Source: Fibrobacteria bacterium | GTDB lineage: Bacteria; Fibrobacterota; Fibrobacteria; UBA11236 | Reading direction: 5' to 3' | Assembly: GCA_050486505.1 (NCBI GenBank) | Contig: JBJHDK010000006.1 | Span: forward strand, 1-60,710 | Length of the DNA: 60,710 nt | Shown here: positions 1-60,710 of the stretch, piece after piece | How the letters are laid out: each line of letters starts with the position of its first letter | How positions within the stretch are numbered: position 1 is the first letter of the stretch | Notes under the pieces: generated by a model | Database searches by the model: none | What the model was told of the DNA's origin: nothing | The model's input: only the letters and a program-made list of their open reading frames with translations | Position numbers and translations under genes: made by a program

Positions 1-28
1 TCCCGGCACGCGTCGACGCGAATGCTTG

Positions 29-1606
29 TCATGGGGAATGTCTTCCGGAATGCGAAGTCCGGCCGCCTTCAAACGCCTGCGGGGATGTTTTCATGATGGT
101 GAAAATAGCCAATCGACCCGCTTTATGGACCGGAACAAGGCCGGGGTGCGAAATGGTGCCGGCATAGACATCACCAAGGAAAGGCGCCGCCCTCCCGGCA
201 CGCGGGGACAGGATGAGGTATCTCCAGTTGTGACTGTGGGCCGCATCCAGGAACGCGTCAAGGCCCGACGTGGGAGCCTGGGGAAACTCCTCCGGCCAGC
301 GATATGTTCCGAACAAGCCCCATCCACCGTTGTAACGGGGCCGGAAGGGTGGAATCTCCCGGAAGTAAATGTCGAAATCGGTCGTAAAAACCTCCCTTGC
401 GTCGCGCAGGCCTTCCGCGACAAGAAAGCGTTCCACGCTGCGGTACACGGCATCGGTCTCTGCGCGCGCAAGTAGTACGCGTGCGTCCTTCGCGGAGAAG
501 TAACAGAGGATCACGAGCAATATGGCCGGAACCATTGCGCGCGCCGCCACCGGTGAAACCGGGACCCGGGCCTTCATTGCATCATGCGCACGCGAACCCA
601 AGCCGCCCCAAAAAACAATGGCAAGAGGAAGCACGAGCAATGGTGCGCGCCCGCCGGCGCTGACGCCGAAAACAACGGCATATGAGAACAGGAACAACGA
701 CGACGCGAGCGCGAATCGAAAAGCTCCTGATCCACGGGCAAGCACCGCGAAGCCGATGGCGGGAAATGCGTATGCCATCAGCGAAAGAAATCCACGGAGC
801 CATCGCATAAAGAAAAGCACCGGATCGGCCAGCAGGACCTCGAACATCGTCGGCGGCACGTCGAGCTCACCGAGGCGGTGCCAGTTCACATCGTACATCA
901 AGTCGTACACCGCCAACTCGTAGCTTGTATGCAGGGGAGAAAGGCCCAGTGACGCGTTCACAAGCGCCTGCGGCAAATAGACGAACATCATGGCGAGAAG
1001 CGCCGCCGCGGGAGCACCGATCCGGCGGTACGCGACCGCGATTGACACCAGCAGCAGCACCCCCGCGATCAGGGCGTGATAGCGCCATAGCGCGGCAAGG
1101 CCCAACAGGAGGCCCGATGCCAACGCCAGTGCGGTCGCTTTTCGCCTTTCTTCCCCTGTCGCCGAAATTGCCAGCGCCATGCCCCCCAGAAAAAAAGCCA
1201 TTGCCCCGGAATCCACGCCTGCCGTCGAGAAGTAGAAGAAACACAGCGGGTGCAAGGCGATGAAGGCAAGGGTCGCAAGCGCCCGCATTCCGGGCATCAA
1301 CCTTCGCGCCAAGCTCCAGGCCGCGACAAGCACGATCACAGAGGCGGCAAGACTGACCAGGAATCCCGTCACATCGAGCAATCCAAGGCCGGACAGGACC
1401 TTCAGCAACAACGGGTACCCGAGCGGAAAAAAACCGTTGTGAAAGGATTCCGCGATGCCGAACCGCATCTGTTGGGCGATGAACACATTGCCCCAAAAAT
1501 CGTTGTGCGCCGCCAGGAAACCCGTGTACCACCCCGCACCAACCATTCCGAAGATCCACGCGGCGACGGCTGCGGGAAAAATCGTATCAGGAGTGACTCT
1601 CCGCAT
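29..1606 (-). CDS. Polytopic membrane protein, ArnT/PMT (GT-C)-like glycosyltransferase
   Basis: Many hydrophobic helices; N-terminal 'FFPLGYPLLL', 'GLLLGLAALWRYHA'; soluble C-terminal domain. Start uncertain (1606 or 1645). Confidence 0.6.
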   Translation of the reverse strand: MRRVTPDTIFPAAVAAWIFGMVGAGWYTGFLAAHNDFWGNVFIAQQMRFGIAESFHNGFFPLGYPLLLKVLSGLGLLDVTGFLVSLAASVIVLVAAWSLARRLMPGMRALATLAFIALHPLCFFYFSTAGVDSGAMAFFLGGMALAISATGEERRKATALALASGLLLGLAALWRYHALIAGVLLLVSIAVAYRRIGAPAAALLAMMFVYLPQALVNASLGLSPLHTSYELAVYDLMYDVNWHRLGELDVPPTMFEVLLADPVLFFMRWLRGFLSLMAYAFPAIGFAVLARGSGAFRFALASSLFLFSYAVVFGVSAGGRAPLLVLPLAIVFWGGLGSRAHDAMKARVPVSPVAARAMVPAILLVILCYFSAKDARVLLARAETDAVYRSVERFLVAEGLRDAREVFTTDFDIYFREIPPFRPRYNGGWGLFGTYRWPEEFPQAPTSGLDAFLDAAHSHNWRYLILSPRAGRAAPFLGDVYAGTISHPGLVPVHKAGRLAIFTIMKTSPQAFEGGRTSHSGRHSP

Positions 1607-1719
1607 CGATGCCAATGTAATACGCCCCGGGGGCACAACCATCATGAACCTTGTTCCGGCGGTGCATGTCCCGGGATCTCCGGCCGGAAGCACCCGGCAA
1701 CATTACCCTGGAGCGAGGC

Positions 1720-2706
1720 TCATGTGAATCGGCCACGCATACGATCGCGCCACTCCGCAAGCATTCCGACGAGGCCCGGGCGGCTGATGCTTCCCGAGTA
1801 GGGGATCACACGGGCGCCAAAACCTGCCTTGAATCGCTCCAACGAAACCACTCCGCCGCTGCCGAGAAGATCGAACCGCGGATATCCCTCCCGGGCAGCG
1901 CCGCTCAGCATGGCGGCATACAGCGCCTGCACCGCCCCCGTGGCGAACATGGAGGGATCGGAGGCACCGTGCCAGATACATGCGTGTTGGTTGTGCCGAA
2001 ATTCGATGTATCCCGCCGCGACGCGCCCGTCGTGCTCCGCAAGCCACAGCCGCGCGCAAGCGGCGGGAAGCGTGCGAATCGCCATGAAAAGTGCGGGTGG
2101 ATACGCCGATGTGGCGCGCGATCCCCAGCGATCCAGCGACTTGCGGTAGATCGCGTCGTAGGCGTCCCAGTCAGCGTGCGGCCCCGCAAGCCGTACCCGC
2201 ACCCTCACGTCTCGCGCGCGACGGAGTTTGCGGCGGGGATCGGGAGCCCAGTCGCGTGCAGGATCATCGGGATCGAAGCCCTCGAGATCGATCACCTGCG
2301 TCCGCGACGGCATCGGACGACCGACACACAAGGGGGTCCGGGTGAACGGAGATGACGTCAGTTGCAGGGTGAGGGATTGCAACGCCTTCTCGATCGAAAG
2401 GGTCTCGTCGTCTGCGAGTGCACGCGAAGACAGCAGGGCGCTGTATGTCCCGAAAGGGCTGAACCAGCGCCAGCGCCCCCATCGACGTTCGCGCAGAAGC
2501 GGCAGGCAGGCGGCCCCTCCGGGGAGTTCGAAGAGCAGGGGATGGATCTCCGCCCCTGAATGATTCGCGGCTACCCGGTGCCAAGCCGGAGTCTGAAACA
2601 TCGTGGCGGAGGGGTCACCCTGTGCGAGTTCTTCCCACAGCGCTTCGGGACAGCGGCGCGGGACAAGGGGACGCGCTGTCATGGGACGGGCGCGCTCCCT
2701 GGACAT
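1720..2706 (-). CDS. FemAB-like GNAT family acyltransferase
   Basis: 'TMFQTPAW', 'RRKLRRA', 'FDLLGSGG..SLERFKAGFGA' typical of FemAB/GNAT_6 proteins. Confidence 0.75.
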   Translation of the reverse strand: MSRERARPMTARPLVPRRCPEALWEELAQGDPSATMFQTPAWHRVAANHSGAEIHPLLFELPGGAACLPLLRERRWGRWRWFSPFGTYSALLSSRALADDETLSIEKALQSLTLQLTSSPFTRTPLCVGRPMPSRTQVIDLEGFDPDDPARDWAPDPRRKLRRARDVRVRVRLAGPHADWDAYDAIYRKSLDRWGSRATSAYPPALFMAIRTLPAACARLWLAEHDGRVAAGYIEFRHNQHACIWHGASDPSMFATGAVQALYAAMLSGAAREGYPRFDLLGSGGVVSLERFKAGFGARVIPYSGSISRPGLVGMLAEWRDRMRGRFT

Positions 2707-2868
2707 TCAGATGCCCAGGTGGGCTTCCTCGTCAGGCTCGGGCTTCTCGCGAAAGGCATCCCAAACGATGCGCGCGAGAAACACCGCCGCAGCCAGCACC
2801 GCAAGCGAGCCGGCGAGCTTGATCCAGAACATTCCCGGCGGAGGGGTGATTTCAGAGTCTTCGTGCAT
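2707..2868 (-). CDS. Small single-pass membrane protein (53 aa, not in ORF track)
   Basis: Hand translation MHEDSEITPPPGMFWIKLAGSLAVLAAAVFLARIVWDAFREKPEPDEEAHLGI*; its stop abuts the ATG of the GNAT gene. Confidence 0.6.
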   Translation of the reverse strand: MHEDSEITPPPGMFWIKLAGSLAVLAAAVFLARIVWDAFREKPEPDEEAHLGI

Positions 2869-2903
2869 GCGGGAACCAAAATACTGGTGTGGGGCGCGCG
2901 CGC

Positions 2904-3401
2904 CTACGCCTCGCGTGAATCTCCGGAGACGCCAGTCTCGTCGGAAGACCCACCGACTCCGTTCATCAGGGAATCGAGCATTTGCGACTGGGTGCGAAGC
3001 AGGTTGCGATATTGCACGTGGTATTGCGCCTTGAGTTCCTCGAGCGAACGAACCTCGGCACGCAGGGCTGCAGCATGCTGGCGCCCCGCGAGCAACTCTT
3101 CCTCGACGCGCTGGCGGGCTTCCTGCAACATCACGGAAACCTCCTGCTCGGCGACGCGACGCTTCTCCTCGAGCATTTGCTGCAGCGTGACGGCCGCGTC
3201 CTGGAGGGTCTTCTCCGCCATGCGGTAACGCCCCGACTCCTCTTCCGTCATACGAAGCTGCTCGGAAAGCTGCGTGTTGCGACGGGTCAGTTCTTCGAAC
3301 TCGCGCGCGATGGCATCGAGAAGTGCGTGGACTTCGTCGGGATCATACCCGCGCCAGGCGCGCGAGAACTCGTGCTTCTTGATGTCGAGGGGAGTCATCA
3401 T
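2904..3401 (-). CDS. divIVA: DivIVA domain cell division protein
   Basis: 'MTPLDIKKHEFSRAWRGYDPDEV' DivIVA N-terminal signature followed by coiled coil. Confidence 0.9.
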   Translation of the reverse strand: MMTPLDIKKHEFSRAWRGYDPDEVHALLDAIAREFEELTRRNTQLSEQLRMTEEESGRYRMAEKTLQDAAVTLQQMLEEKRRVAEQEVSVMLQEARQRVEEELLAGRQHAAALRAEVRSLEELKAQYHVQYRNLLRTQSQMLDSLMNGVGGSSDETGVSGDSREA

Positions 3402-3466
3402 GCGGTTAAATGTCGAAAGACGGGGGGGAAAAGTCAAAACGGCTATTATTGCCCCCGGAGGTGAAC

Positions 3467-3880
3467 ATGGGACGCAAACTTCTGGGTGTTTTTTTCGGTC
3501 TGGTCGCGGGCATTCTGCTCATCATCGTGCTGCAGGGCATCGGACACCGCTTCTGGCCCCTGCCGGAAGGGCTCGATCCCGCCGACCGCGACGCGGTCGC
3601 CGCCGCGATCCGGGCCATGCCCGTTCCCGCCCTGCTCTGGGTCGCCTTTTCATGGTTCGCGGGAACGCTTTGCGGAACCTTCGTCGCCCTGCGCATGGCC
3701 AAGGACGTTTTCACATCATGGCCCGCCCTCGTGGTCGAAGCCGTGCTGCTTACGGTTGGAGTGTTGAACTTGTTCGCACTGCCCCACCCCGGGTGGTTCT
3801 GGGTCGTGGGGCTGATCTCCTTCCCGTTGGGTGCTTTCGCGGGGATCCGGTTGGCACGGAGAACGGCGCCCGCCGCGTAA
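3467..3880 (+). CDS. Hypothetical 4-TM membrane protein
   Basis: GGAGGTG RBS before ATG 3467; four hydrophobic segments; 'ALPHPGWF'. Confidence 0.75.
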   Translation: MGRKLLGVFFGLVAGILLIIVLQGIGHRFWPLPEGLDPADRDAVAAAIRAMPVPALLWVAFSWFAGTLCGTFVALRMAKDVFTSWPALVVEAVLLTVGVLNLFALPHPGWFWVVGLISFPLGAFAGIRLARRTAPAA

Positions 3881-3905
3881 GGGCGACCCGCAGGTCGCCC
3901 TTACG
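3876..3905. repeat. REP-like palindrome / bidirectional terminator between convergent genes
   Basis: CGTAAGGGCGACC-CGCA-GGTCGCCCTTACG; both stop codons lie in the stem. Confidence 0.65.
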
Positions 3906-4635
3906 CCGTGTGCCGGGCCCCGAACAGCGCCGTTCCCACCCTGACGTAGTGTGCGCCTTCCTCGACGGCGATCTCGAAGTCTCCCGACATTCCCATCGAC
4001 AGTTTCGACAAGAGCGGGAAGCGGTCCCCGAACCGGGAGCGTGCCGCGCGCATCAGTTCCGCAAGCCGGCGAAAACACGGGCGCGCGGCCTCCGGCCCCC
4101 CGTCCAAAGGTCCCATGGTCATCAGTCCGATGAGATCGAGGTCGGGTGCCTCGGGCAATGCCGCGAGGAAATCCGTGAGCGTCTCGGGTGAAACGCCCGA
4201 CTTGGCCGTTTCACCCGAAGTATTGATCTGGATCAGCGCGCGCCGGCGGACACCGAGTTCTCCGGCGACGCGATTCAAGGTCTCCCACAGTTCCGTCGAA
4301 TCAACGGAGTGAATGGTCGTGCACAGGGGGAGGATCTTGCGCGCCTTGTTGCGCTGGAGGCTGCCGATGAGGTGGAGCTCGTGTTCCCGCGGCGAGCCGT
4401 CGGCATGCGGCGGAAGCGGAAACTTGGCGAGCGCCTCCTGGACGCGGTTTTCTCCGAAGAGCCGCGCGCCGGCCCCGTGCGCGGCGAAGAGGCTTTCGAC
4501 GGGATGCGTCTTGCTCACCCAGATCAACTCGACCTCGCGCGGATCACGGCCCGCGCGCGCGCAGGCCGCGGCGATGCGTGAGAGGATCGCGTCGCGATTG
4601 GCGATCAGGCGCACGACAGACTCCGATGTGTTCAC
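3901..4635 (-). CDS. yggS: YggS/PLPBP pyridoxal-phosphate homeostasis protein
   Basis: 'VSKTHP', 'FGENRVQE', '[10 protein letters not shown]', '[26 protein letters not shown]'; GTG start overlaps upstream stop (GTGA). Confidence 0.95.
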
Positions 4636-5243
4636 CGGGGTTTCCCTCTCGCACGCGTCGCGCCGGTACCGGAACGCTTCGGAAGGACGAGGCCGATCGC
4701 CACGTCGACATGATCGACGGCAACGATGCCCAGGTCCGGGGTTTTCTTCGCGATCGCCGTGACCTCCGGCATGTTTCCCGCGGGCGCGTACAAGCGCGTA
4801 CACCCCGCACGGGCGGCGGCCTTCATCTTGTCGGCAATCCCCTCGACGGGCAACACCGCACCCGTCAGCGACAGTTCACCCGTAAAGGCCGATGAAGGGT
4901 CCACCGGTTTCCGTGTCAGTACCGAAACCAGCGCAACGAACATCGGGAGGCCGATCGATGGCCCGCCTTTTTGCGGCAACGGATCCATTACATGAAAGTG
5001 CACGTCCGCCTGCAGGAACAAACCCGGATCGAGCTTGAGCGCCTTTGCCCGTGCACGCACCAGGCTGACCGCCAGTTGCGCGGCATCACGCGCCGATCCA
5101 ACCAGATTTCCGGTGAGGATCAACTTGCCACGGCCCGGAAGGGGCAGGCATTCGACCGTCGCGAGCCTTGCGCCGCTGCGCGTCAGCGCCAGCGCCCTGA
5201 CGACACCGACGTGATGCGTGCGGGATGTGGGGCGGGACGTCAT
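4632..5243 (-). CDS. Stand-alone Lon (S16) protease domain protein
   Basis: 'GKLILTGNL', 'DVHFHV', 'KGGPSIG' (cf. KDGPSAG), '[19 protein letters not shown]'; no AAA+ or N-domain. Confidence 0.85.
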
Positions 5244-5305
5244 GGGGTTAAAAGGTACACGCACCCTCCCGGGGGTTCCCCGATGGCGAAGGAGAATCCC
5301 AGGCT

Positions 5306-6493
5306 TCAGGCGGAAGCGACGCGCACGCGAATGCGCGTCCCTTTTCCGGGAGCACTTTCGATTTCAAGCGGAGCATTCAGCGCCTTCGCCAACTCTTCCA
5401 GGTTGCGCATGCCGCGTCGGCGGGGAGTCGTCGCAGGATCGAACCCCGTCCCGTCGTCCTCCACCGCCACCCCCAAAGGCTCCCCCGAAAGCGACACGGT
5501 CACCGTGCCCGGCTTGCCGTGCAGGACGGCATTCTCGACCGCCTCGATGGCGATCATCGTGACATGATAAGCGTCGCGCAGGCTGATTTTCCGCAGCGCG
5601 TCAATCTTGAAATCGAGCAAGACGCCGGCATCGCCGCACAAGCCTCCGACACGGCGCTGGATCTCGCCCGCGAGGCCGGCCATGTTCGCGAGCTGGTCGT
5701 CGATCCCCGATACCACGGCCCGCAGCTCCGTCAGCGCGGCATTGGCCCGTTCGCGCGCCTTGGCCACCGAAACAGCCTGTGCGCCGGGAACGCTGCCGGC
5801 GAGCGCCACCTCGTGCCACAAGGCGATTTCCGAAAGCGCCGACCCCAAGGTGCCGGCCAGGCTTCGCTCAAGGCGAACGCGCTCGTCCTGCGCGCCGGCC
5901 TGACGCGCACGATCGGCTTTCTCAAGGGCGCCCTGACGCGTCCAGCTCGCCACGTAGGACGCCACCAGATAGATGACGCCCCCGATGGCCGCGCTCAACA
6001 CGGCGAACAGAATCTTCTCCTGTGACTGGGGGCCGCTCATCTGCCCGAGCAGGCTGAACATCGGCGCAATCAGGGTCAGGGCGAAAGCCGCCGCCGACTT
6101 CGGGTTGCCGAACGATTCGAAGAATACAATCAGGAAATACAGAACCCAGAGGACGAACAGCGCCTTGTCGGTCGCCAAGGGAAGCGAAAGGGTCGCCGCC
6201 AGGTTTCCTCCGTAGGTGAGCATCTCGCGCAGCCCCAGGTGCATGCGGTTGTGCCCATAGAGGAGTACACCGGCAAACACTCCGAGCTGGATCGCACAGC
6301 CCGCCGCGAAGACCAGCGGATCGATCCCCGTCCACTCCCGCAAGGGCGTGAAGACAAGCAACGAGTAGAAGGCCAGGACCAGCGGAAGGTTGATGACGAA
6401 AATGAACCGCCAGGAATAAACCTTGTCCCCGAACACGTCGGGATCGGGAGACGGCCACAGCGTCCAGGATGAAGGGAGGGAGTTCAGGGGCAC
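5306..6493 (-). CDS. Membrane sensor histidine-kinase-like protein (HisKA_3/HATPase_c) lacking the H-box His
   Basis: About 6 TM helices; 'ERVRLERSLAGTLGSALS'; N box 'EAVENAVLHG'; G1 'EDDGTGFD'; 'ESAPGKGTRI'. Confidence 0.8.
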   Translation of the reverse strand: MPLNSLPSSWTLWPSPDPDVFGDKVYSWRFIFVINLPLVLAFYSLLVFTPLREWTGIDPLVFAAGCAIQLGVFAGVLLYGHNRMHLGLREMLTYGGNLAATLSLPLATDKALFVLWVLYFLIVFFESFGNPKSAAAFALTLIAPMFSLLGQMSGPQSQEKILFAVLSAAIGGVIYLVASYVASWTRQGALEKADRARQAGAQDERVRLERSLAGTLGSALSEIALWHEVALAGSVPGAQAVSVAKARERANAALTELRAVVSGIDDQLANMAGLAGEIQRRVGGLCGDAGVLLDFKIDALRKISLRDAYHVTMIAIEAVENAVLHGKPGTVTVSLSGEPLGVAVEDDGTGFDPATTPRRRGMRNLEELAKALNAPLEIESAPGKGTRIRVRVASA

Positions 6494-6506
6494 CTCCGTC
6501 CGGAGA

Positions 6507-7766
6507 TCAAGCGGTTTGCTTGCGGTTCTTCTTGCGAATCACCAGCAACGGCTCCTTGCCGTGCTCAACGGTTTCGCGCGTGATCAGGCACTCGGCCACG
6601 TCGCCGCGCGACGGCAGGGAGTACATGTATGGCTGCAGCACGTGCTCCATGGCCGCGCGCAAACCGCGGGCGCCTGTCTTGCGACGCAGGGCCAACGCCA
6701 CCACGGCCAGCAGGGCTTCGGGCTGGAATTTCAACTCGATGCCGTCCATCTCGAAAAGCTTCTGGTACTGCTTTACAATCGCATTACGCGGTTCGGTCAA
6801 CACCTGCAGCATCGCGGCGGCATCCAGCTCATCAAGCACCGTCAGCACCGGCAGGCGCCCCACCAGCTCGGGGATAAGGCCGAACTGCACCAGGTCATCA
6901 GGCTCGACCATGGCCAGGATTTCACCGGGACGACGCTCGCGTTTCGAAGTGATCGAGGCCGTGAAACCGATGCCGCTGTCGCGCGTGCGCCGCTCGATGA
7001 TCTTGTCGAGGCCCTCGAAGGCGCCACCGCAAACAAAGAGAATGTTGCGGGTGTTGATGTGGATCAAGTTTTGTTCGGGGTGCTTGCGGCCGCCCTTGGG
7101 GGGCACGGCGGCCACGGTTCCCTCGAGAAGTTTCAACAGCCCCTGCTGCACGCCTTCACCCGAGACATCGCGCGTGATCGAAGGGTTCGCGCTCTTGCGC
7201 GAGATCTTGTCCACTTCATCGACGTACACGATGCCGCGCTGCGCCTGCTCCACATCGTAGTCGGCGGCTTGCAGCAGACGCACAATGATGTTCTCCACAT
7301 CTTCGCCGACGTAGCCTGCCTCGGTGAGGATAGTCGCATCGACGATGGTGAAGGGCACGCGCAACAGCTTGGCGATGGTCTGCGCAAGCAAGGTTTTTCC
7401 GGAACCCGTGGGTCCGAGGAAGAGCACGTTCGATTTCTCGATCTCGACCCCATCGGACTCTTTCTTCTGGGAGAGCCGCTTGTAGTGGTTGTACACCGCG
7501 ACCGCAAGCGACATCTTCGCCCGCTCCTGCCCGATCACATGGGTGTCGAGATGCCCCTTGATCTCGGCCGGAGACGGCAGCGCGGCTTCGGGCGCAGCCG
7601 GTGCGGCCTTGCGCTCTTCGTCCGCGAGGATTTCATTGCACATCCCCACGCACTCGTTGCAGATATGCACCGAGGGACCGGTGATGAGCTTCCGCACCTG
7701 GCCGGCTTCCTTCCCGCAGAAGGAACAGCGTGGCGGCGCGGTGAACGTCCCCGCGGAGCGGTTCAC
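6507..7766 (-). CDS. clpX: ATP-dependent Clp protease ATP-binding subunit ClpX
   Basis: C4 zinc finger 'CSFCGK..ICNEC', Walker A 'GPTGSGKT', '[12 protein letters not shown]', 'GGRKHP', IGF loop. Confidence 0.98.
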
Positions 7767-8365
7767 GAAGAAGCCTTTCTCTTGCGGTTCTCGGGATTGA
7801 AGACTTCGTCCACGATCCCGTAATCCACCGCCTCGACGGCGCTCATGTAGCGGTCGCGATCCGTGTCCTTCTCGATTTGGGCCTCATCCTTGCCCGTGCA
7901 CTTCGCGAGGATCTGGTTCAGTTCGCGCTTGGTCTTCACGATCTCGCGCGCGTGAATCTGGATATCGCTCGACTGGCCTCCGGCGCCGCCGCTCGGCTGG
8001 TGCAACATCACCTTCCCGTGGGGAAGAATGAAGCGCTTTCCCTTCGTGCCCGCGGCCAGGAGCAGGGCCCCCATGCTGAAAGCGGAGCCCACGCAGATGG
8101 TCTGCACATCGGGCTTCACATACTGGATCACGTCGTAAATGGCCAAACCCGCGGTCACCGAACCACCCGGCGAGTTGATGTAGAGCAGAATGTCCTTGTC
8201 GGGATCTTCGTACTCGAGGAACAGCATCTGCGCCACCACGGTGTTGGCGACGACGTCGTTGATCTCCGTACCCAGAAAAATGATGCGCTCGCGGAGCAGG
8301 CGGGAATAGATGTCGTAGACCCGCTCGCTGCGGCCCGTGGTTTCAATGACGGTAGGAACTAGCAT
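7763..8365 (-). CDS. clpP: Clp protease proteolytic subunit
   Basis: 'DIYSRLL', 'YINSPGGSV', 'AFSMG', 'MLHQP', 'DRDRYMS'. Confidence 0.98.
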
Positions 8366-8451
8366 GGGACCTCAAATTGTGAGCCGACCAATATAGCCTC
8401 TCGCCCGGGATCGACCCTGATTTTGGGCCAAATGTCGCGTTTTGGAACGAT

Positions 8452-9684
8452 CTACCCCTTGAATCCGATCACCAGATCCAACGTCTTCTCGGCCTTTACT
8501 TCTTCGCGGATATCAAGAATCTTGCCGCTCTTGCGCAGGTTCGCCTTGAGGCCCTCGAAGTCGGTGCCATAACGGGCCGCGAGTTCGCGGATCCGCGCAT
8601 CGACGGCTTCTTGGTCAGGCTTCACGTTTTCCTTCGCCGCAATGGCGTCGAGAATGCGCCAGCGACGGATCTGATCCACCGCTTCGCGTTCGAGGTCGGA
8701 GTGATCGTGCCCGTGATCGTCGTTTTCGTGCACATGTCCCATCTCCTTGAGACGATGGTTCACGAAATTACGGATGCGGGCCTTGGGCACCTCCACCGGG
8801 TGATTCGCCAGCAGGCGACCGATGGCCTCGTTCCAGGCGACTTCGCGGGCCTGACGCACGGATGCCTCCTGAAGGCGATCCTTGAGACGCTTGCGCAAAT
8901 CATCGACGCCTTCGTAGCCGATGCTCTTCGCGAACTCATCGTCAAGATCGGGCAATTTCACTTCAAGCACCTGCTCCACCGCAAGCGTATAGGCTGACTT
9001 CTTGCCCGCGAGCACCGGATTCGGATACTCCGCCGGGAAGGCGAAGGCCACGTCCTTCACGTCACCGGTTTTCACTCCCTCCATCGCCTTGTCGAGTTCG
9101 GGCACACTGCCCTTGCCCAGCTCCACACGGAACACGGGATGCTCCGGCAAGGGCTGCTCCTGGCCCTCGACTTCGATGCGCTGGTAGCGCGCCATCACCA
9201 CGTCGCCGGGCTTCGAAGCGCGTTCAACGGGCGCTTCCGCGGCCAACTGGCGGCGAATGTCGTCGATGCGCGCCTGCACCACGGCATCATCCACGGGGTC
9301 GGCCTTGACGGGAATGTCGAAACGGTAGTCGTTCAACTCGACCGGAGGATCAATCTCCATCACGGCCTTCACGAACACGGGTTTGCCCTCGTCGTTCTCA
9401 AGCTTCTCCACGCGGCCAGGGCCGACCGGCTCGATCGAGTGCTCCTTGCAGGCCTCGCGCACCGCATCGTCGACCAAGGTTTCAAGCGCTTCCGCGGCGA
9501 TCGGCTCCTTGAAGCGCGTGGCGACCACCTGCTTCGGCACCGCGCCGGGGCGGAAACCGTTCACCTTGATCTCGCGGCTGTACTTCTTCACCTTGTCCTG
9601 GAAGATCTTGTCGAGACGCTCGCGCGGGATCTCGATTTCGAGGACGCGTTCGGTGGCGTTCGGCTGGGTCACGGTTGCTTTCAC
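8452..9684 (-). CDS. tig: Trigger factor
   Basis: 'GFRPGAVP' ribosome-binding motif; position tRNA-Leu-tig-clpP-clpX; GTG start inferred. Confidence 0.93.
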   Translation of the reverse strand: MKATVTQPNATERVLEIEIPRERLDKIFQDKVKKYSREIKVNGFRPGAVPKQVVATRFKEPIAAEALETLVDDAVREACKEHSIEPVGPGRVEKLENDEGKPVFVKAVMEIDPPVELNDYRFDIPVKADPVDDAVVQARIDDIRRQLAAEAPVERASKPGDVVMARYQRIEVEGQEQPLPEHPVFRVELGKGSVPELDKAMEGVKTGDVKDVAFAFPAEYPNPVLAGKKSAYTLAVEQVLEVKLPDLDDEFAKSIGYEGVDDLRKRLKDRLQEASVRQAREVAWNEAIGRLLANHPVEVPKARIRNFVNHRLKEMGHVHENDDHGHDHSDLEREAVDQIRRWRILDAIAAKENVKPDQEAVDARIRELAARYGTDFEGLKANLRKSGKILDIREEVKAEKTLDLVIGFKG

Positions 9685-9740
9685 GTTCGTCTGCCTTTCT
9701 GATGATTCTCGCGGCCCGCGTGCGGGGGGCTGTCTGTGTC

Positions 9741-9823
9741 TGGTGCGAAGGGAGGGACTTGAACCCACACACCGAAGTACCGGATCCTAAATCCGGCGCG
9801 TCTACCAGTTTCGCCACCTTCGC
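9741..9823 (-). tRNA. tRNA-Leu (anticodon TAG)
   Basis: GCGAAGG acceptor stem, D-loop CTGGTAGA, anticodon arm CCGGA-TTTAGGA-TCCGG, long variable arm, GGTTCAAGTCC, encoded CCA. Confidence 0.97.
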
Positions 9824-9932
9824 ACGGGAGGGGGGAAATATAGCCGCACGAAGGACCCGCCACAATGGCGGAGCACCTATAAAACCCCTGAAATCAGGGG
9901 ATTATGGGGGTGTTCTGTGGGGCGATCCGGCG

Positions 9933-9966
9933 GCTGTAGGGGCAAATGATTATTTGCCCCTACAGC
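9933..9966. repeat. GTAG-type REP-like palindrome
   Basis: GCTGTAGGGGCAAAT-GATT-ATTTGCCCCTACAGC perfect stem just downstream of the RNase gene. Confidence 0.7.
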
Positions 9967-9980
9967 AAACCACGGGGTCG

Positions 9981-11555
9981 TTAAGCCGCCGGATTCGGGG
10001 TCGTGAGTTCCTCGCCCGACTTCGTCACATACACATGGAACTCGTCGAGGTTGGCTTCGTCGTCCTCCAGCAGCTGGATCCGCGCCTTGTGGGTCGTTTC
10101 CAGATACTTGAAGATTTGCGCGCGGTTATCGATCAACATCTCGATCATGTGGGGATTGAGCGCCAGCGAGATGTCGGGCGTGCCCTTCTTCGCGCGGTGA
10201 CGGCGCAACCAGCGGTCGATCGAGGCCAGCACCAGTTCGCGCGAGGGGATGTATCCGGAACCGTGGCAGGTCGGGCAGACCAAGGTCTGCTCCTGCACCG
10301 CATCAGGGCGGATGCGCTTGCGGGTGATTTCCATCAGACCGAACTGCGACAACGGAGCGAAGGACACCGGAGCCGTATCCTGCCGAATGGCCTTCTTGAA
10401 CTCGCGCACCACGGCTTCCTTGTCTTCCTCGGAATCCATGTCGATGAAGTCGACCACCAGCAAGCCACCCATGTCGCGCAGGCGCATCTGCTTCGCAACC
10501 TCCCACGCCGCGTCAAGGTTGGTCTCCAGGATGTTCTTCGCTTGGTCGCGGCCGCGCACCTTCCCGCCGGTGTTGACATCGATGGCTGTCAAGGCCTCGG
10601 TGCGGTCGATGAGCAGATAGCCGCCCCGCTTGAGCGGCACGCGACGCTGAAAATTCTTCTCGAGCTCTTCTTCGATGCCGAAGTGATCGAAAAGCGATTC
10701 ATCTCCCGTGTAAAGCTTGACCTTCCCCACCTTGTCGGGGGACAGCACCTTCAGGTAGCCCACCACGGTCGCGCACTCGGTGCGGTCGTCGATCCACACG
10801 GCATCGACGTCTTCGGAGAAGTAGTCGCGCAGCGTCGTCTCGCTGGAATCACTCTCCTTGTGCACGAGGGAGGGCGACGGCAACGTGGCGGCGGCCTGCT
10901 TGCAGGCCTCCCACTTCGCCTCGAGAATCTTCATCTGCTTGGCGAACTCGGCTTCACTCTCATTGAGGCCGTTGGTCCGCACGATGTAACCGCATTCAGG
11001 GGACTTCAGTTCCCGGATCATGCGCTTGAGGGCACGTCGGTGCTGGGGGTCGCGCGCCTTCTTGCTCACGCCGATGAAGTCTGACCCGGGCATGCACACC
11101 AGGAACGGCCCGGCGAAAGACAAGTGGGTGGTGAGGCGGGGACCCTTCGTACCGATGGGTTCCTTGGTGATCTGCACCAGGACTTCCTGCCCGACCTTCA
11201 GAAGCTGGTCGATGGGCTTCCCGGTCTCTTCAGGCTCCGTGCGGGGGCGGCCCTCGTCTTCATCCTCGTCATCGGCCATCGAATCGTCGAGCAGAGAGCG
11301 GTTCTCCACGTCCTCGACGTGCAGGAACCCTGCCTTCTCGAGTCCCAGATCGACGAATGCCGCCTGCAGGCCAGGAAGCACTGCATTGACGACGCCCTTG
11401 TAGACATCACCGACTAGGCGGGAGGAATCGGGCCTCTCGTAAAAAACTTCGCTGAGGCGGCCATCCTCGAGGATGGCGATGCGCTTCTCGTACGGCCGCA
11501 CATTGATGAGAATTTCCCGCTTGGAGCGGGAATTTCCACGATGGGAGTTTCCCAT
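9981..11555 (-). CDS. rng: Rne/Rng family ribonuclease (RNase G-like, no long C-terminal scaffold)
   Basis: S1 domain 'GDVYKGVV..LQAAFVD', 'KEPIGTKGPRLT', 'IDVNTG', 'RLRDMGGLLVVDFIDM', 'CPTCHGSG'. Confidence 0.93.
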   Translation of the reverse strand: MGNSHRGNSRSKREILINVRPYEKRIAILEDGRLSEVFYERPDSSRLVGDVYKGVVNAVLPGLQAAFVDLGLEKAGFLHVEDVENRSLLDDSMADDEDEDEGRPRTEPEETGKPIDQLLKVGQEVLVQITKEPIGTKGPRLTTHLSFAGPFLVCMPGSDFIGVSKKARDPQHRRALKRMIRELKSPECGYIVRTNGLNESEAEFAKQMKILEAKWEACKQAAATLPSPSLVHKESDSSETTLRDYFSEDVDAVWIDDRTECATVVGYLKVLSPDKVGKVKLYTGDESLFDHFGIEEELEKNFQRRVPLKRGGYLLIDRTEALTAIDVNTGGKVRGRDQAKNILETNLDAAWEVAKQMRLRDMGGLLVVDFIDMDSEEDKEAVVREFKKAIRQDTAPVSFAPLSQFGLMEITRKRIRPDAVQEQTLVCPTCHGSGYIPSRELVLASIDRWLRRHRAKKGTPDISLALNPHMIEMLIDNRAQIFKYLETTHKARIQLLEDDEANLDEFHVYVTKSGEELTTPNPAA

Positions 11556-11855
11556 AGGGTTCTTTCCTTGAAGTGGGGGCCCTGTTCCGGGCTGGAAAGC
11601 CGGAAAAACAGGGAGTTTATGTATGTCCAGAAGAAAAGCACTGTTTCCTTCGGTTTGTCCGCCTGAAATGAAAAAGCGGAAAAATCGGTGAAATTTGTGA
11701 CGGAGATCCGCCAATTTCAGGGGAAAAGTAAGAACTTTCGCGGAGAGAACCCCTCTTGCAGCAGGAATGCCCCGGAAAAGCCCGGATCGCCGTTCCCGGT
11801 TCCCGGGCGGGGAAGGAACCGGGCAGGATCCCCCCTCACCAAGGGATTCGCGCCC

Positions 11856-15560
<3,705 letters not shown>

Positions 15561-15597
15561 TAAATAATTCTCCGTTGTCGACTCTGTGTCTCAGTGG

Positions 15598-15720
15598 GCA
15601 ATACAACAATGCAGCAATAAGCGCGGGGCCCCTTTCGGGGTGTTGTGATCAGGAAGCGTGCCCCCCCTCAATACTTCTTCATTCCCCTGTTGCTGTATTG
15701 TTGTACTGTTGTACTACTGC
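15598..15720. repeat. Inverted pair of 8-bp tandem repeat arrays between the regulator and metH
   Basis: GCAATACA ACAATGCA GCAATAAG ... TGTTGCTG TATTGTTG TACTGTTG TACTACTG; the regulator stop codon lies in the array. Confidence 0.75.
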
Positions 15721-16697
15721 TCACTCTTCTCCCCCACCACCAAAACTCCCTCCAGGTCGGGATACTCGGGCGAGGGTGGCGTGATTTCAAAATGTTCGAG
15801 GCGAAGGCCCGCGGAGCGAACCCAGCCCTTGAGGTCCGACTCCGAGAACCCCAGCCAAAAATCGCCGAACTTTCCGCGCAGCCAGTCCTCTTCGTGCGCG
15901 AGCAGGTCGAGGATCAGAAGCTTCCCCCCGGGCGCGAGCAGGCGATGCGCCTCGCGGATCACCGCGGCGGGCTTGGCCGCATGATGAAGCGACTGGGAAA
16001 GTAGGGCGATGTCGAAGGACGCATCCGGCAGGCCGGTCGCCTCCATGGGCGCCAGGATGAAAACGGGCGAGTGTCCGTTTTCATCCTGCAGGGGCGAACC
16101 GTGGCTCGCCCTCACGGCGGCCTGGCCGGATCGCGCCAGCTTGATCTGCTCCTCGCTGTTATCGACGCCCGTCACCGTGTTGCCCGCGGCGGCGAACTCG
16201 CGCGCCAGGCGGCCGCTCCCGCAGCCGAGGTCGACCACGCGGCGGCCGGAGAGCATGCGGATGACACCCAGTGCCAGCGCCTGCCCGGTCTGTCCGGGCG
16301 AGGGCATGTTCTGCATGGCCTGGCGGTTGAAAAAGTCGCGCGAGGTCTCGGAGCGTTCGCCCAGGGTCTTCTCGAGGTGGCGGCGGTCACGCGCATGCCA
16401 CTTCGCCGCGCGCGTGTTTTCCAGGGCGGCCTGCAACAGGCCGAGCTTGCGCGACTCCTGGTCGAAGGGAATGCGGTAGAACACCTTTTGCCCTTCGCGA
16501 CGGCTGGCGACGAGGTTTTGTTCCTTGAGCAGGCCGAGCTGGGAAGACAAGGTGCTTTGTCCGATGCCGAGGATTTTCTGGATCTCGCCGACGGCCAGTT
16601 CGTTGTCCTGCAACAGGGCGAGCACACGCAGGCGCGTCTCGTCGCCGAGTAGCTTGTAGACGGCGGTCAGCTCGTCGATGTCGAGTCCGGAATCCAT
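15714..16697 (-). CDS. ArsR-HTH + SAM-methyltransferase-fold regulator (SahR-like)
   Basis: N-terminal 'LGDETRLRVLALL..STLSSQLGLL'; C-terminal 'VVDLGCGSG', 'SLHH', 'PGGKLLILDL'; directly upstream of metH. Confidence 0.88.
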   Translation of the reverse strand: MDSGLDIDELTAVYKLLGDETRLRVLALLQDNELAVGEIQKILGIGQSTLSSQLGLLKEQNLVASRREGQKVFYRIPFDQESRKLGLLQAALENTRAAKWHARDRRHLEKTLGERSETSRDFFNRQAMQNMPSPGQTGQALALGVIRMLSGRRVVDLGCGSGRLAREFAAAGNTVTGVDNSEEQIKLARSGQAAVRASHGSPLQDENGHSPVFILAPMEATGLPDASFDIALLSQSLHHAAKPAAVIREAHRLLAPGGKLLILDLLAHEEDWLRGKFGDFWLGFSESDLKGWVRSAGLRLEHFEITPPSPEYPDLEGVLVVGEKSEQ

Positions 16698-16707
16698 GGC
16701 CCGCAAT

Positions 16708-16735
16708 ATATCAATATATCGCGATATTTAGATGT
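16708..16735. promoter_or_regulatory. Probable SahR-type operator(s)
   Basis: ATATC-N10-GATAT (16708-16727) and overlapping ATATC-N10-GATGT (16716-16735) just upstream of the regulator start. Confidence 0.65.
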
Positions 16736-17147
16736 ATTGGGGTTTTCGCTGGGATTAAGGGGGTTTTGGGGCCCCGTGAAGCCTGGATCGAACTTCCGGC
16801 CGCCCCCTCGGGAACCAACGAACGCCAATCAAGGTTCGAACGAAAAGATCGCCGCCCTCAGGTCTTCCGTTTCGTCATTCGCGCCGTATCCTTCAATCTC
16901 CTCCTGCACAATCTCCCTGAAGTCGGGGTCCTCTCTTACCGCGGAGACGACCGCCCGCCGGATGCATTGGCGAGCCTTCTCGTTGAGGGGACTCTCATTG
17001 GTTCTCGTCCCGAACGCGAAGGCCGAACACGCCACAATAATTAATTCGAAACACCCTAGCAGCCGCCTTGCCACTTTGCCGTACTCCTGCCTTGCCCACG
17101 ACCCACTTTCATTGTTCGCTCCCCCCTTCCTTCCTACTTTCCCGTCC

Positions 17148-17594
17148 ATGACGAAATCACTCTTTCTTTCCGCGATCGCCCCCCTTCTCCTGTTCGCCTG
17201 TTCTTCCGAAACGCCTGACATTCAGCAATCCCGCACACCTTCCGCAGCCGGCCCTGTCGTGATCGACGGCGATGGATGGTCCTCGGTGCGGGTGGCCTAC
17301 ATCTGCGACGATGAGAAAAGATTGGAGGTGGCCTACCTCTACATTCGCGATGAGCGCCCCGAAGCGCCCGCGGACGCGCTGCCCCGCCTCAGTTTCGCAA
17401 CCCTTCACTTTGATGGCGGCACGCACCTCATGCACGCGCGCATGCTCACCTCCGGGGAGGTGTACATCGCGGTCGACGAGCAGCGCAGCTACCGCTGGCG
17501 CTCCCGGGGAGATGTCGGGGTCCTGACGTTCATGGAAGCGGACGACACTGCCCGTGAGCAAACAGTTCTGGACAACTGTATCGCCGAGTGGTAA
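17148..17594 (+). CDS. MliC/PliC-like lipoprotein (lysozyme inhibitor family)
   Basis: Lipobox 'LFAC'; 'YICDD', 'SGEVY', 'YRWRSRG', terminal Cys. Confidence 0.7.
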   Translation: MTKSLFLSAIAPLLLFACSSETPDIQQSRTPSAAGPVVIDGDGWSSVRVAYICDDEKRLEVAYLYIRDERPEAPADALPRLSFATLHFDGGTHLMHARMLTSGEVYIAVDEQRSYRWRSRGDVGVLTFMEADDTAREQTVLDNCIAEW

Positions 17595-17706
17595 TCCCCG
17601 ACCGGGGGTTGCGGGGAGAGCCCCCGTTCGGCCTTGAATCTGCCCGAAAAAAGCGATTCTAGCCCCTTATCGAGATGTCTGGACAGGAGAGGCGAGACCG
17701 GCTATT

Positions 17707-17722
17707 ATTTGTTTAAACGAAT
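17707..17722. promoter_or_regulatory. Palindromic operator upstream of pirin
   Basis: ATTTGTTTAAACGAAT near-perfect palindrome in an AT-rich promoter region. Confidence 0.4.
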
Positions 17723-17751
17723 ATATACCGCGACAATACTTGGAGGCATCC

Positions 17752-18624
17752 ATGTCAACGACAAAAAAAATCTCTGAAATCCTCCACAACAACCGCCAAC
17801 ACTGGGTCGGCGACGGATTTCCCGTGCGTTCACTCTTCGCCTACACCGCGCAGGGCGAACGCATCAGCCCCTTCCTCATGCTCGACTACGGCGGCCCGAC
17901 GTCGTTCCCGCCCACGGCGGAGCGCAAGGGCGTGGGCGAGCACCCGCACCGCGGCTTCGAAACCGTGACCATCGTGTACGACGGCGAGGTCGAGCACCGC
18001 GACTCCGCGGGCGGCGGCGGCAAGATCGGCCCGGGCGATGTACAGTGGATGACGGCGGCCTCGGGCCTGGTGCACGAGGAGTTCCACGGGACCGAATACG
18101 CGAAATCGGGCGGCCCCTTCGAGATGGCGCAGCTGTGGGTAAACCTGCCGGCGAAGGACAAGATGACGGAGCCCGGTTACCAGGGCATCACGAGCGACCA
18201 GATTCCCGTGGTGAAGCTGCCGGGCGAAGCCGGTACCGTGCGCGTGATCGCGGGCGAGTATGCTGGGACGAAAGGCCCGGCGCGGACGTTCTCTCCGGTG
18301 GAGGTGTGGGACATACGTTTGCGGGGGGGCCGCGCTGCGGACCTCTCGATTCCCGAGGGATACACGTTGATGCTCGCGGTGTTCAAGGGACCGGTGCGGG
18401 TGAACGGTTCCGAGGAAGTCAAGGATGCCGAGGTCGCGCTGTTCGAGCGCACGGGCACGGAGTTCCGCATCGAGAGCGCGACGGACACGAAGATCCTGCT
18501 GTTGGCGGGGCAACCGCTGAATGAACCGATCGTGGGCTACGGGCCGTTCGTGATGAACACGGAAGACGAGATCCGCCAGGCGATTCAGGATTTTCAGACG
18601 GGCAAGATGGGGCGGTTGGGGTAG
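17752..18624 (+). CDS. Pirin family protein
   Basis: 'HPHRGFETVT', 'GDVQWMTA..GLVHEE', 'QLWVNLP', 'YGPFVMNT'. Confidence 0.95.
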   Translation: MSTTKKISEILHNNRQHWVGDGFPVRSLFAYTAQGERISPFLMLDYGGPTSFPPTAERKGVGEHPHRGFETVTIVYDGEVEHRDSAGGGGKIGPGDVQWMTAASGLVHEEFHGTEYAKSGGPFEMAQLWVNLPAKDKMTEPGYQGITSDQIPVVKLPGEAGTVRVIAGEYAGTKGPARTFSPVEVWDIRLRGGRAADLSIPEGYTLMLAVFKGPVRVNGSEEVKDAEVALFERTGTEFRIESATDTKILLLAGQPLNEPIVGYGPFVMNTEDEIRQAIQDFQTGKMGRLG

Positions 18625-18868
18625 GGCGGAACGTTTCTCGACGTAGACAGCCTTTTAACATTTGAGGTGCTTCGCGGGAGCGCACGCCTCATTACATGAG
18701 ACTCGCATCGAATTATGAAAGTTATACGCATAGCATAACTTTTATAATTCTGTTATGGTCAACATAAAAGCCAGTTACGCCTATCCCGAAAAATTAGGTT
18801 GCTATGGCTATAATGCCGTACTGGAGATCATCTGTGAAGAAAAGAATCATTGATGTGGAGGACTTCTC

Positions 18869-19366
18869 ATGCACGACTTAGCTCCCCGGGAAAACGCAAG
18901 TATCGAAAAGAGAAACGGCACAACCGTCGGCCCATATTCGGCCTCATTTGCAGGACTCACCATTTTCATATGGGATAAGAATGCCGATGTGACCGAGGGT
19001 GATGTGGTCGTAAGAAAACTTCCGAATGGAAACGAGGAACGTAGTACAGTGGTCGAAGCCACTTTCATTGATGGGAAAATCAAAGGGCCACATTTTCAAA
19101 TAAAGTATCAGCGAGGCAACCACGCGAACAATCAGTACCAAACCCAACACATCAATATCACGGGAACACAAGCAGCGGTTCAAATTGGAAGCCACAACTC
19201 ACAGAAAATCGTTAACGCCATTAATGAACTAGAAAAGAGCATCGAAGATTCGAACGCCTCTCCTGAAGAGAAAAGGACGGCAAAGTCACTGCTTAGGGAT
19301 CTAATAGAAAATCCAGTTGTTGCAGCAATCATTGGCGGAGCGACTGGGTCAATATTCCGACAATAG
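18869..19366 (+). CDS. AT-rich orphan protein with RHIM-like motif
   Basis: GGAGG RBS; beta-rich N-domain; 'HINITGTQAAVQIGSHNSQ'; helical C-terminus ending in Gly-rich hydrophobic 'PVVAAIIGGATG'. Confidence 0.75.
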   Translation: MHDLAPRENASIEKRNGTTVGPYSASFAGLTIFIWDKNADVTEGDVVVRKLPNGNEERSTVVEATFIDGKIKGPHFQIKYQRGNHANNQYQTQHINITGTQAAVQIGSHNSQKIVNAINELEKSIEDSNASPEEKRTAKSLLRDLIENPVVAAIIGGATGSIFRQ

Positions 19367-19378
19367 TTCAGTGTTCCA

Positions 19379-19639
19379 CTAACCGGATCCTGCACATGAG
19401 TTGAGCTGTTCTTCGTCACCCCTCTCCATCTCAGAAATCCCCTCCAGCAGCCGACGTGCGTTATTCCTGCTCCCCAGCAGATAACTCGTCTCCTCCATTG
19501 ACCGATACTCGGCCAAGGAAACGAGCACCACGGACTTCCCGTCACGGCGACGGACGACTACGGGTTCACGGTTTTCGGAAACCCGATCCAGCAGATCCGA
19601 CAGATTGAGCTGAGCAGCAGCCAAGGGGATAGAGTCCAT
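19379..19639 (-). CDS. Orphan Phd/YefM antitoxin
   Basis: 'LSDLLDRV..NREPVVV..VVLVSLAEYRSMEETSYLL.SRNNARRL'; no toxin follows. Confidence 0.85.
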   Translation of the reverse strand: MDSIPLAAAQLNLSDLLDRVSENREPVVVRRRDGKSVVLVSLAEYRSMEETSYLLGSRNNARRLLEGISEMERGDEEQLNSCAGSG

Positions 19640-19670
19640 TGACAACAATATAATTGTGCTCCGTCCGTAG

Positions 19671-19826
19671 CCTCCCGACATTCCGTGCAACCACTTCCGG
19701 AGAACGCGTGAAACCCGCGCGGCCGGGTGTCATTTCCAAGCGAATAACGGCCTTATCACCATGGCAGGACTCTTGCATGGCGACGGGATGCCGCGCGTGT
19801 GCGCGGCGGAACCCGGAACTCCCATG
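19671..19826 (+). repeat. Direct repeat copy 1 (~155 bp, contains sigma-54 promoter, RBS and ATG)
   Basis: Aligns by eye along its whole length with 20437-20596. Confidence 0.9.
19762..19777 (+). promoter_or_regulatory. Sigma-54 (-24/-12) promoter, copy 1
   Basis: TGGCAG-GACTC-TTGCA with canonical GG-N10-GC spacing. Confidence 0.7.
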
Positions 19827-19873
19827 CCTGCCCGCGAACCACGGACCACCGATCATGAACGCGCTTGTTGAGA

Positions 19874-19891
19874 CGTACGTAATTACGTACG
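19874..19891. promoter_or_regulatory. yefM-yoeB operator
   Basis: Perfect palindrome CGTACGTAATTACGTACG with GTAC cores, 20 bp upstream of the antitoxin ATG. Confidence 0.7.
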
Positions 19892-19911
19892 CTTTGGGCG
19901 GAGGATCCGCC

Positions 19912-20154
19912 ATGAAAACGCTCACCGCCAGCGCCGCGCGCGCCGCCCTGTACCAACTCCTCGACCAAACCGCCGAGACCCATGAACCCGTGCACATCGT
20001 CGGCAAACGCCATGACGCCGTCCTTGTTTCCGACGAAGACTGGCGCGCCATCCAGGAAACCCTTTACCTGCTCTCCGTGCCCGGAATGCGCGACTCGATC
20101 CGGAAGGGAATGAAAACTCCACTCGCCAAAACCTCGAAGAAGCTCGACTGGTGA
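19912..20154 (+). CDS. yefM: YefM/Phd antitoxin
   Basis: 'ASAARAALYQLLD..HEPVHIVGKR..AVLVSDEDWRAIQETLYLLSVPGM'. Confidence 0.92.
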   Translation: MKTLTASAARAALYQLLDQTAETHEPVHIVGKRHDAVLVSDEDWRAIQETLYLLSVPGMRDSIRKGMKTPLAKTSKKLDW

Positions 20155-20158
20155 CCGC

Positions 20159-20422
20159 GTGGGCTGGCAACTTCATTTCACCCGGCAGGCACAGAAGGAT
20201 GCCAAAAAACTCGCAGCCGCAGGACTGAGACCCAAGGCGGAAGCGCTTCTGAAAATTCTGGAATCCAATCCCTATCGCACTCCCCCGCCCTACGAGAAAC
20301 TCGTCGGCGATCTCGCCGGTGCGTGTTCGCGGCGCATCAACATCCAGCATCGCCTTGTGTATCAAGTGCTCCCGGATGAAAAAGCGGTGAAGATCCTGCG
20401 GCTGTGGACGCACTACGAATAA
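20159..20422 (+). CDS. yoeB: Txe/YoeB mRNA interferase toxin
   Basis: 'EKLVGDLAGACSRRINIQHRLVY..LWTHYE'. Confidence 0.93.
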   Translation: MGWQLHFTRQAQKDAKKLAAAGLRPKAEALLKILESNPYRTPPPYEKLVGDLAGACSRRINIQHRLVYQVLPDEKAVKILRLWTHYE

Positions 20423-20436
20423 ACTCTGGAGCCGCC

Positions 20437-20596
20437 CCTCCCGACACTCCGTGAAACCACTTCCGGAAAAAGCGTGAAACCCGCGCGCGACCGGGTGCCG
20501 TTTCCGGCCCGATAACAGCCTTTTCATCATGGCAGGACTCTTGCATGGCGACGGGATGCCGCGCATGTGCGCGGCGGAACTTGCGGAGCACCCATG
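20437..20596 (+). repeat. Direct repeat copy 2 (sigma-54 promoter at 20530-20545)
   Basis: Same module as 19671-19826; TGGCAGGACTCTTGCA is identical in both copies. Confidence 0.9.
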
Positions 20597-21043
20597 AACT
20601 TCCCCGAAGACAGCGAATCCCAGGACACCGTGCAGGAAATGCTCAACGATGTCAAACGGACGGAATTGCAGGAACGGTACGGCATGCAATTCCACCGGGT
20701 CGGCAATTCAAAGGCCCCGCCGGAAATCGAAGCACAGTGGCTCGATCACGTCGAGGAGTTCGAGCGCCAATTCGAGACCGCCGAAGAAATTCCCCTGCGG
20801 CAGTTCGTCGGGTTTCCTGAAACGGCACCCATCGAATCCCTCGCACCCGACGCAATCGAAGACGCGTTGGAAACCCTCCTCGAACACCTCGCAAAACATG
20901 AAGTCTTCGTCGACTTCCCCGACGAAGTCGAAGCACCCGAGGCCTACCGCTTCATCACGGAAGAGCTCCTCGACGAGCACGTGATCGACATCCGCATTCC
21001 GGGCATGCGCTGCCGGTTCCTCTACGAGGAGTTCCGGGCATGA
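20594..21043 (+). CDS. Acidic hypothetical protein
   Basis: GGAG RBS; 'PPEIEAQWLDHVEEFERQF', 'YRFITEELL', 'FLYEEF'. Confidence 0.75.
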   Translation: MNFPEDSESQDTVQEMLNDVKRTELQERYGMQFHRVGNSKAPPEIEAQWLDHVEEFERQFETAEEIPLRQFVGFPETAPIESLAPDAIEDALETLLEHLAKHEVFVDFPDEVEAPEAYRFITEELLDEHVIDIRIPGMRCRFLYEEFRA

Positions 21044-21090
21044 AGGCCGCCGTCCTTCCCGCGAAAAGGCACAGCCCCCGGGCGCAGGGA

Positions 21091-21119
21091 TTGACACCCG
21101 TGCCGGACCCCATTATCCT
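21091..21119 (+). promoter_or_regulatory. Sigma-70 promoter of the abrB-vapC pair
   Basis: TTGACA-N17-TATCCT. Confidence 0.6.
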
Positions 21120-21156
21120 ACCCTCGTCTTACTTTGATTTCGACGAGGTGCCCGAC

Positions 21157-21426
21157 ATGGAAACGACGCGTATTTCAAGCAAGGGGCAGGTGGTCATTCC
21201 CAAGGCCATGCGCACGGCGCTTCGCTGGTCGCCCGGGCAGGAGCTGGAGATCACCGAGACGAAGGATGGTGTCTTGCTGAAGCGCAGATCGCCGTTTCCC
21301 GAAACGACGATCGACGAGGTGGCCGGCTGCCTGTGGCGGCCGGGGATGAAGGCGAAGAGCGTGGAGGAAATCAACCGGCTGACACACAAGGGGATTCGGG
21401 AGGCCTGGAACAATGATCGGCGTTGA
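21157..21426 (+). CDS. AbrB/MazE/SpoVT-type antitoxin
   Basis: 'TTRISSKGQVVIPKAMR..L.W.PGQEL'. Confidence 0.9.
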   Translation: METTRISSKGQVVIPKAMRTALRWSPGQELEITETKDGVLLKRRSPFPETTIDEVAGCLWRPGMKAKSVEEINRLTHKGIREAWNNDRR

Positions 21427-21682
21427 CACCAACATCCTGGTGCGCTTTCTGGCACGCGACCACGCCCCCCAATACCAGGCGGCGCGCGCGATCATGGAAT
21501 CCGGGCAGGTTTTTGTTCCGGAATCCGTTCTCCTTGAAACCGAATGGGTGCTTCGCGGGATCTACAAGTTCTCCTCGCCGGAGATTCGTCGGGCCCATGA
21601 GATTAATTTTGCCGCGTCGCGAAGAACGTCGGGAATACACCGGAGGCACTATGAAACCCGAAAAACGAAAAACCATTCGTAA
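21413..21682 (+). pseudogene. Truncated PIN/VapC toxin
   Basis: 'MIGVDTNILVRFL..D..Q..VLLETEWVL'; similarity stops after about 60 aa and the C-terminal acidic residues are missing. Confidence 0.75.
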
Positions 21683-22511
21683 TCTCACGACCTTCACCCT
21701 AATCGTTCTCTCGATCGGCTTCATCGGCAGGGGATTCGACCTGCGCCTCGGCGCCGAATCTCCCGATGAAAGCCTCGGCATGCTGCTGTGGCTTGTGATT
21801 CCCACCGTGGCGGCGCTCCTGCTCCGCGCCTTCGCGGGAGATGGCTGGTCCGACTTTGGAATCCGTCCCAACTTCCGGGGCAATATCCGCTGGTACCTTG
21901 TCGCACTGTTCGTCTTTCCCGCACTCACGGCCGCCACACTCGTAGCGGGCGGGTTGCTTGGGTTGATCACTTTCCCTGGTTTTTCAATCGCCTCGCTGGG
22001 CATGATACTGCAAACGTTCGCGCTCGGCGCGCTCCCGCAATTCATCAAAAACATCTTCGAGGAAACCGCGTGGCGCGGGTACCTCGCCCCGAAAGTGCAT
22101 TCGCTCGGACTCAACGACTATGCGGGTCACATCATCGTGGGTCTGATTTGGGGAGCATGGCACATCCCCTATTACCTGTATTATCTCCCGGAAGAGGTAT
22201 TGCAACAATTTACCGTGATGGGTGTCGCGGCCTTCATCCCCGTTTCCATCATCGTGATGGTGGCCTGGGCGATCGTCTTCGGGGAAATCCGCCTGTTGAC
22301 GGGTTCCATCTGGCCGGCCGTTCTCATGCACATGGTTGAAGACGCATTTCTCAACCAACTCTTCATGGATGGACACCTGTCCATCGTTCCTGGAACGGAT
22401 TGGCTTGTTTCTCCCGTAAACGGCGTGATCAGCATCCTTCTCTTCCTCGCTGTCGGCATCGGACTGAACAGGTACAGAAAAGTGCGGGAACGTCGGATGG
22501 CGAAATCTTGA
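21651..22511 (+). CDS. CPBP (CAAX/Abi) intramembrane metalloprotease
   Basis: 'FEETAWRGYL', 'IWGAWH', 'SIWPAVLMH'. Confidence 0.9.
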   Translation: MKPEKRKTIRNLTTFTLIVLSIGFIGRGFDLRLGAESPDESLGMLLWLVIPTVAALLLRAFAGDGWSDFGIRPNFRGNIRWYLVALFVFPALTAATLVAGGLLGLITFPGFSIASLGMILQTFALGALPQFIKNIFEETAWRGYLAPKVHSLGLNDYAGHIIVGLIWGAWHIPYYLYYLPEEVLQQFTVMGVAAFIPVSIIVMVAWAIVFGEIRLLTGSIWPAVLMHMVEDAFLNQLFMDGHLSIVPGTDWLVSPVNGVISILLFLAVGIGLNRYRKVRERRMAKS

Positions 22512-23083
22512 TGAAGATCATTCGTGTCCGGATACTGACAGTGCTTCTGCTTCTCGCCTCTGCGAGCTGCTTCGCGGGCGAGGAGCGCCCAATCCGGAGT
22601 TCTACGAACCGCCATTTCATCGAAACCTTCCCGATCATGGCTGCCTTCAAGGTGTATTCGGTGCAATACTCCTACGCCCTGAGCTCCAGACTCGATCTTG
22701 TCACCGGGCTTGCATACGTCAATGTCTTCATCGATAACCGCCACGGAGACCGCATCGGCCGCCTTCACTCCCCGACGATTCCGGTCGGACTGCGTGCATA
22801 CGCGTGGCGTGCGCTCCACGTCGAGTACCAGCTTTGGCCCGCATGGAATGCCTATCAGGACATCGAAGGCGAGCGTTGGTACAAAGGATTCGATCTTTAC
22901 AACGAGATTCGGGGGGGATACCGTCTCGACTTCTCTCTGGTGGGGGTTCCCCTGTTCACCAACCTCCAATACGTCTACGGCTTCGGACTCGTGCCGGGGA
23001 ACAAACCCCGAAACTTCATGGATGCCGTGGAGGACGCCCCACCCTTCCACGTTCCCTCCGCCTCGATCGGGATACGGTTCTAA
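22511..23083 (+). CDS. Secreted / outer-membrane beta-barrel-like hypothetical protein
   Basis: Signal peptide, aromatic alternating strands, C-terminal 'IGIRF'; start overlaps upstream stop (TGATG). Confidence 0.65.
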   Translation: MKIIRVRILTVLLLLASASCFAGEERPIRSSTNRHFIETFPIMAAFKVYSVQYSYALSSRLDLVTGLAYVNVFIDNRHGDRIGRLHSPTIPVGLRAYAWRALHVEYQLWPAWNAYQDIEGERWYKGFDLYNEIRGGYRLDFSLVGVPLFTNLQYVYGFGLVPGNKPRNFMDAVEDAPPFHVPSASIGIRF

Positions 23084-23149
23084 TGGATTTCTCATTGAAG
23101 ACAAACTCCTGTTCCTTCACAGGATTACAACAACCGCAGGGAGAACGAC

Positions 23150-23866
23150 ATGAATGACGGAATACCCACCCTGCTTCTCCTTCACGGGGCCGGTACCGGC
23201 CCTTGGGTCTGGGATCGAGTGCTCGAAACACTGCAGACTCCGGCAATCGCGCCGACGTACCCCGGACGCGTCTCGGGTGCGACACCTGACGCGTGCGCCG
23301 ATGGCGTGGTGGCTGCGCTGGATCGTGCGGGTATCGATCATGTCGTGCCCGTGCTGCACTCGCTCGCCGGTGTTCTGGCCCGCCCGCTGGCGGAACGGCT
23401 CGGGAGCCGATTGAAGAAACTGATACTGCTCTCCGCCGTCGTTCCTGCACCGTATCGGACCTTCGCGCAAACCATGGGGTTTCCCGCCCGGCTGTTGCTC
23501 CCCCTGCTGTTCCGTTTCAACCCGAACGGGCTCAAGCCGTCCCCCAAAATGATCCGTGCGGAACTGTGCCACGACCTGACGGAGGAAGACACCGACAGCG
23601 TGATCGAGAACTATGCCGCCGAAATGCCCGGCCTCTACATGACCCCGGCCGGGCCCGGAGAAATACGCGTGCCCGCGACGACGTACCTGAAACTTCTGCA
23701 GGATCGCAGCGTCCCCCCGTCCCTGCAAGATTCCATCGCGGGACGGCTGACCGGCTCGAAAATTCGCGAATTTAACGCGGGTCACCTCGCGATGCTCTCC
23801 CGATCCCGGGAACTGGCGCATGTTCTCGACGAGGAAACGGGCGAAATCAATGGAGCCGATTCGTAG
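23150..23866 (+). CDS. Alpha/beta hydrolase
   Basis: 'LLHGAG', 'LHSLAG' nucleophile elbow, 'QDRSV', 'AGHLAM'. Confidence 0.88.
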   Translation: MNDGIPTLLLLHGAGTGPWVWDRVLETLQTPAIAPTYPGRVSGATPDACADGVVAALDRAGIDHVVPVLHSLAGVLARPLAERLGSRLKKLILLSAVVPAPYRTFAQTMGFPARLLLPLLFRFNPNGLKPSPKMIRAELCHDLTEEDTDSVIENYAAEMPGLYMTPAGPGEIRVPATTYLKLLQDRSVPPSLQDSIAGRLTGSKIREFNAGHLAMLSRSRELAHVLDEETGEINGADS

Positions 23867-23922
23867 AAGCCGTAACGGTTTTTTATAGACTTTGCGCGGT
23901 TCAACCTATTCACGGAGGCCGC

Positions 23923-24894
23923 ATGAAAACCTTCTTCAAGATTCTCGGTTACGCCGTTCTCTCCCTGTTGATCGTCGTCGCGGGCTTCTACCTGTGGGCG
24001 TCGGTCGCATCCAAGCGCATCCTGAGCGAGACCTACGAAGCGCATGCCATCGACTTCCCCATCCCCTTCCCGCTTGATGCCGATCGCATCGCCGCCATGG
24101 ATCTGGCTCCCGAGGATGCATCGCGCCTCGCGATGGAGGAAGCCGTCGAGCGCGGAGGCCACCTCGTGCATGCGCGCTACATGTGCACGGAGTGCCACGG
24201 AAACAACCTCTCGGGGGGAGTGATGGTCGACGCCTTCCCCATCGGAACGCTACTGGGCCCGAATCTCACCGGCGGCGAAGGTGGGGTCACGCGCAACTAT
24301 ACGCCCGCCGACTGGAACCGCACGGTGCGGCACGGCATCCTGCCCGATGGTCGTCCCTCGATCATGCCGTCCGAAGATTTCCGCAACATGTCCGACCAAG
24401 AGCTTTCGGACATCATCGCCTATATCCGTTCCTATCCCCCCGTGGATAACGTCGTCCCCGCGCCGTCCCTCGGACCACTCGGCAAGATCCTGGTCGCCAC
24501 TGGGGAGATCACCCTCTCGGTCCACCACATCCCGTCGCATCACTCCCCGCATCTGGAGTTCCCGCCGGAGGCGCAGGTCACCGCCGAGTTCGGCGCGCAC
24601 CTTTCGGCCACCTGCACGGGTTGCCACGGCATGAACTTCGCCGGCGGCCCGATCGCGGGCGGTGATCCCTCCTGGGCACCGGCCCGCAACCTCACGCCGC
24701 ACCCCTCGGGTCTCGCGGACTGGACGTACGACGATTTCGTCCGCGCCATGCAACAGGGAATCCGTCCGGATGGGACTCCAATCGTTGCGCCGATGACCTT
24801 GGTCACTCCCTACGCGCAGCGCATGACTCCCGTCGAACTCGAGGCGTTGTGGACCTACCTGCGGACGCTGCCGCCCTTGGAGACACCGAACTGA
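23923..24894 (+). CDS. Membrane-anchored diheme cytochrome c
   Basis: N-terminal TM; two CXXCH motifs (CTECH, CTGCH), each followed by 'NLT' and a distal Met. Confidence 0.9.
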   Translation: MKTFFKILGYAVLSLLIVVAGFYLWASVASKRILSETYEAHAIDFPIPFPLDADRIAAMDLAPEDASRLAMEEAVERGGHLVHARYMCTECHGNNLSGGVMVDAFPIGTLLGPNLTGGEGGVTRNYTPADWNRTVRHGILPDGRPSIMPSEDFRNMSDQELSDIIAYIRSYPPVDNVVPAPSLGPLGKILVATGEITLSVHHIPSHHSPHLEFPPEAQVTAEFGAHLSATCTGCHGMNFAGGPIAGGDPSWAPARNLTPHPSGLADWTYDDFVRAMQQGIRPDGTPIVAPMTLVTPYAQRMTPVELEALWTYLRTLPPLETPN

Positions 24895-24921
24895 CTGTTC
24901 CGGTGAAAGGACCCGCCCATC

Positions 24922-25080
24922 GTGGCCGCATCACCTGACGGCAGGACCCTGGCCGCCTTCCTCGGGGCGATGTGCATCGGCGGCGCGCTGGTCATTGCGG
25001 CGGTGTATGTGGGAGCGATTACGGACAACCGGAACAACACGGGCAAGGACCTTTCCGCAACGCGCCCCCCTTCAGGCTAG
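24922..25080 (+). pseudogene. Probable internally deleted EamA/DMT transporter remnant
   Basis: Hand translation VAASPDGRTLAAFLGAMCIGGALVIAAVYVGAITDNRNNTGKDLSATRPPSG*; resembles the first TM joined to the last TM at 'IGG'. Confidence 0.4.
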
Positions 25081-25098
25081 CTTCTACGCAGCACCCCC

Positions 25099-25515
25099 AT
25101 GTCCTTCCTGTCCCGAACCCTTCCCCCGCTCCTTCTTCTGCTTCACGCCGGATTGTTGTTGTGGGCCACGGTCGGCTGGATCGAATGGTTCGCATCGACG
25201 GTTCCGTGGACTCCCCTGAGCAACCCGCTCTTTCCGCAGTGGGTTCTGTTCCTCCACTGGTCCGCCGTTGCCATCGCCTCCGCGCTGTTCCTTTGGGGCT
25301 ACGCGACTCGCTGGAAACACACGCCCGTCGCGATGATCCCTGCGTACGGGTTCATGGCGATCGTGTGCTTCATCGAAACGATCTGGTTCATGGAAAGCCC
25401 GTACAGGTATCTCGCCATGGCTGCGGAGTACGCGGCCTACGCGGGGATCCTGTGGATGCTGTTCCGGATGCCGAGGCTGGCGGATCGATTTCAAAAGTCA
25501 CTGGGAAAGGCATAA
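25099..25515 (+). CDS. Hypothetical 4-TM membrane protein
   Basis: Hydrophobic ORF packed between co-oriented genes. Confidence 0.7.
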   Translation: MSFLSRTLPPLLLLLHAGLLLWATVGWIEWFASTVPWTPLSNPLFPQWVLFLHWSAVAIASALFLWGYATRWKHTPVAMIPAYGFMAIVCFIETIWFMESPYRYLAMAAEYAAYAGILWMLFRMPRLADRFQKSLGKA

Positions 25516-25519
25516 ATCG

Positions 25520-25963
25520 ATGCAAATCATCTCCGACCTCGAGCATAGCCTCGCGGAAACCCTCCCGCTATTCGGCCTGCCGGAAACGGATCTCGCCAAG
25601 CGCTACGCCCCCGGCAAGTGGAACATCCGCTGGATGCTCCACCACCTCGCAGATGCGGAAACGGTTCTCTACGACCGCATCCGGCGTGTCATCAGCGAGC
25701 CGCGCGGCGTGATTTGGGCCTTCGACCAGGACGGGTGGGCCAATGGACTCGACTACGACACGCGCCCGATGGAAGTTTCGCGCAACATCTACGCAGCCGT
25801 GCGCGCGGGTGTGATCCACGAAGCACGCGCGCATTACGAGAAGCACGGCCACTTCGAGTTCATCCATAGTGAAACCGGCGTACGCACGCTCAAGGACGAG
25901 TTCGACAAAATCGCCGCGCACAACGCGCACCACCTTCGTCAGATTCGCGCAGCGCTTCAATAG
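25520..25963 (+). CDS. DinB/YfiT-like metal-binding protein
   Basis: 'YAPGKWNIRWMLHHLADAE', 'FDQDGWA', 'HNAHHLRQI'. Confidence 0.88.
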   Translation: MQIISDLEHSLAETLPLFGLPETDLAKRYAPGKWNIRWMLHHLADAETVLYDRIRRVISEPRGVIWAFDQDGWANGLDYDTRPMEVSRNIYAAVRAGVIHEARAHYEKHGHFEFIHSETGVRTLKDEFDKIAAHNAHHLRQIRAALQ

Positions 25964-26055
25964 GCGCGGAACCGGGATCCCCGGCCTCCGGAACACGTGG
26001 CGTGAGATGGCCTGAAGCCGTACATTGAAGATTCCCCCAGTGAAAGGATTCCCTC

Positions 26056-27519
26056 ATGTCCGGCAAGAAAAAGTCTCGCCTCACCACCAACGGCGGCGCA
26101 CCCGTTCCCGACAACCAGAACGTCATGACCGCCGGCAAGCGCGGCCCCATGCTGATGCAGGATGTATGGTATCTCGAAAAGATGGCGCACTTCGACCGCG
26201 AAGTGATCCCCGAGCGCCGCATGCATGCCAAGGGATCCGGGGCTTACGGAACCTTTACGGTCACGCACGACATCACGAAGCACACCCGGGCGAAGATCTT
26301 CTCGGAGATCGGCAAAAAAACGGAACTCTTCGTACGCTTCAGCACCGTCGCGGGCGAGCGCGGGGCCGCCGATGCCGAACGCGACATCCGCGGCTTCGCG
26401 ATCAAGTTCTACACGGAGGAAGGCAATTGGGATCTCGTGGGGAACAACACCCCCGTCTTCTTCCTCCGGGACCCGCTCAAATTTCCCGACCTCAACCACG
26501 CCGTCAAGCGCGATCCCCGCACCAACCTGCGCAGCCCGCACGGCAACTGGGATTTCTGGACCCTGCTTCCCGAGGCGTTGCACCAGGTCACTGTCGTGAT
26601 GAGCGACCGGGGCATTCCGGCGACCTACAGGCACATGCACGGCTTCGGCAGCCATACCTTCAGTCTCATCAACGCAAAGAACGAGCGGTGCTGGGTGAAA
26701 TTCCACCTGAAGTCACAACAAGGCATCAAGAATCTCACCGACGCGGAAGCGGAAGAGCTGATCGGCAAGGATCGCGAGACTCATCAGCGCGACCTTTACG
26801 AGAGCATCGAGAAGGGCGAATTCCCTCGCTGGACCCTGGCCGTGCAAATCATGTCCGAAGACGATGCGACGAAAACCCCCTACAACCCCTTCGACCTCAC
26901 CAAGGTCTGGCCGCACAAGGACTTTCCCCTGATCGAAGTGGGCGTTCTCGAACTCAACCGCAACCCCGATAATTATTTCGCCGAGGTCGAGCAAGCCGCC
27001 TTCAACCCGGCCAATGTCGTTCCCGGAATCGGGTTTTCCCCCGACAAGATGCTACAGGGGCGATTGTTCTCCTATGGCGACGCACAGCGTTACCGGCTCG
27101 GTGTGAACCACCACCTCATCCCGGTCAATGCCGCGCGTTGTCCGTTTCACAGCTACCACCGCGACGGCTCGATGCGCGTCGACGGCAACCACGGCTCCAC
27201 GATCGGCTACGAGCCGAACAGCCAGGGTGAATGGGCCGAACAACCGGAGTTCGCCGAGCCGCCGCTGGCTCTGGAAGGCGCCGCGGATCACTGGGATTTC
27301 CGCAAAGACGACGACGATTACTACTCCCAACCGGGGGCATTGTTTCGCTTGATGAACACGCAACAACGCAAGGCCCTCTTCGGCAATACGGCCCGGGCAA
27401 TGGCCGGCGCATCGCGCGAGGTGATGCACCGGCATGTTTCGAACTGCCTCAAGGCCGATCCGGATTACGGAAAGGGGGTGGCGAATGCGCTTGGAATCCG
27501 CCTGGAGGGCGTGAAGTAG
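26056..27519 (+). CDS. katA: Monofunctional heme catalase (small subunit)
   Basis: '[15 protein letters not shown]', 'VGNNTPVF', 'RLFSYGDAQ'. Confidence 0.96.
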
Positions 27520-27539
27520 CGCTTCCCCCGAGGCACGCG

Positions 27540-28874
27540 CTAACGCAGCGCGCGCCTCAGCGATGCGCCCGCCGTGACCGAACGCCAGCCTTCCCCGCCC
27601 GCCGCCGAAAGCTCCGCCCTGCTGTCGTAGGCGTCCGCTTCGAGGACGAGGCGCGTCTTCTCTCCCAGTCTCCTCGCAAGCAACAAGTAGGCCCTGAATG
27701 CGGGCCTCCAAGGCTCGAACCCGGCGCCGTGCTCACGAAAACGTTCGAAGCCGGCCCCGCCGTCGAACGCCAGCACGTACCGATCCCCCTCGAACTCCAT
27801 GTAGGTTCCGACTTCCGCGGCCTCAACCCGTTCGGGGGCAAAGTATCCCGTCGAGGCGGCACGTGCGAATTGCGTTCGGGCGGCGTGCGCGTTGAACTCG
27901 ACCCATGGCGTGGGACTCCATCCGGCACCACCGCCGGCCATGGTTCTGTAATTGGTCTCGCCCCCGCCCGTGAACCTGGAAGCCCGGCCCGTCGCGCGCA
28001 GACGGAACCCCGTGACCGGGGAAACTTCCGGGCGCACGGTGATTTCGTCGCGCATGATGCCGTCACGGAACAGCTGCGGGGTGACGTCGAGCGGCCGCCG
28101 GTCTGCGCGGACGTCGAGGCGCCATGCGTTCCCGGGAGCGGACGCGCGGAAACGGACATGGCCCGTCGCGCGCAAGTTTTCCGGATCACCATCCCGGACA
28201 TGGAGCGCCCCGGCCTCGATGTCGGCACGCAGCCGCGGACGGGGCATCCACCGCGCCGTCAATCGCGCGTCGAGTCCTTCGACCGCCCCGGATTCCCCTG
28301 AAACACGCGAGTGTCCGAAGAGCACCCCCGCCACCCAGGAATCCGCGACGGGGATGTCCCCGCCTCCGCCTGTCCGCACCACGAGATGTCCCTCGGAGTC
28401 AAGGCCGGCCTCCGACCGGAATTCGACGGCGGGAGACGCGATGTCGGCAGCCGGCGGAGATTGCAGGGTGAACATGCACAACAGGACGGCCGCGACGCCA
28501 CCTCCGCTCCGATGTCGTGACAGAAGTCGCAGAACCTGCACGATCAGCAAGATCATCCCCAGGGTCCCGAGTCCCGTGAGCAGGGCGGGAACGCTGAGAA
28601 TCCGCGGGAGTTCGGATTCTTCCGCCATCCCGGCGGCGACCGCGCCCCCGGCGCCACCCAAAAGAACGAGAAGGATCCTCCCGACAACCCATGCCGTCAA
28701 CCAAAGGCTGCCGAGGATTCCCAGGGCGATGGTTCCCTGACGCGCCGCCTCCCTCCTCCTCTCCGCCGTCGAGCGCCCGCGCGCGATCCGCCACGCTTCA
28801 CGTACCGGCATGGCCAACGCGCAGAGCAGGTAGAACAGCCCGCCGATGCCGGCGCCTGGAATCCCCACCGCCAT
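27540..28874 (-). CDS. Membrane protein with C-terminal beta-barrel-like domain
   Basis: Starts MAVGIPGAGIGGLFYLL, coupled to the GT2 stop (TGATG); TM helices then amphipathic strands with 'GYFAPE'. Confidence 0.6.
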   Translation of the reverse strand: MAVGIPGAGIGGLFYLLCALAMPVREAWRIARGRSTAERRREAARQGTIALGILGSLWLTAWVVGRILLVLLGGAGGAVAAGMAEESELPRILSVPALLTGLGTLGMILLIVQVLRLLSRHRSGGGVAAVLLCMFTLQSPPAADIASPAVEFRSEAGLDSEGHLVVRTGGGGDIPVADSWVAGVLFGHSRVSGESGAVEGLDARLTARWMPRPRLRADIEAGALHVRDGDPENLRATGHVRFRASAPGNAWRLDVRADRRPLDVTPQLFRDGIMRDEITVRPEVSPVTGFRLRATGRASRFTGGGETNYRTMAGGGAGWSPTPWVEFNAHAARTQFARAASTGYFAPERVEAAEVGTYMEFEGDRYVLAFDGGAGFERFREHGAGFEPWRPAFRAYLLLARRLGEKTRLVLEADAYDSRAELSAAGGEGWRSVTAGASLRRALR

Positions 28875-29989
28875 CAGTGGCCTTTCTCGTAAACGCGAAA
28901 CGACTTCCTCAGAATGACTTCGCGGACGAAGGCGTTGAGAAAGTATGCGGCATTGACGACGCGAAGCACCATGAAGGCCGGGAAGCTTGCGAGCGCCTTG
29001 AAGCCCTCCCGACGCGGCAAGGCGCCTGCCAGAACGGGAATCAGGATCGCCGGGGCGTCGATGACGTAGCCGAGCAAAAGCCAGGGAGACTGGAAGCCCA
29101 AGGCCAGCAGCGGAATCAGGAACAGGTAGACGAAGGATGCGAAGGAGGCGTCCCAGAAGGCGACGGCGACGGCCGAGCGGAGAAAGGGCACCTCGAGGAG
29201 CCCGCGGCGATGCACCATCACGTTTTGAACGAATCCGTGCGACCATCTGCGCAACTGCTTGCTCATGAAATTGAAGTTGTGGGGTTCCAGGGGATAACTC
29301 ACGGCCTCGGGGATGAAGCGAACGCCCATTCCGGATTCGTAGAACGACCACGTCAGGTCCATGTCTTCGGCAAGCGTTCGCGAGGGCCATCCCCCCATCT
29401 TTTGCAGCACGTCCGACCTGTACATCGAGAAACAGCCCGACGCGATGAGGGGTTTTCCGTAGTAGTCCTGCACCCGCTTGTAGAAAGTGAAAGCGAAGAG
29501 GTATTCGACGTAGCGGCCGCGCTCCCAGAGCGTGCGGACGCGGCGCGGCAGCACGAAGCCGCAGGCCGCCGCGACCCCCGGGTCGTCGAGCCCCCTCGAT
29601 AGCGTCTCCACCGCATCAGGGGCAAGCACCGTGTCCGCGTCGATGGCCATGACCAGCGGGGTCTCGACCGTGCGCAAGGCGAAATTCTGGGCTCCCGCCT
29701 TTGATCCCGTGTTTTCGGGAGGGCGCATGACGGTCACACCGAGTCGCCGCGCGATGTCCCCCGTCCCGTCCGTGGAACAGTCGTCGACCACGATGATTTT
29801 CTGCGGAAGGATGGTTTGTCCGAGCAAACTCCGGACCGTGTCGGCCACCGAATCGGCCTCGTTGTAGGCCGGAACAATGACGGTCAAGGGAAGGGTCTTG
29901 CGCGCCCCTGCGGCGTTGAGGATCACTGCAGCAGGGAATGCCGGGGAGGGTGAATCCCCGATCAATCCGTTTTCGATGGACTGGATCAT
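28874..29989 (-). CDS. Processive GT2 glycosyltransferase (PgaC/cellulose-synthase-like)
   Basis: 'PAYNE', 'DDCSTD', 'KAGA', 'DADT', 'AEDMD', 'QLRRW', C-terminal TMs. Confidence 0.9.
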   Translation of the reverse strand: MIQSIENGLIGDSPSPAFPAAVILNAAGARKTLPLTVIVPAYNEADSVADTVRSLLGQTILPQKIIVVDDCSTDGTGDIARRLGVTVMRPPENTGSKAGAQNFALRTVETPLVMAIDADTVLAPDAVETLSRGLDDPGVAAACGFVLPRRVRTLWERGRYVEYLFAFTFYKRVQDYYGKPLIASGCFSMYRSDVLQKMGGWPSRTLAEDMDLTWSFYESGMGVRFIPEAVSYPLEPHNFNFMSKQLRRWSHGFVQNVMVHRRGLLEVPFLRSAVAVAFWDASFASFVYLFLIPLLALGFQSPWLLLGYVIDAPAILIPVLAGALPRREGFKALASFPAFMVLRVVNAAYFLNAFVREVILRKSFRVYEKGH

Positions 29990-30181
29990 GCGCGGCGGAG
30001 GCTTCCGATCTCGTGTGGGCACCGGAATCTACCGTATTTCCCGTGTGCTCGCCCGTTCTCTTTGCGGAGGTTCGTCCATTTTCGGGGATGTTTTGTCCCC
30101 GCGAGGTGCCCGGGCGGTTCAGGGGGTACCTTTTCCGGAACGGCTTCGCCGGGGGCCCCCCCGAGCCTTCCAGGAGGAAAC

Positions 30182-30331
30182 ATGCTCAGCACCATTGCCA
30201 TCGTCCTCGTGCTGCTCTGGTTGCTGGGAGTCGTCTCCTCGCACACCATCGGCGGCTTCATCCATGTGCTTCTCGTTGTTGCCGTGATCGCCGTGTTGGT
30301 GCGCATCATCAACGGGCGCAAACCCATGTAA
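30182..30331 (+). CDS. lmo0937-family small membrane protein
   Basis: AGGAGG RBS; 'LLWLLG...IGGFIHVLLVVAVIAVLVRIINGR'. Confidence 0.88.
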   Translation: MLSTIAIVLVLLWLLGVVSSHTIGGFIHVLLVVAVIAVLVRIINGRKPM

Positions 30332-30350
30332 CGGAACTTTGGAGGCTCTC

Positions 30351-31067
30351 ATGTCGCACGCGTTCCCCCACCTCGTTCTTCTTCCCGGCCTGCTCAACGA
30401 CGCGCGCCTCTGGCGCGGCCCGATCTCCGGCCTCGCGGGCATCGCGGAAATGTCGGTCGGCGACCTCACCGGCGCGGAAAGCATGCGGGAACTGGCTGCG
30501 GCGGTGCTGGCGCGCGCTCCGGTGCGCTTCGCCCTTGCGGGGCTTTCCATGGGCGGCTACGTCGCGCTGGAGATCATGCGCCAGGCGCCCGGACGCGTGA
30601 CCGCGCTCGCGCTTCTCGACACCTCCGCCCGCCCCGACACGCGTGAGGCAACCGAGGGGCGGCGGACACTGATGGAACGGTCGAAGACGGATTTCCCGTC
30701 TGTGATCGAAACCATGCTGCCGAAGCTCGTGCACCCCGATCACGTCAAGGATTCCGCGATCGCGGACACCTTCCGGGCCATGGCGCGCGACGTCGGGCAA
30801 CGGGCATACCTTCAGCAGCAAACCGCCATCATGAACCGCATCGACAGCCGCCCCTTCCTGCGCCGGATCGCGTGCCCCACCTTGGTGCTCTGCGGCCGCG
30901 ACGATGCCGTCACCCCTCCGGAAATTCACGAGGAAATGGCATCGGAAATTCCCGGCGCGCGCCTCGAAATCATCGATCATTGCGGCCATCTCTCCGCCCT
31001 GGAGCGCCCCGAGGAAGTACTGGATCATTTGAAAAAATGGCTCGCACGCACAGCCGCTTCTTGGTGA
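30351..31067 (+). CDS. Alpha/beta hydrolase
   Basis: 'GLSMGG', 'GRDD', 'CGHLS'. Confidence 0.9.
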   Translation: MSHAFPHLVLLPGLLNDARLWRGPISGLAGIAEMSVGDLTGAESMRELAAAVLARAPVRFALAGLSMGGYVALEIMRQAPGRVTALALLDTSARPDTREATEGRRTLMERSKTDFPSVIETMLPKLVHPDHVKDSAIADTFRAMARDVGQRAYLQQQTAIMNRIDSRPFLRRIACPTLVLCGRDDAVTPPEIHEEMASEIPGARLEIIDHCGHLSALERPEEVLDHLKKWLARTAASW

Positions 31068-31165
31068 AACCCTTCCCTCTGCAGTCCTGCCGCGCAGGAT
31101 AGTCGGCATCCTTCCCCACCCGCGCCGGATATCCCGAAGAGCATTCACGGATCCCGAAACAATTT

Positions 31166-31185
31166 AATAGACTTTTTTATCTATT
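31166..31185. promoter_or_regulatory. Palindromic operator upstream of ric (Rrf2-type candidate)
   Basis: AATAGA-CTTTTTTA-TCTATT. Confidence 0.45.
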
Positions 31186-31252
31186 GAATATATCTTGATG
31201 CCTGACACCGGATTTTCCCTGGAAACCGGGTCAACCGAATAAGGAGGACGAG

Positions 31253-31966
31253 ATGGTTCAGCTGACAGACACCGTGAACAAGATCATGAAAACACACCCG
31301 GAATCCGCGCGCGCGTTCGAACGCTTCGGACTGGACTACTGCTGCGGCGGTGGAATCCGGCTGGACGAGGCGGCACAGCAACGCGGCGTCGATCCCGCCG
31401 CGCTGCTCGCGGCCATTGAGGATGAAATCGCGCCTGAGGCCGAGCCCCCCGATTCGCCGGCGCAGTTTTCAGCCGACCGGCTGGCGGATCACATCGAAGA
31501 AACGCATCACTCCTGGCTGATGGCCGAAATGCCCCGGCTCAATGCCATGACGGAGCGTGTCGCCATGGTTCACGGAAACCGCGATCCCAGACTCCATACG
31601 ATCCATGAAACCTGGAGTGAACTCTTCCGCGAGCTGGCAGAACACCTTTCGAAGGAAGAGCAAATCCTCTTCCCCATCATCCGGGGCCTCGCGCGCGGCG
31701 AAGCCTCCGCCGCATCGCATTGCGGATCCGTTGCGAATCCGATCGCGCAGATGGAGCGCGACCACGATGTCATCGAGGCCGGAATCGCGCGGCTGCGCGA
31801 TCTGACGGACGGCTACGTGCCCCCGAAATGGGCGTGCGGAACCTATCGAGCCATGCTCGAGTCGCTCTCACGGCTCGAGGCCGACACCCTGGCCCACACC
31901 GCGAAGGAGGAGACCCTCCTCTTCCCTCGCGCCATCGAACTGGAGCGGGCCGTAAAAGGAGGATGA
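31253..31966 (+). CDS. ric: Iron-sulfur cluster repair di-iron protein (Ric/YtfE/ScdA)
   Basis: 'LDYCCGG', 'HIEETHH', 'HLSKEEQILFP', 'MERDHD', 'ACGTY'. Confidence 0.93.
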   Translation: MVQLTDTVNKIMKTHPESARAFERFGLDYCCGGGIRLDEAAQQRGVDPAALLAAIEDEIAPEAEPPDSPAQFSADRLADHIEETHHSWLMAEMPRLNAMTERVAMVHGNRDPRLHTIHETWSELFRELAEHLSKEEQILFPIIRGLARGEASAASHCGSVANPIAQMERDHDVIEAGIARLRDLTDGYVPPKWACGTYRAMLESLSRLEADTLAHTAKEETLLFPRAIELERAVKGG

Positions 31967-31994
31967 AGCTGCAAGGCCGGGGCGTGGCTTCCGG

Positions 31995-33335
31995 CTAGCC
32001 GCCCTTCTCCCAGGGTGCGTCGAACCTGATCGGCCGCCCCCAGCCGCGGCCTTCGGGCAGAACCACGCCGTCGTCGTACACGAGCCTGCCGCGCACGAGG
32101 GTCTTTTTCACCGCGCCCTTCAGCGTCCAGCCGTCGTAGGGGCTCCAGTTCACGCGCGTCTGCAGGTTTCCGTTGCGGATCGTATGCTGCGCCTGCAAGT
32201 CGACCAGCACGAAGTCGGCATCGTATCCGGGCGCGAGCTTGCCCTTGCCCACCATGCCGTACAGGCGCGCGGGCGCCTCGCACATCCAGCGCATCACGTC
32301 TTGCAGCGAGCAATGACCGTTCAGTGCGCGGTCGAGCATCAACGGGAACACCGTCTCCACACCGGGCATGCCGGCGGGGGCATGGGGGTACCCTTTGTCC
32401 TTCTCCTCGCGCGTGTGCGGCGAGTGATCGGTGGCCGTGCAATCGATGACGCCGTCCTTCAGGGCCTTCCAGAGGGCCTTCCCGTGCCGGGCCTCGCGGA
32501 GCGGGGGGTTCATCTGCGCGTAAGTTCCCAGCTTCTCATAAACCTCCGGCGCCGTCAGCAGGAAATGCTGCGGGCAGACCTCGACGGAGATCAACCCCTC
32601 CACCTTCTCGCGGCGCAGGAAATCCGCTTCTTCTTCGGTCGTCAGGTGCAGCACGTGCAGGCGGCGGTTGTACTTCTTCGACAACTCCACGGCGAGAGTG
32701 GTCGCTTTCAGCGCCGCCTCGGGCGAGCGGATGAAAGGGTGATCCTGCAAGGTGGCCTTGTCGCCCATCCGTTCCTTATTGGCCTTGATCATCGCGTCAT
32801 CCTCGGCATGCACGGCGATGAGCTTGCGCCCGTTCCCGAAAATGCGCTCGAGATCGGGCCGCTCGCTCACGAGCAGCGTTCCCGTGGAGGATCCCATGAA
32901 CACCTTGATGCCGCAAGCCTCGGGGCATGAGTTGAGCTCTTCAAGGTTGTCGGGGGTCGCGCCGATGAAGAAGCCGAAGTCCACGTGGCACTTGCTCGAT
33001 GCCAGGGCGTACTTGTCGTGGATCATCTTCGCCGTGGTGCCCGGAGGATTGGTATTGGGCATTTCGAGAAAGCTGGTGACGCCACCGGCGGCAGCGGCGC
33101 GCGAGCCGGATTCCAGGTCTTCCTTGTGCGTGTTCCCGGGTTCGCGGAAGTGCACCTGCGGGTCGATGATTCCCGGCATCAGGTGCAGGCCGGCCGCGTC
33201 CAGGACCTTCGTCCCGGCGGGGACATCGAGCCTCTCCCCCACGGCACGGATGGTTTCATTCTCGACGAGAACGTCGGCGCGGGAAATCCCGGACGGGGTC
33301 ACGACCTGCGCGCCCCGGATCAGCAAAAATGACAT
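31995..33335 (-). CDS. pyrC: Dihydroorotase (amidohydrolase family)
   Basis: 'DPQVHFREPG', 'EMPNT', 'VHAED', 'MNPPLR', 'ATDHSPH'. Confidence 0.85.
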   Translation of the reverse strand: MSFLLIRGAQVVTPSGISRADVLVENETIRAVGERLDVPAGTKVLDAAGLHLMPGIIDPQVHFREPGNTHKEDLESGSRAAAAGGVTSFLEMPNTNPPGTTAKMIHDKYALASSKCHVDFGFFIGATPDNLEELNSCPEACGIKVFMGSSTGTLLVSERPDLERIFGNGRKLIAVHAEDDAMIKANKERMGDKATLQDHPFIRSPEAALKATTLAVELSKKYNRRLHVLHLTTEEEADFLRREKVEGLISVEVCPQHFLLTAPEVYEKLGTYAQMNPPLREARHGKALWKALKDGVIDCTATDHSPHTREEKDKGYPHAPAGMPGVETVFPLMLDRALNGHCSLQDVMRWMCEAPARLYGMVGKGKLAPGYDADFVLVDLQAQHTIRNGNLQTRVNWSPYDGWTLKGAVKKTLVRGRLVYDDGVVLPEGRGWGRPIRFDAPWEKGG

Positions 33336-33379
33336 GGAAGGATCCTTGAAGGAAGATGAAGTGTCGCGTGAAAATAAGA

Positions 33380-33406
33380 AACCCCGTCTCGGGAAGAAAC
33401 GGGGTT
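33380..33406 (-). terminator. Intrinsic terminator
   Basis: AACCCCGT...ACGGGGTT stem followed by a T-rich run on the minus strand, after the HTH gene. Confidence 0.6.
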
Positions 33407-33425
33407 CGCACGAGAGCGGATAAGC

Positions 33426-33740
33426 TTATTTCAGCAACTGTTTCAATGTCGCCTGGAGTTTCGTGATGTCGGAGCGGATGGCTTTCACCGCCGCCAGGGC
33501 AGTGCGGATGCGGCGCGCCTTGCGTCCGTCGATCGACACCTTGGTCTTCGATGCCCTGGGAACGCCGCCGGGGCCGTGCTGGATCCAGCGACGCAGGGCG
33601 ATATACGAAACCCCGTACTTGCGCGTGGCCGCGGAAATTCCGCCGCGCCCCTGCTTTTCGACAAATGCAAGGATTCGCTTTCGCTCCGCCTCGGAATAGC
33701 GTTTTCCCGTATTCCCTTTTTTGCGTGCGGTTTTCTTCAT
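33426..33740 (-). CDS. Small very basic HTH protein
   Basis: 'GKRYSEAERKRIL..GISAATRKYGVSYIALRRW' plus C-terminal coiled coil. Confidence 0.75.
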   Translation of the reverse strand: MKKTARKKGNTGKRYSEAERKRILAFVEKQGRGGISAATRKYGVSYIALRRWIQHGPGGVPRASKTKVSIDGRKARRIRTALAAVKAIRSDITKLQATLKQLLK

Positions 33741-33936
33741 CACGGGCTCCTTCCGGGTGGCGTGTTTCAAAGGTCGCGTCGATCCGACATCGACTAATTC
33801 ATTGCGAGGTGGAAAACTAGTCAATCATTAATGAAATTGTAATCCGGTCGTGATTGTCGCTTGAATATGGAGAATCCGGGCGAATTCGAGTCCCGGATTC
33901 GTAATGTTTCCAATACCCATCCCGAAGGAACGCCGC

Positions 33937-34464
33937 ATGCATGTTTCCGATCATCACGCTCGAGACGATCACGCCGCAAACCTCCCTGCGGATCAACATT
34001 TCGACCTTTCGAACCCTCCCGCGTTGGACACGACGCGCAGACCTGAAACGCTGAATAAAAAGACGGTGCGCGCATCATGCAGGAGGCTCGGAGACGTTGC
34101 GACGGGTCTCCTGCTGCTCTGGCACGACCACTGGGACGCAGCGCACGAAGTCGCGCAATCAAACGAAGGCGAGCGCGACCACGACCTTCTGCACTACCTC
34201 GTGCATCGTCGCGAAGGTGATTTCGGGAACGCTGCGTACTGGCTCCGCGAAGCGGGAGCCCATCCCTGCTTTGCCAGGATCCCGGCCCTTCTGGAACCCT
34301 TGATCCCGCAGGATCCCCCACTCTTTCGCAAACTCCTTCCGGACGGGCGTTGGGATCCTCGCGCCTTTCTGGATGCCGTGAAAAAAGGCGGGAACCCCGA
34401 CCTCCTGCGCACCGTGCAGGCGGTGGAGATGAGGGCGTTGTGGGAGATGGTCAATGCGAAATGA
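33937..34464 (+). CDS. Conserved hypothetical helical protein
   Basis: 'WDAAHEVAQ', 'HRREGDFGNAAYW', 'WDPRAF'; start uncertain. Confidence 0.75.
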   Translation: MHVSDHHARDDHAANLPADQHFDLSNPPALDTTRRPETLNKKTVRASCRRLGDVATGLLLLWHDHWDAAHEVAQSNEGERDHDLLHYLVHRREGDFGNAAYWLREAGAHPCFARIPALLEPLIPQDPPLFRKLLPDGRWDPRAFLDAVKKGGNPDLLRTVQAVEMRALWEMVNAK

Positions 34465-34562
34465 GAAATGAGAAATGAAAGGCGGTACCTACGGAGCATC
34501 TGGTGCGCGCGCGCCGCATTCCGTATTCCTGATTTCGCATTTCGCTTTTCTCTTTTCGCATT
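34453..34562. repeat. Inverted pair of heptamer arrays (AATGNGR / YCNCATT), no cargo
   Basis: 4 units at 34453-34480; 7 degenerate inverse units at 34514-34562. Confidence 0.85.
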
Positions 34563-35520
34563 CCTTTTCGTCCTCGCCTCCCCCTCCCACGCCTCTTCGC
34601 TGCGCATCGCCACCTTCAACGTCTATTGGCTCACGGCGAATGCGGAGGAGTCGCGCCTCGCGCCATGGACCTCGGAAGAGGAACTCGCCGTCCACCGGCG
34701 CAACATCGCGCGCATTCTCGCGGAGCATGTCCAGGCCGACCTCGTCACCCTTCAGGAGGTCACCTCGCGCGCAGCGCTGGAGAAGCTTCTCGAAGAGCCT
34801 GCGCTTCGCGACATGGGCTACCGCCTGTTTCACGTCGAATCGGCGGACACATTCACGGGTCAGGATGTGGCCTTTTTAGTGGGGCCCCGCATCCGGCTCG
34901 ACCCGCTGGAGGGGGACACGATCGCGCGCTTCGCCGATACGCTTCCCGGCCGGCCCGCCGGGGTGCCGCGCGACGATCCGCGACGCCAACGCCTGACAAA
35001 GCACGCGATGGTCTGCGTGCGGGAACCCGGACCCGGCATCTGCCTGCTGGGCGTGCACCTGCTCGCCGGACCGGATGATTCCGCCCGCATGGCGCGGCGC
35101 GAGACGCAGGCGCGCATCATTACGCACCTTGTTCGCACCGAAATCCTTCCGCGCGGGTACGCGCCGATCGTGCTGGGGGATTTCAACGCCCGCGATCCCG
35201 ATGTCCCCGGAACACGGGGGTACGGCCAGGAGCACCGGCAGGCCATGCGCATCATCAAGGATTACGATCCGGATCGTCCCGGAAACGAGATGTTCAACGG
35301 CGTCAAGCGCAAGGCCCCATCCCTGCCGCGCCATTCGGCGTATTGGGACAGAAATCGCAACGGGCGATGGGACGAGGGCGAACCCGTGTCCCTGATCGAC
35401 CACATCCTGCTGGATTCCACGCTTGCGGGCAGGGTTGTCCGGGTCGAGATCCTGCACGAGGCGCATGACGGCAGCGTGTCGGACCACTGGCCGGTGGTGG
35501 TGGAAATCAATGAGAAATGA
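34468..35520 (+). CDS. Secreted endonuclease/exonuclease/phosphatase family protein
   Basis: 'IATFNV', 'LQEV', 'LGDFN', 'IDHIL', 'SDHWPV'; signal peptide. Confidence 0.9.
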   Translation: MRNERRYLRSIWCARAAFRIPDFAFRFSLFAFLFVLASPSHASSLRIATFNVYWLTANAEESRLAPWTSEEELAVHRRNIARILAEHVQADLVTLQEVTSRAALEKLLEEPALRDMGYRLFHVESADTFTGQDVAFLVGPRIRLDPLEGDTIARFADTLPGRPAGVPRDDPRRQRLTKHAMVCVREPGPGICLLGVHLLAGPDDSARMARRETQARIITHLVRTEILPRGYAPIVLGDFNARDPDVPGTRGYGQEHRQAMRIIKDYDPDRPGNEMFNGVKRKAPSLPRHSAYWDRNRNGRWDEGEPVSLIDHILLDSTLAGRVVRVEILHEAHDGSVSDHWPVVVEINEK

Positions 35521-35576
35521 GAGCCGCAGGCATGAGGTCGCGCAGCGACCGAATCAATGCGGAATGAGAAATGGGA
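35509..35576 (+). repeat. Left heptamer array of four-helix-bundle cassette
   Basis: AATGAGA x2, a small hairpin, then AATGCGG AATGAGA AATGGGA. Confidence 0.85.
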
Positions 35577-35677
35577 AAACCGCTTCCTTGACTTTCACGT
35601 ATCGATCCGCAATGACATCAATTTAAGAGAGAATGATCTATTGATGGCGTGGCAGGAACTTTGCAACAGTCAGAGCC

Positions 35678-36070
35678 ATGCCTCCTCCTGCCCACGACAT
35701 CCAGATAAGAACCAAAGACTTTGCACTGCGAATCATCCGACTCGCGGCGTCGATTCCGGATACACCAATCGGACGTGTATTGGGACGACAGATCATCAGA
35801 TCTGGAACATCGGTCGGTGCTCACGTTCGCGAAGGGCGTCGCAGTCGAAGCGATCCCGAAATGCTCAGCAAAATTGAAGTCGCCTTGCAAGAACTGGAAG
35901 AAACCCGTTATTGGATGGAGCTACTGAGTGAAGCCGGCATGCTTGCCTCGACCCGGCTCGCCGATCTCCAGAACGAAGCTTCGCAATTAACAGCCATTCT
36001 CGTCACAAGCGCAAAGACGTTGAAATCCCGCCGAGCTGACAAGTTCGCTTCGTCCAGACGTCAGGACTGA
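35678..36070 (+). CDS. Four-helix-bundle protein (23S rRNA IVP / bAvd-like family)
   Basis: 'RTKDFALRII', 'QIIRSGTSVGAHVREG', 'ELEETRYWMELL', 'EASQLTAIL'. Confidence 0.92.
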   Translation: MPPPAHDIQIRTKDFALRIIRLAASIPDTPIGRVLGRQIIRSGTSVGAHVREGRRSRSDPEMLSKIEVALQELEETRYWMELLSEAGMLASTRLADLQNEASQLTAILVTSAKTLKSRRADKFASSRRQD

Positions 36071-36079
36071 AACCACCCC

Positions 36080-36121
36080 ATCCATTTCTCATTCCGCATT
36101 TCTCATTCCGCATTTCCCATT
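36080..36121 (-). repeat. Right (inverted) heptamer array of four-helix-bundle cassette
   Basis: ATCCATT TCTCATT CCGCATT TCTCATT CCGCATT TCCCATT. Confidence 0.9.
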
Positions 36122-36123
36122 TC

Positions 36124-37257
36124 CTACAACGACACACTCCAATACCACCCCTCCTGCCCGTCGCGGGCCCCCTCGTCGTCGTGAATCCGGCGGTTGCCGA
36201 TCACGACCCGCGGGTTGGGCCTCCAGTCGAACCCCAAGACCTTGAGCGGCGGCAGGGGGTACCCCCCGTCAAACACTTCGGAAGGGCTTCTGAAGTCCCC
36301 GCTGCGCGCCCGCCCGATGATGCGATGCACCTGCAGCAGGCTCAGTTCGAAGGATTGCGCCGTGTGCACCTCGGAACGCTCCCCGTCGCGATCTTCGAGT
36401 TGCCCGCGGCTGAAGCGGTATCCGAGGGTCCAGATGCTGTAGCCGTAGGTTTCCACCGAACGTGCATCCCCGGCGCGCCGGTGCACGGGCATTTCCCAAT
36501 CCGCGCCCCAGGCGATGTCCACGACATCGGCAAGCCGCAGGTTCAGGCCCAACGAAGTCCGCCGGAGGGAAGGCAGCGGATCGGAATTCTCCGGGACATC
36601 GTACACGACGTCCGGGCCGAGATTGACGAACGCAAGCCCCGCCGAAGGCGCGACGTCGAGCGAATGGAATCCGTCGAAGGCGAAGGGGCGGAAGCGCTGC
36701 AAGGCGAGCACGCCCACATCGAACGCCCATCCCTGCGCGCGTCCTGACGACCCCGTCCACAGGCGGCTGTCATAGAACTTGGCCGCCCCGCCGACACTGA
36801 CGGGGCTCCCCAATCGCACTGCGGCACCCAAGGCATGCACAGTCTCGTGGGGGCTAAAAGATGTGGGAAGAACCCCGGGGGGCGGGATTCCAGGCCCGAA
36901 ATCAAGGTGAGTCCGGGTGTAGGCAAACCCCGCATCGAACCCGCGGCGATTGTCGGGAATGACCAAGGCGGCACCGGCGAAATCGAACTGCCCGTTGCCC
37001 ACGTTCAGGTCCTCACGCGAACGGGAGAACTGCAAACGCGTCCCGGTCGCGGCGCCGATCTCGGACAACAGCGCCGGGTTGTAATACAGGCTCGCGGGGC
37101 CGGAAGGAATCGCGCCCCCGGTCTGCAACGCACCATAGCCGGACTCGCCAGGCGGCGGCATTTCAAGTGCAATGACGGCCGCACCGCCCTGGGCGAAGGC
37201 AGCCTGCGACAGCGGAGACAGCAACAGGACGGACAGCAGGGCGGAATAAAAACGCAT
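36124..37257 (-). CDS. PorV/FadL-like outer membrane beta-barrel
   Basis: Signal peptide, 'SLYYNPALL', 'GWAFDVG', 'NLGPD..Y...SDPLP'. Confidence 0.65.
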   Translation of the reverse strand: MRFYSALLSVLLLSPLSQAAFAQGGAAVIALEMPPPGESGYGALQTGGAIPSGPASLYYNPALLSEIGAATGTRLQFSRSREDLNVGNGQFDFAGAALVIPDNRRGFDAGFAYTRTHLDFGPGIPPPGVLPTSFSPHETVHALGAAVRLGSPVSVGGAAKFYDSRLWTGSSGRAQGWAFDVGVLALQRFRPFAFDGFHSLDVAPSAGLAFVNLGPDVVYDVPENSDPLPSLRRTSLGLNLRLADVVDIAWGADWEMPVHRRAGDARSVETYGYSIWTLGYRFSRGQLEDRDGERSEVHTAQSFELSLLQVHRIIGRARSGDFRSPSEVFDGGYPLPPLKVLGFDWRPNPRVVIGNRRIHDDEGARDGQEGWYWSVSL

Positions 37258-37369
37258 GGGGGGAAGATAGGTCAAGGATGGATCGAGCGAGGGGAGAATG
37301 AAGGGAATACACGACCCGAATCTTCAAATAGGCGAAGCACCAACAGAAATACGGGAGTAGTTTAGCGAG

Positions 37370-37951
37370 ATGAAAAAAGCAGATGTTTTGCGATTGGCCC
37401 TCGTCACCACCTTGTTTTCAGGATGCTTGACCGGCGGAGAGAAAAATGACGGATCGGCCCGATGGACGATCACCATGAAAGTCCAAGACGAAATGATCCT
37501 GTGGTCAGATCTGATTTCCTCCAACTTCCTTTTGTTTCAAAATATCGGGAACGCCTCGGGTGAGCCACTGACTCAGCTTCCTCGACTTTCTTTGTCTGCA
37601 ATCCTTCCCAACTTTCCTTTCGGCACTGATTCCGTAACGGTCTTCTATCAGCGCACAAAAGGGAAAGACTCCGACGAAAAGCCTCTCCTCGTCGAAGAGC
37701 TCTATGAACGGCACGAAGATTTTCCTTGCACTATTCTGGGAATTTCTGGAAACACCATGATAGAAGACGACATGACAATACCGATCATTCAGTCGGGTTA
37801 CGTGGCCTTCAAAAATATCGAGGGCTATATGGGACTTGCGATTCCCATCAAAGGGGAATCCTCTTCGGAAAATCTTAACGGATGGACGTTTGACGGCTCA
37901 ATACGCGTCGAATGTCCGCCGCCTGGGCCCGACGCCGTCTCCAGCTGGTAA
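37370..37951 (+). CDS. Hypothetical lipoprotein (AT-richer)
   Basis: Lipobox 'FSGC'. Confidence 0.7.
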   Translation: MKKADVLRLALVTTLFSGCLTGGEKNDGSARWTITMKVQDEMILWSDLISSNFLLFQNIGNASGEPLTQLPRLSLSAILPNFPFGTDSVTVFYQRTKGKDSDEKPLLVEELYERHEDFPCTILGISGNTMIEDDMTIPIIQSGYVAFKNIEGYMGLAIPIKGESSSENLNGWTFDGSIRVECPPPGPDAVSSW

Positions 37952-37978
37952 GCCGCGCAAGGTCGGGGATTCTCTTCC

Positions 37979-40900
37979 TCACTTTCTCCGCCCCTCTTCC
38001 GCCAGCATCTTCGTCAGCCATTCCCCGGTATGCGAGCCCGGAGTCGCGGCGACCTCCTCCACCGTGCCCTGCGCGACCACGCGACCGCCCGCGTCGCCGC
38101 CCTCGGGCCCCATGTCGAGGACGAAGTCGGCATTGCGGACGATGTCGAGGTTGTGCTCGATCACCAGCACGGTGTTGCCCTGCGCGACAAGGGAATGCAG
38201 CACGACGAGCAGCTTGCGCACGTCCTCGAAGTGCAAGCCCGTCGAAGGTTCGTCAAGGATGTAGAAACTGCGGCCCGTGGCACGGCGGGAAAGCTCGGCG
38301 GAGAGTTTCATCCGCTGTGCCTCACCGCCTGAAAGCGTGGTCGCCGATTGGCCGAGCTTCACGTAGCCCAAGCCCACGTCGAGCAAGGTGCGCAGCTTGT
38401 TCGCGATGGGTGGAATGCTCGCGAAGAACGCGTGCCCTTCCTCCACCGTCATGTCGAGCACGTCGGCGATCGATTTTCCCTTGTAGAGGACTTGCAGCGT
38501 GTCGCGGTTGTAGCGCTTCCCCTTGCACACCTCGCAAGGCACATACACGTCGGGGAGAAACTGCATCTCGATCTTGATCAGACCGTCGCCGCCGCAGTGT
38601 TCACAACGGCCGCCCTTCACATTGAAGCTGAAGCGTCCCGGCTTGTAGCCGCGCACCTTCGACTCCGGCGTCATTGCGAACAGGTTGCGGATCTCCGTGA
38701 ACAGGCCGGTGTAGGTCGCGGGATTGGAGCGCGGCGTGCGGCCGATGGGACTCTGGTCGATGACGATCGCCTTGTCGAGATGATCAAGCCCCTCGATCGC
38801 CTTGTACTCCCCCGGCTTCTGCCGCGCGCCGTGCAGCTTCTGCGCCAGCACGCGCGCCAGCACGTCGTTGATCAGCGAGGACTTTCCCGACCCGGAGACG
38901 CCCGTCACCGCGATGAATTTTCCCAGCGGGAAAGCGGCATCCACGCCCTTGAGGTTGTTGTGGGCGACTCCCGAGATCTTCAGCGTCCTCGGGGTATTCT
39001 CCGCCTTCGGTTCCTTGCGAACCAGCTCCTTCGCCCCGGACCGGATCGATTCCCGGTCGATGCGCCGGCGCCCGCTGAGAAAGTCGCCCGTATCGGTGTT
39101 CGCGGAGGCGATCAAGTCCTCCGGAGTCCCGGTGAAGACAATGCGACCGCCATGCTCCCCCGCCCCGGGCCCGATGTCGATCACCCAGTCGGCAAGCCGG
39201 ATGGTGTCGGCGTCGTGCTCGACCACCAGCACCGTGTTTCCCAGGTCGCGCAAATGCTGCAATGTCTGCAGCAGGCGGTCGTTGTCGCGCTGGTGGAGCC
39301 CGATGGACGGTTCGTCGAGCACGTAGAGCACACCCGTCAGCCCGGTGCCAATCTGCGACGCCAGCCGGATGCGCTGCGCCTCGCCGCCCGAAAGCGTGCG
39401 CGCCGTGCGGCCGAGGTTAAGGTAGTTGAGCCCCACGCTCACGAGGAAGGTCAGGCGACCGAGGATCTCCTTGAAGACCTGCTTCGCGATGGCGCGCTCC
39501 TGTACGGAAAGATCGTCCTCATCCGCCTTGATCTTCGGAAACTTGTAGAACTGATAAAGGCACGACTCCACGGAATCATTCCATGGCTTGTCTTCCTGCA
39601 GCGCACGCATCCACTCGAAGGCCTTGCCGATGGAGAGATTGCACACGTCGATGATGTTGACGCCGCGGATGGTGACGGCGAGCGACTCCGGCTTGAGGCG
39701 CAGGCCCTGGCAGGTCGCACAGGGCTTGTCGTCCATGTACGCCTCAAGGTCGCGGCGCACGTGATCGCTCTCGGTCTGCTCGTAGCGCCGCTTGATCGAG
39801 GGAATCACCCCGTCGTAGCGCGCGTGCCAGGTGTTGGTGTGCCCCGAGGACGCGCCCCACTTCACCTTGTAGCGTTCGTCGCCGGTCCCATGGAGAATCG
39901 TATCGAGGTGCTTCTTCGACAATTTCTTCAGCGGCACCGACAGGGAGAACCCCATCTTTTTCGAAATCTGCTGGAGCAACTGCGTGTTCCAGCCATCGGC
40001 GTTGTCGGCCGTGCCCGCCCACGGCAGGATGCCACCGTCGTTGACGGACAATTCCATGTCAAGCACCGCGCGCGGGTCGACTTCCTTGATGAAGCCGAGG
40101 CCGTTGCAGGCTGGACAGGCGCCGTGGGGCGAGTTGAACGAAAACGTATGCGGCTCGATTTCGGGAAAGGATTGTCCCGTGGCGGGATCGACGAGTTTCT
40201 CGGAGAAAAACACGTCCTCCTTCTGGTCCACGAGACCGACCAGCAGTTCACCCTCGCCGTGCTTGAGCGAAAGTTCCACCGAATCGGTAAGACGCTTCTT
40301 GAATGTCTCGTCCTCCAACGCGCCGGGCTTGATCGCAAGGCGATCCACGACCAACTCGATGTTGTGTTTCACGTAGCGATCGAGCTTGATCTTTTCCTCG
40401 AGCTGGTACACTTGCCCGTCCACGCGCGCGCGCACGAACCCCTGTTGCAAATACCGCTGGAACAATTCCTCATAGGTTCCCTTGCGGTCTTTCACCAAGG
40501 GCGCGAGCAAAAGAATTTTCATGTCGCTGGATGTCTTTCGCGCGGAAGGCAACGCGGCGATCGCGTCCACGATTTCCTGCACGGTCTGGCTCTTCAGCCG
40601 CTTGCCCGACACCGGACTACGCGCATGCCCCACGCGCGCGAACATCAGGCGCAGGTAGTCGTAGATCTCGGTGATCGTGCCCACGGTCGAGCGCGGGTTG
40701 TGCCCGGCGCTTTTCTGGTCGATGGAGATCGCGGGCGAAAGCCCTTCGATGAGGTCGACGTCGGGCTTTTCCATCATGCCCAAAAACTGGCGGGCGTACG
40801 ACGAGAGCGATTCGACGTAGCGGCGCTGGCCTTCGGCGTAGATGGTGTCGAACGCGAGCGACGATTTGCCCGAGCCGGAGAGCCCGGTGATGACGACGAG

Positions 40901-41086
40901 CTTGTTCTTGGGAATGTCGACGTCGATGTTCTTGAGGTTGTGGGCCCGCGCGCCGCGCACGCGGATCACGTGGTCGCCCGGTGCGGCTTCAAGAGACGCG
41001 GGGACGGGGGCGAGTTTTGCGGCGGGTTGCGCGGCCATCTTTTTTTTGGCGGACTTCGCGACGGATTTGGGGGCAGGCTTGGTCAT
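37979..41086 (-). CDS. uvrA: Excinuclease ABC subunit A
   Basis: Two Walker A motifs ([18 protein letters not shown]), two 'LSGGEAQR', 'FSFN', '[12 protein letters not shown]'. Confidence 0.98.
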
Positions 41087-41335
41087 GCGGGGCCGTGGTT
41101 GGGTGGATTCGCCGAAAGTTAATGATTTGGTGAAAGTTTGTGCAGTATCTTATAGGGAGGCTATTACACAGGCGAAGGCCCAGGTTAAATCAAGGAATTG
41201 TCGCAGAACATCGGCTTGGCCCGGTCGGTTTTTGGGGAGCCATGGACGGCTTGGGGGCAATCTCCCTCAATGCAGGAAATTTATTGATTTGGATAGATTC
41301 TATTTTCTAGATTTTAGAATATCGGGGGATTTCCA

Positions 41336-41872
41336 ATGAAAAGCCAAGATGTTGTGATGATGTCGCTCCTGCGACTTCGTCCTCAAGAAAAGTGGACGCT
41401 TGAAGAACTCTCCTCTCGTTTGGGACAGTCTGCATCGCAATGCCACGCCGCACGAAACCGGTTGCGTGAGGCCCGGCTGCTAAGCGCTGATCCCGCGAAG
41501 CCGTGGCATGTACCGGCCGAAAACTTTGTCGAATACATGGTTCATGGAGTGAAGTACGATTTCCCACCAAAGTTCGGAGCTCTCGTTCGTGGTATTCCTA
41601 CCGCGCATAGCAGCTCATTCGTGAACGAGCAATTCCGAAATGTCGGCGAAGATGCCTTGAAGGTGGTCTGGCCTTCTGCAAATGGCACTGCCATTGGACG
41701 CGCGTTGGATCCACTGCATTCAAGTCAACTTCATCTCTGCGCTCAACCCGGGTTTGAAGACGTGTACAAGCTTCTTGTATGTGTGGATTTGTTGAGAATG
41801 GGGCAGTCGCGCGAGCGCATGTGGGCAGCGAAACAAATTGAAGAGGCCGCCTATGCAGCACGCTCCGACTAA
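41336..41872 (+). CDS. wHTH protein, probable type IV TA antitoxin
   Basis: N-terminal HTH; '[29 protein letters not shown]'; overlaps the NTase gene. Confidence 0.65.
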
Positions 41873-42554
41873 AGACGATCTTGCGCTGGTCGCTCGCAAG
41901 TTAGGTGATCTTCATGAACGATGCTTTCTTGCTGGCGGGACCAGCATTCCTTTTTACCTCGACCAGGAACCAGTAGACCCACCGCGCATGACATACGATA
42001 TCGATGTGGTGATCGAGGTCGCAAGTAAAGTGGAGTTTTTGAGTCAGATCGAAAGCAAACTAAAGACGAGCGGGTTCGTTCACGATGTTTCAGAAGGGGC
42101 TCCAATATGCAGATGGCGCCTCGCGAACATCATCGTGGATATCATGCCAACTGATGAAGACATTCTGGGGTTCTCAAACCCTTGGTATAGGGCCGGCAAA
42201 GACCATCTCACAGCGGTTCAAATCACAGAGGATTGTAGCTGGAAAATCATGGGTGCACCATATGCACTTGCCAGCAAACTCACAGCCTTCTGGGCGCGTG
42301 GAGCGAGCGATCCCAAAGCGAGTCACGATCTGGAAGATATTGTGAGTATCCTGTATGGTCGACGTGCAATCGTGGCTGAAGTGTTGGGTTCACCCGAGGA
42401 TTGTCGGAGCTACATCATGGACTGCTGCGATCGAATCCTGTCGAACGAACGACTGGAGGACGCGATTGAAAGCCACATTCTTCCTGATAACTTCGCGACG
42501 GATCGATTAAAGGTCGTGAAGGAGAAAATGAGAGCGATCAGAACAGGACGGTAA
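41853..42554 (+). CDS. Nucleotidyltransferase-fold (AbiEii-like) toxin
   Basis: 'FLAGG', 'RMTYDIDVV', 'VDIMP', 'KL.AF..RG', 'SHDLEDI'. Confidence 0.75.
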   Translation: MQHAPTKDDLALVARKLGDLHERCFLAGGTSIPFYLDQEPVDPPRMTYDIDVVIEVASKVEFLSQIESKLKTSGFVHDVSEGAPICRWRLANIIVDIMPTDEDILGFSNPWYRAGKDHLTAVQITEDCSWKIMGAPYALASKLTAFWARGASDPKASHDLEDIVSILYGRRAIVAEVLGSPEDCRSYIMDCCDRILSNERLEDAIESHILPDNFATDRLKVVKEKMRAIRTGR

Positions 42555-42640
42555 GCCGCACCCTTCACGGACGTTCGGCACCCCCATTGATGCCCGTCCG
42601 TCGAGCCTGTAACCCTCTACCGTTCCCAGCGGATGAATTT

Positions 42641-42976
42641 TCAGCGAGGGCGCACGCGGTAGCCGACGGCGAGGATGGCGGGAAGGCTGTAGTGCTCAAG
42701 GTCGCGGGAAACCTGTCGCGCTCCTTCTGTTCGAACTATCCGGAATTTCCGGAGAGTTGCTGCTTTATCAAGTTCACCTTCGTCGTAAATGTTTCCCAGG
42801 TGCTCGTTGATTGTCCGCAGATCCTTCTGAAACAGTTCGGCGATTTGCGCCTGGGTGAGCCAGAGCGTTTCGTCCTCAAGGCGACACTGGACGCGCGTTT
42901 GGCCATCCTCGGTCTGGTAGAGGAGAATTTCGCCGAGGTGAATATCCGACGGTGTCGGCGAGGATTTTTTCGGCAT
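42641..42976 (-). pseudogene. Truncated RhuM-family protein
   Basis: 'ETLWLTQAQIAELF..INEHL.NIY.EGEL..ILAVGYRV' followed by a stop at 111 aa. Confidence 0.8.
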
Positions 42977-43067
42977 TTCGGCCTCCAGGAGCCCCCAATC
43001 TACTGCACATAGAGGCAGTATTCAAGCGGTCGCTGGGGGCTTGGCGACCTTGGCATTCGCGAGCGTC

Positions 43068-44153
43068 TCAGCCCGCGAGAATCGCGTAGAGCGCGGTGTT
43101 CACGTACAGGTTGGTGCGCCCCGACTTGCGCTTTTCCAAAATCCCGTCCGCTGCCAGGGTGTCGAGGTATTTGGTCGCGGTGAGCCGCGCGATGCCGAGC
43201 TCCTGTTCAAGAAACTGCACCTTGGTGTACGGGTGCGAGAAGAGGCTGTCCACGAGGTCCTGGCTGTAGAAGCGGTGGCCCGCGCGGATTCGACGGCGCG
43301 TGTCTTCCATGGCGTCGAGGATGGCCCGCAAGGTGTCGACGGTGCCGCGCGCGGTGACTTCGACCGTTCGCAGCATGTAGGTGACCCAGTCTTCCCACGC
43401 GTCTGCGGTGCGCGCGGTTTGCAGGAGCCGGTAGTAGTCGGCCTTGGTGCGTACGATGTGCCGGCTGTGGTACAGGATGGGCGCGTCGAGCAGGCCCTGC
43501 TTGACGAGGTAGAGGACGTTGAGGATGCGGCCCGTGCGCCCGTTGCCGTCGTAGAAGGGGTGGATGCTTTCGAACTGGTGGTGCGCGAGCGCCATCTTGA
43601 TGAGCGGGTCGGCGGGGAACCGCGCGTCGTCGTTGAGGAACAGCTCGAGGTCGCGCATGGCAGCGCGGATGGCCTCGGGATCCTGCGGCGGGGTGTAGAC
43701 GGTGTTGCCGGCGGCGTCCTTGAGGACGGTTCCGGGGACGGTGCGGAAGCCGGCGCTGTTTTGAAGCAGTTCAGCCTGAATGGCGAGGATGTGATTGAGG
43801 GTGATGAGCCCGGTTTCGCGCACGGCGTTGTATCCGGTTTGCAGGGCGGCTCGGTACCGCAGGATTTCCTTGGCGGCGGGGTTTCCTCCGGCTTCGCGGA
43901 GGGCGTCGTCGCGGAAGAGTTCGTCATGGGTGGTGACGATGTTTTCGATGGCGGAGCTGTCTTTGGCTTCCTGGAGCCCCAAGGCGTTGATGAGGATGCC
44001 GGGGCGGGGCACGGCGAGACCAAGCCCTTTCAGTTCGGCGAGTTGGCGGTTGGCGGCGGCCAATGCCTTGAGCACGGGGCCTGTTTCAAAGCGCTCCGGG
44101 TTCAGGGCCGTGAGGGAGGAGAGTTGGGGTTTTTCGCTGTTTTCGAGGGGCAT
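43068..44153 (-). CDS. Fic family AMPylase with N-terminal inhibitory motif and C-terminal wHTH
   Basis: 'SSAIEN'; 'HPFYDGNGRTGR'. Confidence 0.95.
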   Translation of the reverse strand: MPLENSEKPQLSSLTALNPERFETGPVLKALAAANRQLAELKGLGLAVPRPGILINALGLQEAKDSSAIENIVTTHDELFRDDALREAGGNPAAKEILRYRAALQTGYNAVRETGLITLNHILAIQAELLQNSAGFRTVPGTVLKDAAGNTVYTPPQDPEAIRAAMRDLELFLNDDARFPADPLIKMALAHHQFESIHPFYDGNGRTGRILNVLYLVKQGLLDAPILYHSRHIVRTKADYYRLLQTARTADAWEDWVTYMLRTVEVTARGTVDTLRAILDAMEDTRRRIRAGHRFYSQDLVDSLFSHPYTKVQFLEQELGIARLTATKYLDTLAADGILEKRKSGRTNLYVNTALYAILAG

Positions 44154-44288
44154 GAGGGGCAATGTATATAAATATCGCAAATATACATGCATGTTTATTG
44201 GATATGCATAGAATTGATGCGTATCCCGAAAGGGGAGGAATTTGGTGCCCCCCTCCAACTGCGCGATCCAGATAGCCTGATGAACAGC

Positions 44289-45008
44289 CTACTTGGCTGC
44301 GAGAAAAAGCCGCACCACGGGGCGATCCTGGCTGCCGTTGACGCGCACGATCGTGGCGGTGACGCGACCCTCTACCACCAGGCGGCCGATGGCCGCGGCC
44401 TGAAGGCGAGGAATGTGCCCGAGCTTGTTGCCTTGCCACAGAACATCAACGGCGTTGTCATCCTTGGGATGCGGCCGGCATTCCAAAGCTACAGTGTCGC
44501 CGACCGAGAGCTGCTCCACCTGGACATTCGCTTCGTGACGGAATCCGGCGACTTCGACGACGATTTCATAGGGCGTTTCAAAATCTTCGAGGGGAAGCAG
44601 GATGGCGAAGTCGTCGGAGGGGAGCCGGGCACCGGTGTAGCCGAGCAGGGCGAAGTCGGAGAGTATGGCATTCTCTGGCAGCCGGAACATGCCGAGGTAT
44701 TCGGGAAAGTCCTTGCGGCTGCGGGGAGGGAGTCGCTTGAGAAAGCTTTCGAGCACATTGGTCTTGTGGACCTGCTGCTTGATGGGGAAGGCGGGGTGAC
44801 CGGTGAAGCCTTGGCGGACAGCCTCCTCGTAGTCGATGGTGCCGACGAGGTAGGTGAGGATCACGGATTCGTCGTTCGAGTCGCGGGTCAATTCGCCAAC
44901 GAGCCGCCAGGTGCGGGGTTGTGGGAACGGGCGCCACGCAAACATCAACCGACGCGGATCGTGGATGTGTCGGATTTCGAGTGACGTCATTCCAATCAGA
45001 TCATCCAT
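44289..45008 (-). CDS. HIRAN domain protein with HipA-N-like N-terminal region
   Basis: 'F.KRLPPRSRKDF', 'LLGYTGARLPSD'; HIRAN 'VAGFRH..P.HPKDDNAV..KLGHIPR'. Confidence 0.8.
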   Translation of the reverse strand: MDDLIGMTSLEIRHIHDPRRLMFAWRPFPQPRTWRLVGELTRDSNDESVILTYLVGTIDYEEAVRQGFTGHPAFPIKQQVHKTNVLESFLKRLPPRSRKDFPEYLGMFRLPENAILSDFALLGYTGARLPSDDFAILLPLEDFETPYEIVVEVAGFRHEANVQVEQLSVGDTVALECRPHPKDDNAVDVLWQGNKLGHIPRLQAAAIGRLVVEGRVTATIVRVNGSQDRPVVRLFLAAK

Positions 45009-45009
45009 G

Positions 45010-46179
45010 TCATTGTGGGGTCGTTCGCAGCACCAGCAGGTGTGCGCCTCCTCGCTTTGGAACACGTTCCTTGCCGGTAAGGCCTCTCACTTCAATCGTC
45101 CCATCGCCTACCCATGCTTTGATCCACTCCTTTAGATCTTTCTCCCAAACGAGTGGTTGTTCGCATGTGATCTCGAGGGCGTTATCATAGGGGAGCGCGT
45201 TTCGTTTGCTTAACTCTACCCAAACCTCTTGCTTTGCGATGTCGAGATACCGTTGACGGAGCTCCCGGTAGTAGCGGTGCTCAAATGGAAGCGGATCACT
45301 CGAAAACAAATCTTCTTGTCCAAGTGCTGAGCGCCCTTTGGCCTCTGCATCGGCACGCGCCTGCTCCTGGGCCTCCATTGCGGCTTTCTCGGCGCCCTTA
45401 AAGACTTCAACGCCTTTGGGATTTCGCGTTGCATAGATGAGATTGAAATGCGTTCGGTCCTTATTCGGGTGCAGGACAATGGCAGAGCAGACGTGATCAA
45501 AGCCGCCGGCCCTCTGGACAGTTTGGGAGTACTCCCGGACAATCGCGTCGCGTCGATCTTGGCCTTCGAGTCCCAAGATCCTTTCCCTGAACCCGGATGA
45601 TCCGAAGAGCTGCTTGAAGCTTTCCTGTGTGCTTTCCACATCGATGAACCGGTTGATGTAATTCATCATGAAATTGATGAGCACCTCTCCTGGCTTGTAT
45701 GCAAGGAGCGGGCGAATCGTATTCATGGAAAACCCCGTCCAACCGGTCGGATCAATGAAGAAAAATGGAAAAGACTTGTTTCCTCCTGCTTTGACGAAGT
45801 CCAGGATTTCCGAAATGGAATCTTCAAGCTTTCCCTTGTGCGCCTTGATTTCGGCGTCGTTAATTTTGTCAGCATACTCCTGGAGCTTCTTGTATGCCGA
45901 AGCGTCTTCTTCGAGAAAGAAGCAGCGAACCTTAAGTGAGCGACCATGCGCGGCCAAGGTGTACTTGGCCTTACGGAGCTCGGCCAGGGCGATGTGAAAT
46001 GAGGTGTCTTCGTATTTGTCAGAGTTTTGCTTCCACGGCCCGGAGAAGCAGTCAACGTAGGTGATGGTATCCCAATGCGCATAGCCCACAATGCGGGCGA
46101 ACCGCTCCAGATATTTCTGGAGCACGATGTGTTTGATCCGCGTTTGTTCGCGGCCATCGTAGTGAATCGAGTCGGTCAT
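45010..46179 (-). CDS. tcmP: Three-Cys-motif partner protein (TcmP, methyltransferase-like fold)
   Basis: 'T.IKHIVLQKYL', 'YVDCFSGP', 'FFFIDPTG', 'EVLINFM', 'LIYATRNPKG'; GTATGA/ATGA coupling to DUF5131. Confidence 0.85.
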   Translation of the reverse strand: MTDSIHYDGREQTRIKHIVLQKYLERFARIVGYAHWDTITYVDCFSGPWKQNSDKYEDTSFHIALAELRKAKYTLAAHGRSLKVRCFFLEEDASAYKKLQEYADKINDAEIKAHKGKLEDSISEILDFVKAGGNKSFPFFFIDPTGWTGFSMNTIRPLLAYKPGEVLINFMMNYINRFIDVESTQESFKQLFGSSGFRERILGLEGQDRRDAIVREYSQTVQRAGGFDHVCSAIVLHPNKDRTHFNLIYATRNPKGVEVFKGAEKAAMEAQEQARADAEAKGRSALGQEDLFSSDPLPFEHRYYRELRQRYLDIAKQEVWVELSKRNALPYDNALEITCEQPLVWEKDLKEWIKAWVGDGTIEVRGLTGKERVPKRGGAHLLVLRTTPQ

Positions 46180-46967
46180 ACACCTGCGACAAGTCGATGT
46201 CTCCTCAAAGGCTCGCCTTGGTGGTCTGCAAGAGAGGTTTCGGCCATGAGGGGAAACGCATCATAAGTGCGCCCATCGAGTTCGCGTCCTGTTAGGGATT
46301 TGCGTGGGCCGCCCCACTGTTTGAAGAAGAAGGCGACGCCGGCTTTGTCGCACTGGTCACGGATGGAACGCACCCAGCTCGGATCCAACGGGCGTGCGCC
46401 ATGCCCACTTTCTCCACCGACGATGACCCACTTGATGCCTTTGAGATTGAGCTTCCCGAGTCCTTCGAGCAAAGGTTCGATGGAAAGAAATGGTACCGAA
46501 GGCGAGGCAGCACGAAGACTGTCGATTCGCGGCACGCCTTGTTTGCGGTTTTCGACGCTGACACCCCACCAGATATGCGAGGCATCCGCGGCTTCGCGTA
46601 AAGGGCCTGCGAGAAGCTTGGCCATGCGGTCTGCCCGCTTGGTGAGGACCTGATAGGTGTGCCAGTTGGCACGCAGCATCACGTCACAGACTTTGGTGAT
46701 GTAGCTGTCCGGAATTTTCGGGTGAAACAGATCACTCATCGAGTTGACGAAGATCTTTTTCGGCGCACCCCACTTGAGAGGTTCCTCCAGTTTTTCCGGA
46801 ACGATCCGGAGGTCGAAACCGTTTTCGAAGGGGTGGCCGGGTACGCCGCGGAATCGCTCGGCGAAAGTTTCGGCGTAACAGTGCTTGCAGCCTGCACTGA
46901 TCTTGGTGCAGCCCCTTACAGGGTTCCAAGTGGCATCAGTCCACTCTATTTTCGAAGAGCTGCTCAT
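46176..46967 (-). CDS. DUF5131 / phage Gp37-Gp68 family radical-SAM-like protein
   Basis: 'IEWTDATWNPVRGCTKISAGCKHCYA' (CX6CX2C), 'FVNSMSDLFH', 'WVIVGGESG', 'FFFKQWGG'. Confidence 0.95.
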   Translation of the reverse strand: MSSSSKIEWTDATWNPVRGCTKISAGCKHCYAETFAERFRGVPGHPFENGFDLRIVPEKLEEPLKWGAPKKIFVNSMSDLFHPKIPDSYITKVCDVMLRANWHTYQVLTKRADRMAKLLAGPLREAADASHIWWGVSVENRKQGVPRIDSLRAASPSVPFLSIEPLLEGLGKLNLKGIKWVIVGGESGHGARPLDPSWVRSIRDQCDKAGVAFFFKQWGGPRKSLTGRELDGRTYDAFPLMAETSLADHQGEPLRRHRLVAGV

Positions 46968-47049
46968 ACGTGCAGTAAGTCTAGTGCGTTTTCCATCAAA
47001 ATTCCAGATGATTCGCGAGATTCTTTGAAGAGGATTGATTTCTGTTGCA

Positions 47050-48123
47050 TTACTCCTCGTCCTGCGCCGCAACCGTCCAGATTCTCTTGAGCGGCAATTC
47101 GGCATGCAGGTCTTCATCGAGCTTGTCGTAGGTCGCGAAGAGCTGTTCGAGGATTTCCTTCTGGCTCCAAAGACGGATGCGGAAGAAGCGGTTGGCGAGT
47201 TCCTTGTAGACGTTGTTCTTGAAGCCGCCCCATGACACGAAAAGGGCGGCGTCGGCCTTGGTGTTGTCCATGGCGCCGAGAAGCTGATCGACTTCGGGCC
47301 TGCCGACCGGGGATTCTTGCGATTTGACCTGAACGCAGATGCGGGGTGAGCCGAAACCGAGCGCCCCTGCTCCGGCGAGGATGTCGATGCCGCCGTCGGG
47401 GCCGGCTGGGCTGAGGTAGGTGGTGTAGCCTTGGGCCTTGAGGATGGCGTCAATCAGGCGGGAGAGGTCGTGGCCACTGAACTTGGCGCGGACGAGTTGG
47501 GCGATCTGGTCGCGGCCCGATTCTTCCAAGTCGCTGGGTTCGTCGGTTTCGTCGGCGATGTCATCGGCAATCGCATCGGCTAACGCGGTCTTTTTCGCGG
47601 ACTTTCCACCTGTGACGCCCTTGAAGCCGGGATCAGCTTGCCATTTGGAGGCGCGCATGGCCAGTATGCGTTCTTCGGCGTTGTTGCGATGGATGCGGCA
47701 GATGGTCATGAACGCGCCGAAGCTGTGGAGCAGGTCTTGCCCGAATTGGGTTCGCGGGATGGCTTCGCCGATCCATTTGACGGAACGCCAGTGATAAAAG
47801 GGGTTGGGCCCTTTGGATTCGAAGACGTAGTCTCCGGTGATTTCAGCGATATGGATGGCGTTTTGTTGCTTGGAGGGAAGAATGATGAGGTCACCCTTTT
47901 TCATGGCGTGAGCGAAGGGGTAAACCTGGCTGGCGTGGTTGCGGAGGCGCTTGGGTTTGGCGTCGGGGTAGATTTCCCGCATGATGCCTTCCAAGGCTTC
48001 GCGGTTAGCAAGTTTGGAGAGGTCGTGATTGAGGTGATTCCAAGTAACATAGACGCGCTTCTCATCGAGAAACTTTTGTTCGTGTTCGCCGTGCCCGCCG
48101 GCGCGGATGAGCCAGATTGCCAT
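47050..48123 (-). CDS. mrr: Mrr-family restriction endonuclease
   Basis: N-terminal 'WLIRAG..GE' domain; catalytic 'DGGIDILA..VQVK'. Confidence 0.88.
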   Translation of the reverse strand: MAIWLIRAGGHGEHEQKFLDEKRVYVTWNHLNHDLSKLANREALEGIMREIYPDAKPKRLRNHASQVYPFAHAMKKGDLIILPSKQQNAIHIAEITGDYVFESKGPNPFYHWRSVKWIGEAIPRTQFGQDLLHSFGAFMTICRIHRNNAEERILAMRASKWQADPGFKGVTGGKSAKKTALADAIADDIADETDEPSDLEESGRDQIAQLVRAKFSGHDLSRLIDAILKAQGYTTYLSPAGPDGGIDILAGAGALGFGSPRICVQVKSQESPVGRPEVDQLLGAMDNTKADAALFVSWGGFKNNVYKELANRFFRIRLWSQKEILEQLFATYDKLDEDLHAELPLKRIWTVAAQDEE

Positions 48124-48218
48124 GCTTGGTCCTTTTTGGTTCTCTTGTACCGCCTCGCTCGGAAATAATAACTGCCCCAACTACATTGAAATTCACCTAC
48201 TTCACCTCTGGAACTCTT

Positions 48219-50348
48219 ATGTCCTACTCCGAAATCGTCAGTTTTCTCTGGAACGTCGCCAATCTGATCCGCGACACCTTCAAGCGCGGCAAGTATCAGG
48301 ACGTCATTCTCCCCCTGACCGTTCTCCGCCGTCTCGATTCCGTGCTGGCCCCGACCAAGGAAAAGGTGCTGGCCAAGCACGCCGAACTGAAAGAGCGGAA
48401 GCTGGACAATATCGAAGGCCCGCTCTCCAAGGCATCGGGCTACGCTTTCTACAACACCTCGAAGTTCACGTTCGACCGTTTGACGGCGGACTCCACCAAT
48501 GTGGCCAAGAACCTGCGGAACTACATCGCCGGATTCAGCCAGAACATGCGCGAGGTGATCGAGAAGTTCGACTTCGACAACACGATCACCAAGCTGGACG
48601 AGGCGGGGCTTTTGTTCCAGGTGCTGGGCGAGTTCAAGAAGGTCGACTTGCACCCTGACCGGGTGGACAACGCCACCATGGGCACGATTTTCGAGGAGTT
48701 GATCCGCAAGTTCAACGAAGCGCTTGATGAAAATCCCGGGGAGCACTTCACGCCGCGCGACGTGGTGCACCTCATGGTGGATTTGATGCTGGCCGGCGAT
48801 GAGAAAGAGCTTCGCGGAAAGGGTTTGGTCCGGACCGTGTACGACCCTTGCTGCGGTTCGGGTGGGATGCTGACCATCGCCAAGGAGCATATCGCCGAGG
48901 GCATCAGCAAAGAGTTGACTTTGCTCAAGCCGCCCATCAATCCCGATGTGGATGTTCACCTGTTCGGACAGGAGGTCAACCCCGAGACCTTCGCCGTGTG
49001 CAAGTCGGATCTATACATGAAATCGAAAACGGGCCGGGAGGCGGACCGTATCCTGTTCGGCAGCACGTTGTCCAACGACCGCCACGCCGGACGCAAGTTC
49101 GACTATCAGATTGCCAATCCGCCATACGGGAAAGACTGGAAGCGCGACGAGAAGGTGGTTCGTGCGGAATACGAAAAAGGCGCCTCGGGCCGCTTCGGGG
49201 CTGGTCTGCCGCGCATCAGCGATGGCCAGATCCTGTTCCTGCAGCATCTTGTCCACCACATGCAGCCGGTAAAGGATGGCGGCGGGCGTGCGGTGATCAT
49301 CATGAACGGGTCGCCCTTGTTCACAGGGGATGCCGGGAGTGGTGAAAGCGAAATCCGCCGCTGGGTCCTCGAGAACGACCTGCTCGAAGCCCTGATTGCC
49401 TTGCCCGAGCAGATGTTCTACAACACGGGTATTTCCACCTATGTGTGGGTGCTCAGCAACCGGAAGGCGAAGGCGCGTAAGGGGAAGGTGCAGCTCATCG
49501 ACGCCTCCTCGTTCTGGGTGTCGATGCGCAAGAGCTTGGGCGACAAGCGGCGGGAGATTCCGTTCGACAAGGCGCAAGAGATTTTGGCCTTGCATGCCGG
49601 GTTCAAGGACGGCGACGCGCGTAAGGTCAAGAAGGATGGGGTGGAGGAAGAGACCGTCGTCTCCAAGGTGTTCCCCACCACCCATTTCGGCTACCGCAAG
49701 ATCACCGTGGAGCGACCCCTACGTTTGAATTTTCAGGTAACCTCCGAGCGGTTGGCGCGGCTGGATGATGAGGCCGGGTTCCGCAATCTGGCGGTATCGA
49801 AGAAGAAAACCGGCTCAGTGGCGAAAGAGAAGGAGGAGACGGAAGGCCGCAAGGAACAACAGGCCATCCTGTCGATTCTGAAAACCCTCCCGGATACGTT
49901 GTTCCTGGATCGGAAGAAGTTCGTGGCGGCGTTGGAGGGAGCGTTCGCCAAAGCGAAGGTGAAGCTGGCTGCACCCGTGCGCAAGGCGATTCTTTCTGCA
50001 CTTTCGGAGAGGGACGAGAAGGCGGAGATTTGCCGGGATGCGCAGGGCCATCCGGAACCCGACTCCGAATTGCGGGATACCGAAAACGTTCCGCTCTCCG
50101 AGGACGTTCATGCTTTCTTCGAGCGGGAGGTGAAGCCGCATGTGCCCGATGCCTGGATCGACGAGAGCAAGCGGGACCCGAAAGACGGCAAGGTGGGGAT
50201 GGTGGGGTACGAGATCAACTTCAACCGGTACTTCTACAAGTACACCCCGCCCCGGCCGCTGGAGGACATCGAGCAGGAGATCCGGGAGATCGAGAAGGAC
50301 ATCGTCCGGATGTTGGCGGATGTGACCGGGAGCGGGGTCGCAGGGTAG
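48219..50348 (+). CDS. hsdM: Type I R-M methyltransferase (m6A)
   Basis: 'GEHFTPR', 'YDPCCGSGGML', 'ANPPY', 'FYNTGI', 'GYEINFNRYFY'. Confidence 0.96.
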   Translation: MSYSEIVSFLWNVANLIRDTFKRGKYQDVILPLTVLRRLDSVLAPTKEKVLAKHAELKERKLDNIEGPLSKASGYAFYNTSKFTFDRLTADSTNVAKNLRNYIAGFSQNMREVIEKFDFDNTITKLDEAGLLFQVLGEFKKVDLHPDRVDNATMGTIFEELIRKFNEALDENPGEHFTPRDVVHLMVDLMLAGDEKELRGKGLVRTVYDPCCGSGGMLTIAKEHIAEGISKELTLLKPPINPDVDVHLFGQEVNPETFAVCKSDLYMKSKTGREADRILFGSTLSNDRHAGRKFDYQIANPPYGKDWKRDEKVVRAEYEKGASGRFGAGLPRISDGQILFLQHLVHHMQPVKDGGGRAVIIMNGSPLFTGDAGSGESEIRRWVLENDLLEALIALPEQMFYNTGISTYVWVLSNRKAKARKGKVQLIDASSFWVSMRKSLGDKRREIPFDKAQEILALHAGFKDGDARKVKKDGVEEETVVSKVFPTTHFGYRKITVERPLRLNFQVTSERLARLDDEAGFRNLAVSKKKTGSVAKEKEETEGRKEQQAILSILKTLPDTLFLDRKKFVAALEGAFAKAKVKLAAPVRKAILSALSERDEKAEICRDAQGHPEPDSELRDTENVPLSEDVHAFFEREVKPHVPDAWIDESKRDPKDGKVGMVGYEINFNRYFYKYTPPRPLEDIEQEIREIEKDIVRMLADVTGSGVAG

Positions 50349-50368
50349 GCCCGGTCGGAAAGCGACCC

Positions 50369-50395
50369 CGTCATGCCCGCGCAGGCGGGCATCCA
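50369..50395. repeat. REP-like palindrome
   Basis: CGTCATGCCCGC-GCAG-GCGGGCATCCA immediately after hsdM. Confidence 0.65.
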
Positions 50396-50588
50396 GACGG
50401 CATAGGGTTCATGGGTACGTGGGTGCTGAAATTTTGTGATTTCAGCCAAAATTTACGGAAATGTCGGCATTTTCAGGGAATGTGTCGACCTTTTGGTTTT
50501 TATTCCCGACTATTAATATTCAATAAAAAACCAAAATAAACGCATTTTTTACGTAAATGTTGCATTTTATAATTGAACTTCAACATTT

Positions 50589-51197
50589 ATGAATATCTTT
50601 GCCTCCATGTACGACCCGGGCACCCTGATCGCCGAACTCCCCCCCATGTTCCGCTTTCGGGACGTGGAGGCCTATGGTGTGCCCAGGCCACGCCTGGAGC
50701 AGTGGCTGGAGTCCGGCGAGGTGGAGAAGCTCGACCGCGGCCTTTACCGCAAGACCTCGGCCCCCGTCACGGAGCACGAAACCCGCGCCATGGTGGCGGC
50801 GCGCGTTCCCGGTTCGGTGATGTGCCTGATGACGGCCCTGAACTTCCACGAGATCGGCACGCAGCTTCCGCGCCATGTGTGGATCGCCGTGCCGACCCGT
50901 GCCCGCATTCCCAAGACGAACCTGCCGGTGCGCGTGGTGCGCTTTTCGCCCGCGATGATGCGGGTGGGGGTGGAGGAGCACATTCTGCAGGGCGTGCCCG
51001 TGAAGGTGACCAGCCCGGCTCGCACGGTGGCGGATTGCTTTCGCATGCGCAAGGTAGTGGGCATCGATGTCACCATCGAGGCGCTCCGTGAAACGCTCCG
51101 GTACCGGAAGGCCACTCCCGATCAGATCCTGCGGGCGGCGGAGGTTTCTCGCGTCCGGAAGCTGATCGAACCTTATCTGGATACGCTGCTCGCATGA
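50589..51197 (+). CDS. abiEi: AbiEi family type IV antitoxin
   Basis: 'GEVEKLDRGLY', 'CLMTALNFH', 'TSPARTVADCF'; start 50589 or 50607. Confidence 0.9.
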   Translation: MNIFASMYDPGTLIAELPPMFRFRDVEAYGVPRPRLEQWLESGEVEKLDRGLYRKTSAPVTEHETRAMVAARVPGSVMCLMTALNFHEIGTQLPRHVWIAVPTRARIPKTNLPVRVVRFSPAMMRVGVEEHILQGVPVKVTSPARTVADCFRMRKVVGIDVTIEALRETLRYRKATPDQILRAAEVSRVRKLIEPYLDTLLA

Positions 51198-52108
51198 CAC
51201 GGGAGGCGAAGAACGTGGCGGCCTCGGTGCGGGCGCGGCTGCTGGCAGGCGCCAAGGGGCGCGGGGAGGAGTTTTCCCTCACTTTGCAGCGGTATGCGGC
51301 GGAGCGTTTTCTTTACCGCCTGGGCCGCTCGATGTTCTCGGATCGCTTCGTGCTCAAGGGGGCGATGTTGTTCTCGCTGTGGAAGGACGTGTACCGGGCC
51401 ACGCAGGACGTGGATCTCGCGGGCTACGGTCCGGACGATCCGGATTCGCTGCGCGAGGCGTTCCGACTGATTTGCGAGATCCCGTGTCCCGAGGATGGGG
51501 TCCGGTTTGATCCGGGTTCGGTGCGGCTGAGCGAGATTCTCGAAAAGGACGAGTACGCCGGTTGGCGGGCGAGGATTTTGGGCGATCTCGACGGCATGCG
51601 TCTCACCTTGTACGTGGACGTTGGGTTCGGGGACGTAATCTTGCCTCCGGCGCAGGTGGAGGATTATCCGGTGCTGCTGGACGCGCCGGCCCCGCGGATT
51701 CGGGCCTACCCGCGCGAGGCGGTCGTTGCAGAGAAATTTCACGCGCTGGTAAAGCATGGGATGCGGAACAGCCGGATGAAGGACTTTTATGACCTGTTCG
51801 TGATGGCCTCCCGATTCGGATTTTCCGGGGCGACGTTGTGCGCCTCCATCCGGGCAACCTTCTCGACGCGGCCGGGATCGCCGTTCCCGGAGGCGACGCC
51901 AACAGGCCTGACAGCGGAGTTTTACGCGACCTTCGAGAAAGCGGATCAGTGGCGCGGGCATTTGGCGAAGACGAGACTCCGTGAAGCGCCGGAGGATTTC
52001 GAGGCGGTCGGAAACACCATCCGCGCTTTTCTGGGCCCGGTGGTGGATGCCTTGGCGGCGGGGGAACAACACGAGAAGCACTGGAACGCCGGTGGGGGGT
52101 GGCGGTGA
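51194..52108 (+). CDS. abiEii: AbiEii nucleotidyltransferase toxin
   Basis: 'ERFLYRL', 'FVLKGA', 'RATQDVD', 'VDVGFGD', 'AEKFHA', 'NSRMKDFYD'; ATGA overlap. Confidence 0.93.
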   Translation: MTREAKNVAASVRARLLAGAKGRGEEFSLTLQRYAAERFLYRLGRSMFSDRFVLKGAMLFSLWKDVYRATQDVDLAGYGPDDPDSLREAFRLICEIPCPEDGVRFDPGSVRLSEILEKDEYAGWRARILGDLDGMRLTLYVDVGFGDVILPPAQVEDYPVLLDAPAPRIRAYPREAVVAEKFHALVKHGMRNSRMKDFYDLFVMASRFGFSGATLCASIRATFSTRPGSPFPEATPTGLTAEFYATFEKADQWRGHLAKTRLREAPEDFEAVGNTIRAFLGPVVDALAAGEQHEKHWNAGGGWR

Positions 52109-53442
52109 TGGCACAGGATGTTCGGGTTACTGCGCGGTATAAGTCGTATCCGAAATACAAGGATTCAGGTGCGGAGTGGCTTCGGGGTATTCCTGAAGGT
52201 TGGGCGACTTTGCCGAGTCGGCGGTTGTTTGTTCAAAAACGTGAATCAGCCAAAGAAAACGATGAACAGCTGGCCGCCTCCCAAAAGTATGGTGTGATTC
52301 CTCAGAGTCTTTTCATGGAAATGGAGGACCAAAAGGTCGTCCTCGCATTGAGTGGAACGGGAAATTTCAAGCACGTTGAGAAGAATGACTTTGTAATCAG
52401 CCTGCGAAGCTTTCAGGGTGGCATTGAGAGGGCCCTGTACTCGGGTTGCGTTAGCCCTGCCTACACTGTCCTGCGTGCAAATCGCGAGATTGTTCCAGAG
52501 TACTGGGGATTCCTGCTCAAGAGCGGACAATACATTACGGCGCTGCAATCCGTGGTTCAAGGGATTCGCGACGGAAAAAACGTCAGTTATGAACAGTTCG
52601 GTCAGCTTGAACTGCCCATGCCCTCAGTTGACGAACAACGCGCCATCGCCGCGTTTCTCGACCGCGAAACTGCCAGGATCGACGCGCTGGTCGCCAAAAA
52701 GGAACAGTTGATCGAACGCCTGCGCGAGCGGCGCAGCGCGCTCATCACCCAGGCCGTGACCAAGGGCCTCGATCCCTCCGTGCCGATGAAGGATTCGGGG
52801 GTGGAGTGGTTGGGGGGGGTGCCGCAGCATTGGGAGGTGAAGAAGCTCAAGTTCTCCGCCCGATTCGTTGGTGGCGCGACTCCGTCAAAAAATGAGCTGG
52901 GGTATTGGAACGGGGAAATTCCTTGGGTTTCGCCGAAGGACATGAAATCTTGGGAAATCCACGATTCCGAAGATCATATCACTGCTGAAGGGTTGACCAA
53001 CAGCGCTGCAAAGCTGGTTCCCGAAAACGCGGTCTTGGTTGTCGTTCGCTCCGGCATTCTGCAGCATTCCATTCCGGTTGCCATTAACAAGGTTCCGGTT
53101 ACCCTGAACCAAGACATGAAAGCAATACTGCCGACGAAGGAGCTGTATCCCGAGTTCTTGGCTTACTTCATATTCGGTTTGCAAGACAAATTCCTGCTTG
53201 AATGGACCAAGCAAGGGGCAACCGTGGAAAGCATTGAGGTGGATCTCATGATAAACACGCCTATGGTTTTGCCCCGCTTTTCCGAGCAGCAAGAAATTGT
53301 CGAGCTCCTGAATAAAGCGGTAGGAAAGCTTGATGCGTTGATTTCGCGTGCCGTCGATGGGGTCGAAAGCGTTAAAGGTTACCGTGCTGCCCTGATCTCA
53401 TCCGCCGTTACTGGAAAGATTGACGTCAGGGGGCTGGTATGA
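52108..53442 (+). CDS. hsdS: Type I R-M specificity subunit
   Basis: Repeated 'KDSG.EWL..(I/V)P..W' flanking two AT-richer TRDs; 'EQRAIAAFLD'; 'SAVTGKIDV'. Confidence 0.95.
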   Translation: MAQDVRVTARYKSYPKYKDSGAEWLRGIPEGWATLPSRRLFVQKRESAKENDEQLAASQKYGVIPQSLFMEMEDQKVVLALSGTGNFKHVEKNDFVISLRSFQGGIERALYSGCVSPAYTVLRANREIVPEYWGFLLKSGQYITALQSVVQGIRDGKNVSYEQFGQLELPMPSVDEQRAIAAFLDRETARIDALVAKKEQLIERLRERRSALITQAVTKGLDPSVPMKDSGVEWLGGVPQHWEVKKLKFSARFVGGATPSKNELGYWNGEIPWVSPKDMKSWEIHDSEDHITAEGLTNSAAKLVPENAVLVVVRSGILQHSIPVAINKVPVTLNQDMKAILPTKELYPEFLAYFIFGLQDKFLLEWTKQGATVESIEVDLMINTPMVLPRFSEQQEIVELLNKAVGKLDALISRAVDGVESVKGYRAALISSAVTGKIDVRGLV

Positions 53443-56400
53443 CAGGCAAAATCTCCGAACGCCGGTTTGAGGACGCCATCGAGTGCGCCCTCCTCGGCCG
53501 CACGCCCGACGCGTGCGACGATGACGGCTTTCTTGTCGGCGATCCCGAGCCGTCCTACCTCGGCCTGGCGCCCGGCGGATACCGCCGCCGCAACAGCCTG
53601 GATTACGACAAGGAGCTTTGCCTCTTCCGCAACGACGTGCTCGACTTCGTGTACGCCACCCAACCCAAGGAGTGGGGCAAGCTCAAGGAACATCACGGCA
53701 AAGATGCCAATGACAAGTTCCTGAACCGCCTCGCGACGGAGATCAGCAACCGAGGACTGCTCGACGTGCTCCGCAACGGCATCAAGGATTCTGGTGTCAA
53801 GATCCGCTTGGCCTTCTCCCGTCCCGCCAGCGGGCTGAACGAGGAGACCTTCCGTCTCTACGAGGCCAACAGTTTCACCGTCGTGCGGCAGCTTCACTAC
53901 AGCCAAAAGAACGAAAAGCTCTCCATCGACCTCGTCCTGTGCCTCAACGGCCTGCCCCTGTTCACCGCCGAGCTGAAGAATCCCCTCAACGGGCAGAACG
54001 TCGAGGAGGCCGTGCGGCAGTACAAGGCCCGCGAGACACGCGGCGAGCCGTTGTTGGCGTACCGTCGTTGCCTCGCGCATTTCGCCGTCGACCCGTATCT
54101 CGTCTATGTCGCCACGGCTTTGGCGGGCGAAAAGACCCGATTCCTGCCCTTCAACAAAGGTTGGAACAAGGGTGCGGGAAATCCCCCGGTTCCGCCCTCT
54201 CGCCGCGGCGGCTACGCCTCGGACTACCTCTGGAACGAGGTGTGGGCGCGCGACAGTATTCTCGAGCTCGTTCACCGCTTCATTCAGGAAATCGAAGTCG
54301 AGGATGAGGACGGCAAGAAGACCGGCGACAAGTTCCTGCTCTTTCCCCGCTACCACCAGCTCGATACCGTCCGCCGGCTGGTCCGCGACGCCAAGCTCTC
54401 CGGGGCGGGGAAGCGATACCTGATCCAGCACTCCGCCGGCAGTGGCAAGAGCTACACCCTTTCCTGGCTGGCGCATCAACTCGCCACCTTGCACGACGGG
54501 GAAGACCATCGAGTCTTCGACTCGGTTATCGTCATCACCGACCGGCGCATCCTCGACCGTCAGCTCCAATCCACCATGATGCAGTTGGAGCATACCCTCG
54601 GCGTGGTCGAGAACATCGACAAGACCTCGGCCCAGCTGCGGGATGCCCTGCAGGCGGGCAAGACCATCATCGTGACCACCTTGCAAAAGTTTCCCGCCAT
54701 GCTGGAACAAATCCGGCAACTGAGCGAGGAAGCGAGCAAGAAGGGCGATCAGGGCACTCATGCCCGCATGGGAAACCATTTCGCCGTCATCGTGGACGAG
54801 GCGCACTCCTCGCAGTCCGGCGAAAGCTCCGAGTCGCTCAAGCGCGTCATCGCCGCCGGAACGCTTGAGGAGGCCGCTCAGGCGGGGCCCGAGGAGAAAG
54901 GCACCGAGGACGTGCTCATCGAGAACGCGGAGGCCCGCAAGTTCCCCCCCAACATGAGCGTCTTCGCCTTCACGGCCACCCCCAAGGCGAAAACCTTGGA
55001 ACTGTTCGGGGAAAAGAAGGCCGACGGACAATTCGAGTCGCCCTACCTCTACAGCATGCGTCAGGCCATCGAGGAGAACTTCATCCTTGACGTGCTCACC
55101 AGCTACACCACGTATACGGCATATTGGCGGCTTCTGAAGAAAATCGAGGACGATCCGCGATACGAAAAAGGCAAGGCGACGTATTTGCTCAAGTCCTTCG
55201 TGGAGTTGAACCCCCATGCCATCGATGCCAAGGTCGCCATCATGGTCGAGCACTTCGCCGCCAAGGTGCAGCACGAGATCGGCGGCAAGGCCAAGGCGAT
55301 GATCGTGACCCGGTCACGGCATCAGGCCGTTCGCTACAAACTGGCCGTCGATAAATATCTGGCCGAAAAGGGTTATCCCTTCAAGGCGCTGGTTGCCTTC
55401 TCCGGCAGCGTCGAGGACGGAGGCAAGGAATACACCGAAACCGGGATGAACGGATTTCCTGAAACCCAGACGGCGCGGACGTTCCGTGGGCCGGAGTACC
55501 GCTTCCTCATCGTGGCGGAGAAGTTCCAGACCGGGTTCGATCAGCCGTTGCTGCACACCATGTACGTGGACAAGAAGCTGACCGGGTTGAATGCCGTGCA
55601 GACTTTGTCGCGCCTCAACCGCACTCATCCCGAAAAAAAAGGGACCATGGTGCTGGATTTCGCCAACGAAGCCGAAGAAATCCGCAAGGCCTTCGAAGAC
55701 TACTACGAGGCGACCATCCTGTCCGAAGAGACCGACGCGCATCAGCTATACGACATTCATCAGCGGCTGTTCCGTTTCGAAGTCTTTGACCCGTCCGATG
55801 TGGAGCGCTTTACCAAGGCCTTCCTCGACCGGAAAGCCGGCCAGGATCAGCTGTACACAATCCTGAAACCGATTCAGGAACGGGTACAGGCGCTGGACGA
55901 AGCGGCCAAAGCCGACTTGCGCGGTCAGCTCGATGATTACACCCGACTCTATGCCTTCCTGTCGCAAATCCTGCCTTTCACGGACGCCGATCTGGAAAAG
56001 CTGTATCCCTTCGCGAAATACCTGCGCCGCCTGGTACAGGGGGAGCGGGAGGAGCTGCCGCGGGAAGTGCAGGAAAACATCGACATGGAGTCGTACCGCA
56101 TTCAGGAGACGGGAAGCGGCTCCCTCTCCATTCGAAAGGGCAATGGCAAGCTCGACCCCATCAAGGCCAAGGACAAGCACGGAGTCAACGAGGATCCCAT
56201 TGAGCCCCTGTCACGCATTATCGGCGACTTGAACGATCGGTTCGGGCTCAACCTCGGGCCCGAGCACCGTGTCACCTTGGGCCAGATCATTGGAAAGCTC
56301 GACAACGACTTCGCCCTGGATGCCAGTGCGCGGGTCAACAATCGTGAAAACGTCCGCCTGACCTTCGAGCACAAGATTGAGGACGTGATTCAGGACGTCG

Positions 56401-56996
56401 TGGATTCCAACTTCGATTTCTACAAGCGCATCGCCGACGATCCGGGGTTCGGGACTTACCTCAAGGAAATGCTGTTCGAACAGTATCTGGGCAAGCACCG
56501 GCAGGCCGCGGATCTGGTCAAGCAGAAGGAATCCAAAACGCTGGAGTTCAAGTCCACCTTGCGCTGGAACCTGAAAGAAGGCAAGAACGACCCGGCCATC
56601 ACCCACGCGGTTCTGAAGACGATCGCGGCCTTTCTGAATACCGATGGGGGGGACTTGCTGATCGGGGTCGCTGACGACGGGACGGTGCTGGGCCTCGATG
56701 CCGACGGGTTTGAGAACGAGGACAAGTTCTGCCTGCACCTCGCCCAAGTTGTTCACAATGCCCTCGGGGCTCATGCCGCCAAACGTATCGACCCACGCAC
56801 ACAGGTTGTGGATGGAAAGATGGTGTGCCTCGTGGCCTGCCAGCGCGGGCAAGAGGTTGTTCGCCTCAAGTGGAAGGGGATGGAGTCCGACCCGGATGGA
56901 GATTATTTCGTCCGCATGGGACCGGGATCGAAGAAACTGACGAAGGAAGAGGCCGAAGCGGATATCCAGACGCGGTTTGGGTGGCAGAAAGGCTAA
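53439..56996 (+). CDS. hsdR: Type I R-M restriction subunit fused to C-terminal Schlafen/AlbA_2 domain
   Basis: Nuclease 'IDLV..NGLP...ELKN', 'QHSAGSGKS', 'DEAH', 'TATP', 'QTLSRLNR'; tail 'ESKTLEFKS..AAFLNTDGGDLLIGVADDG'. Confidence 0.95.
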   Translation: MTGKISERRFEDAIECALLGRTPDACDDDGFLVGDPEPSYLGLAPGGYRRRNSLDYDKELCLFRNDVLDFVYATQPKEWGKLKEHHGKDANDKFLNRLATEISNRGLLDVLRNGIKDSGVKIRLAFSRPASGLNEETFRLYEANSFTVVRQLHYSQKNEKLSIDLVLCLNGLPLFTAELKNPLNGQNVEEAVRQYKARETRGEPLLAYRRCLAHFAVDPYLVYVATALAGEKTRFLPFNKGWNKGAGNPPVPPSRRGGYASDYLWNEVWARDSILELVHRFIQEIEVEDEDGKKTGDKFLLFPRYHQLDTVRRLVRDAKLSGAGKRYLIQHSAGSGKSYTLSWLAHQLATLHDGEDHRVFDSVIVITDRRILDRQLQSTMMQLEHTLGVVENIDKTSAQLRDALQAGKTIIVTTLQKFPAMLEQIRQLSEEASKKGDQGTHARMGNHFAVIVDEAHSSQSGESSESLKRVIAAGTLEEAAQAGPEEKGTEDVLIENAEARKFPPNMSVFAFTATPKAKTLELFGEKKADGQFESPYLYSMRQAIEENFILDVLTSYTTYTAYWRLLKKIEDDPRYEKGKATYLLKSFVELNPHAIDAKVAIMVEHFAAKVQHEIGGKAKAMIVTRSRHQAVRYKLAVDKYLAEKGYPFKALVAFSGSVEDGGKEYTETGMNGFPETQTARTFRGPEYRFLIVAEKFQTGFDQPLLHTMYVDKKLTGLNAVQTLSRLNRTHPEKKGTMVLDFANEAEEIRKAFEDYYEATILSEETDAHQLYDIHQRLFRFEVFDPSDVERFTKAFLDRKAGQDQLYTILKPIQERVQALDEAAKADLRGQLDDYTRLYAFLSQILPFTDADLEKLYPFAKYLRRLVQGEREELPREVQENIDMESYRIQETGSGSLSIRKGNGKLDPIKAKDKHGVNEDPIEPLSRIIGDLNDRFGLNLGPEHRVTLGQIIGKLDNDFALDASARVNNRENVRLTFEHKIEDVIQDVVDSNFDFYKRIADDPGFGTYLKEMLFEQYLGKHRQAADLVKQKESKTLEFKSTLRWNLKEGKNDPAITHAVLKTIAAFLNTDGGDLLIGVADDGTVLGLDADGFENEDKFCLHLAQVVHNALGAHAAKRIDPRTQVVDGKMVCLVACQRGQEVVRLKWKGMESDPDGDYFVRMGPGSKKLTKEEAEADIQTRFGWQKG

Positions 56997-56999
56997 CCC

Positions 57000-58145
57000 T
57001 TGATCGCCTACATCGAAAAATTTATCCGGGAAGAACGCAAAGTTCTTTTCGACTTTTTTGATTCTAACACCTTCCAGGAATTCGCCGTTCAAGCTCGTGG
57101 AGTGGAAACCAATCAGCCCTTGGAGAAGGTCCGGTCACTGGTACTGTTGGAAGGCTATACAGGAAGAAGGCTCCGGGAAGGGAGTTACTACCGGATTCTT
57201 CCGGAAACCTTGCGACAACTCGAATTTCAAGTTTACGCAGAATCTTCCCTCATCGGGTACAGAGTTGCACTGTCTTCGCGAGTTCCCGAACTTTTCGGGG
57301 AAACTTATCGGCCCAAGTTTGACTATGAATTTGGATTACGGCCAGTTGAAATGGAATTTCCTCAGTTTCGAGACGCTAAAGACGTCGAGCTCATTGTATA
57401 TGACGTAGGCCAAGGCAACTGGAATGAGGTCGTATTGGATGGCCAAGCCGTTTTGGTTTATGACCTAGGTTGCACGTACACCGCTACCCCCGATGAAATG
57501 AGCAGTAAGCTTCGGATAGCCGTGCAGAGGTACCTGACGGATAAGCCGATATTGGTTCTATCGCACTGGGATCTCGATCACTATGCGCTACTGAAGGCGA
57601 TCGAAAATCCTGAATCTCTCTTCAGCTTTGCACTCGTCAGAACTCCTCCGCCCACACTAACAGCTAGAATGATCTTCTCACGGCTGCGCCAAAAATTGGG
57701 TGTTCGGTTTTCCAGCACAGGGGGAGCTACGCTACCCAGACAAAAGCCGAATCCGCTTGAACTGTATACACGGTTTAGTCAACAACTTTTCATTTACCGC
57801 GCTCGCCAGAATAGCAGTCGGAACATGAGCGGTTTCGTCTGTGTTGTGCGAACTTCTGAGTCGATCGCCATTCTTCCTGCGGATCACCATTATGACCAGA
57901 TAAAGCAATACCTGTGTGATCGGGAATCGAAAAAGAATGAGTACCTGGTCGTTCCGCACCACGGTGGCCATGCAGGCAAGTTGGTGCTTCCGGAGATCGG
58001 AAAGCTTAATCGACAGGCGATAGTGTCGGTGGGCACAAACGGCTATAACCATCCTAGGGATACCGTTATGGCCGCACTCAGGGGATCCAACTACAATACT
58101 TTCATCACGAGTAATCGTGGTAAAACATTTCGTGGGGTTCTATAA
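57000..58145 (+). CDS. MBL-fold (ComEC-like) hydrolase with extra N-terminal domain
   Basis: 'YDVGQGN', 'YDLG', 'LSHWDLDHY', 'VPHHGG', 'N.YNHP'; TTG start 3 bp after the hsdR stop; AT-richer. Confidence 0.82.
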   Translation: MIAYIEKFIREERKVLFDFFDSNTFQEFAVQARGVETNQPLEKVRSLVLLEGYTGRRLREGSYYRILPETLRQLEFQVYAESSLIGYRVALSSRVPELFGETYRPKFDYEFGLRPVEMEFPQFRDAKDVELIVYDVGQGNWNEVVLDGQAVLVYDLGCTYTATPDEMSSKLRIAVQRYLTDKPILVLSHWDLDHYALLKAIENPESLFSFALVRTPPPTLTARMIFSRLRQKLGVRFSSTGGATLPRQKPNPLELYTRFSQQLFIYRARQNSSRNMSGFVCVVRTSESIAILPADHHYDQIKQYLCDRESKKNEYLVVPHHGGHAGKLVLPEIGKLNRQAIVSVGTNGYNHPRDTVMAALRGSNYNTFITSNRGKTFRGVL

Positions 58146-58164
58146 TCCTCTTAGGCGGTCGCCA

Positions 58165-58494
58165 TCATCCCTTCTCCCTCGACCCCTTGAACTTCTCCAC
58201 CGGGTACTTCGCCTCGTTCTTCTTCAACTTCGCTCTCACCACCTCTGCCACATCCAACCCATACGTCTCCGCCAGCAGCAGCGCCGAATACAACACATCC
58301 GCCAACTCGTCCTTCAGCTTCTCCCTGTCAACCTCGTCGGCGGCCTTCCACAGAAACAACTCCAGCAATTCCCCCGCCTCAACCGAAAGGTTGATTGCCA
58401 GGTTTTTCCCGTCGTGAAACTGCGCCCAATCCCGGTCATCCCGGAATTGCACAATCTCGTCGATCAGGCTGCGAAGTTCGGTATCTGATTTCAT
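58165..58494 (-). CDS. MazG-like nucleotide pyrophosphohydrolase
   Basis: 'FRDDRDWAQFH..KNLA..EAGELLELFLW..DELADV..KYP'. Confidence 0.92.
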   Translation of the reverse strand: MKSDTELRSLIDEIVQFRDDRDWAQFHDGKNLAINLSVEAGELLELFLWKAADEVDREKLKDELADVLYSALLLAETYGLDVAEVVRAKLKKNEAKYPVEKFKGSREKG

Positions 58495-59435
58495 GCCTTG
58501 AACACTTTCGTATTGTGCCAGTCAATATAGGTCGCATCCGGGCGGCCCTCGGGAGATTCCGGGAGATACGCGAGGCCAGCGCCATGGAACCTATAGTATT
58601 CCCGCCCGTTTTCGAACTCCTCCCGGATCCGCTTGCTCACCTCCACCTTCAGTTCCTTCGTCACCGTCAGATACCCGTCATCGAACAGCTTGTGCATGTC
58701 CGATCGCAGCAACAATCCGTTCGACAAAGAGTGTGGCCCCGATTTCGCGTACGGCTTGATGTGCGCCGCCTCCAGTACCGGAAGCGTCTTCTCGCCCGTG
58801 ATCGCGCAGCGCCGCTGGTACCCGTCCAGCACATCCACCCGGAACGAACCCTGGCCCTTCCGCACCCGCGTCAACACATCGCGGTAACCCGGGTTCGACT
58901 CGCGCACCAACCACTCCGTCGGCTCCTTCGCATCCGTCCGCATCGGCAGGTACCGCTTCAGCAGCACCTCGACCCGCCGCCACAGATCGCCGCCGATTTG
59001 TTCGTCGGTGTCGTAGCCCTTGCCCGTCACGATCGCGTTCGCCCAGTTCTCCGGCGCGGGGATCCAGTCCTCCTGCGCGAAGAAGACCGGATTCGTCAGC
59101 ACAATGCAGCCGATGGTCGGGTTCGGGGTTTCTTTGTCTTGCCGGTAGTTCTGGATCGACTGTCGCAGCTCGGCCAGGCTCGCGCAACCGTTCCCCGTGC
59201 GGAATGTATCCCACGCCAGAGACAGGGGCAGGAACGTGTGACTCGAGAAAAAGCCCACGCCGCCGATATGGTTCCGCGGCGACTTCAGCTTGAACAGGAA
59301 CGGCGCACCGGGGGACAGCGCCTTGAAGGTTTGCTTCCCGCCCGGCTGCCAGAAGTTGATGTCTTCCGGCGTGGGAATCCGGCTGCCGAGAAAGTCGAAC
59401 CAGTCATTGTCCGTCACTCCCAAATGGATCTTCAT
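58491..59435 (-). CDS. HNH endonuclease with N-terminal putative DNA-reader domain
   Basis: 'GVTDNDWF..INFWQP..FLFKLK'; 'FR..VL..Y..RCAITG..LEAAHI..NGLLL..D.HKLFD.G'. Confidence 0.9.
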   Translation of the reverse strand: MKIHLGVTDNDWFDFLGSRIPTPEDINFWQPGGKQTFKALSPGAPFLFKLKSPRNHIGGVGFFSSHTFLPLSLAWDTFRTGNGCASLAELRQSIQNYRQDKETPNPTIGCIVLTNPVFFAQEDWIPAPENWANAIVTGKGYDTDEQIGGDLWRRVEVLLKRYLPMRTDAKEPTEWLVRESNPGYRDVLTRVRKGQGSFRVDVLDGYQRRCAITGEKTLPVLEAAHIKPYAKSGPHSLSNGLLLRSDMHKLFDDGYLTVTKELKVEVSKRIREEFENGREYYRFHGAGLAYLPESPEGRPDATYIDWHNTKVFKA

Positions 59436-59583
59436 CAGCTACCTACGGCACAGAGCGAAAGAGGGTGAAGGCTGTGACGGCACACAATCCCTCAATTTAA
59501 TCCCGGTCCCGCCTTCATGCCTCCAATTTGCCCACTTTCTCGCCCACACCGTCCCATCCGTCAACCATAAGACAACTCGTAAG

Positions 59584-60710
59584 TCAAGCTACCCTCTCTG
59601 TTCCCCCGCTGAAAAGCCCCACGTACGGCTGATAGCGAAAGCGCCGGTTACGCGCATAGCCTGTAGCCTCCACCAGAATGCCGAGCTTCTCCAGTTTTTG
59701 AACCAACCGATTGGCGGCCGTAAAGGTGACTCCTGTCAGGTCTTCCACGTCCTTGACTGACAGGATGGGCCGATCGAAAAGAGACTCCAGAACCTTGTGA
59801 CCATTCCCCGCCCCACGGCCCAATTCCCGTGTAATGGCCAGGCGATGCTCTTCGCGCAAGGCCAAGATGCGGCGTGCCGTATCCACCGCCTCACCGCTCA
59901 CCTCGATCACGCCCTTCAAGAAAAATTCCAGCCACTCTTCCCATCGCCCTTCGTCGCGTACCGCCTGAAGGCGTTCATAATACTCCTGTCGGTGTCGCTT
60001 GAAATAATGGGACAGGTACAGCACGGGTTTATGCAGGATTGCACGCTCCGTCAGCAGAAACGTGATCAGCAGGCGGCCGACGCGACCATTACCATCCAGG
60101 AACGGGTGAATCGTCTCGAACTGAACATGCGCGAGACCGATCTTGACCAATTGGGGGATCTCATCTTCCTCGTGCAGAAATTGCTCGAGGTCCGACAATG
60201 CCTCAGGAACCACATCCGGCGGAGGCGGGACAAAGGTGGCATCGTTCAAGGTCGACCCCTGCGGGCCGATCCAGTTTTGGCTTCTCCGCAATTCTCCCGG
60301 TATCAAACGGCTTCCGCGCACATCGCGCATCAACCTCTCGTGAATCTCGCGGATCAATCGAACCGAAACAGGCAGCTCACTCAAGCGAGCGAGCCCCGCA
60401 TTCATCGCGGCGACGTAATTGATGACCTCGTCCACATCCCGTGGCGCATTCTCTCCATCAAGCATCTGTGCTTCAGCCGCCAACAAATCCTGTAGGGAAC
60501 TTTGCGTCCCCTCGATTTGGCTTGAAAGTACAGCTTCTTTACGGACATACATGAACACGAACAAGTCCGGGTTGGGCAAGGTCTCTACGGATCCATCCAA
60601 CCTGCCCAAGGCACGATCTGCCCGCGACAGCAAGCCCTGAAGCTTCCCTTCAAACCGGACGGGAGGTGTAGGCGGCAGCTTGGTCGGAACGAAGGCTCGA
60701 TAACCTGTCG
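59584..60710 (-). CDS. Fic family protein (5' end outside window)
   Basis: 'EAVLSSQIEG', 'HPFLDGNGRVGR'; frame stays open to the window edge (TGYRAFVPTKLPP). Confidence 0.93.
   Translation of the reverse strand, partial: TGYRAFVPTKLPPTPPVRFEGKLQGLLSRADRALGRLDGSVETLPNPDLFVFMYVRKEAVLSSQIEGTQSSLQDLLAAEAQMLDGENAPRDVDEVINYVAAMNAGLARLSELPVSVRLIREIHERLMRDVRGSRLIPGELRRSQNWIGPQGSTLNDATFVPPPPDVVPEALSDLEQFLHEEDEIPQLVKIGLAHVQFETIHPFLDGNGRVGRLLITFLLTERAILHKPVLYLSHYFKRHRQEYYERLQAVRDEGRWEEWLEFFLKGVIEVSGEAVDTARRILALREEHRLAITRELGRGAGNGHKVLESLFDRPILSVKDVEDLTGVTFTAANRLVQKLEKLGILVEATGYARNRRFRYQPYVGLFSGGTERVA

Follow-up and report, generated by a model that had tools for sequence, protein, structure and literature searches.

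A type I restriction subunit fused to a predicted Schlafen-type nuclease domain

The window analysed here, 60,710 nucleotides of a contig from a Fibrobacteria bacterium (JBJHDK010000006.1), carries a type I restriction-modification (R-M) cassette on its forward strand. Its hsdM gene (48117..50348, +) is a 743-aa ORF when read from the first TTG and matches N6_Mtase (E 5.8e-54) and HsdM_N (E 4.5e-25). The true start may lie further downstream, because the relatives align only from residue ~35, and no Pfam family matches the C-terminal extension at residues ~500-743. Between hsdM and hsdS lie abiEi (50589..51197, +), encoding an antitoxin/regulator (AbiEi_4 E 4.8e-8, AbiEi_1 E 9.1e-5), and abiEii (51194..52108, +), which overlaps it by 4 nt and encodes a nucleotidyltransferase toxin (AbiEii E 6.8e-40). 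The specificity subunit gene hsdS (52099..53442, +) contains two Methylase_S stretches (E 5.1e-23), and its stop overlaps by 4 nt with the ATG start of the hsdR-SLFN fusion gene (P0001; 53439..56996, +), a single unbroken ORF in the ORF list that encodes 1185 aa.

The same gene order, hsdM-abiEi-abiEii-hsdS-(fic)-hsdR, is conserved around the fusion, and fic is often present. Among 79 related genome loci, hsdM homologues with 60-75% identity occur in 59, abiEi in 50, abiEii in 48 and hsdS in 65. In the window, defence and toxin genes form an island downstream of uvrA that contains the fusion gene, whose neighbours include AbiE, Fic, an HNH restriction-like gene and PDC-M30 genes. The downstream ORF at 57000-58145 was rejected as a conserved partner, as it has no match in the 79 related loci, and the HNH, TcmP and DUF5131 genes were likewise rejected as parts of the system, with no matches in the same loci.

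An earlier reading of the sequence alone (the sequence-only reading) had described the protein as a complete HsdR with intact nuclease and helicase motifs, which is borne out by its Pfam domains, by the motifs in the translation and by their conservation in relatives. The N-terminal PD-(D/E)xK nuclease domain spans residues 104-230 (53748..54128, +), and the HSDR_N profile, whose search had been proposed together with that of AlbA_2, matches it with E 7.1e-16. It is followed by the SF2 translocase motor at residues ~303-758 (54345..55712, +), which is matched by SWI2_SNF2 (E 6.9e-23), ResIII and DEAD (303-553) and by a T1R_D3-like stretch (687-738), and then by a C-terminal alpha-helical region at residues ~760-1025 (55716..56513, +), where the predicted secondary structure consists entirely of helices. 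The catalytic motifs are legible in the translation as D164...E178-L-K180, Walker A GSGKS (334-338) and DEAH (453-456). Across 61 full-length relatives D164 and E178 are invariant and K180 is at least 90% conserved, and the HsdR motifs overall are invariant or at least 90% conserved. Since both HsdR catalytic centres are kept, the tail that follows is an addition to HsdR and not a replacement.

PADLOC also identifies the protein as REase_I (E 9.4e-37), and hsdM and hsdS lie on the same strand in an operon with it. The NCBIfam model TIGR00348 gives 208.7 bits (E 1.6e-61), below its trusted cut-off of 284.55, and by this score, with the other features of HsdR present, the protein is assigned to a divergent HsdR subfamily. 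It thus shares with canonical HsdR proteins such as EcoR124I and EcoKI the nuclease, the SF2 motor, the helical C-terminal region and the operonic hsdM and hsdS, but differs from them in about 160 additional C-terminal residues, which make up a Schlafen domain, and in the abiEi/abiEii pair between hsdM and hsdS.

The in-frame tail had been placed from roughly 56500 onwards, and the SLFN_AlbA_2 (PF04326) match indeed covers residues 1031-1167 (56529..56939, +) within the same ORF. In Pfam this match has an E-value of 1.1e-18 and scores 68.2 bits against a cut-off of 25.3, covering profile positions 1-117 of 118, and at the DNA level the same stretch scores 73.2 bits. The signature that had been pointed out is found as written, with 'ESKTLEFKS' at residues 1031-1039 and 'AAFLNTDGGDLLIGVADDG' at residues 1063-1081. 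The domain is attached to the helical region with almost no linker, and the protein ends 18 residues beyond the match.

Structure prediction, also proposed earlier, agrees with this assignment. The AlphaFold2 model of the tail alone has a pLDDT of 95.2 and a pTM of 0.89, and in Foldseek and VIA-align comparisons the top ranks are occupied only by the AlbA_2/SAMD9/SLFN family. The Z-scores reach 14.0 to 3lmm, 12.1 and 11.8 to the SAMD9 tRNase domain and 9.0-9.8 to SLFN14/5/11/13, while unrelated folds give at most 4.8. On the basis of this model, the tail can be confidently assigned to the Schlafen/SAMD9 nuclease fold (AlbA_2 / Schlafen C-lobe). The full-length AlphaFold2 model, built with 61 relatives, has a mean pLDDT of 62.3 and a pTM of 0.36, too poor to place the tail on HsdR, and a tail homodimer prediction, run without controls, gave a score of 0.00 that speaks neither for nor against pairing of the tails.

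The domain opens with the Ex4ExK catalytic motif ESKTLEFK (56529..56552, +; E1031, E1036, K1038), which aligns with ES..EFK of SLFN14. D1079 (56673..56675, +) in GVADDG is the candidate third catalytic acid; in alignments with SLFN13 and SLFN14 it falls on the second D of their GVDD motif. Of 120 fused relatives, 118 keep the Ex4ExK motif in the tail. An alignment of 120 diverse sequences with 38-81% identity shows no variation at E1036 and a conservation of at least 90% at E1031, K1038 and D1079. To cleave tRNA, rSLFN13 requires E205, E210 and D248. As far as alignment can tell, this set of Ex4(E/D)xK and a third acidic residue is retained in the tail, and the sequence-only reading had already regarded E, E and D as preserved. 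Furthermore, the dN/dS values of the tail (0.05-0.26) are comparable with those of the HsdR core (0.06-0.20) in 10 of 10 close pairs, which indicates that the tail is under purifying selection as strong as that on the core.

These residues also bear on the role of the tail as a mere binding module, which might, for example, tether HsdR to DNA ends, R-loops or transcripts. The fused proteins are labelled 'RNA-binding domain-containing protein' by NCBI, AlbA_2 has long been annotated as a DNA-binding domain, and, according to the accessible accounts, a crystal structure of the hSAMD9 domain contains DNA (7ksp) and nucleic-acid binding was the first role described for some eukaryotic AlbA_2 domains of Schlafen and SAMD9 proteins. 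Binding alone, however, would need no Ex4ExK and Asp set, which is invariant or nearly so in the 120 diverse sequences, and the counterpart residues in SLFN13 are essential for catalysis, so that a non-catalytic accessory function is improbable.

Taken by its domains and the model of its tail, the fusion is a type I HsdR with a second nuclease module, a prokaryotic Schlafen domain predicted to be catalytically competent. The sequence-only reading had suggested counting the tail among HsdR homologues, and it is present in 63 of the 79 related loci, across many phyla, and in at least 1471 protein clusters (E<=1e-3), the best 120 of which all have type I R domains. The fusion was found again in hundreds of independent contigs and is neither a singleton nor an assembly artefact.

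The nearest relatives of the tail outside HsdR are proteins of ~400-490 aa (41 of 80 loci), which were found by an alignment-based search, a single-protein query having given nothing. In 15 of 16 loci examined, the genes of this sister family lie amid housekeeping and not defence genes, with glycogen, cell-envelope, photolyase/Tag and partner-switching genes as neighbours, and only one locus (L083) adjoins R-M. The Schlafen clade of the tail is therefore not exclusively a defence effector. The same neighbourhoods would suit an RNase with a role outside defence, such as control of the cassette transcript, restriction alleviation after horizontal transfer, or a stress-response RNase fused by chance. 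In the accessible text of a recent survey, 30.4% of prokaryotic Schlafen genes are located away from defence genes (bioRxiv 10.1101/2025.07.24.666596). A role of this kind is nevertheless very improbable for the tail, as the domain is a covalent part of a restriction enzyme whose cassette also encodes AbiE and Fic and lies in a defence island.

The fusion is most easily compared with the prokaryotic Schlafen (pSlfn) effectors, which were published, together with their link to R-M, in 2025-26. The sequence-only reading had stated that Schlafen core domains can cleave tRNA, and according to the accessible parts of these reports, prokaryotic Schlafen domains fused to sensor modules do so and protect against phage, as in RorSlfn5 (bioRxiv 10.1101/2025.07.24.666596), Cash (PMC13462974) and RzAgo (bioRxiv 10.64898/2026.05.29.728809). 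In RzAgo, as reported there, two single-lobe SLFN domains pair into an active horseshoe, and recognition of the target DNA licenses cleavage (bioRxiv 10.64898/2026.05.29.728809). In addition, more than half of the defence-linked Schlafens are stated to be located with R-M or other nucleases (PMC13462974).

The tail shares with RorSlfn5, DUF262-Slfn, Cash and RzAgo the Pfam domain, the fold and the Ex4(E/D)xK motif with a third acidic residue. Like them, it is a single C-lobe-like domain joined to a larger module, a possible infection sensor, and it is encoded among defence genes. In contrast to these effectors, the fusion, known here from its sequence, has a complete type I HsdR nuclease-translocase as partner, carries the Schlafen domain at the C-terminus and has no GHKL ATPase, Ig-like, Csx15, NACHT or Argonaute module. 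The Pfam search of P0001 also returned no HATPase-type family, as would be found in the Schlatpase supradomain (SLFN + GHKL ATPase). The Schlafen fusions named in the accessible texts are with R-M methyltransferases and HsdS, not HsdR, and neither 'HsdR' nor 'ResIII' nor 'type I restriction' occurs in three supplementary files of one study (PMC13462974). In the literature searched, no accessible text names an HsdR-Schlafen fusion, which may be among the 55 pSlfn architectures tabulated with one preprint (bioRxiv 10.1101/2025.07.24.666596). Within the reach of these sources, prokaryotic Schlafen effectors and their R-M link are thus already known, and the HsdR-Schlafen architecture is what appears to be new. 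It adds a further architecture to a young field in which, in the accounts accessible, the triggers found so far all differ.

The nuclease lobe of mammalian SLFN11/13/14 and SAMD9 is homologous to the tail and shares its catalytic residues. In mammalian Schlafens the N and C lobes lie in one chain with an SF1-type helicase C-terminal to the nuclease, whereas the fusion has one lobe, which lies on the C-terminal side of an SF2 dsDNA translocase with a PD-(D/E)xK DNase of its own. The fusion, a Schlafen nuclease with a nucleic-acid motor, also resembles SLFN11, which joins the nuclease to an ssDNA-sensing helicase-type ATPase in one chain. HsdR-SLFN could offer a one-operon system in which to study the gating of an RNA-directed suicide nuclease by a DNA-sensing motor, a question that human SLFN11 poses as well.

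The tail is probably a second RNase effector of the R-M system that is gated by HsdR, a reading to which we give a probability of roughly 60%. As such, it would be a metal-dependent RNase, with tRNA as the most probable substrate by homology, and would stop translation, with abortive infection or arrested growth as the outcome, when restriction of DNA does not suffice by itself. With less confidence, the RNase may be off while the two tails of the R2M2S1 complex are apart, and a change in the state of HsdR may let them pair and turn the RNase on. Pairing is proposed as the switch because those single-lobe Schlafen domains that have been characterised have to pair or oligomerise.

Few bacterial defences are as common as type I R-M systems, whose DNA cleavage is licensed by ATP-driven translocation and by stalling or collision on unmodified DNA. 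It can be tentatively proposed that the RNase is activated as the HsdR motors engage, stall or collide on such DNA. A more doubtful extension is that translocation with stalling or collision on unmodified DNA also pairs the single-lobe tails into an active tRNase. If true, this dual-nuclease motor would convert the recognition of foreign DNA directly into DNA cutting and translation shut-off. It would then be to bacteria what the helicase-gated tRNase SLFN11 is to humans, and would be the first restriction enzyme to have an RNA-directed arm built in.

The trigger on unmodified DNA is slightly preferred over a guard of the PrrC type, the model put forward in the sequence-only reading, in which the intact R2M2S1 complex would keep the Schlafen RNase silent until a phage anti-restriction factor (a DNA mimic such as Ocr or ArdA, or an Stp-like peptide) or degradation of HsdR frees it. 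If this were true, inhibition of restriction would be turned into translation arrest. In the accessible literature, PrrC/EcoprrI and PARIS are established precedents for guarding type I R-M, and PrrC/EcoprrI is the paradigm of a back-up layer behind restriction. The tail comes immediately after the helical C-terminal region, whose counterpart in EcoR124I is 'purported' to touch the methyltransferase, so that the assembly state could plausibly control it. The other abortive-infection-type toxins of the cassette, AbiEii and often Fic, would also fit a layered back-up. On the other hand, silencing by assembly would be leaky, since some type I enzymes show a dynamic equilibrium between unbound HsdR and the methyltransferase, and the Schlafen triggers characterised so far in the accessible reports are all positive signals (phage protein, cA4, target DNA) and not the loss of a partner. 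The unmodified-DNA trigger fits at least as well as the guard because, among Schlafen precedents in the same accounts, SLFN-pAgo is licensed by target DNA and the SLFN11 helicase binds ssDNA. Overall, the guard is unlikely.

The tail is, moreover, unrelated to PrrC, as it has a different fold and no ABC-type ATPase. PrrC is a separate polypeptide with an ABC-ATPase-like N-domain and its own nuclease domain, its gene is embedded between the hsd genes and not fused to them, and its triggers are Stp and dTTP. None of the seven Pfam families found in P0001 is ABC-type or PrrC-like, and the fold of the tail is that of Schlafen. As with PrrC and the type IC EcoprrI, a type I R-M system and a nuclease are physically linked, the nuclease being directed at tRNA in PrrC and, by prediction, in the tail. 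The fusion may work like PrrC but does not belong to the PrrC family. To our knowledge, PrrC/EcoprrI is the textbook and nearly unique case of restriction physically coupled to tRNA cleavage. If the tail acts as proposed, the widespread HsdR-Schlafen family would make such coupling common.

The history of the tail is evidently not a simple one. Tail-less HsdRs with 57-64% identity occur in the same cassette; they are 986-1036 aa long and end at query residues 1014-1028, and in one locus (L017) the tail is truncated. Judged by these relatives, the tail is dispensable. A split form, with a stand-alone tail gene beside a tail-less hsdR, was seen in none of the 79 loci, and a plasmid-borne version was rejected, as a tblastn search of 72,556 plasmids with the tail returned 10 records, all with at most 36% identity and other architectures. 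A tree of 65 HsdR cores (FastTree only) requires five tail changes, at least three of which are forced by well-supported branches. A single origin of the tail was rejected on these changes, and by the tree the tail has undergone at least 3-5 losses or gains. The placement of the window's HsdR in the tree is unsure, because it forms a long branch joined to another long branch. Some short tail-like proteins among the relatives could be fragments. In a further locus (L076), the sole such case among the 79, the tail lies in a separate frame after an apparent frameshift.

A single open frame at 53439..56996 (+) encodes a protein of 1185 aa (P0001), and the ATG of this hsdR gene overlaps the hsdS stop codon by 4 nt. 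Pfam assigns HSDR_N to residues 104-230, SWI2_SNF2/ResIII/DEAD to 303-553, a T1R_D3-like domain to 687-738 and SLFN_AlbA_2 to 1031-1167, the last scoring 68.2 bits (E 1.1e-18; gathering score 25.3) over 117 of the 118 profile positions. A profile search of the whole genome places this PF04326 match at nt 56529-56939 and makes the tail the sole AlbA_2 domain of the 2.40-Mb assembly. The nuclease motif D164...E178-x-K180, the Walker A motif GSGKS (334-338) and DEAH (453-456) were read from the translation, and each is either invariant or conserved to 90% or more among 61 full-length relatives. PADLOC classifies the protein as a type I REase (E 9.4e-37), and its score against NCBIfam TIGR00348 (E 1.6e-61) is under the trusted cut-off, which marks a divergent HsdR subfamily. 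The sequence-only reading had described a complete HsdR with intact motifs running in frame into an AlbA_2 domain, and the open frame, the Pfam matches and the motifs confirm this in full, including the strings ESKTLEFKS (residues 1031-1039) and AAFLNTDGGDLLIGVADDG (1063-1081). By all sequence and fold criteria testable here, P0001 fits both the HsdR and the SLFN_AlbA_2 families.

The fold of the tail was predicted from an alignment of the last 185 residues of P0001 with 119 diverse relatives (38-81% identity), and the resulting structure (mean pLDDT 95.2, pTM 0.89) is of the Schlafen/AlbA_2 type. Foldseek searches of the PDB at E<=1e-3 returned AlbA_2/SAMD9/Schlafen structures only (3lmm; the SAMD9 tRNase domain, 7ksp and 9o0d; SLFN13, 11, 14, 12 and 5). 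VIA-align gave Z scores of 14.0 for 3lmm, 12.1 and 11.8 for SAMD9 and 9.0-9.8 for the C-lobe (chain residues ~165-350) of SLFN14, SLFN5, SLFN11 and SLFN13, with unrelated folds falling to 4.8. In sequence alignments with SLFN13 and SLFN14, E1031 and E1036 fall on both glutamates of the ES..EFK motif, and D1079 matches the second aspartate in GVDD; the counterparts in rat SLFN13, E205, E210 and D248, are required for tRNA cleavage (PMC5862951). E1036 never varies across 120 diverse sequences, and conservation reaches at least 90% for each of E1031, K1038 and D1079, so that the acidic E, E, D residues are kept, as had been claimed. Furthermore, of 120 fused proteins, 118 have E-x4-[ED]-x-K within their last 200 residues; P0026 and P0052 lack it there. 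N1067, D1089 and R1159 are also invariant in the tail. D1089 and R1159 (nt 56913-56915) are clade-specific and lie outside the known Schlafen catalytic set, and residues 1089-1100 (nt 56703-56738) form a clade-specific conserved segment, D-x-F-x-N-x-D-K-F-x-L-H. In all ten close pairs compared, dN/dS of the tail (0.05-0.26) is close to that of the HsdR core (0.06-0.20), which indicates that the tail is under maintaining selection and not in decay. P0001 is a complete HsdR bearing an intact, selected Schlafen nuclease domain.

The fusion is recurrent. P0001 residues 1000-1185 were searched against proteins 651-2074 aa long, clustered at 90% identity, and 1471 clusters matched at E<=1e-3. In all of the best 120, PF04326 occurs with the type I R domain PF22679, and 104 list HSDR_N too; the remaining 16 (653-988 aa) appear N-terminally partial. 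In one-genome-per-species contigs, at least 594 of 602 pattern matches, among those listed, encode a relative of P0001. The window proteins were compared by blastp with all ORFs of 79 related loci taken from these matches, and homologues of the tail were found in 63, of hsdM in 59 and of hsdS in 65. Complete HsdRs without the tail (986-1036 aa, 57-64% identity; loci L002, L033, L035, L040, L045, L051, L063, L073 and L074) reside in the same cassette and stop at positions equivalent to P0001 residues 1014-1028, directly before the Schlafen domain. In addition, the tail of locus L017 ends after 62 residues, and locus L076 has an apparent frameshift. FastTree was run on 65 HsdR cores (64 loci and the window), with 15 loci of incomplete cores and the tail columns left out. 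The tree requires the tail to have been gained or lost five times, and well-supported branches force at least three of these changes; the window row is a long branch of unsure placement. This tree intermixes more than 10 phylum-level names, and the cassette is therefore horizontally mobile. Of 296 species genomes from the window's phylum, 20 show a tail-like match (E<=1e-10); in only five of these, the window's genome among them, is the frame HsdR-sized (1160-1353 aa, by size alone). The 11 other genomes of the same genus all lack a match; the cassette is therefore accessory.

The recurring gene order is hsdM-abiEi-abiEii-hsdS-(fic)-hsdR. In the window, hsdM (48117-50348, +) encodes a protein with a C-terminal extension of ~240 aa (residues ~500-743) that has no Pfam match, and HsdM length (~700-760 aa) is alike in tail-bearing and tail-less relatives. 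The abiEi/abiEii toxin-antitoxin pair (50589-52108, +) follows. Since the same insertion between hsdM and hsdS is found in 48-50 of the 79 related loci, across many phyla (abiEi 50, abiEii 48), the AbiE pair is a stable part of the R-M cassette. Members of the AbiEii nucleotidyltransferase family, for example MenT, modify tRNA, and the cassette may thus hold two tRNA-directed modules, provided that AbiEii acts on tRNA. Many related cassettes have a Fic/DOC gene between hsdS and hsdR (Fic homologue in 21 of 79 loci), whereas the window has its two Fic genes on either side of the cassette region, on the opposite strand (43068-44258 and, at the contig end, 59584-60633). The cassette and both Fic genes belong to an island of ~20 kb that lies downstream of uvrA (37979-41086). 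The island starts with a second, weak AbiEii-like ORF (41838-42554, +; E 3.4e-5) and includes a TcmP (three-Cys-motif partner)/DUF5131 pair (45010-47453, -), which PADLOC matches to its candidate system PDC-M30 (E 1.3e-19 and 9.3e-102). The product of the island's HNH_2 endonuclease gene (58491-59435, -) is similar, below cut-off, to restriction enzymes that bind phosphorothioated DNA (NF045808, E 8.3e-23). The 381-aa ORF at 57000-58145 (+), also in the island, starts 4 nt past the hsdR stop, belongs to no Pfam family and is weakly similar to the C-terminal region of ComEC/Rec2 (TIGR00361, E 7.5e-7). It was ruled out as a cassette member; like the HNH, TcmP and DUF5131 genes, it has no blastp homologue in the 79 loci.

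Homology provides good grounds for reading the tail as an effector, an RNase and probably a tRNase that would serve as a second effector. Prokaryotic Schlafen domains bear Ex4(E/D)xK, and 97% are fused to other domains, presumed sensors; in RorSlfn5, sensing of a T5 protein leads to cleavage of tRNA anticodon arms (bioRxiv 10.1101/2025.07.24.666596). In Cash, tRNA cleavage follows cA4 binding; more generally, R-M or other nucleases lie beside over half of the defence-linked Schlafens, for which sensing of DNA-cleavage products is offered as a speculation (PMC13462974). RzAgo rebuilds the two-lobed mammalian architecture by pairing two single-lobe Schlafen domains, and its tRNA cleavage is licensed by target-DNA recognition and ATP (bioRxiv 10.64898/2026.05.29.728809). 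By analogy, the tail of P0001 would need pairing or oligomerisation to act. Only a few residues link it to the helical C-terminal region, which in EcoR124I is thought to contact the methyltransferase, so in an R2M2S1 complex the two tails would lie on opposite sides of the core, and the tail could be switched on by any event that draws HsdR subunits together or releases them. The earlier proposal was a covalent equivalent of PrrC, triggered by inhibition of the R-M complex or proteolysis of HsdR. P0001 is no member of the PrrC family by sequence and fold, and such a trigger is speculative. We slightly favour activation coupled to HsdR motors that engage, stall or collide on unmodified DNA, to which we assign a probability of about one in three; a PrrC-like guard model, in which inhibition or loss of the complex sets the RNase free, we hold to be somewhat less probable.

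The HsdR-SLFN family is large and conserved, its annotation is only generic (NCBI names some members 'RNA-binding domain-containing protein'), and its putative function is read from homology. Schlafen fusions to R-M methyltransferases (PMC13462974) and to HsdS are named in published surveys, and Schlafen back-up RNases in BREX loci have been published. The 'Schlatpase' supradomain has a GHKL ATPase, unlike P0001. No description of an HsdR-Schlafen fusion was found in the literature searched or in supplements of PMC13462974; the 55-architecture table of bioRxiv 10.1101/2025.07.24.666596 may list it.

Among 1.84 billion representatives, the tail had 5596 matches at E<=1e-3, and 118 reached E<=1e-30. 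Beyond the HsdRs, Pfam scans of 20 of these place the same Schlafen clade at the C-terminus of an SNF2 helicase, a TPR protein, a PLD-like protein and many ~420-440-aa proteins with an unannotated N-terminal half. HsdRs that end in a LexA-like Peptidase_S24 are rare (16 clusters; P0152, P0271-P0285), and P0152 (1329 aa) joins HsdR, SLFN and S24 in one chain, with Peptidase_S24 after the Schlafen domain. It is clear from these fusions that other regulatory modules are added to the HsdR C-terminus, and they do not decide the question of the trigger. Eighty loci gathered via the clade motif LKTIAAFLN comprise 33 HsdR fusions, 41 members of a sister family of ~380-490 aa, to which the proteins with an unannotated N-terminal half belong, and 6 other or truncated proteins. 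Genes of the sister family mostly lie next to housekeeping genes (glycogen debranching, GWxTD, photolyase and methyladenine glycosylase, SpoIIE/STAS); among 16 loci, in which 49 neighbouring ORFs were scanned, 15 lie among such genes and only L083 adjoins type I R-M and KAP NTPase genes. This counts against the assumption that the tail's clade is solely a defence effector. The sister family (L081-L157) is mostly from Bacteroidota, and the N-terminal half of its members looks like ATP12, which is a lead only (atlas score 0.91; weak PDB match 2r6i, E 0.01). An odd repeat architecture, possibly an artefact, was seen in P0140 (2337 aa), which has 20 consecutive partial SLFN_AlbA_2 matches (E 9.9e-156).
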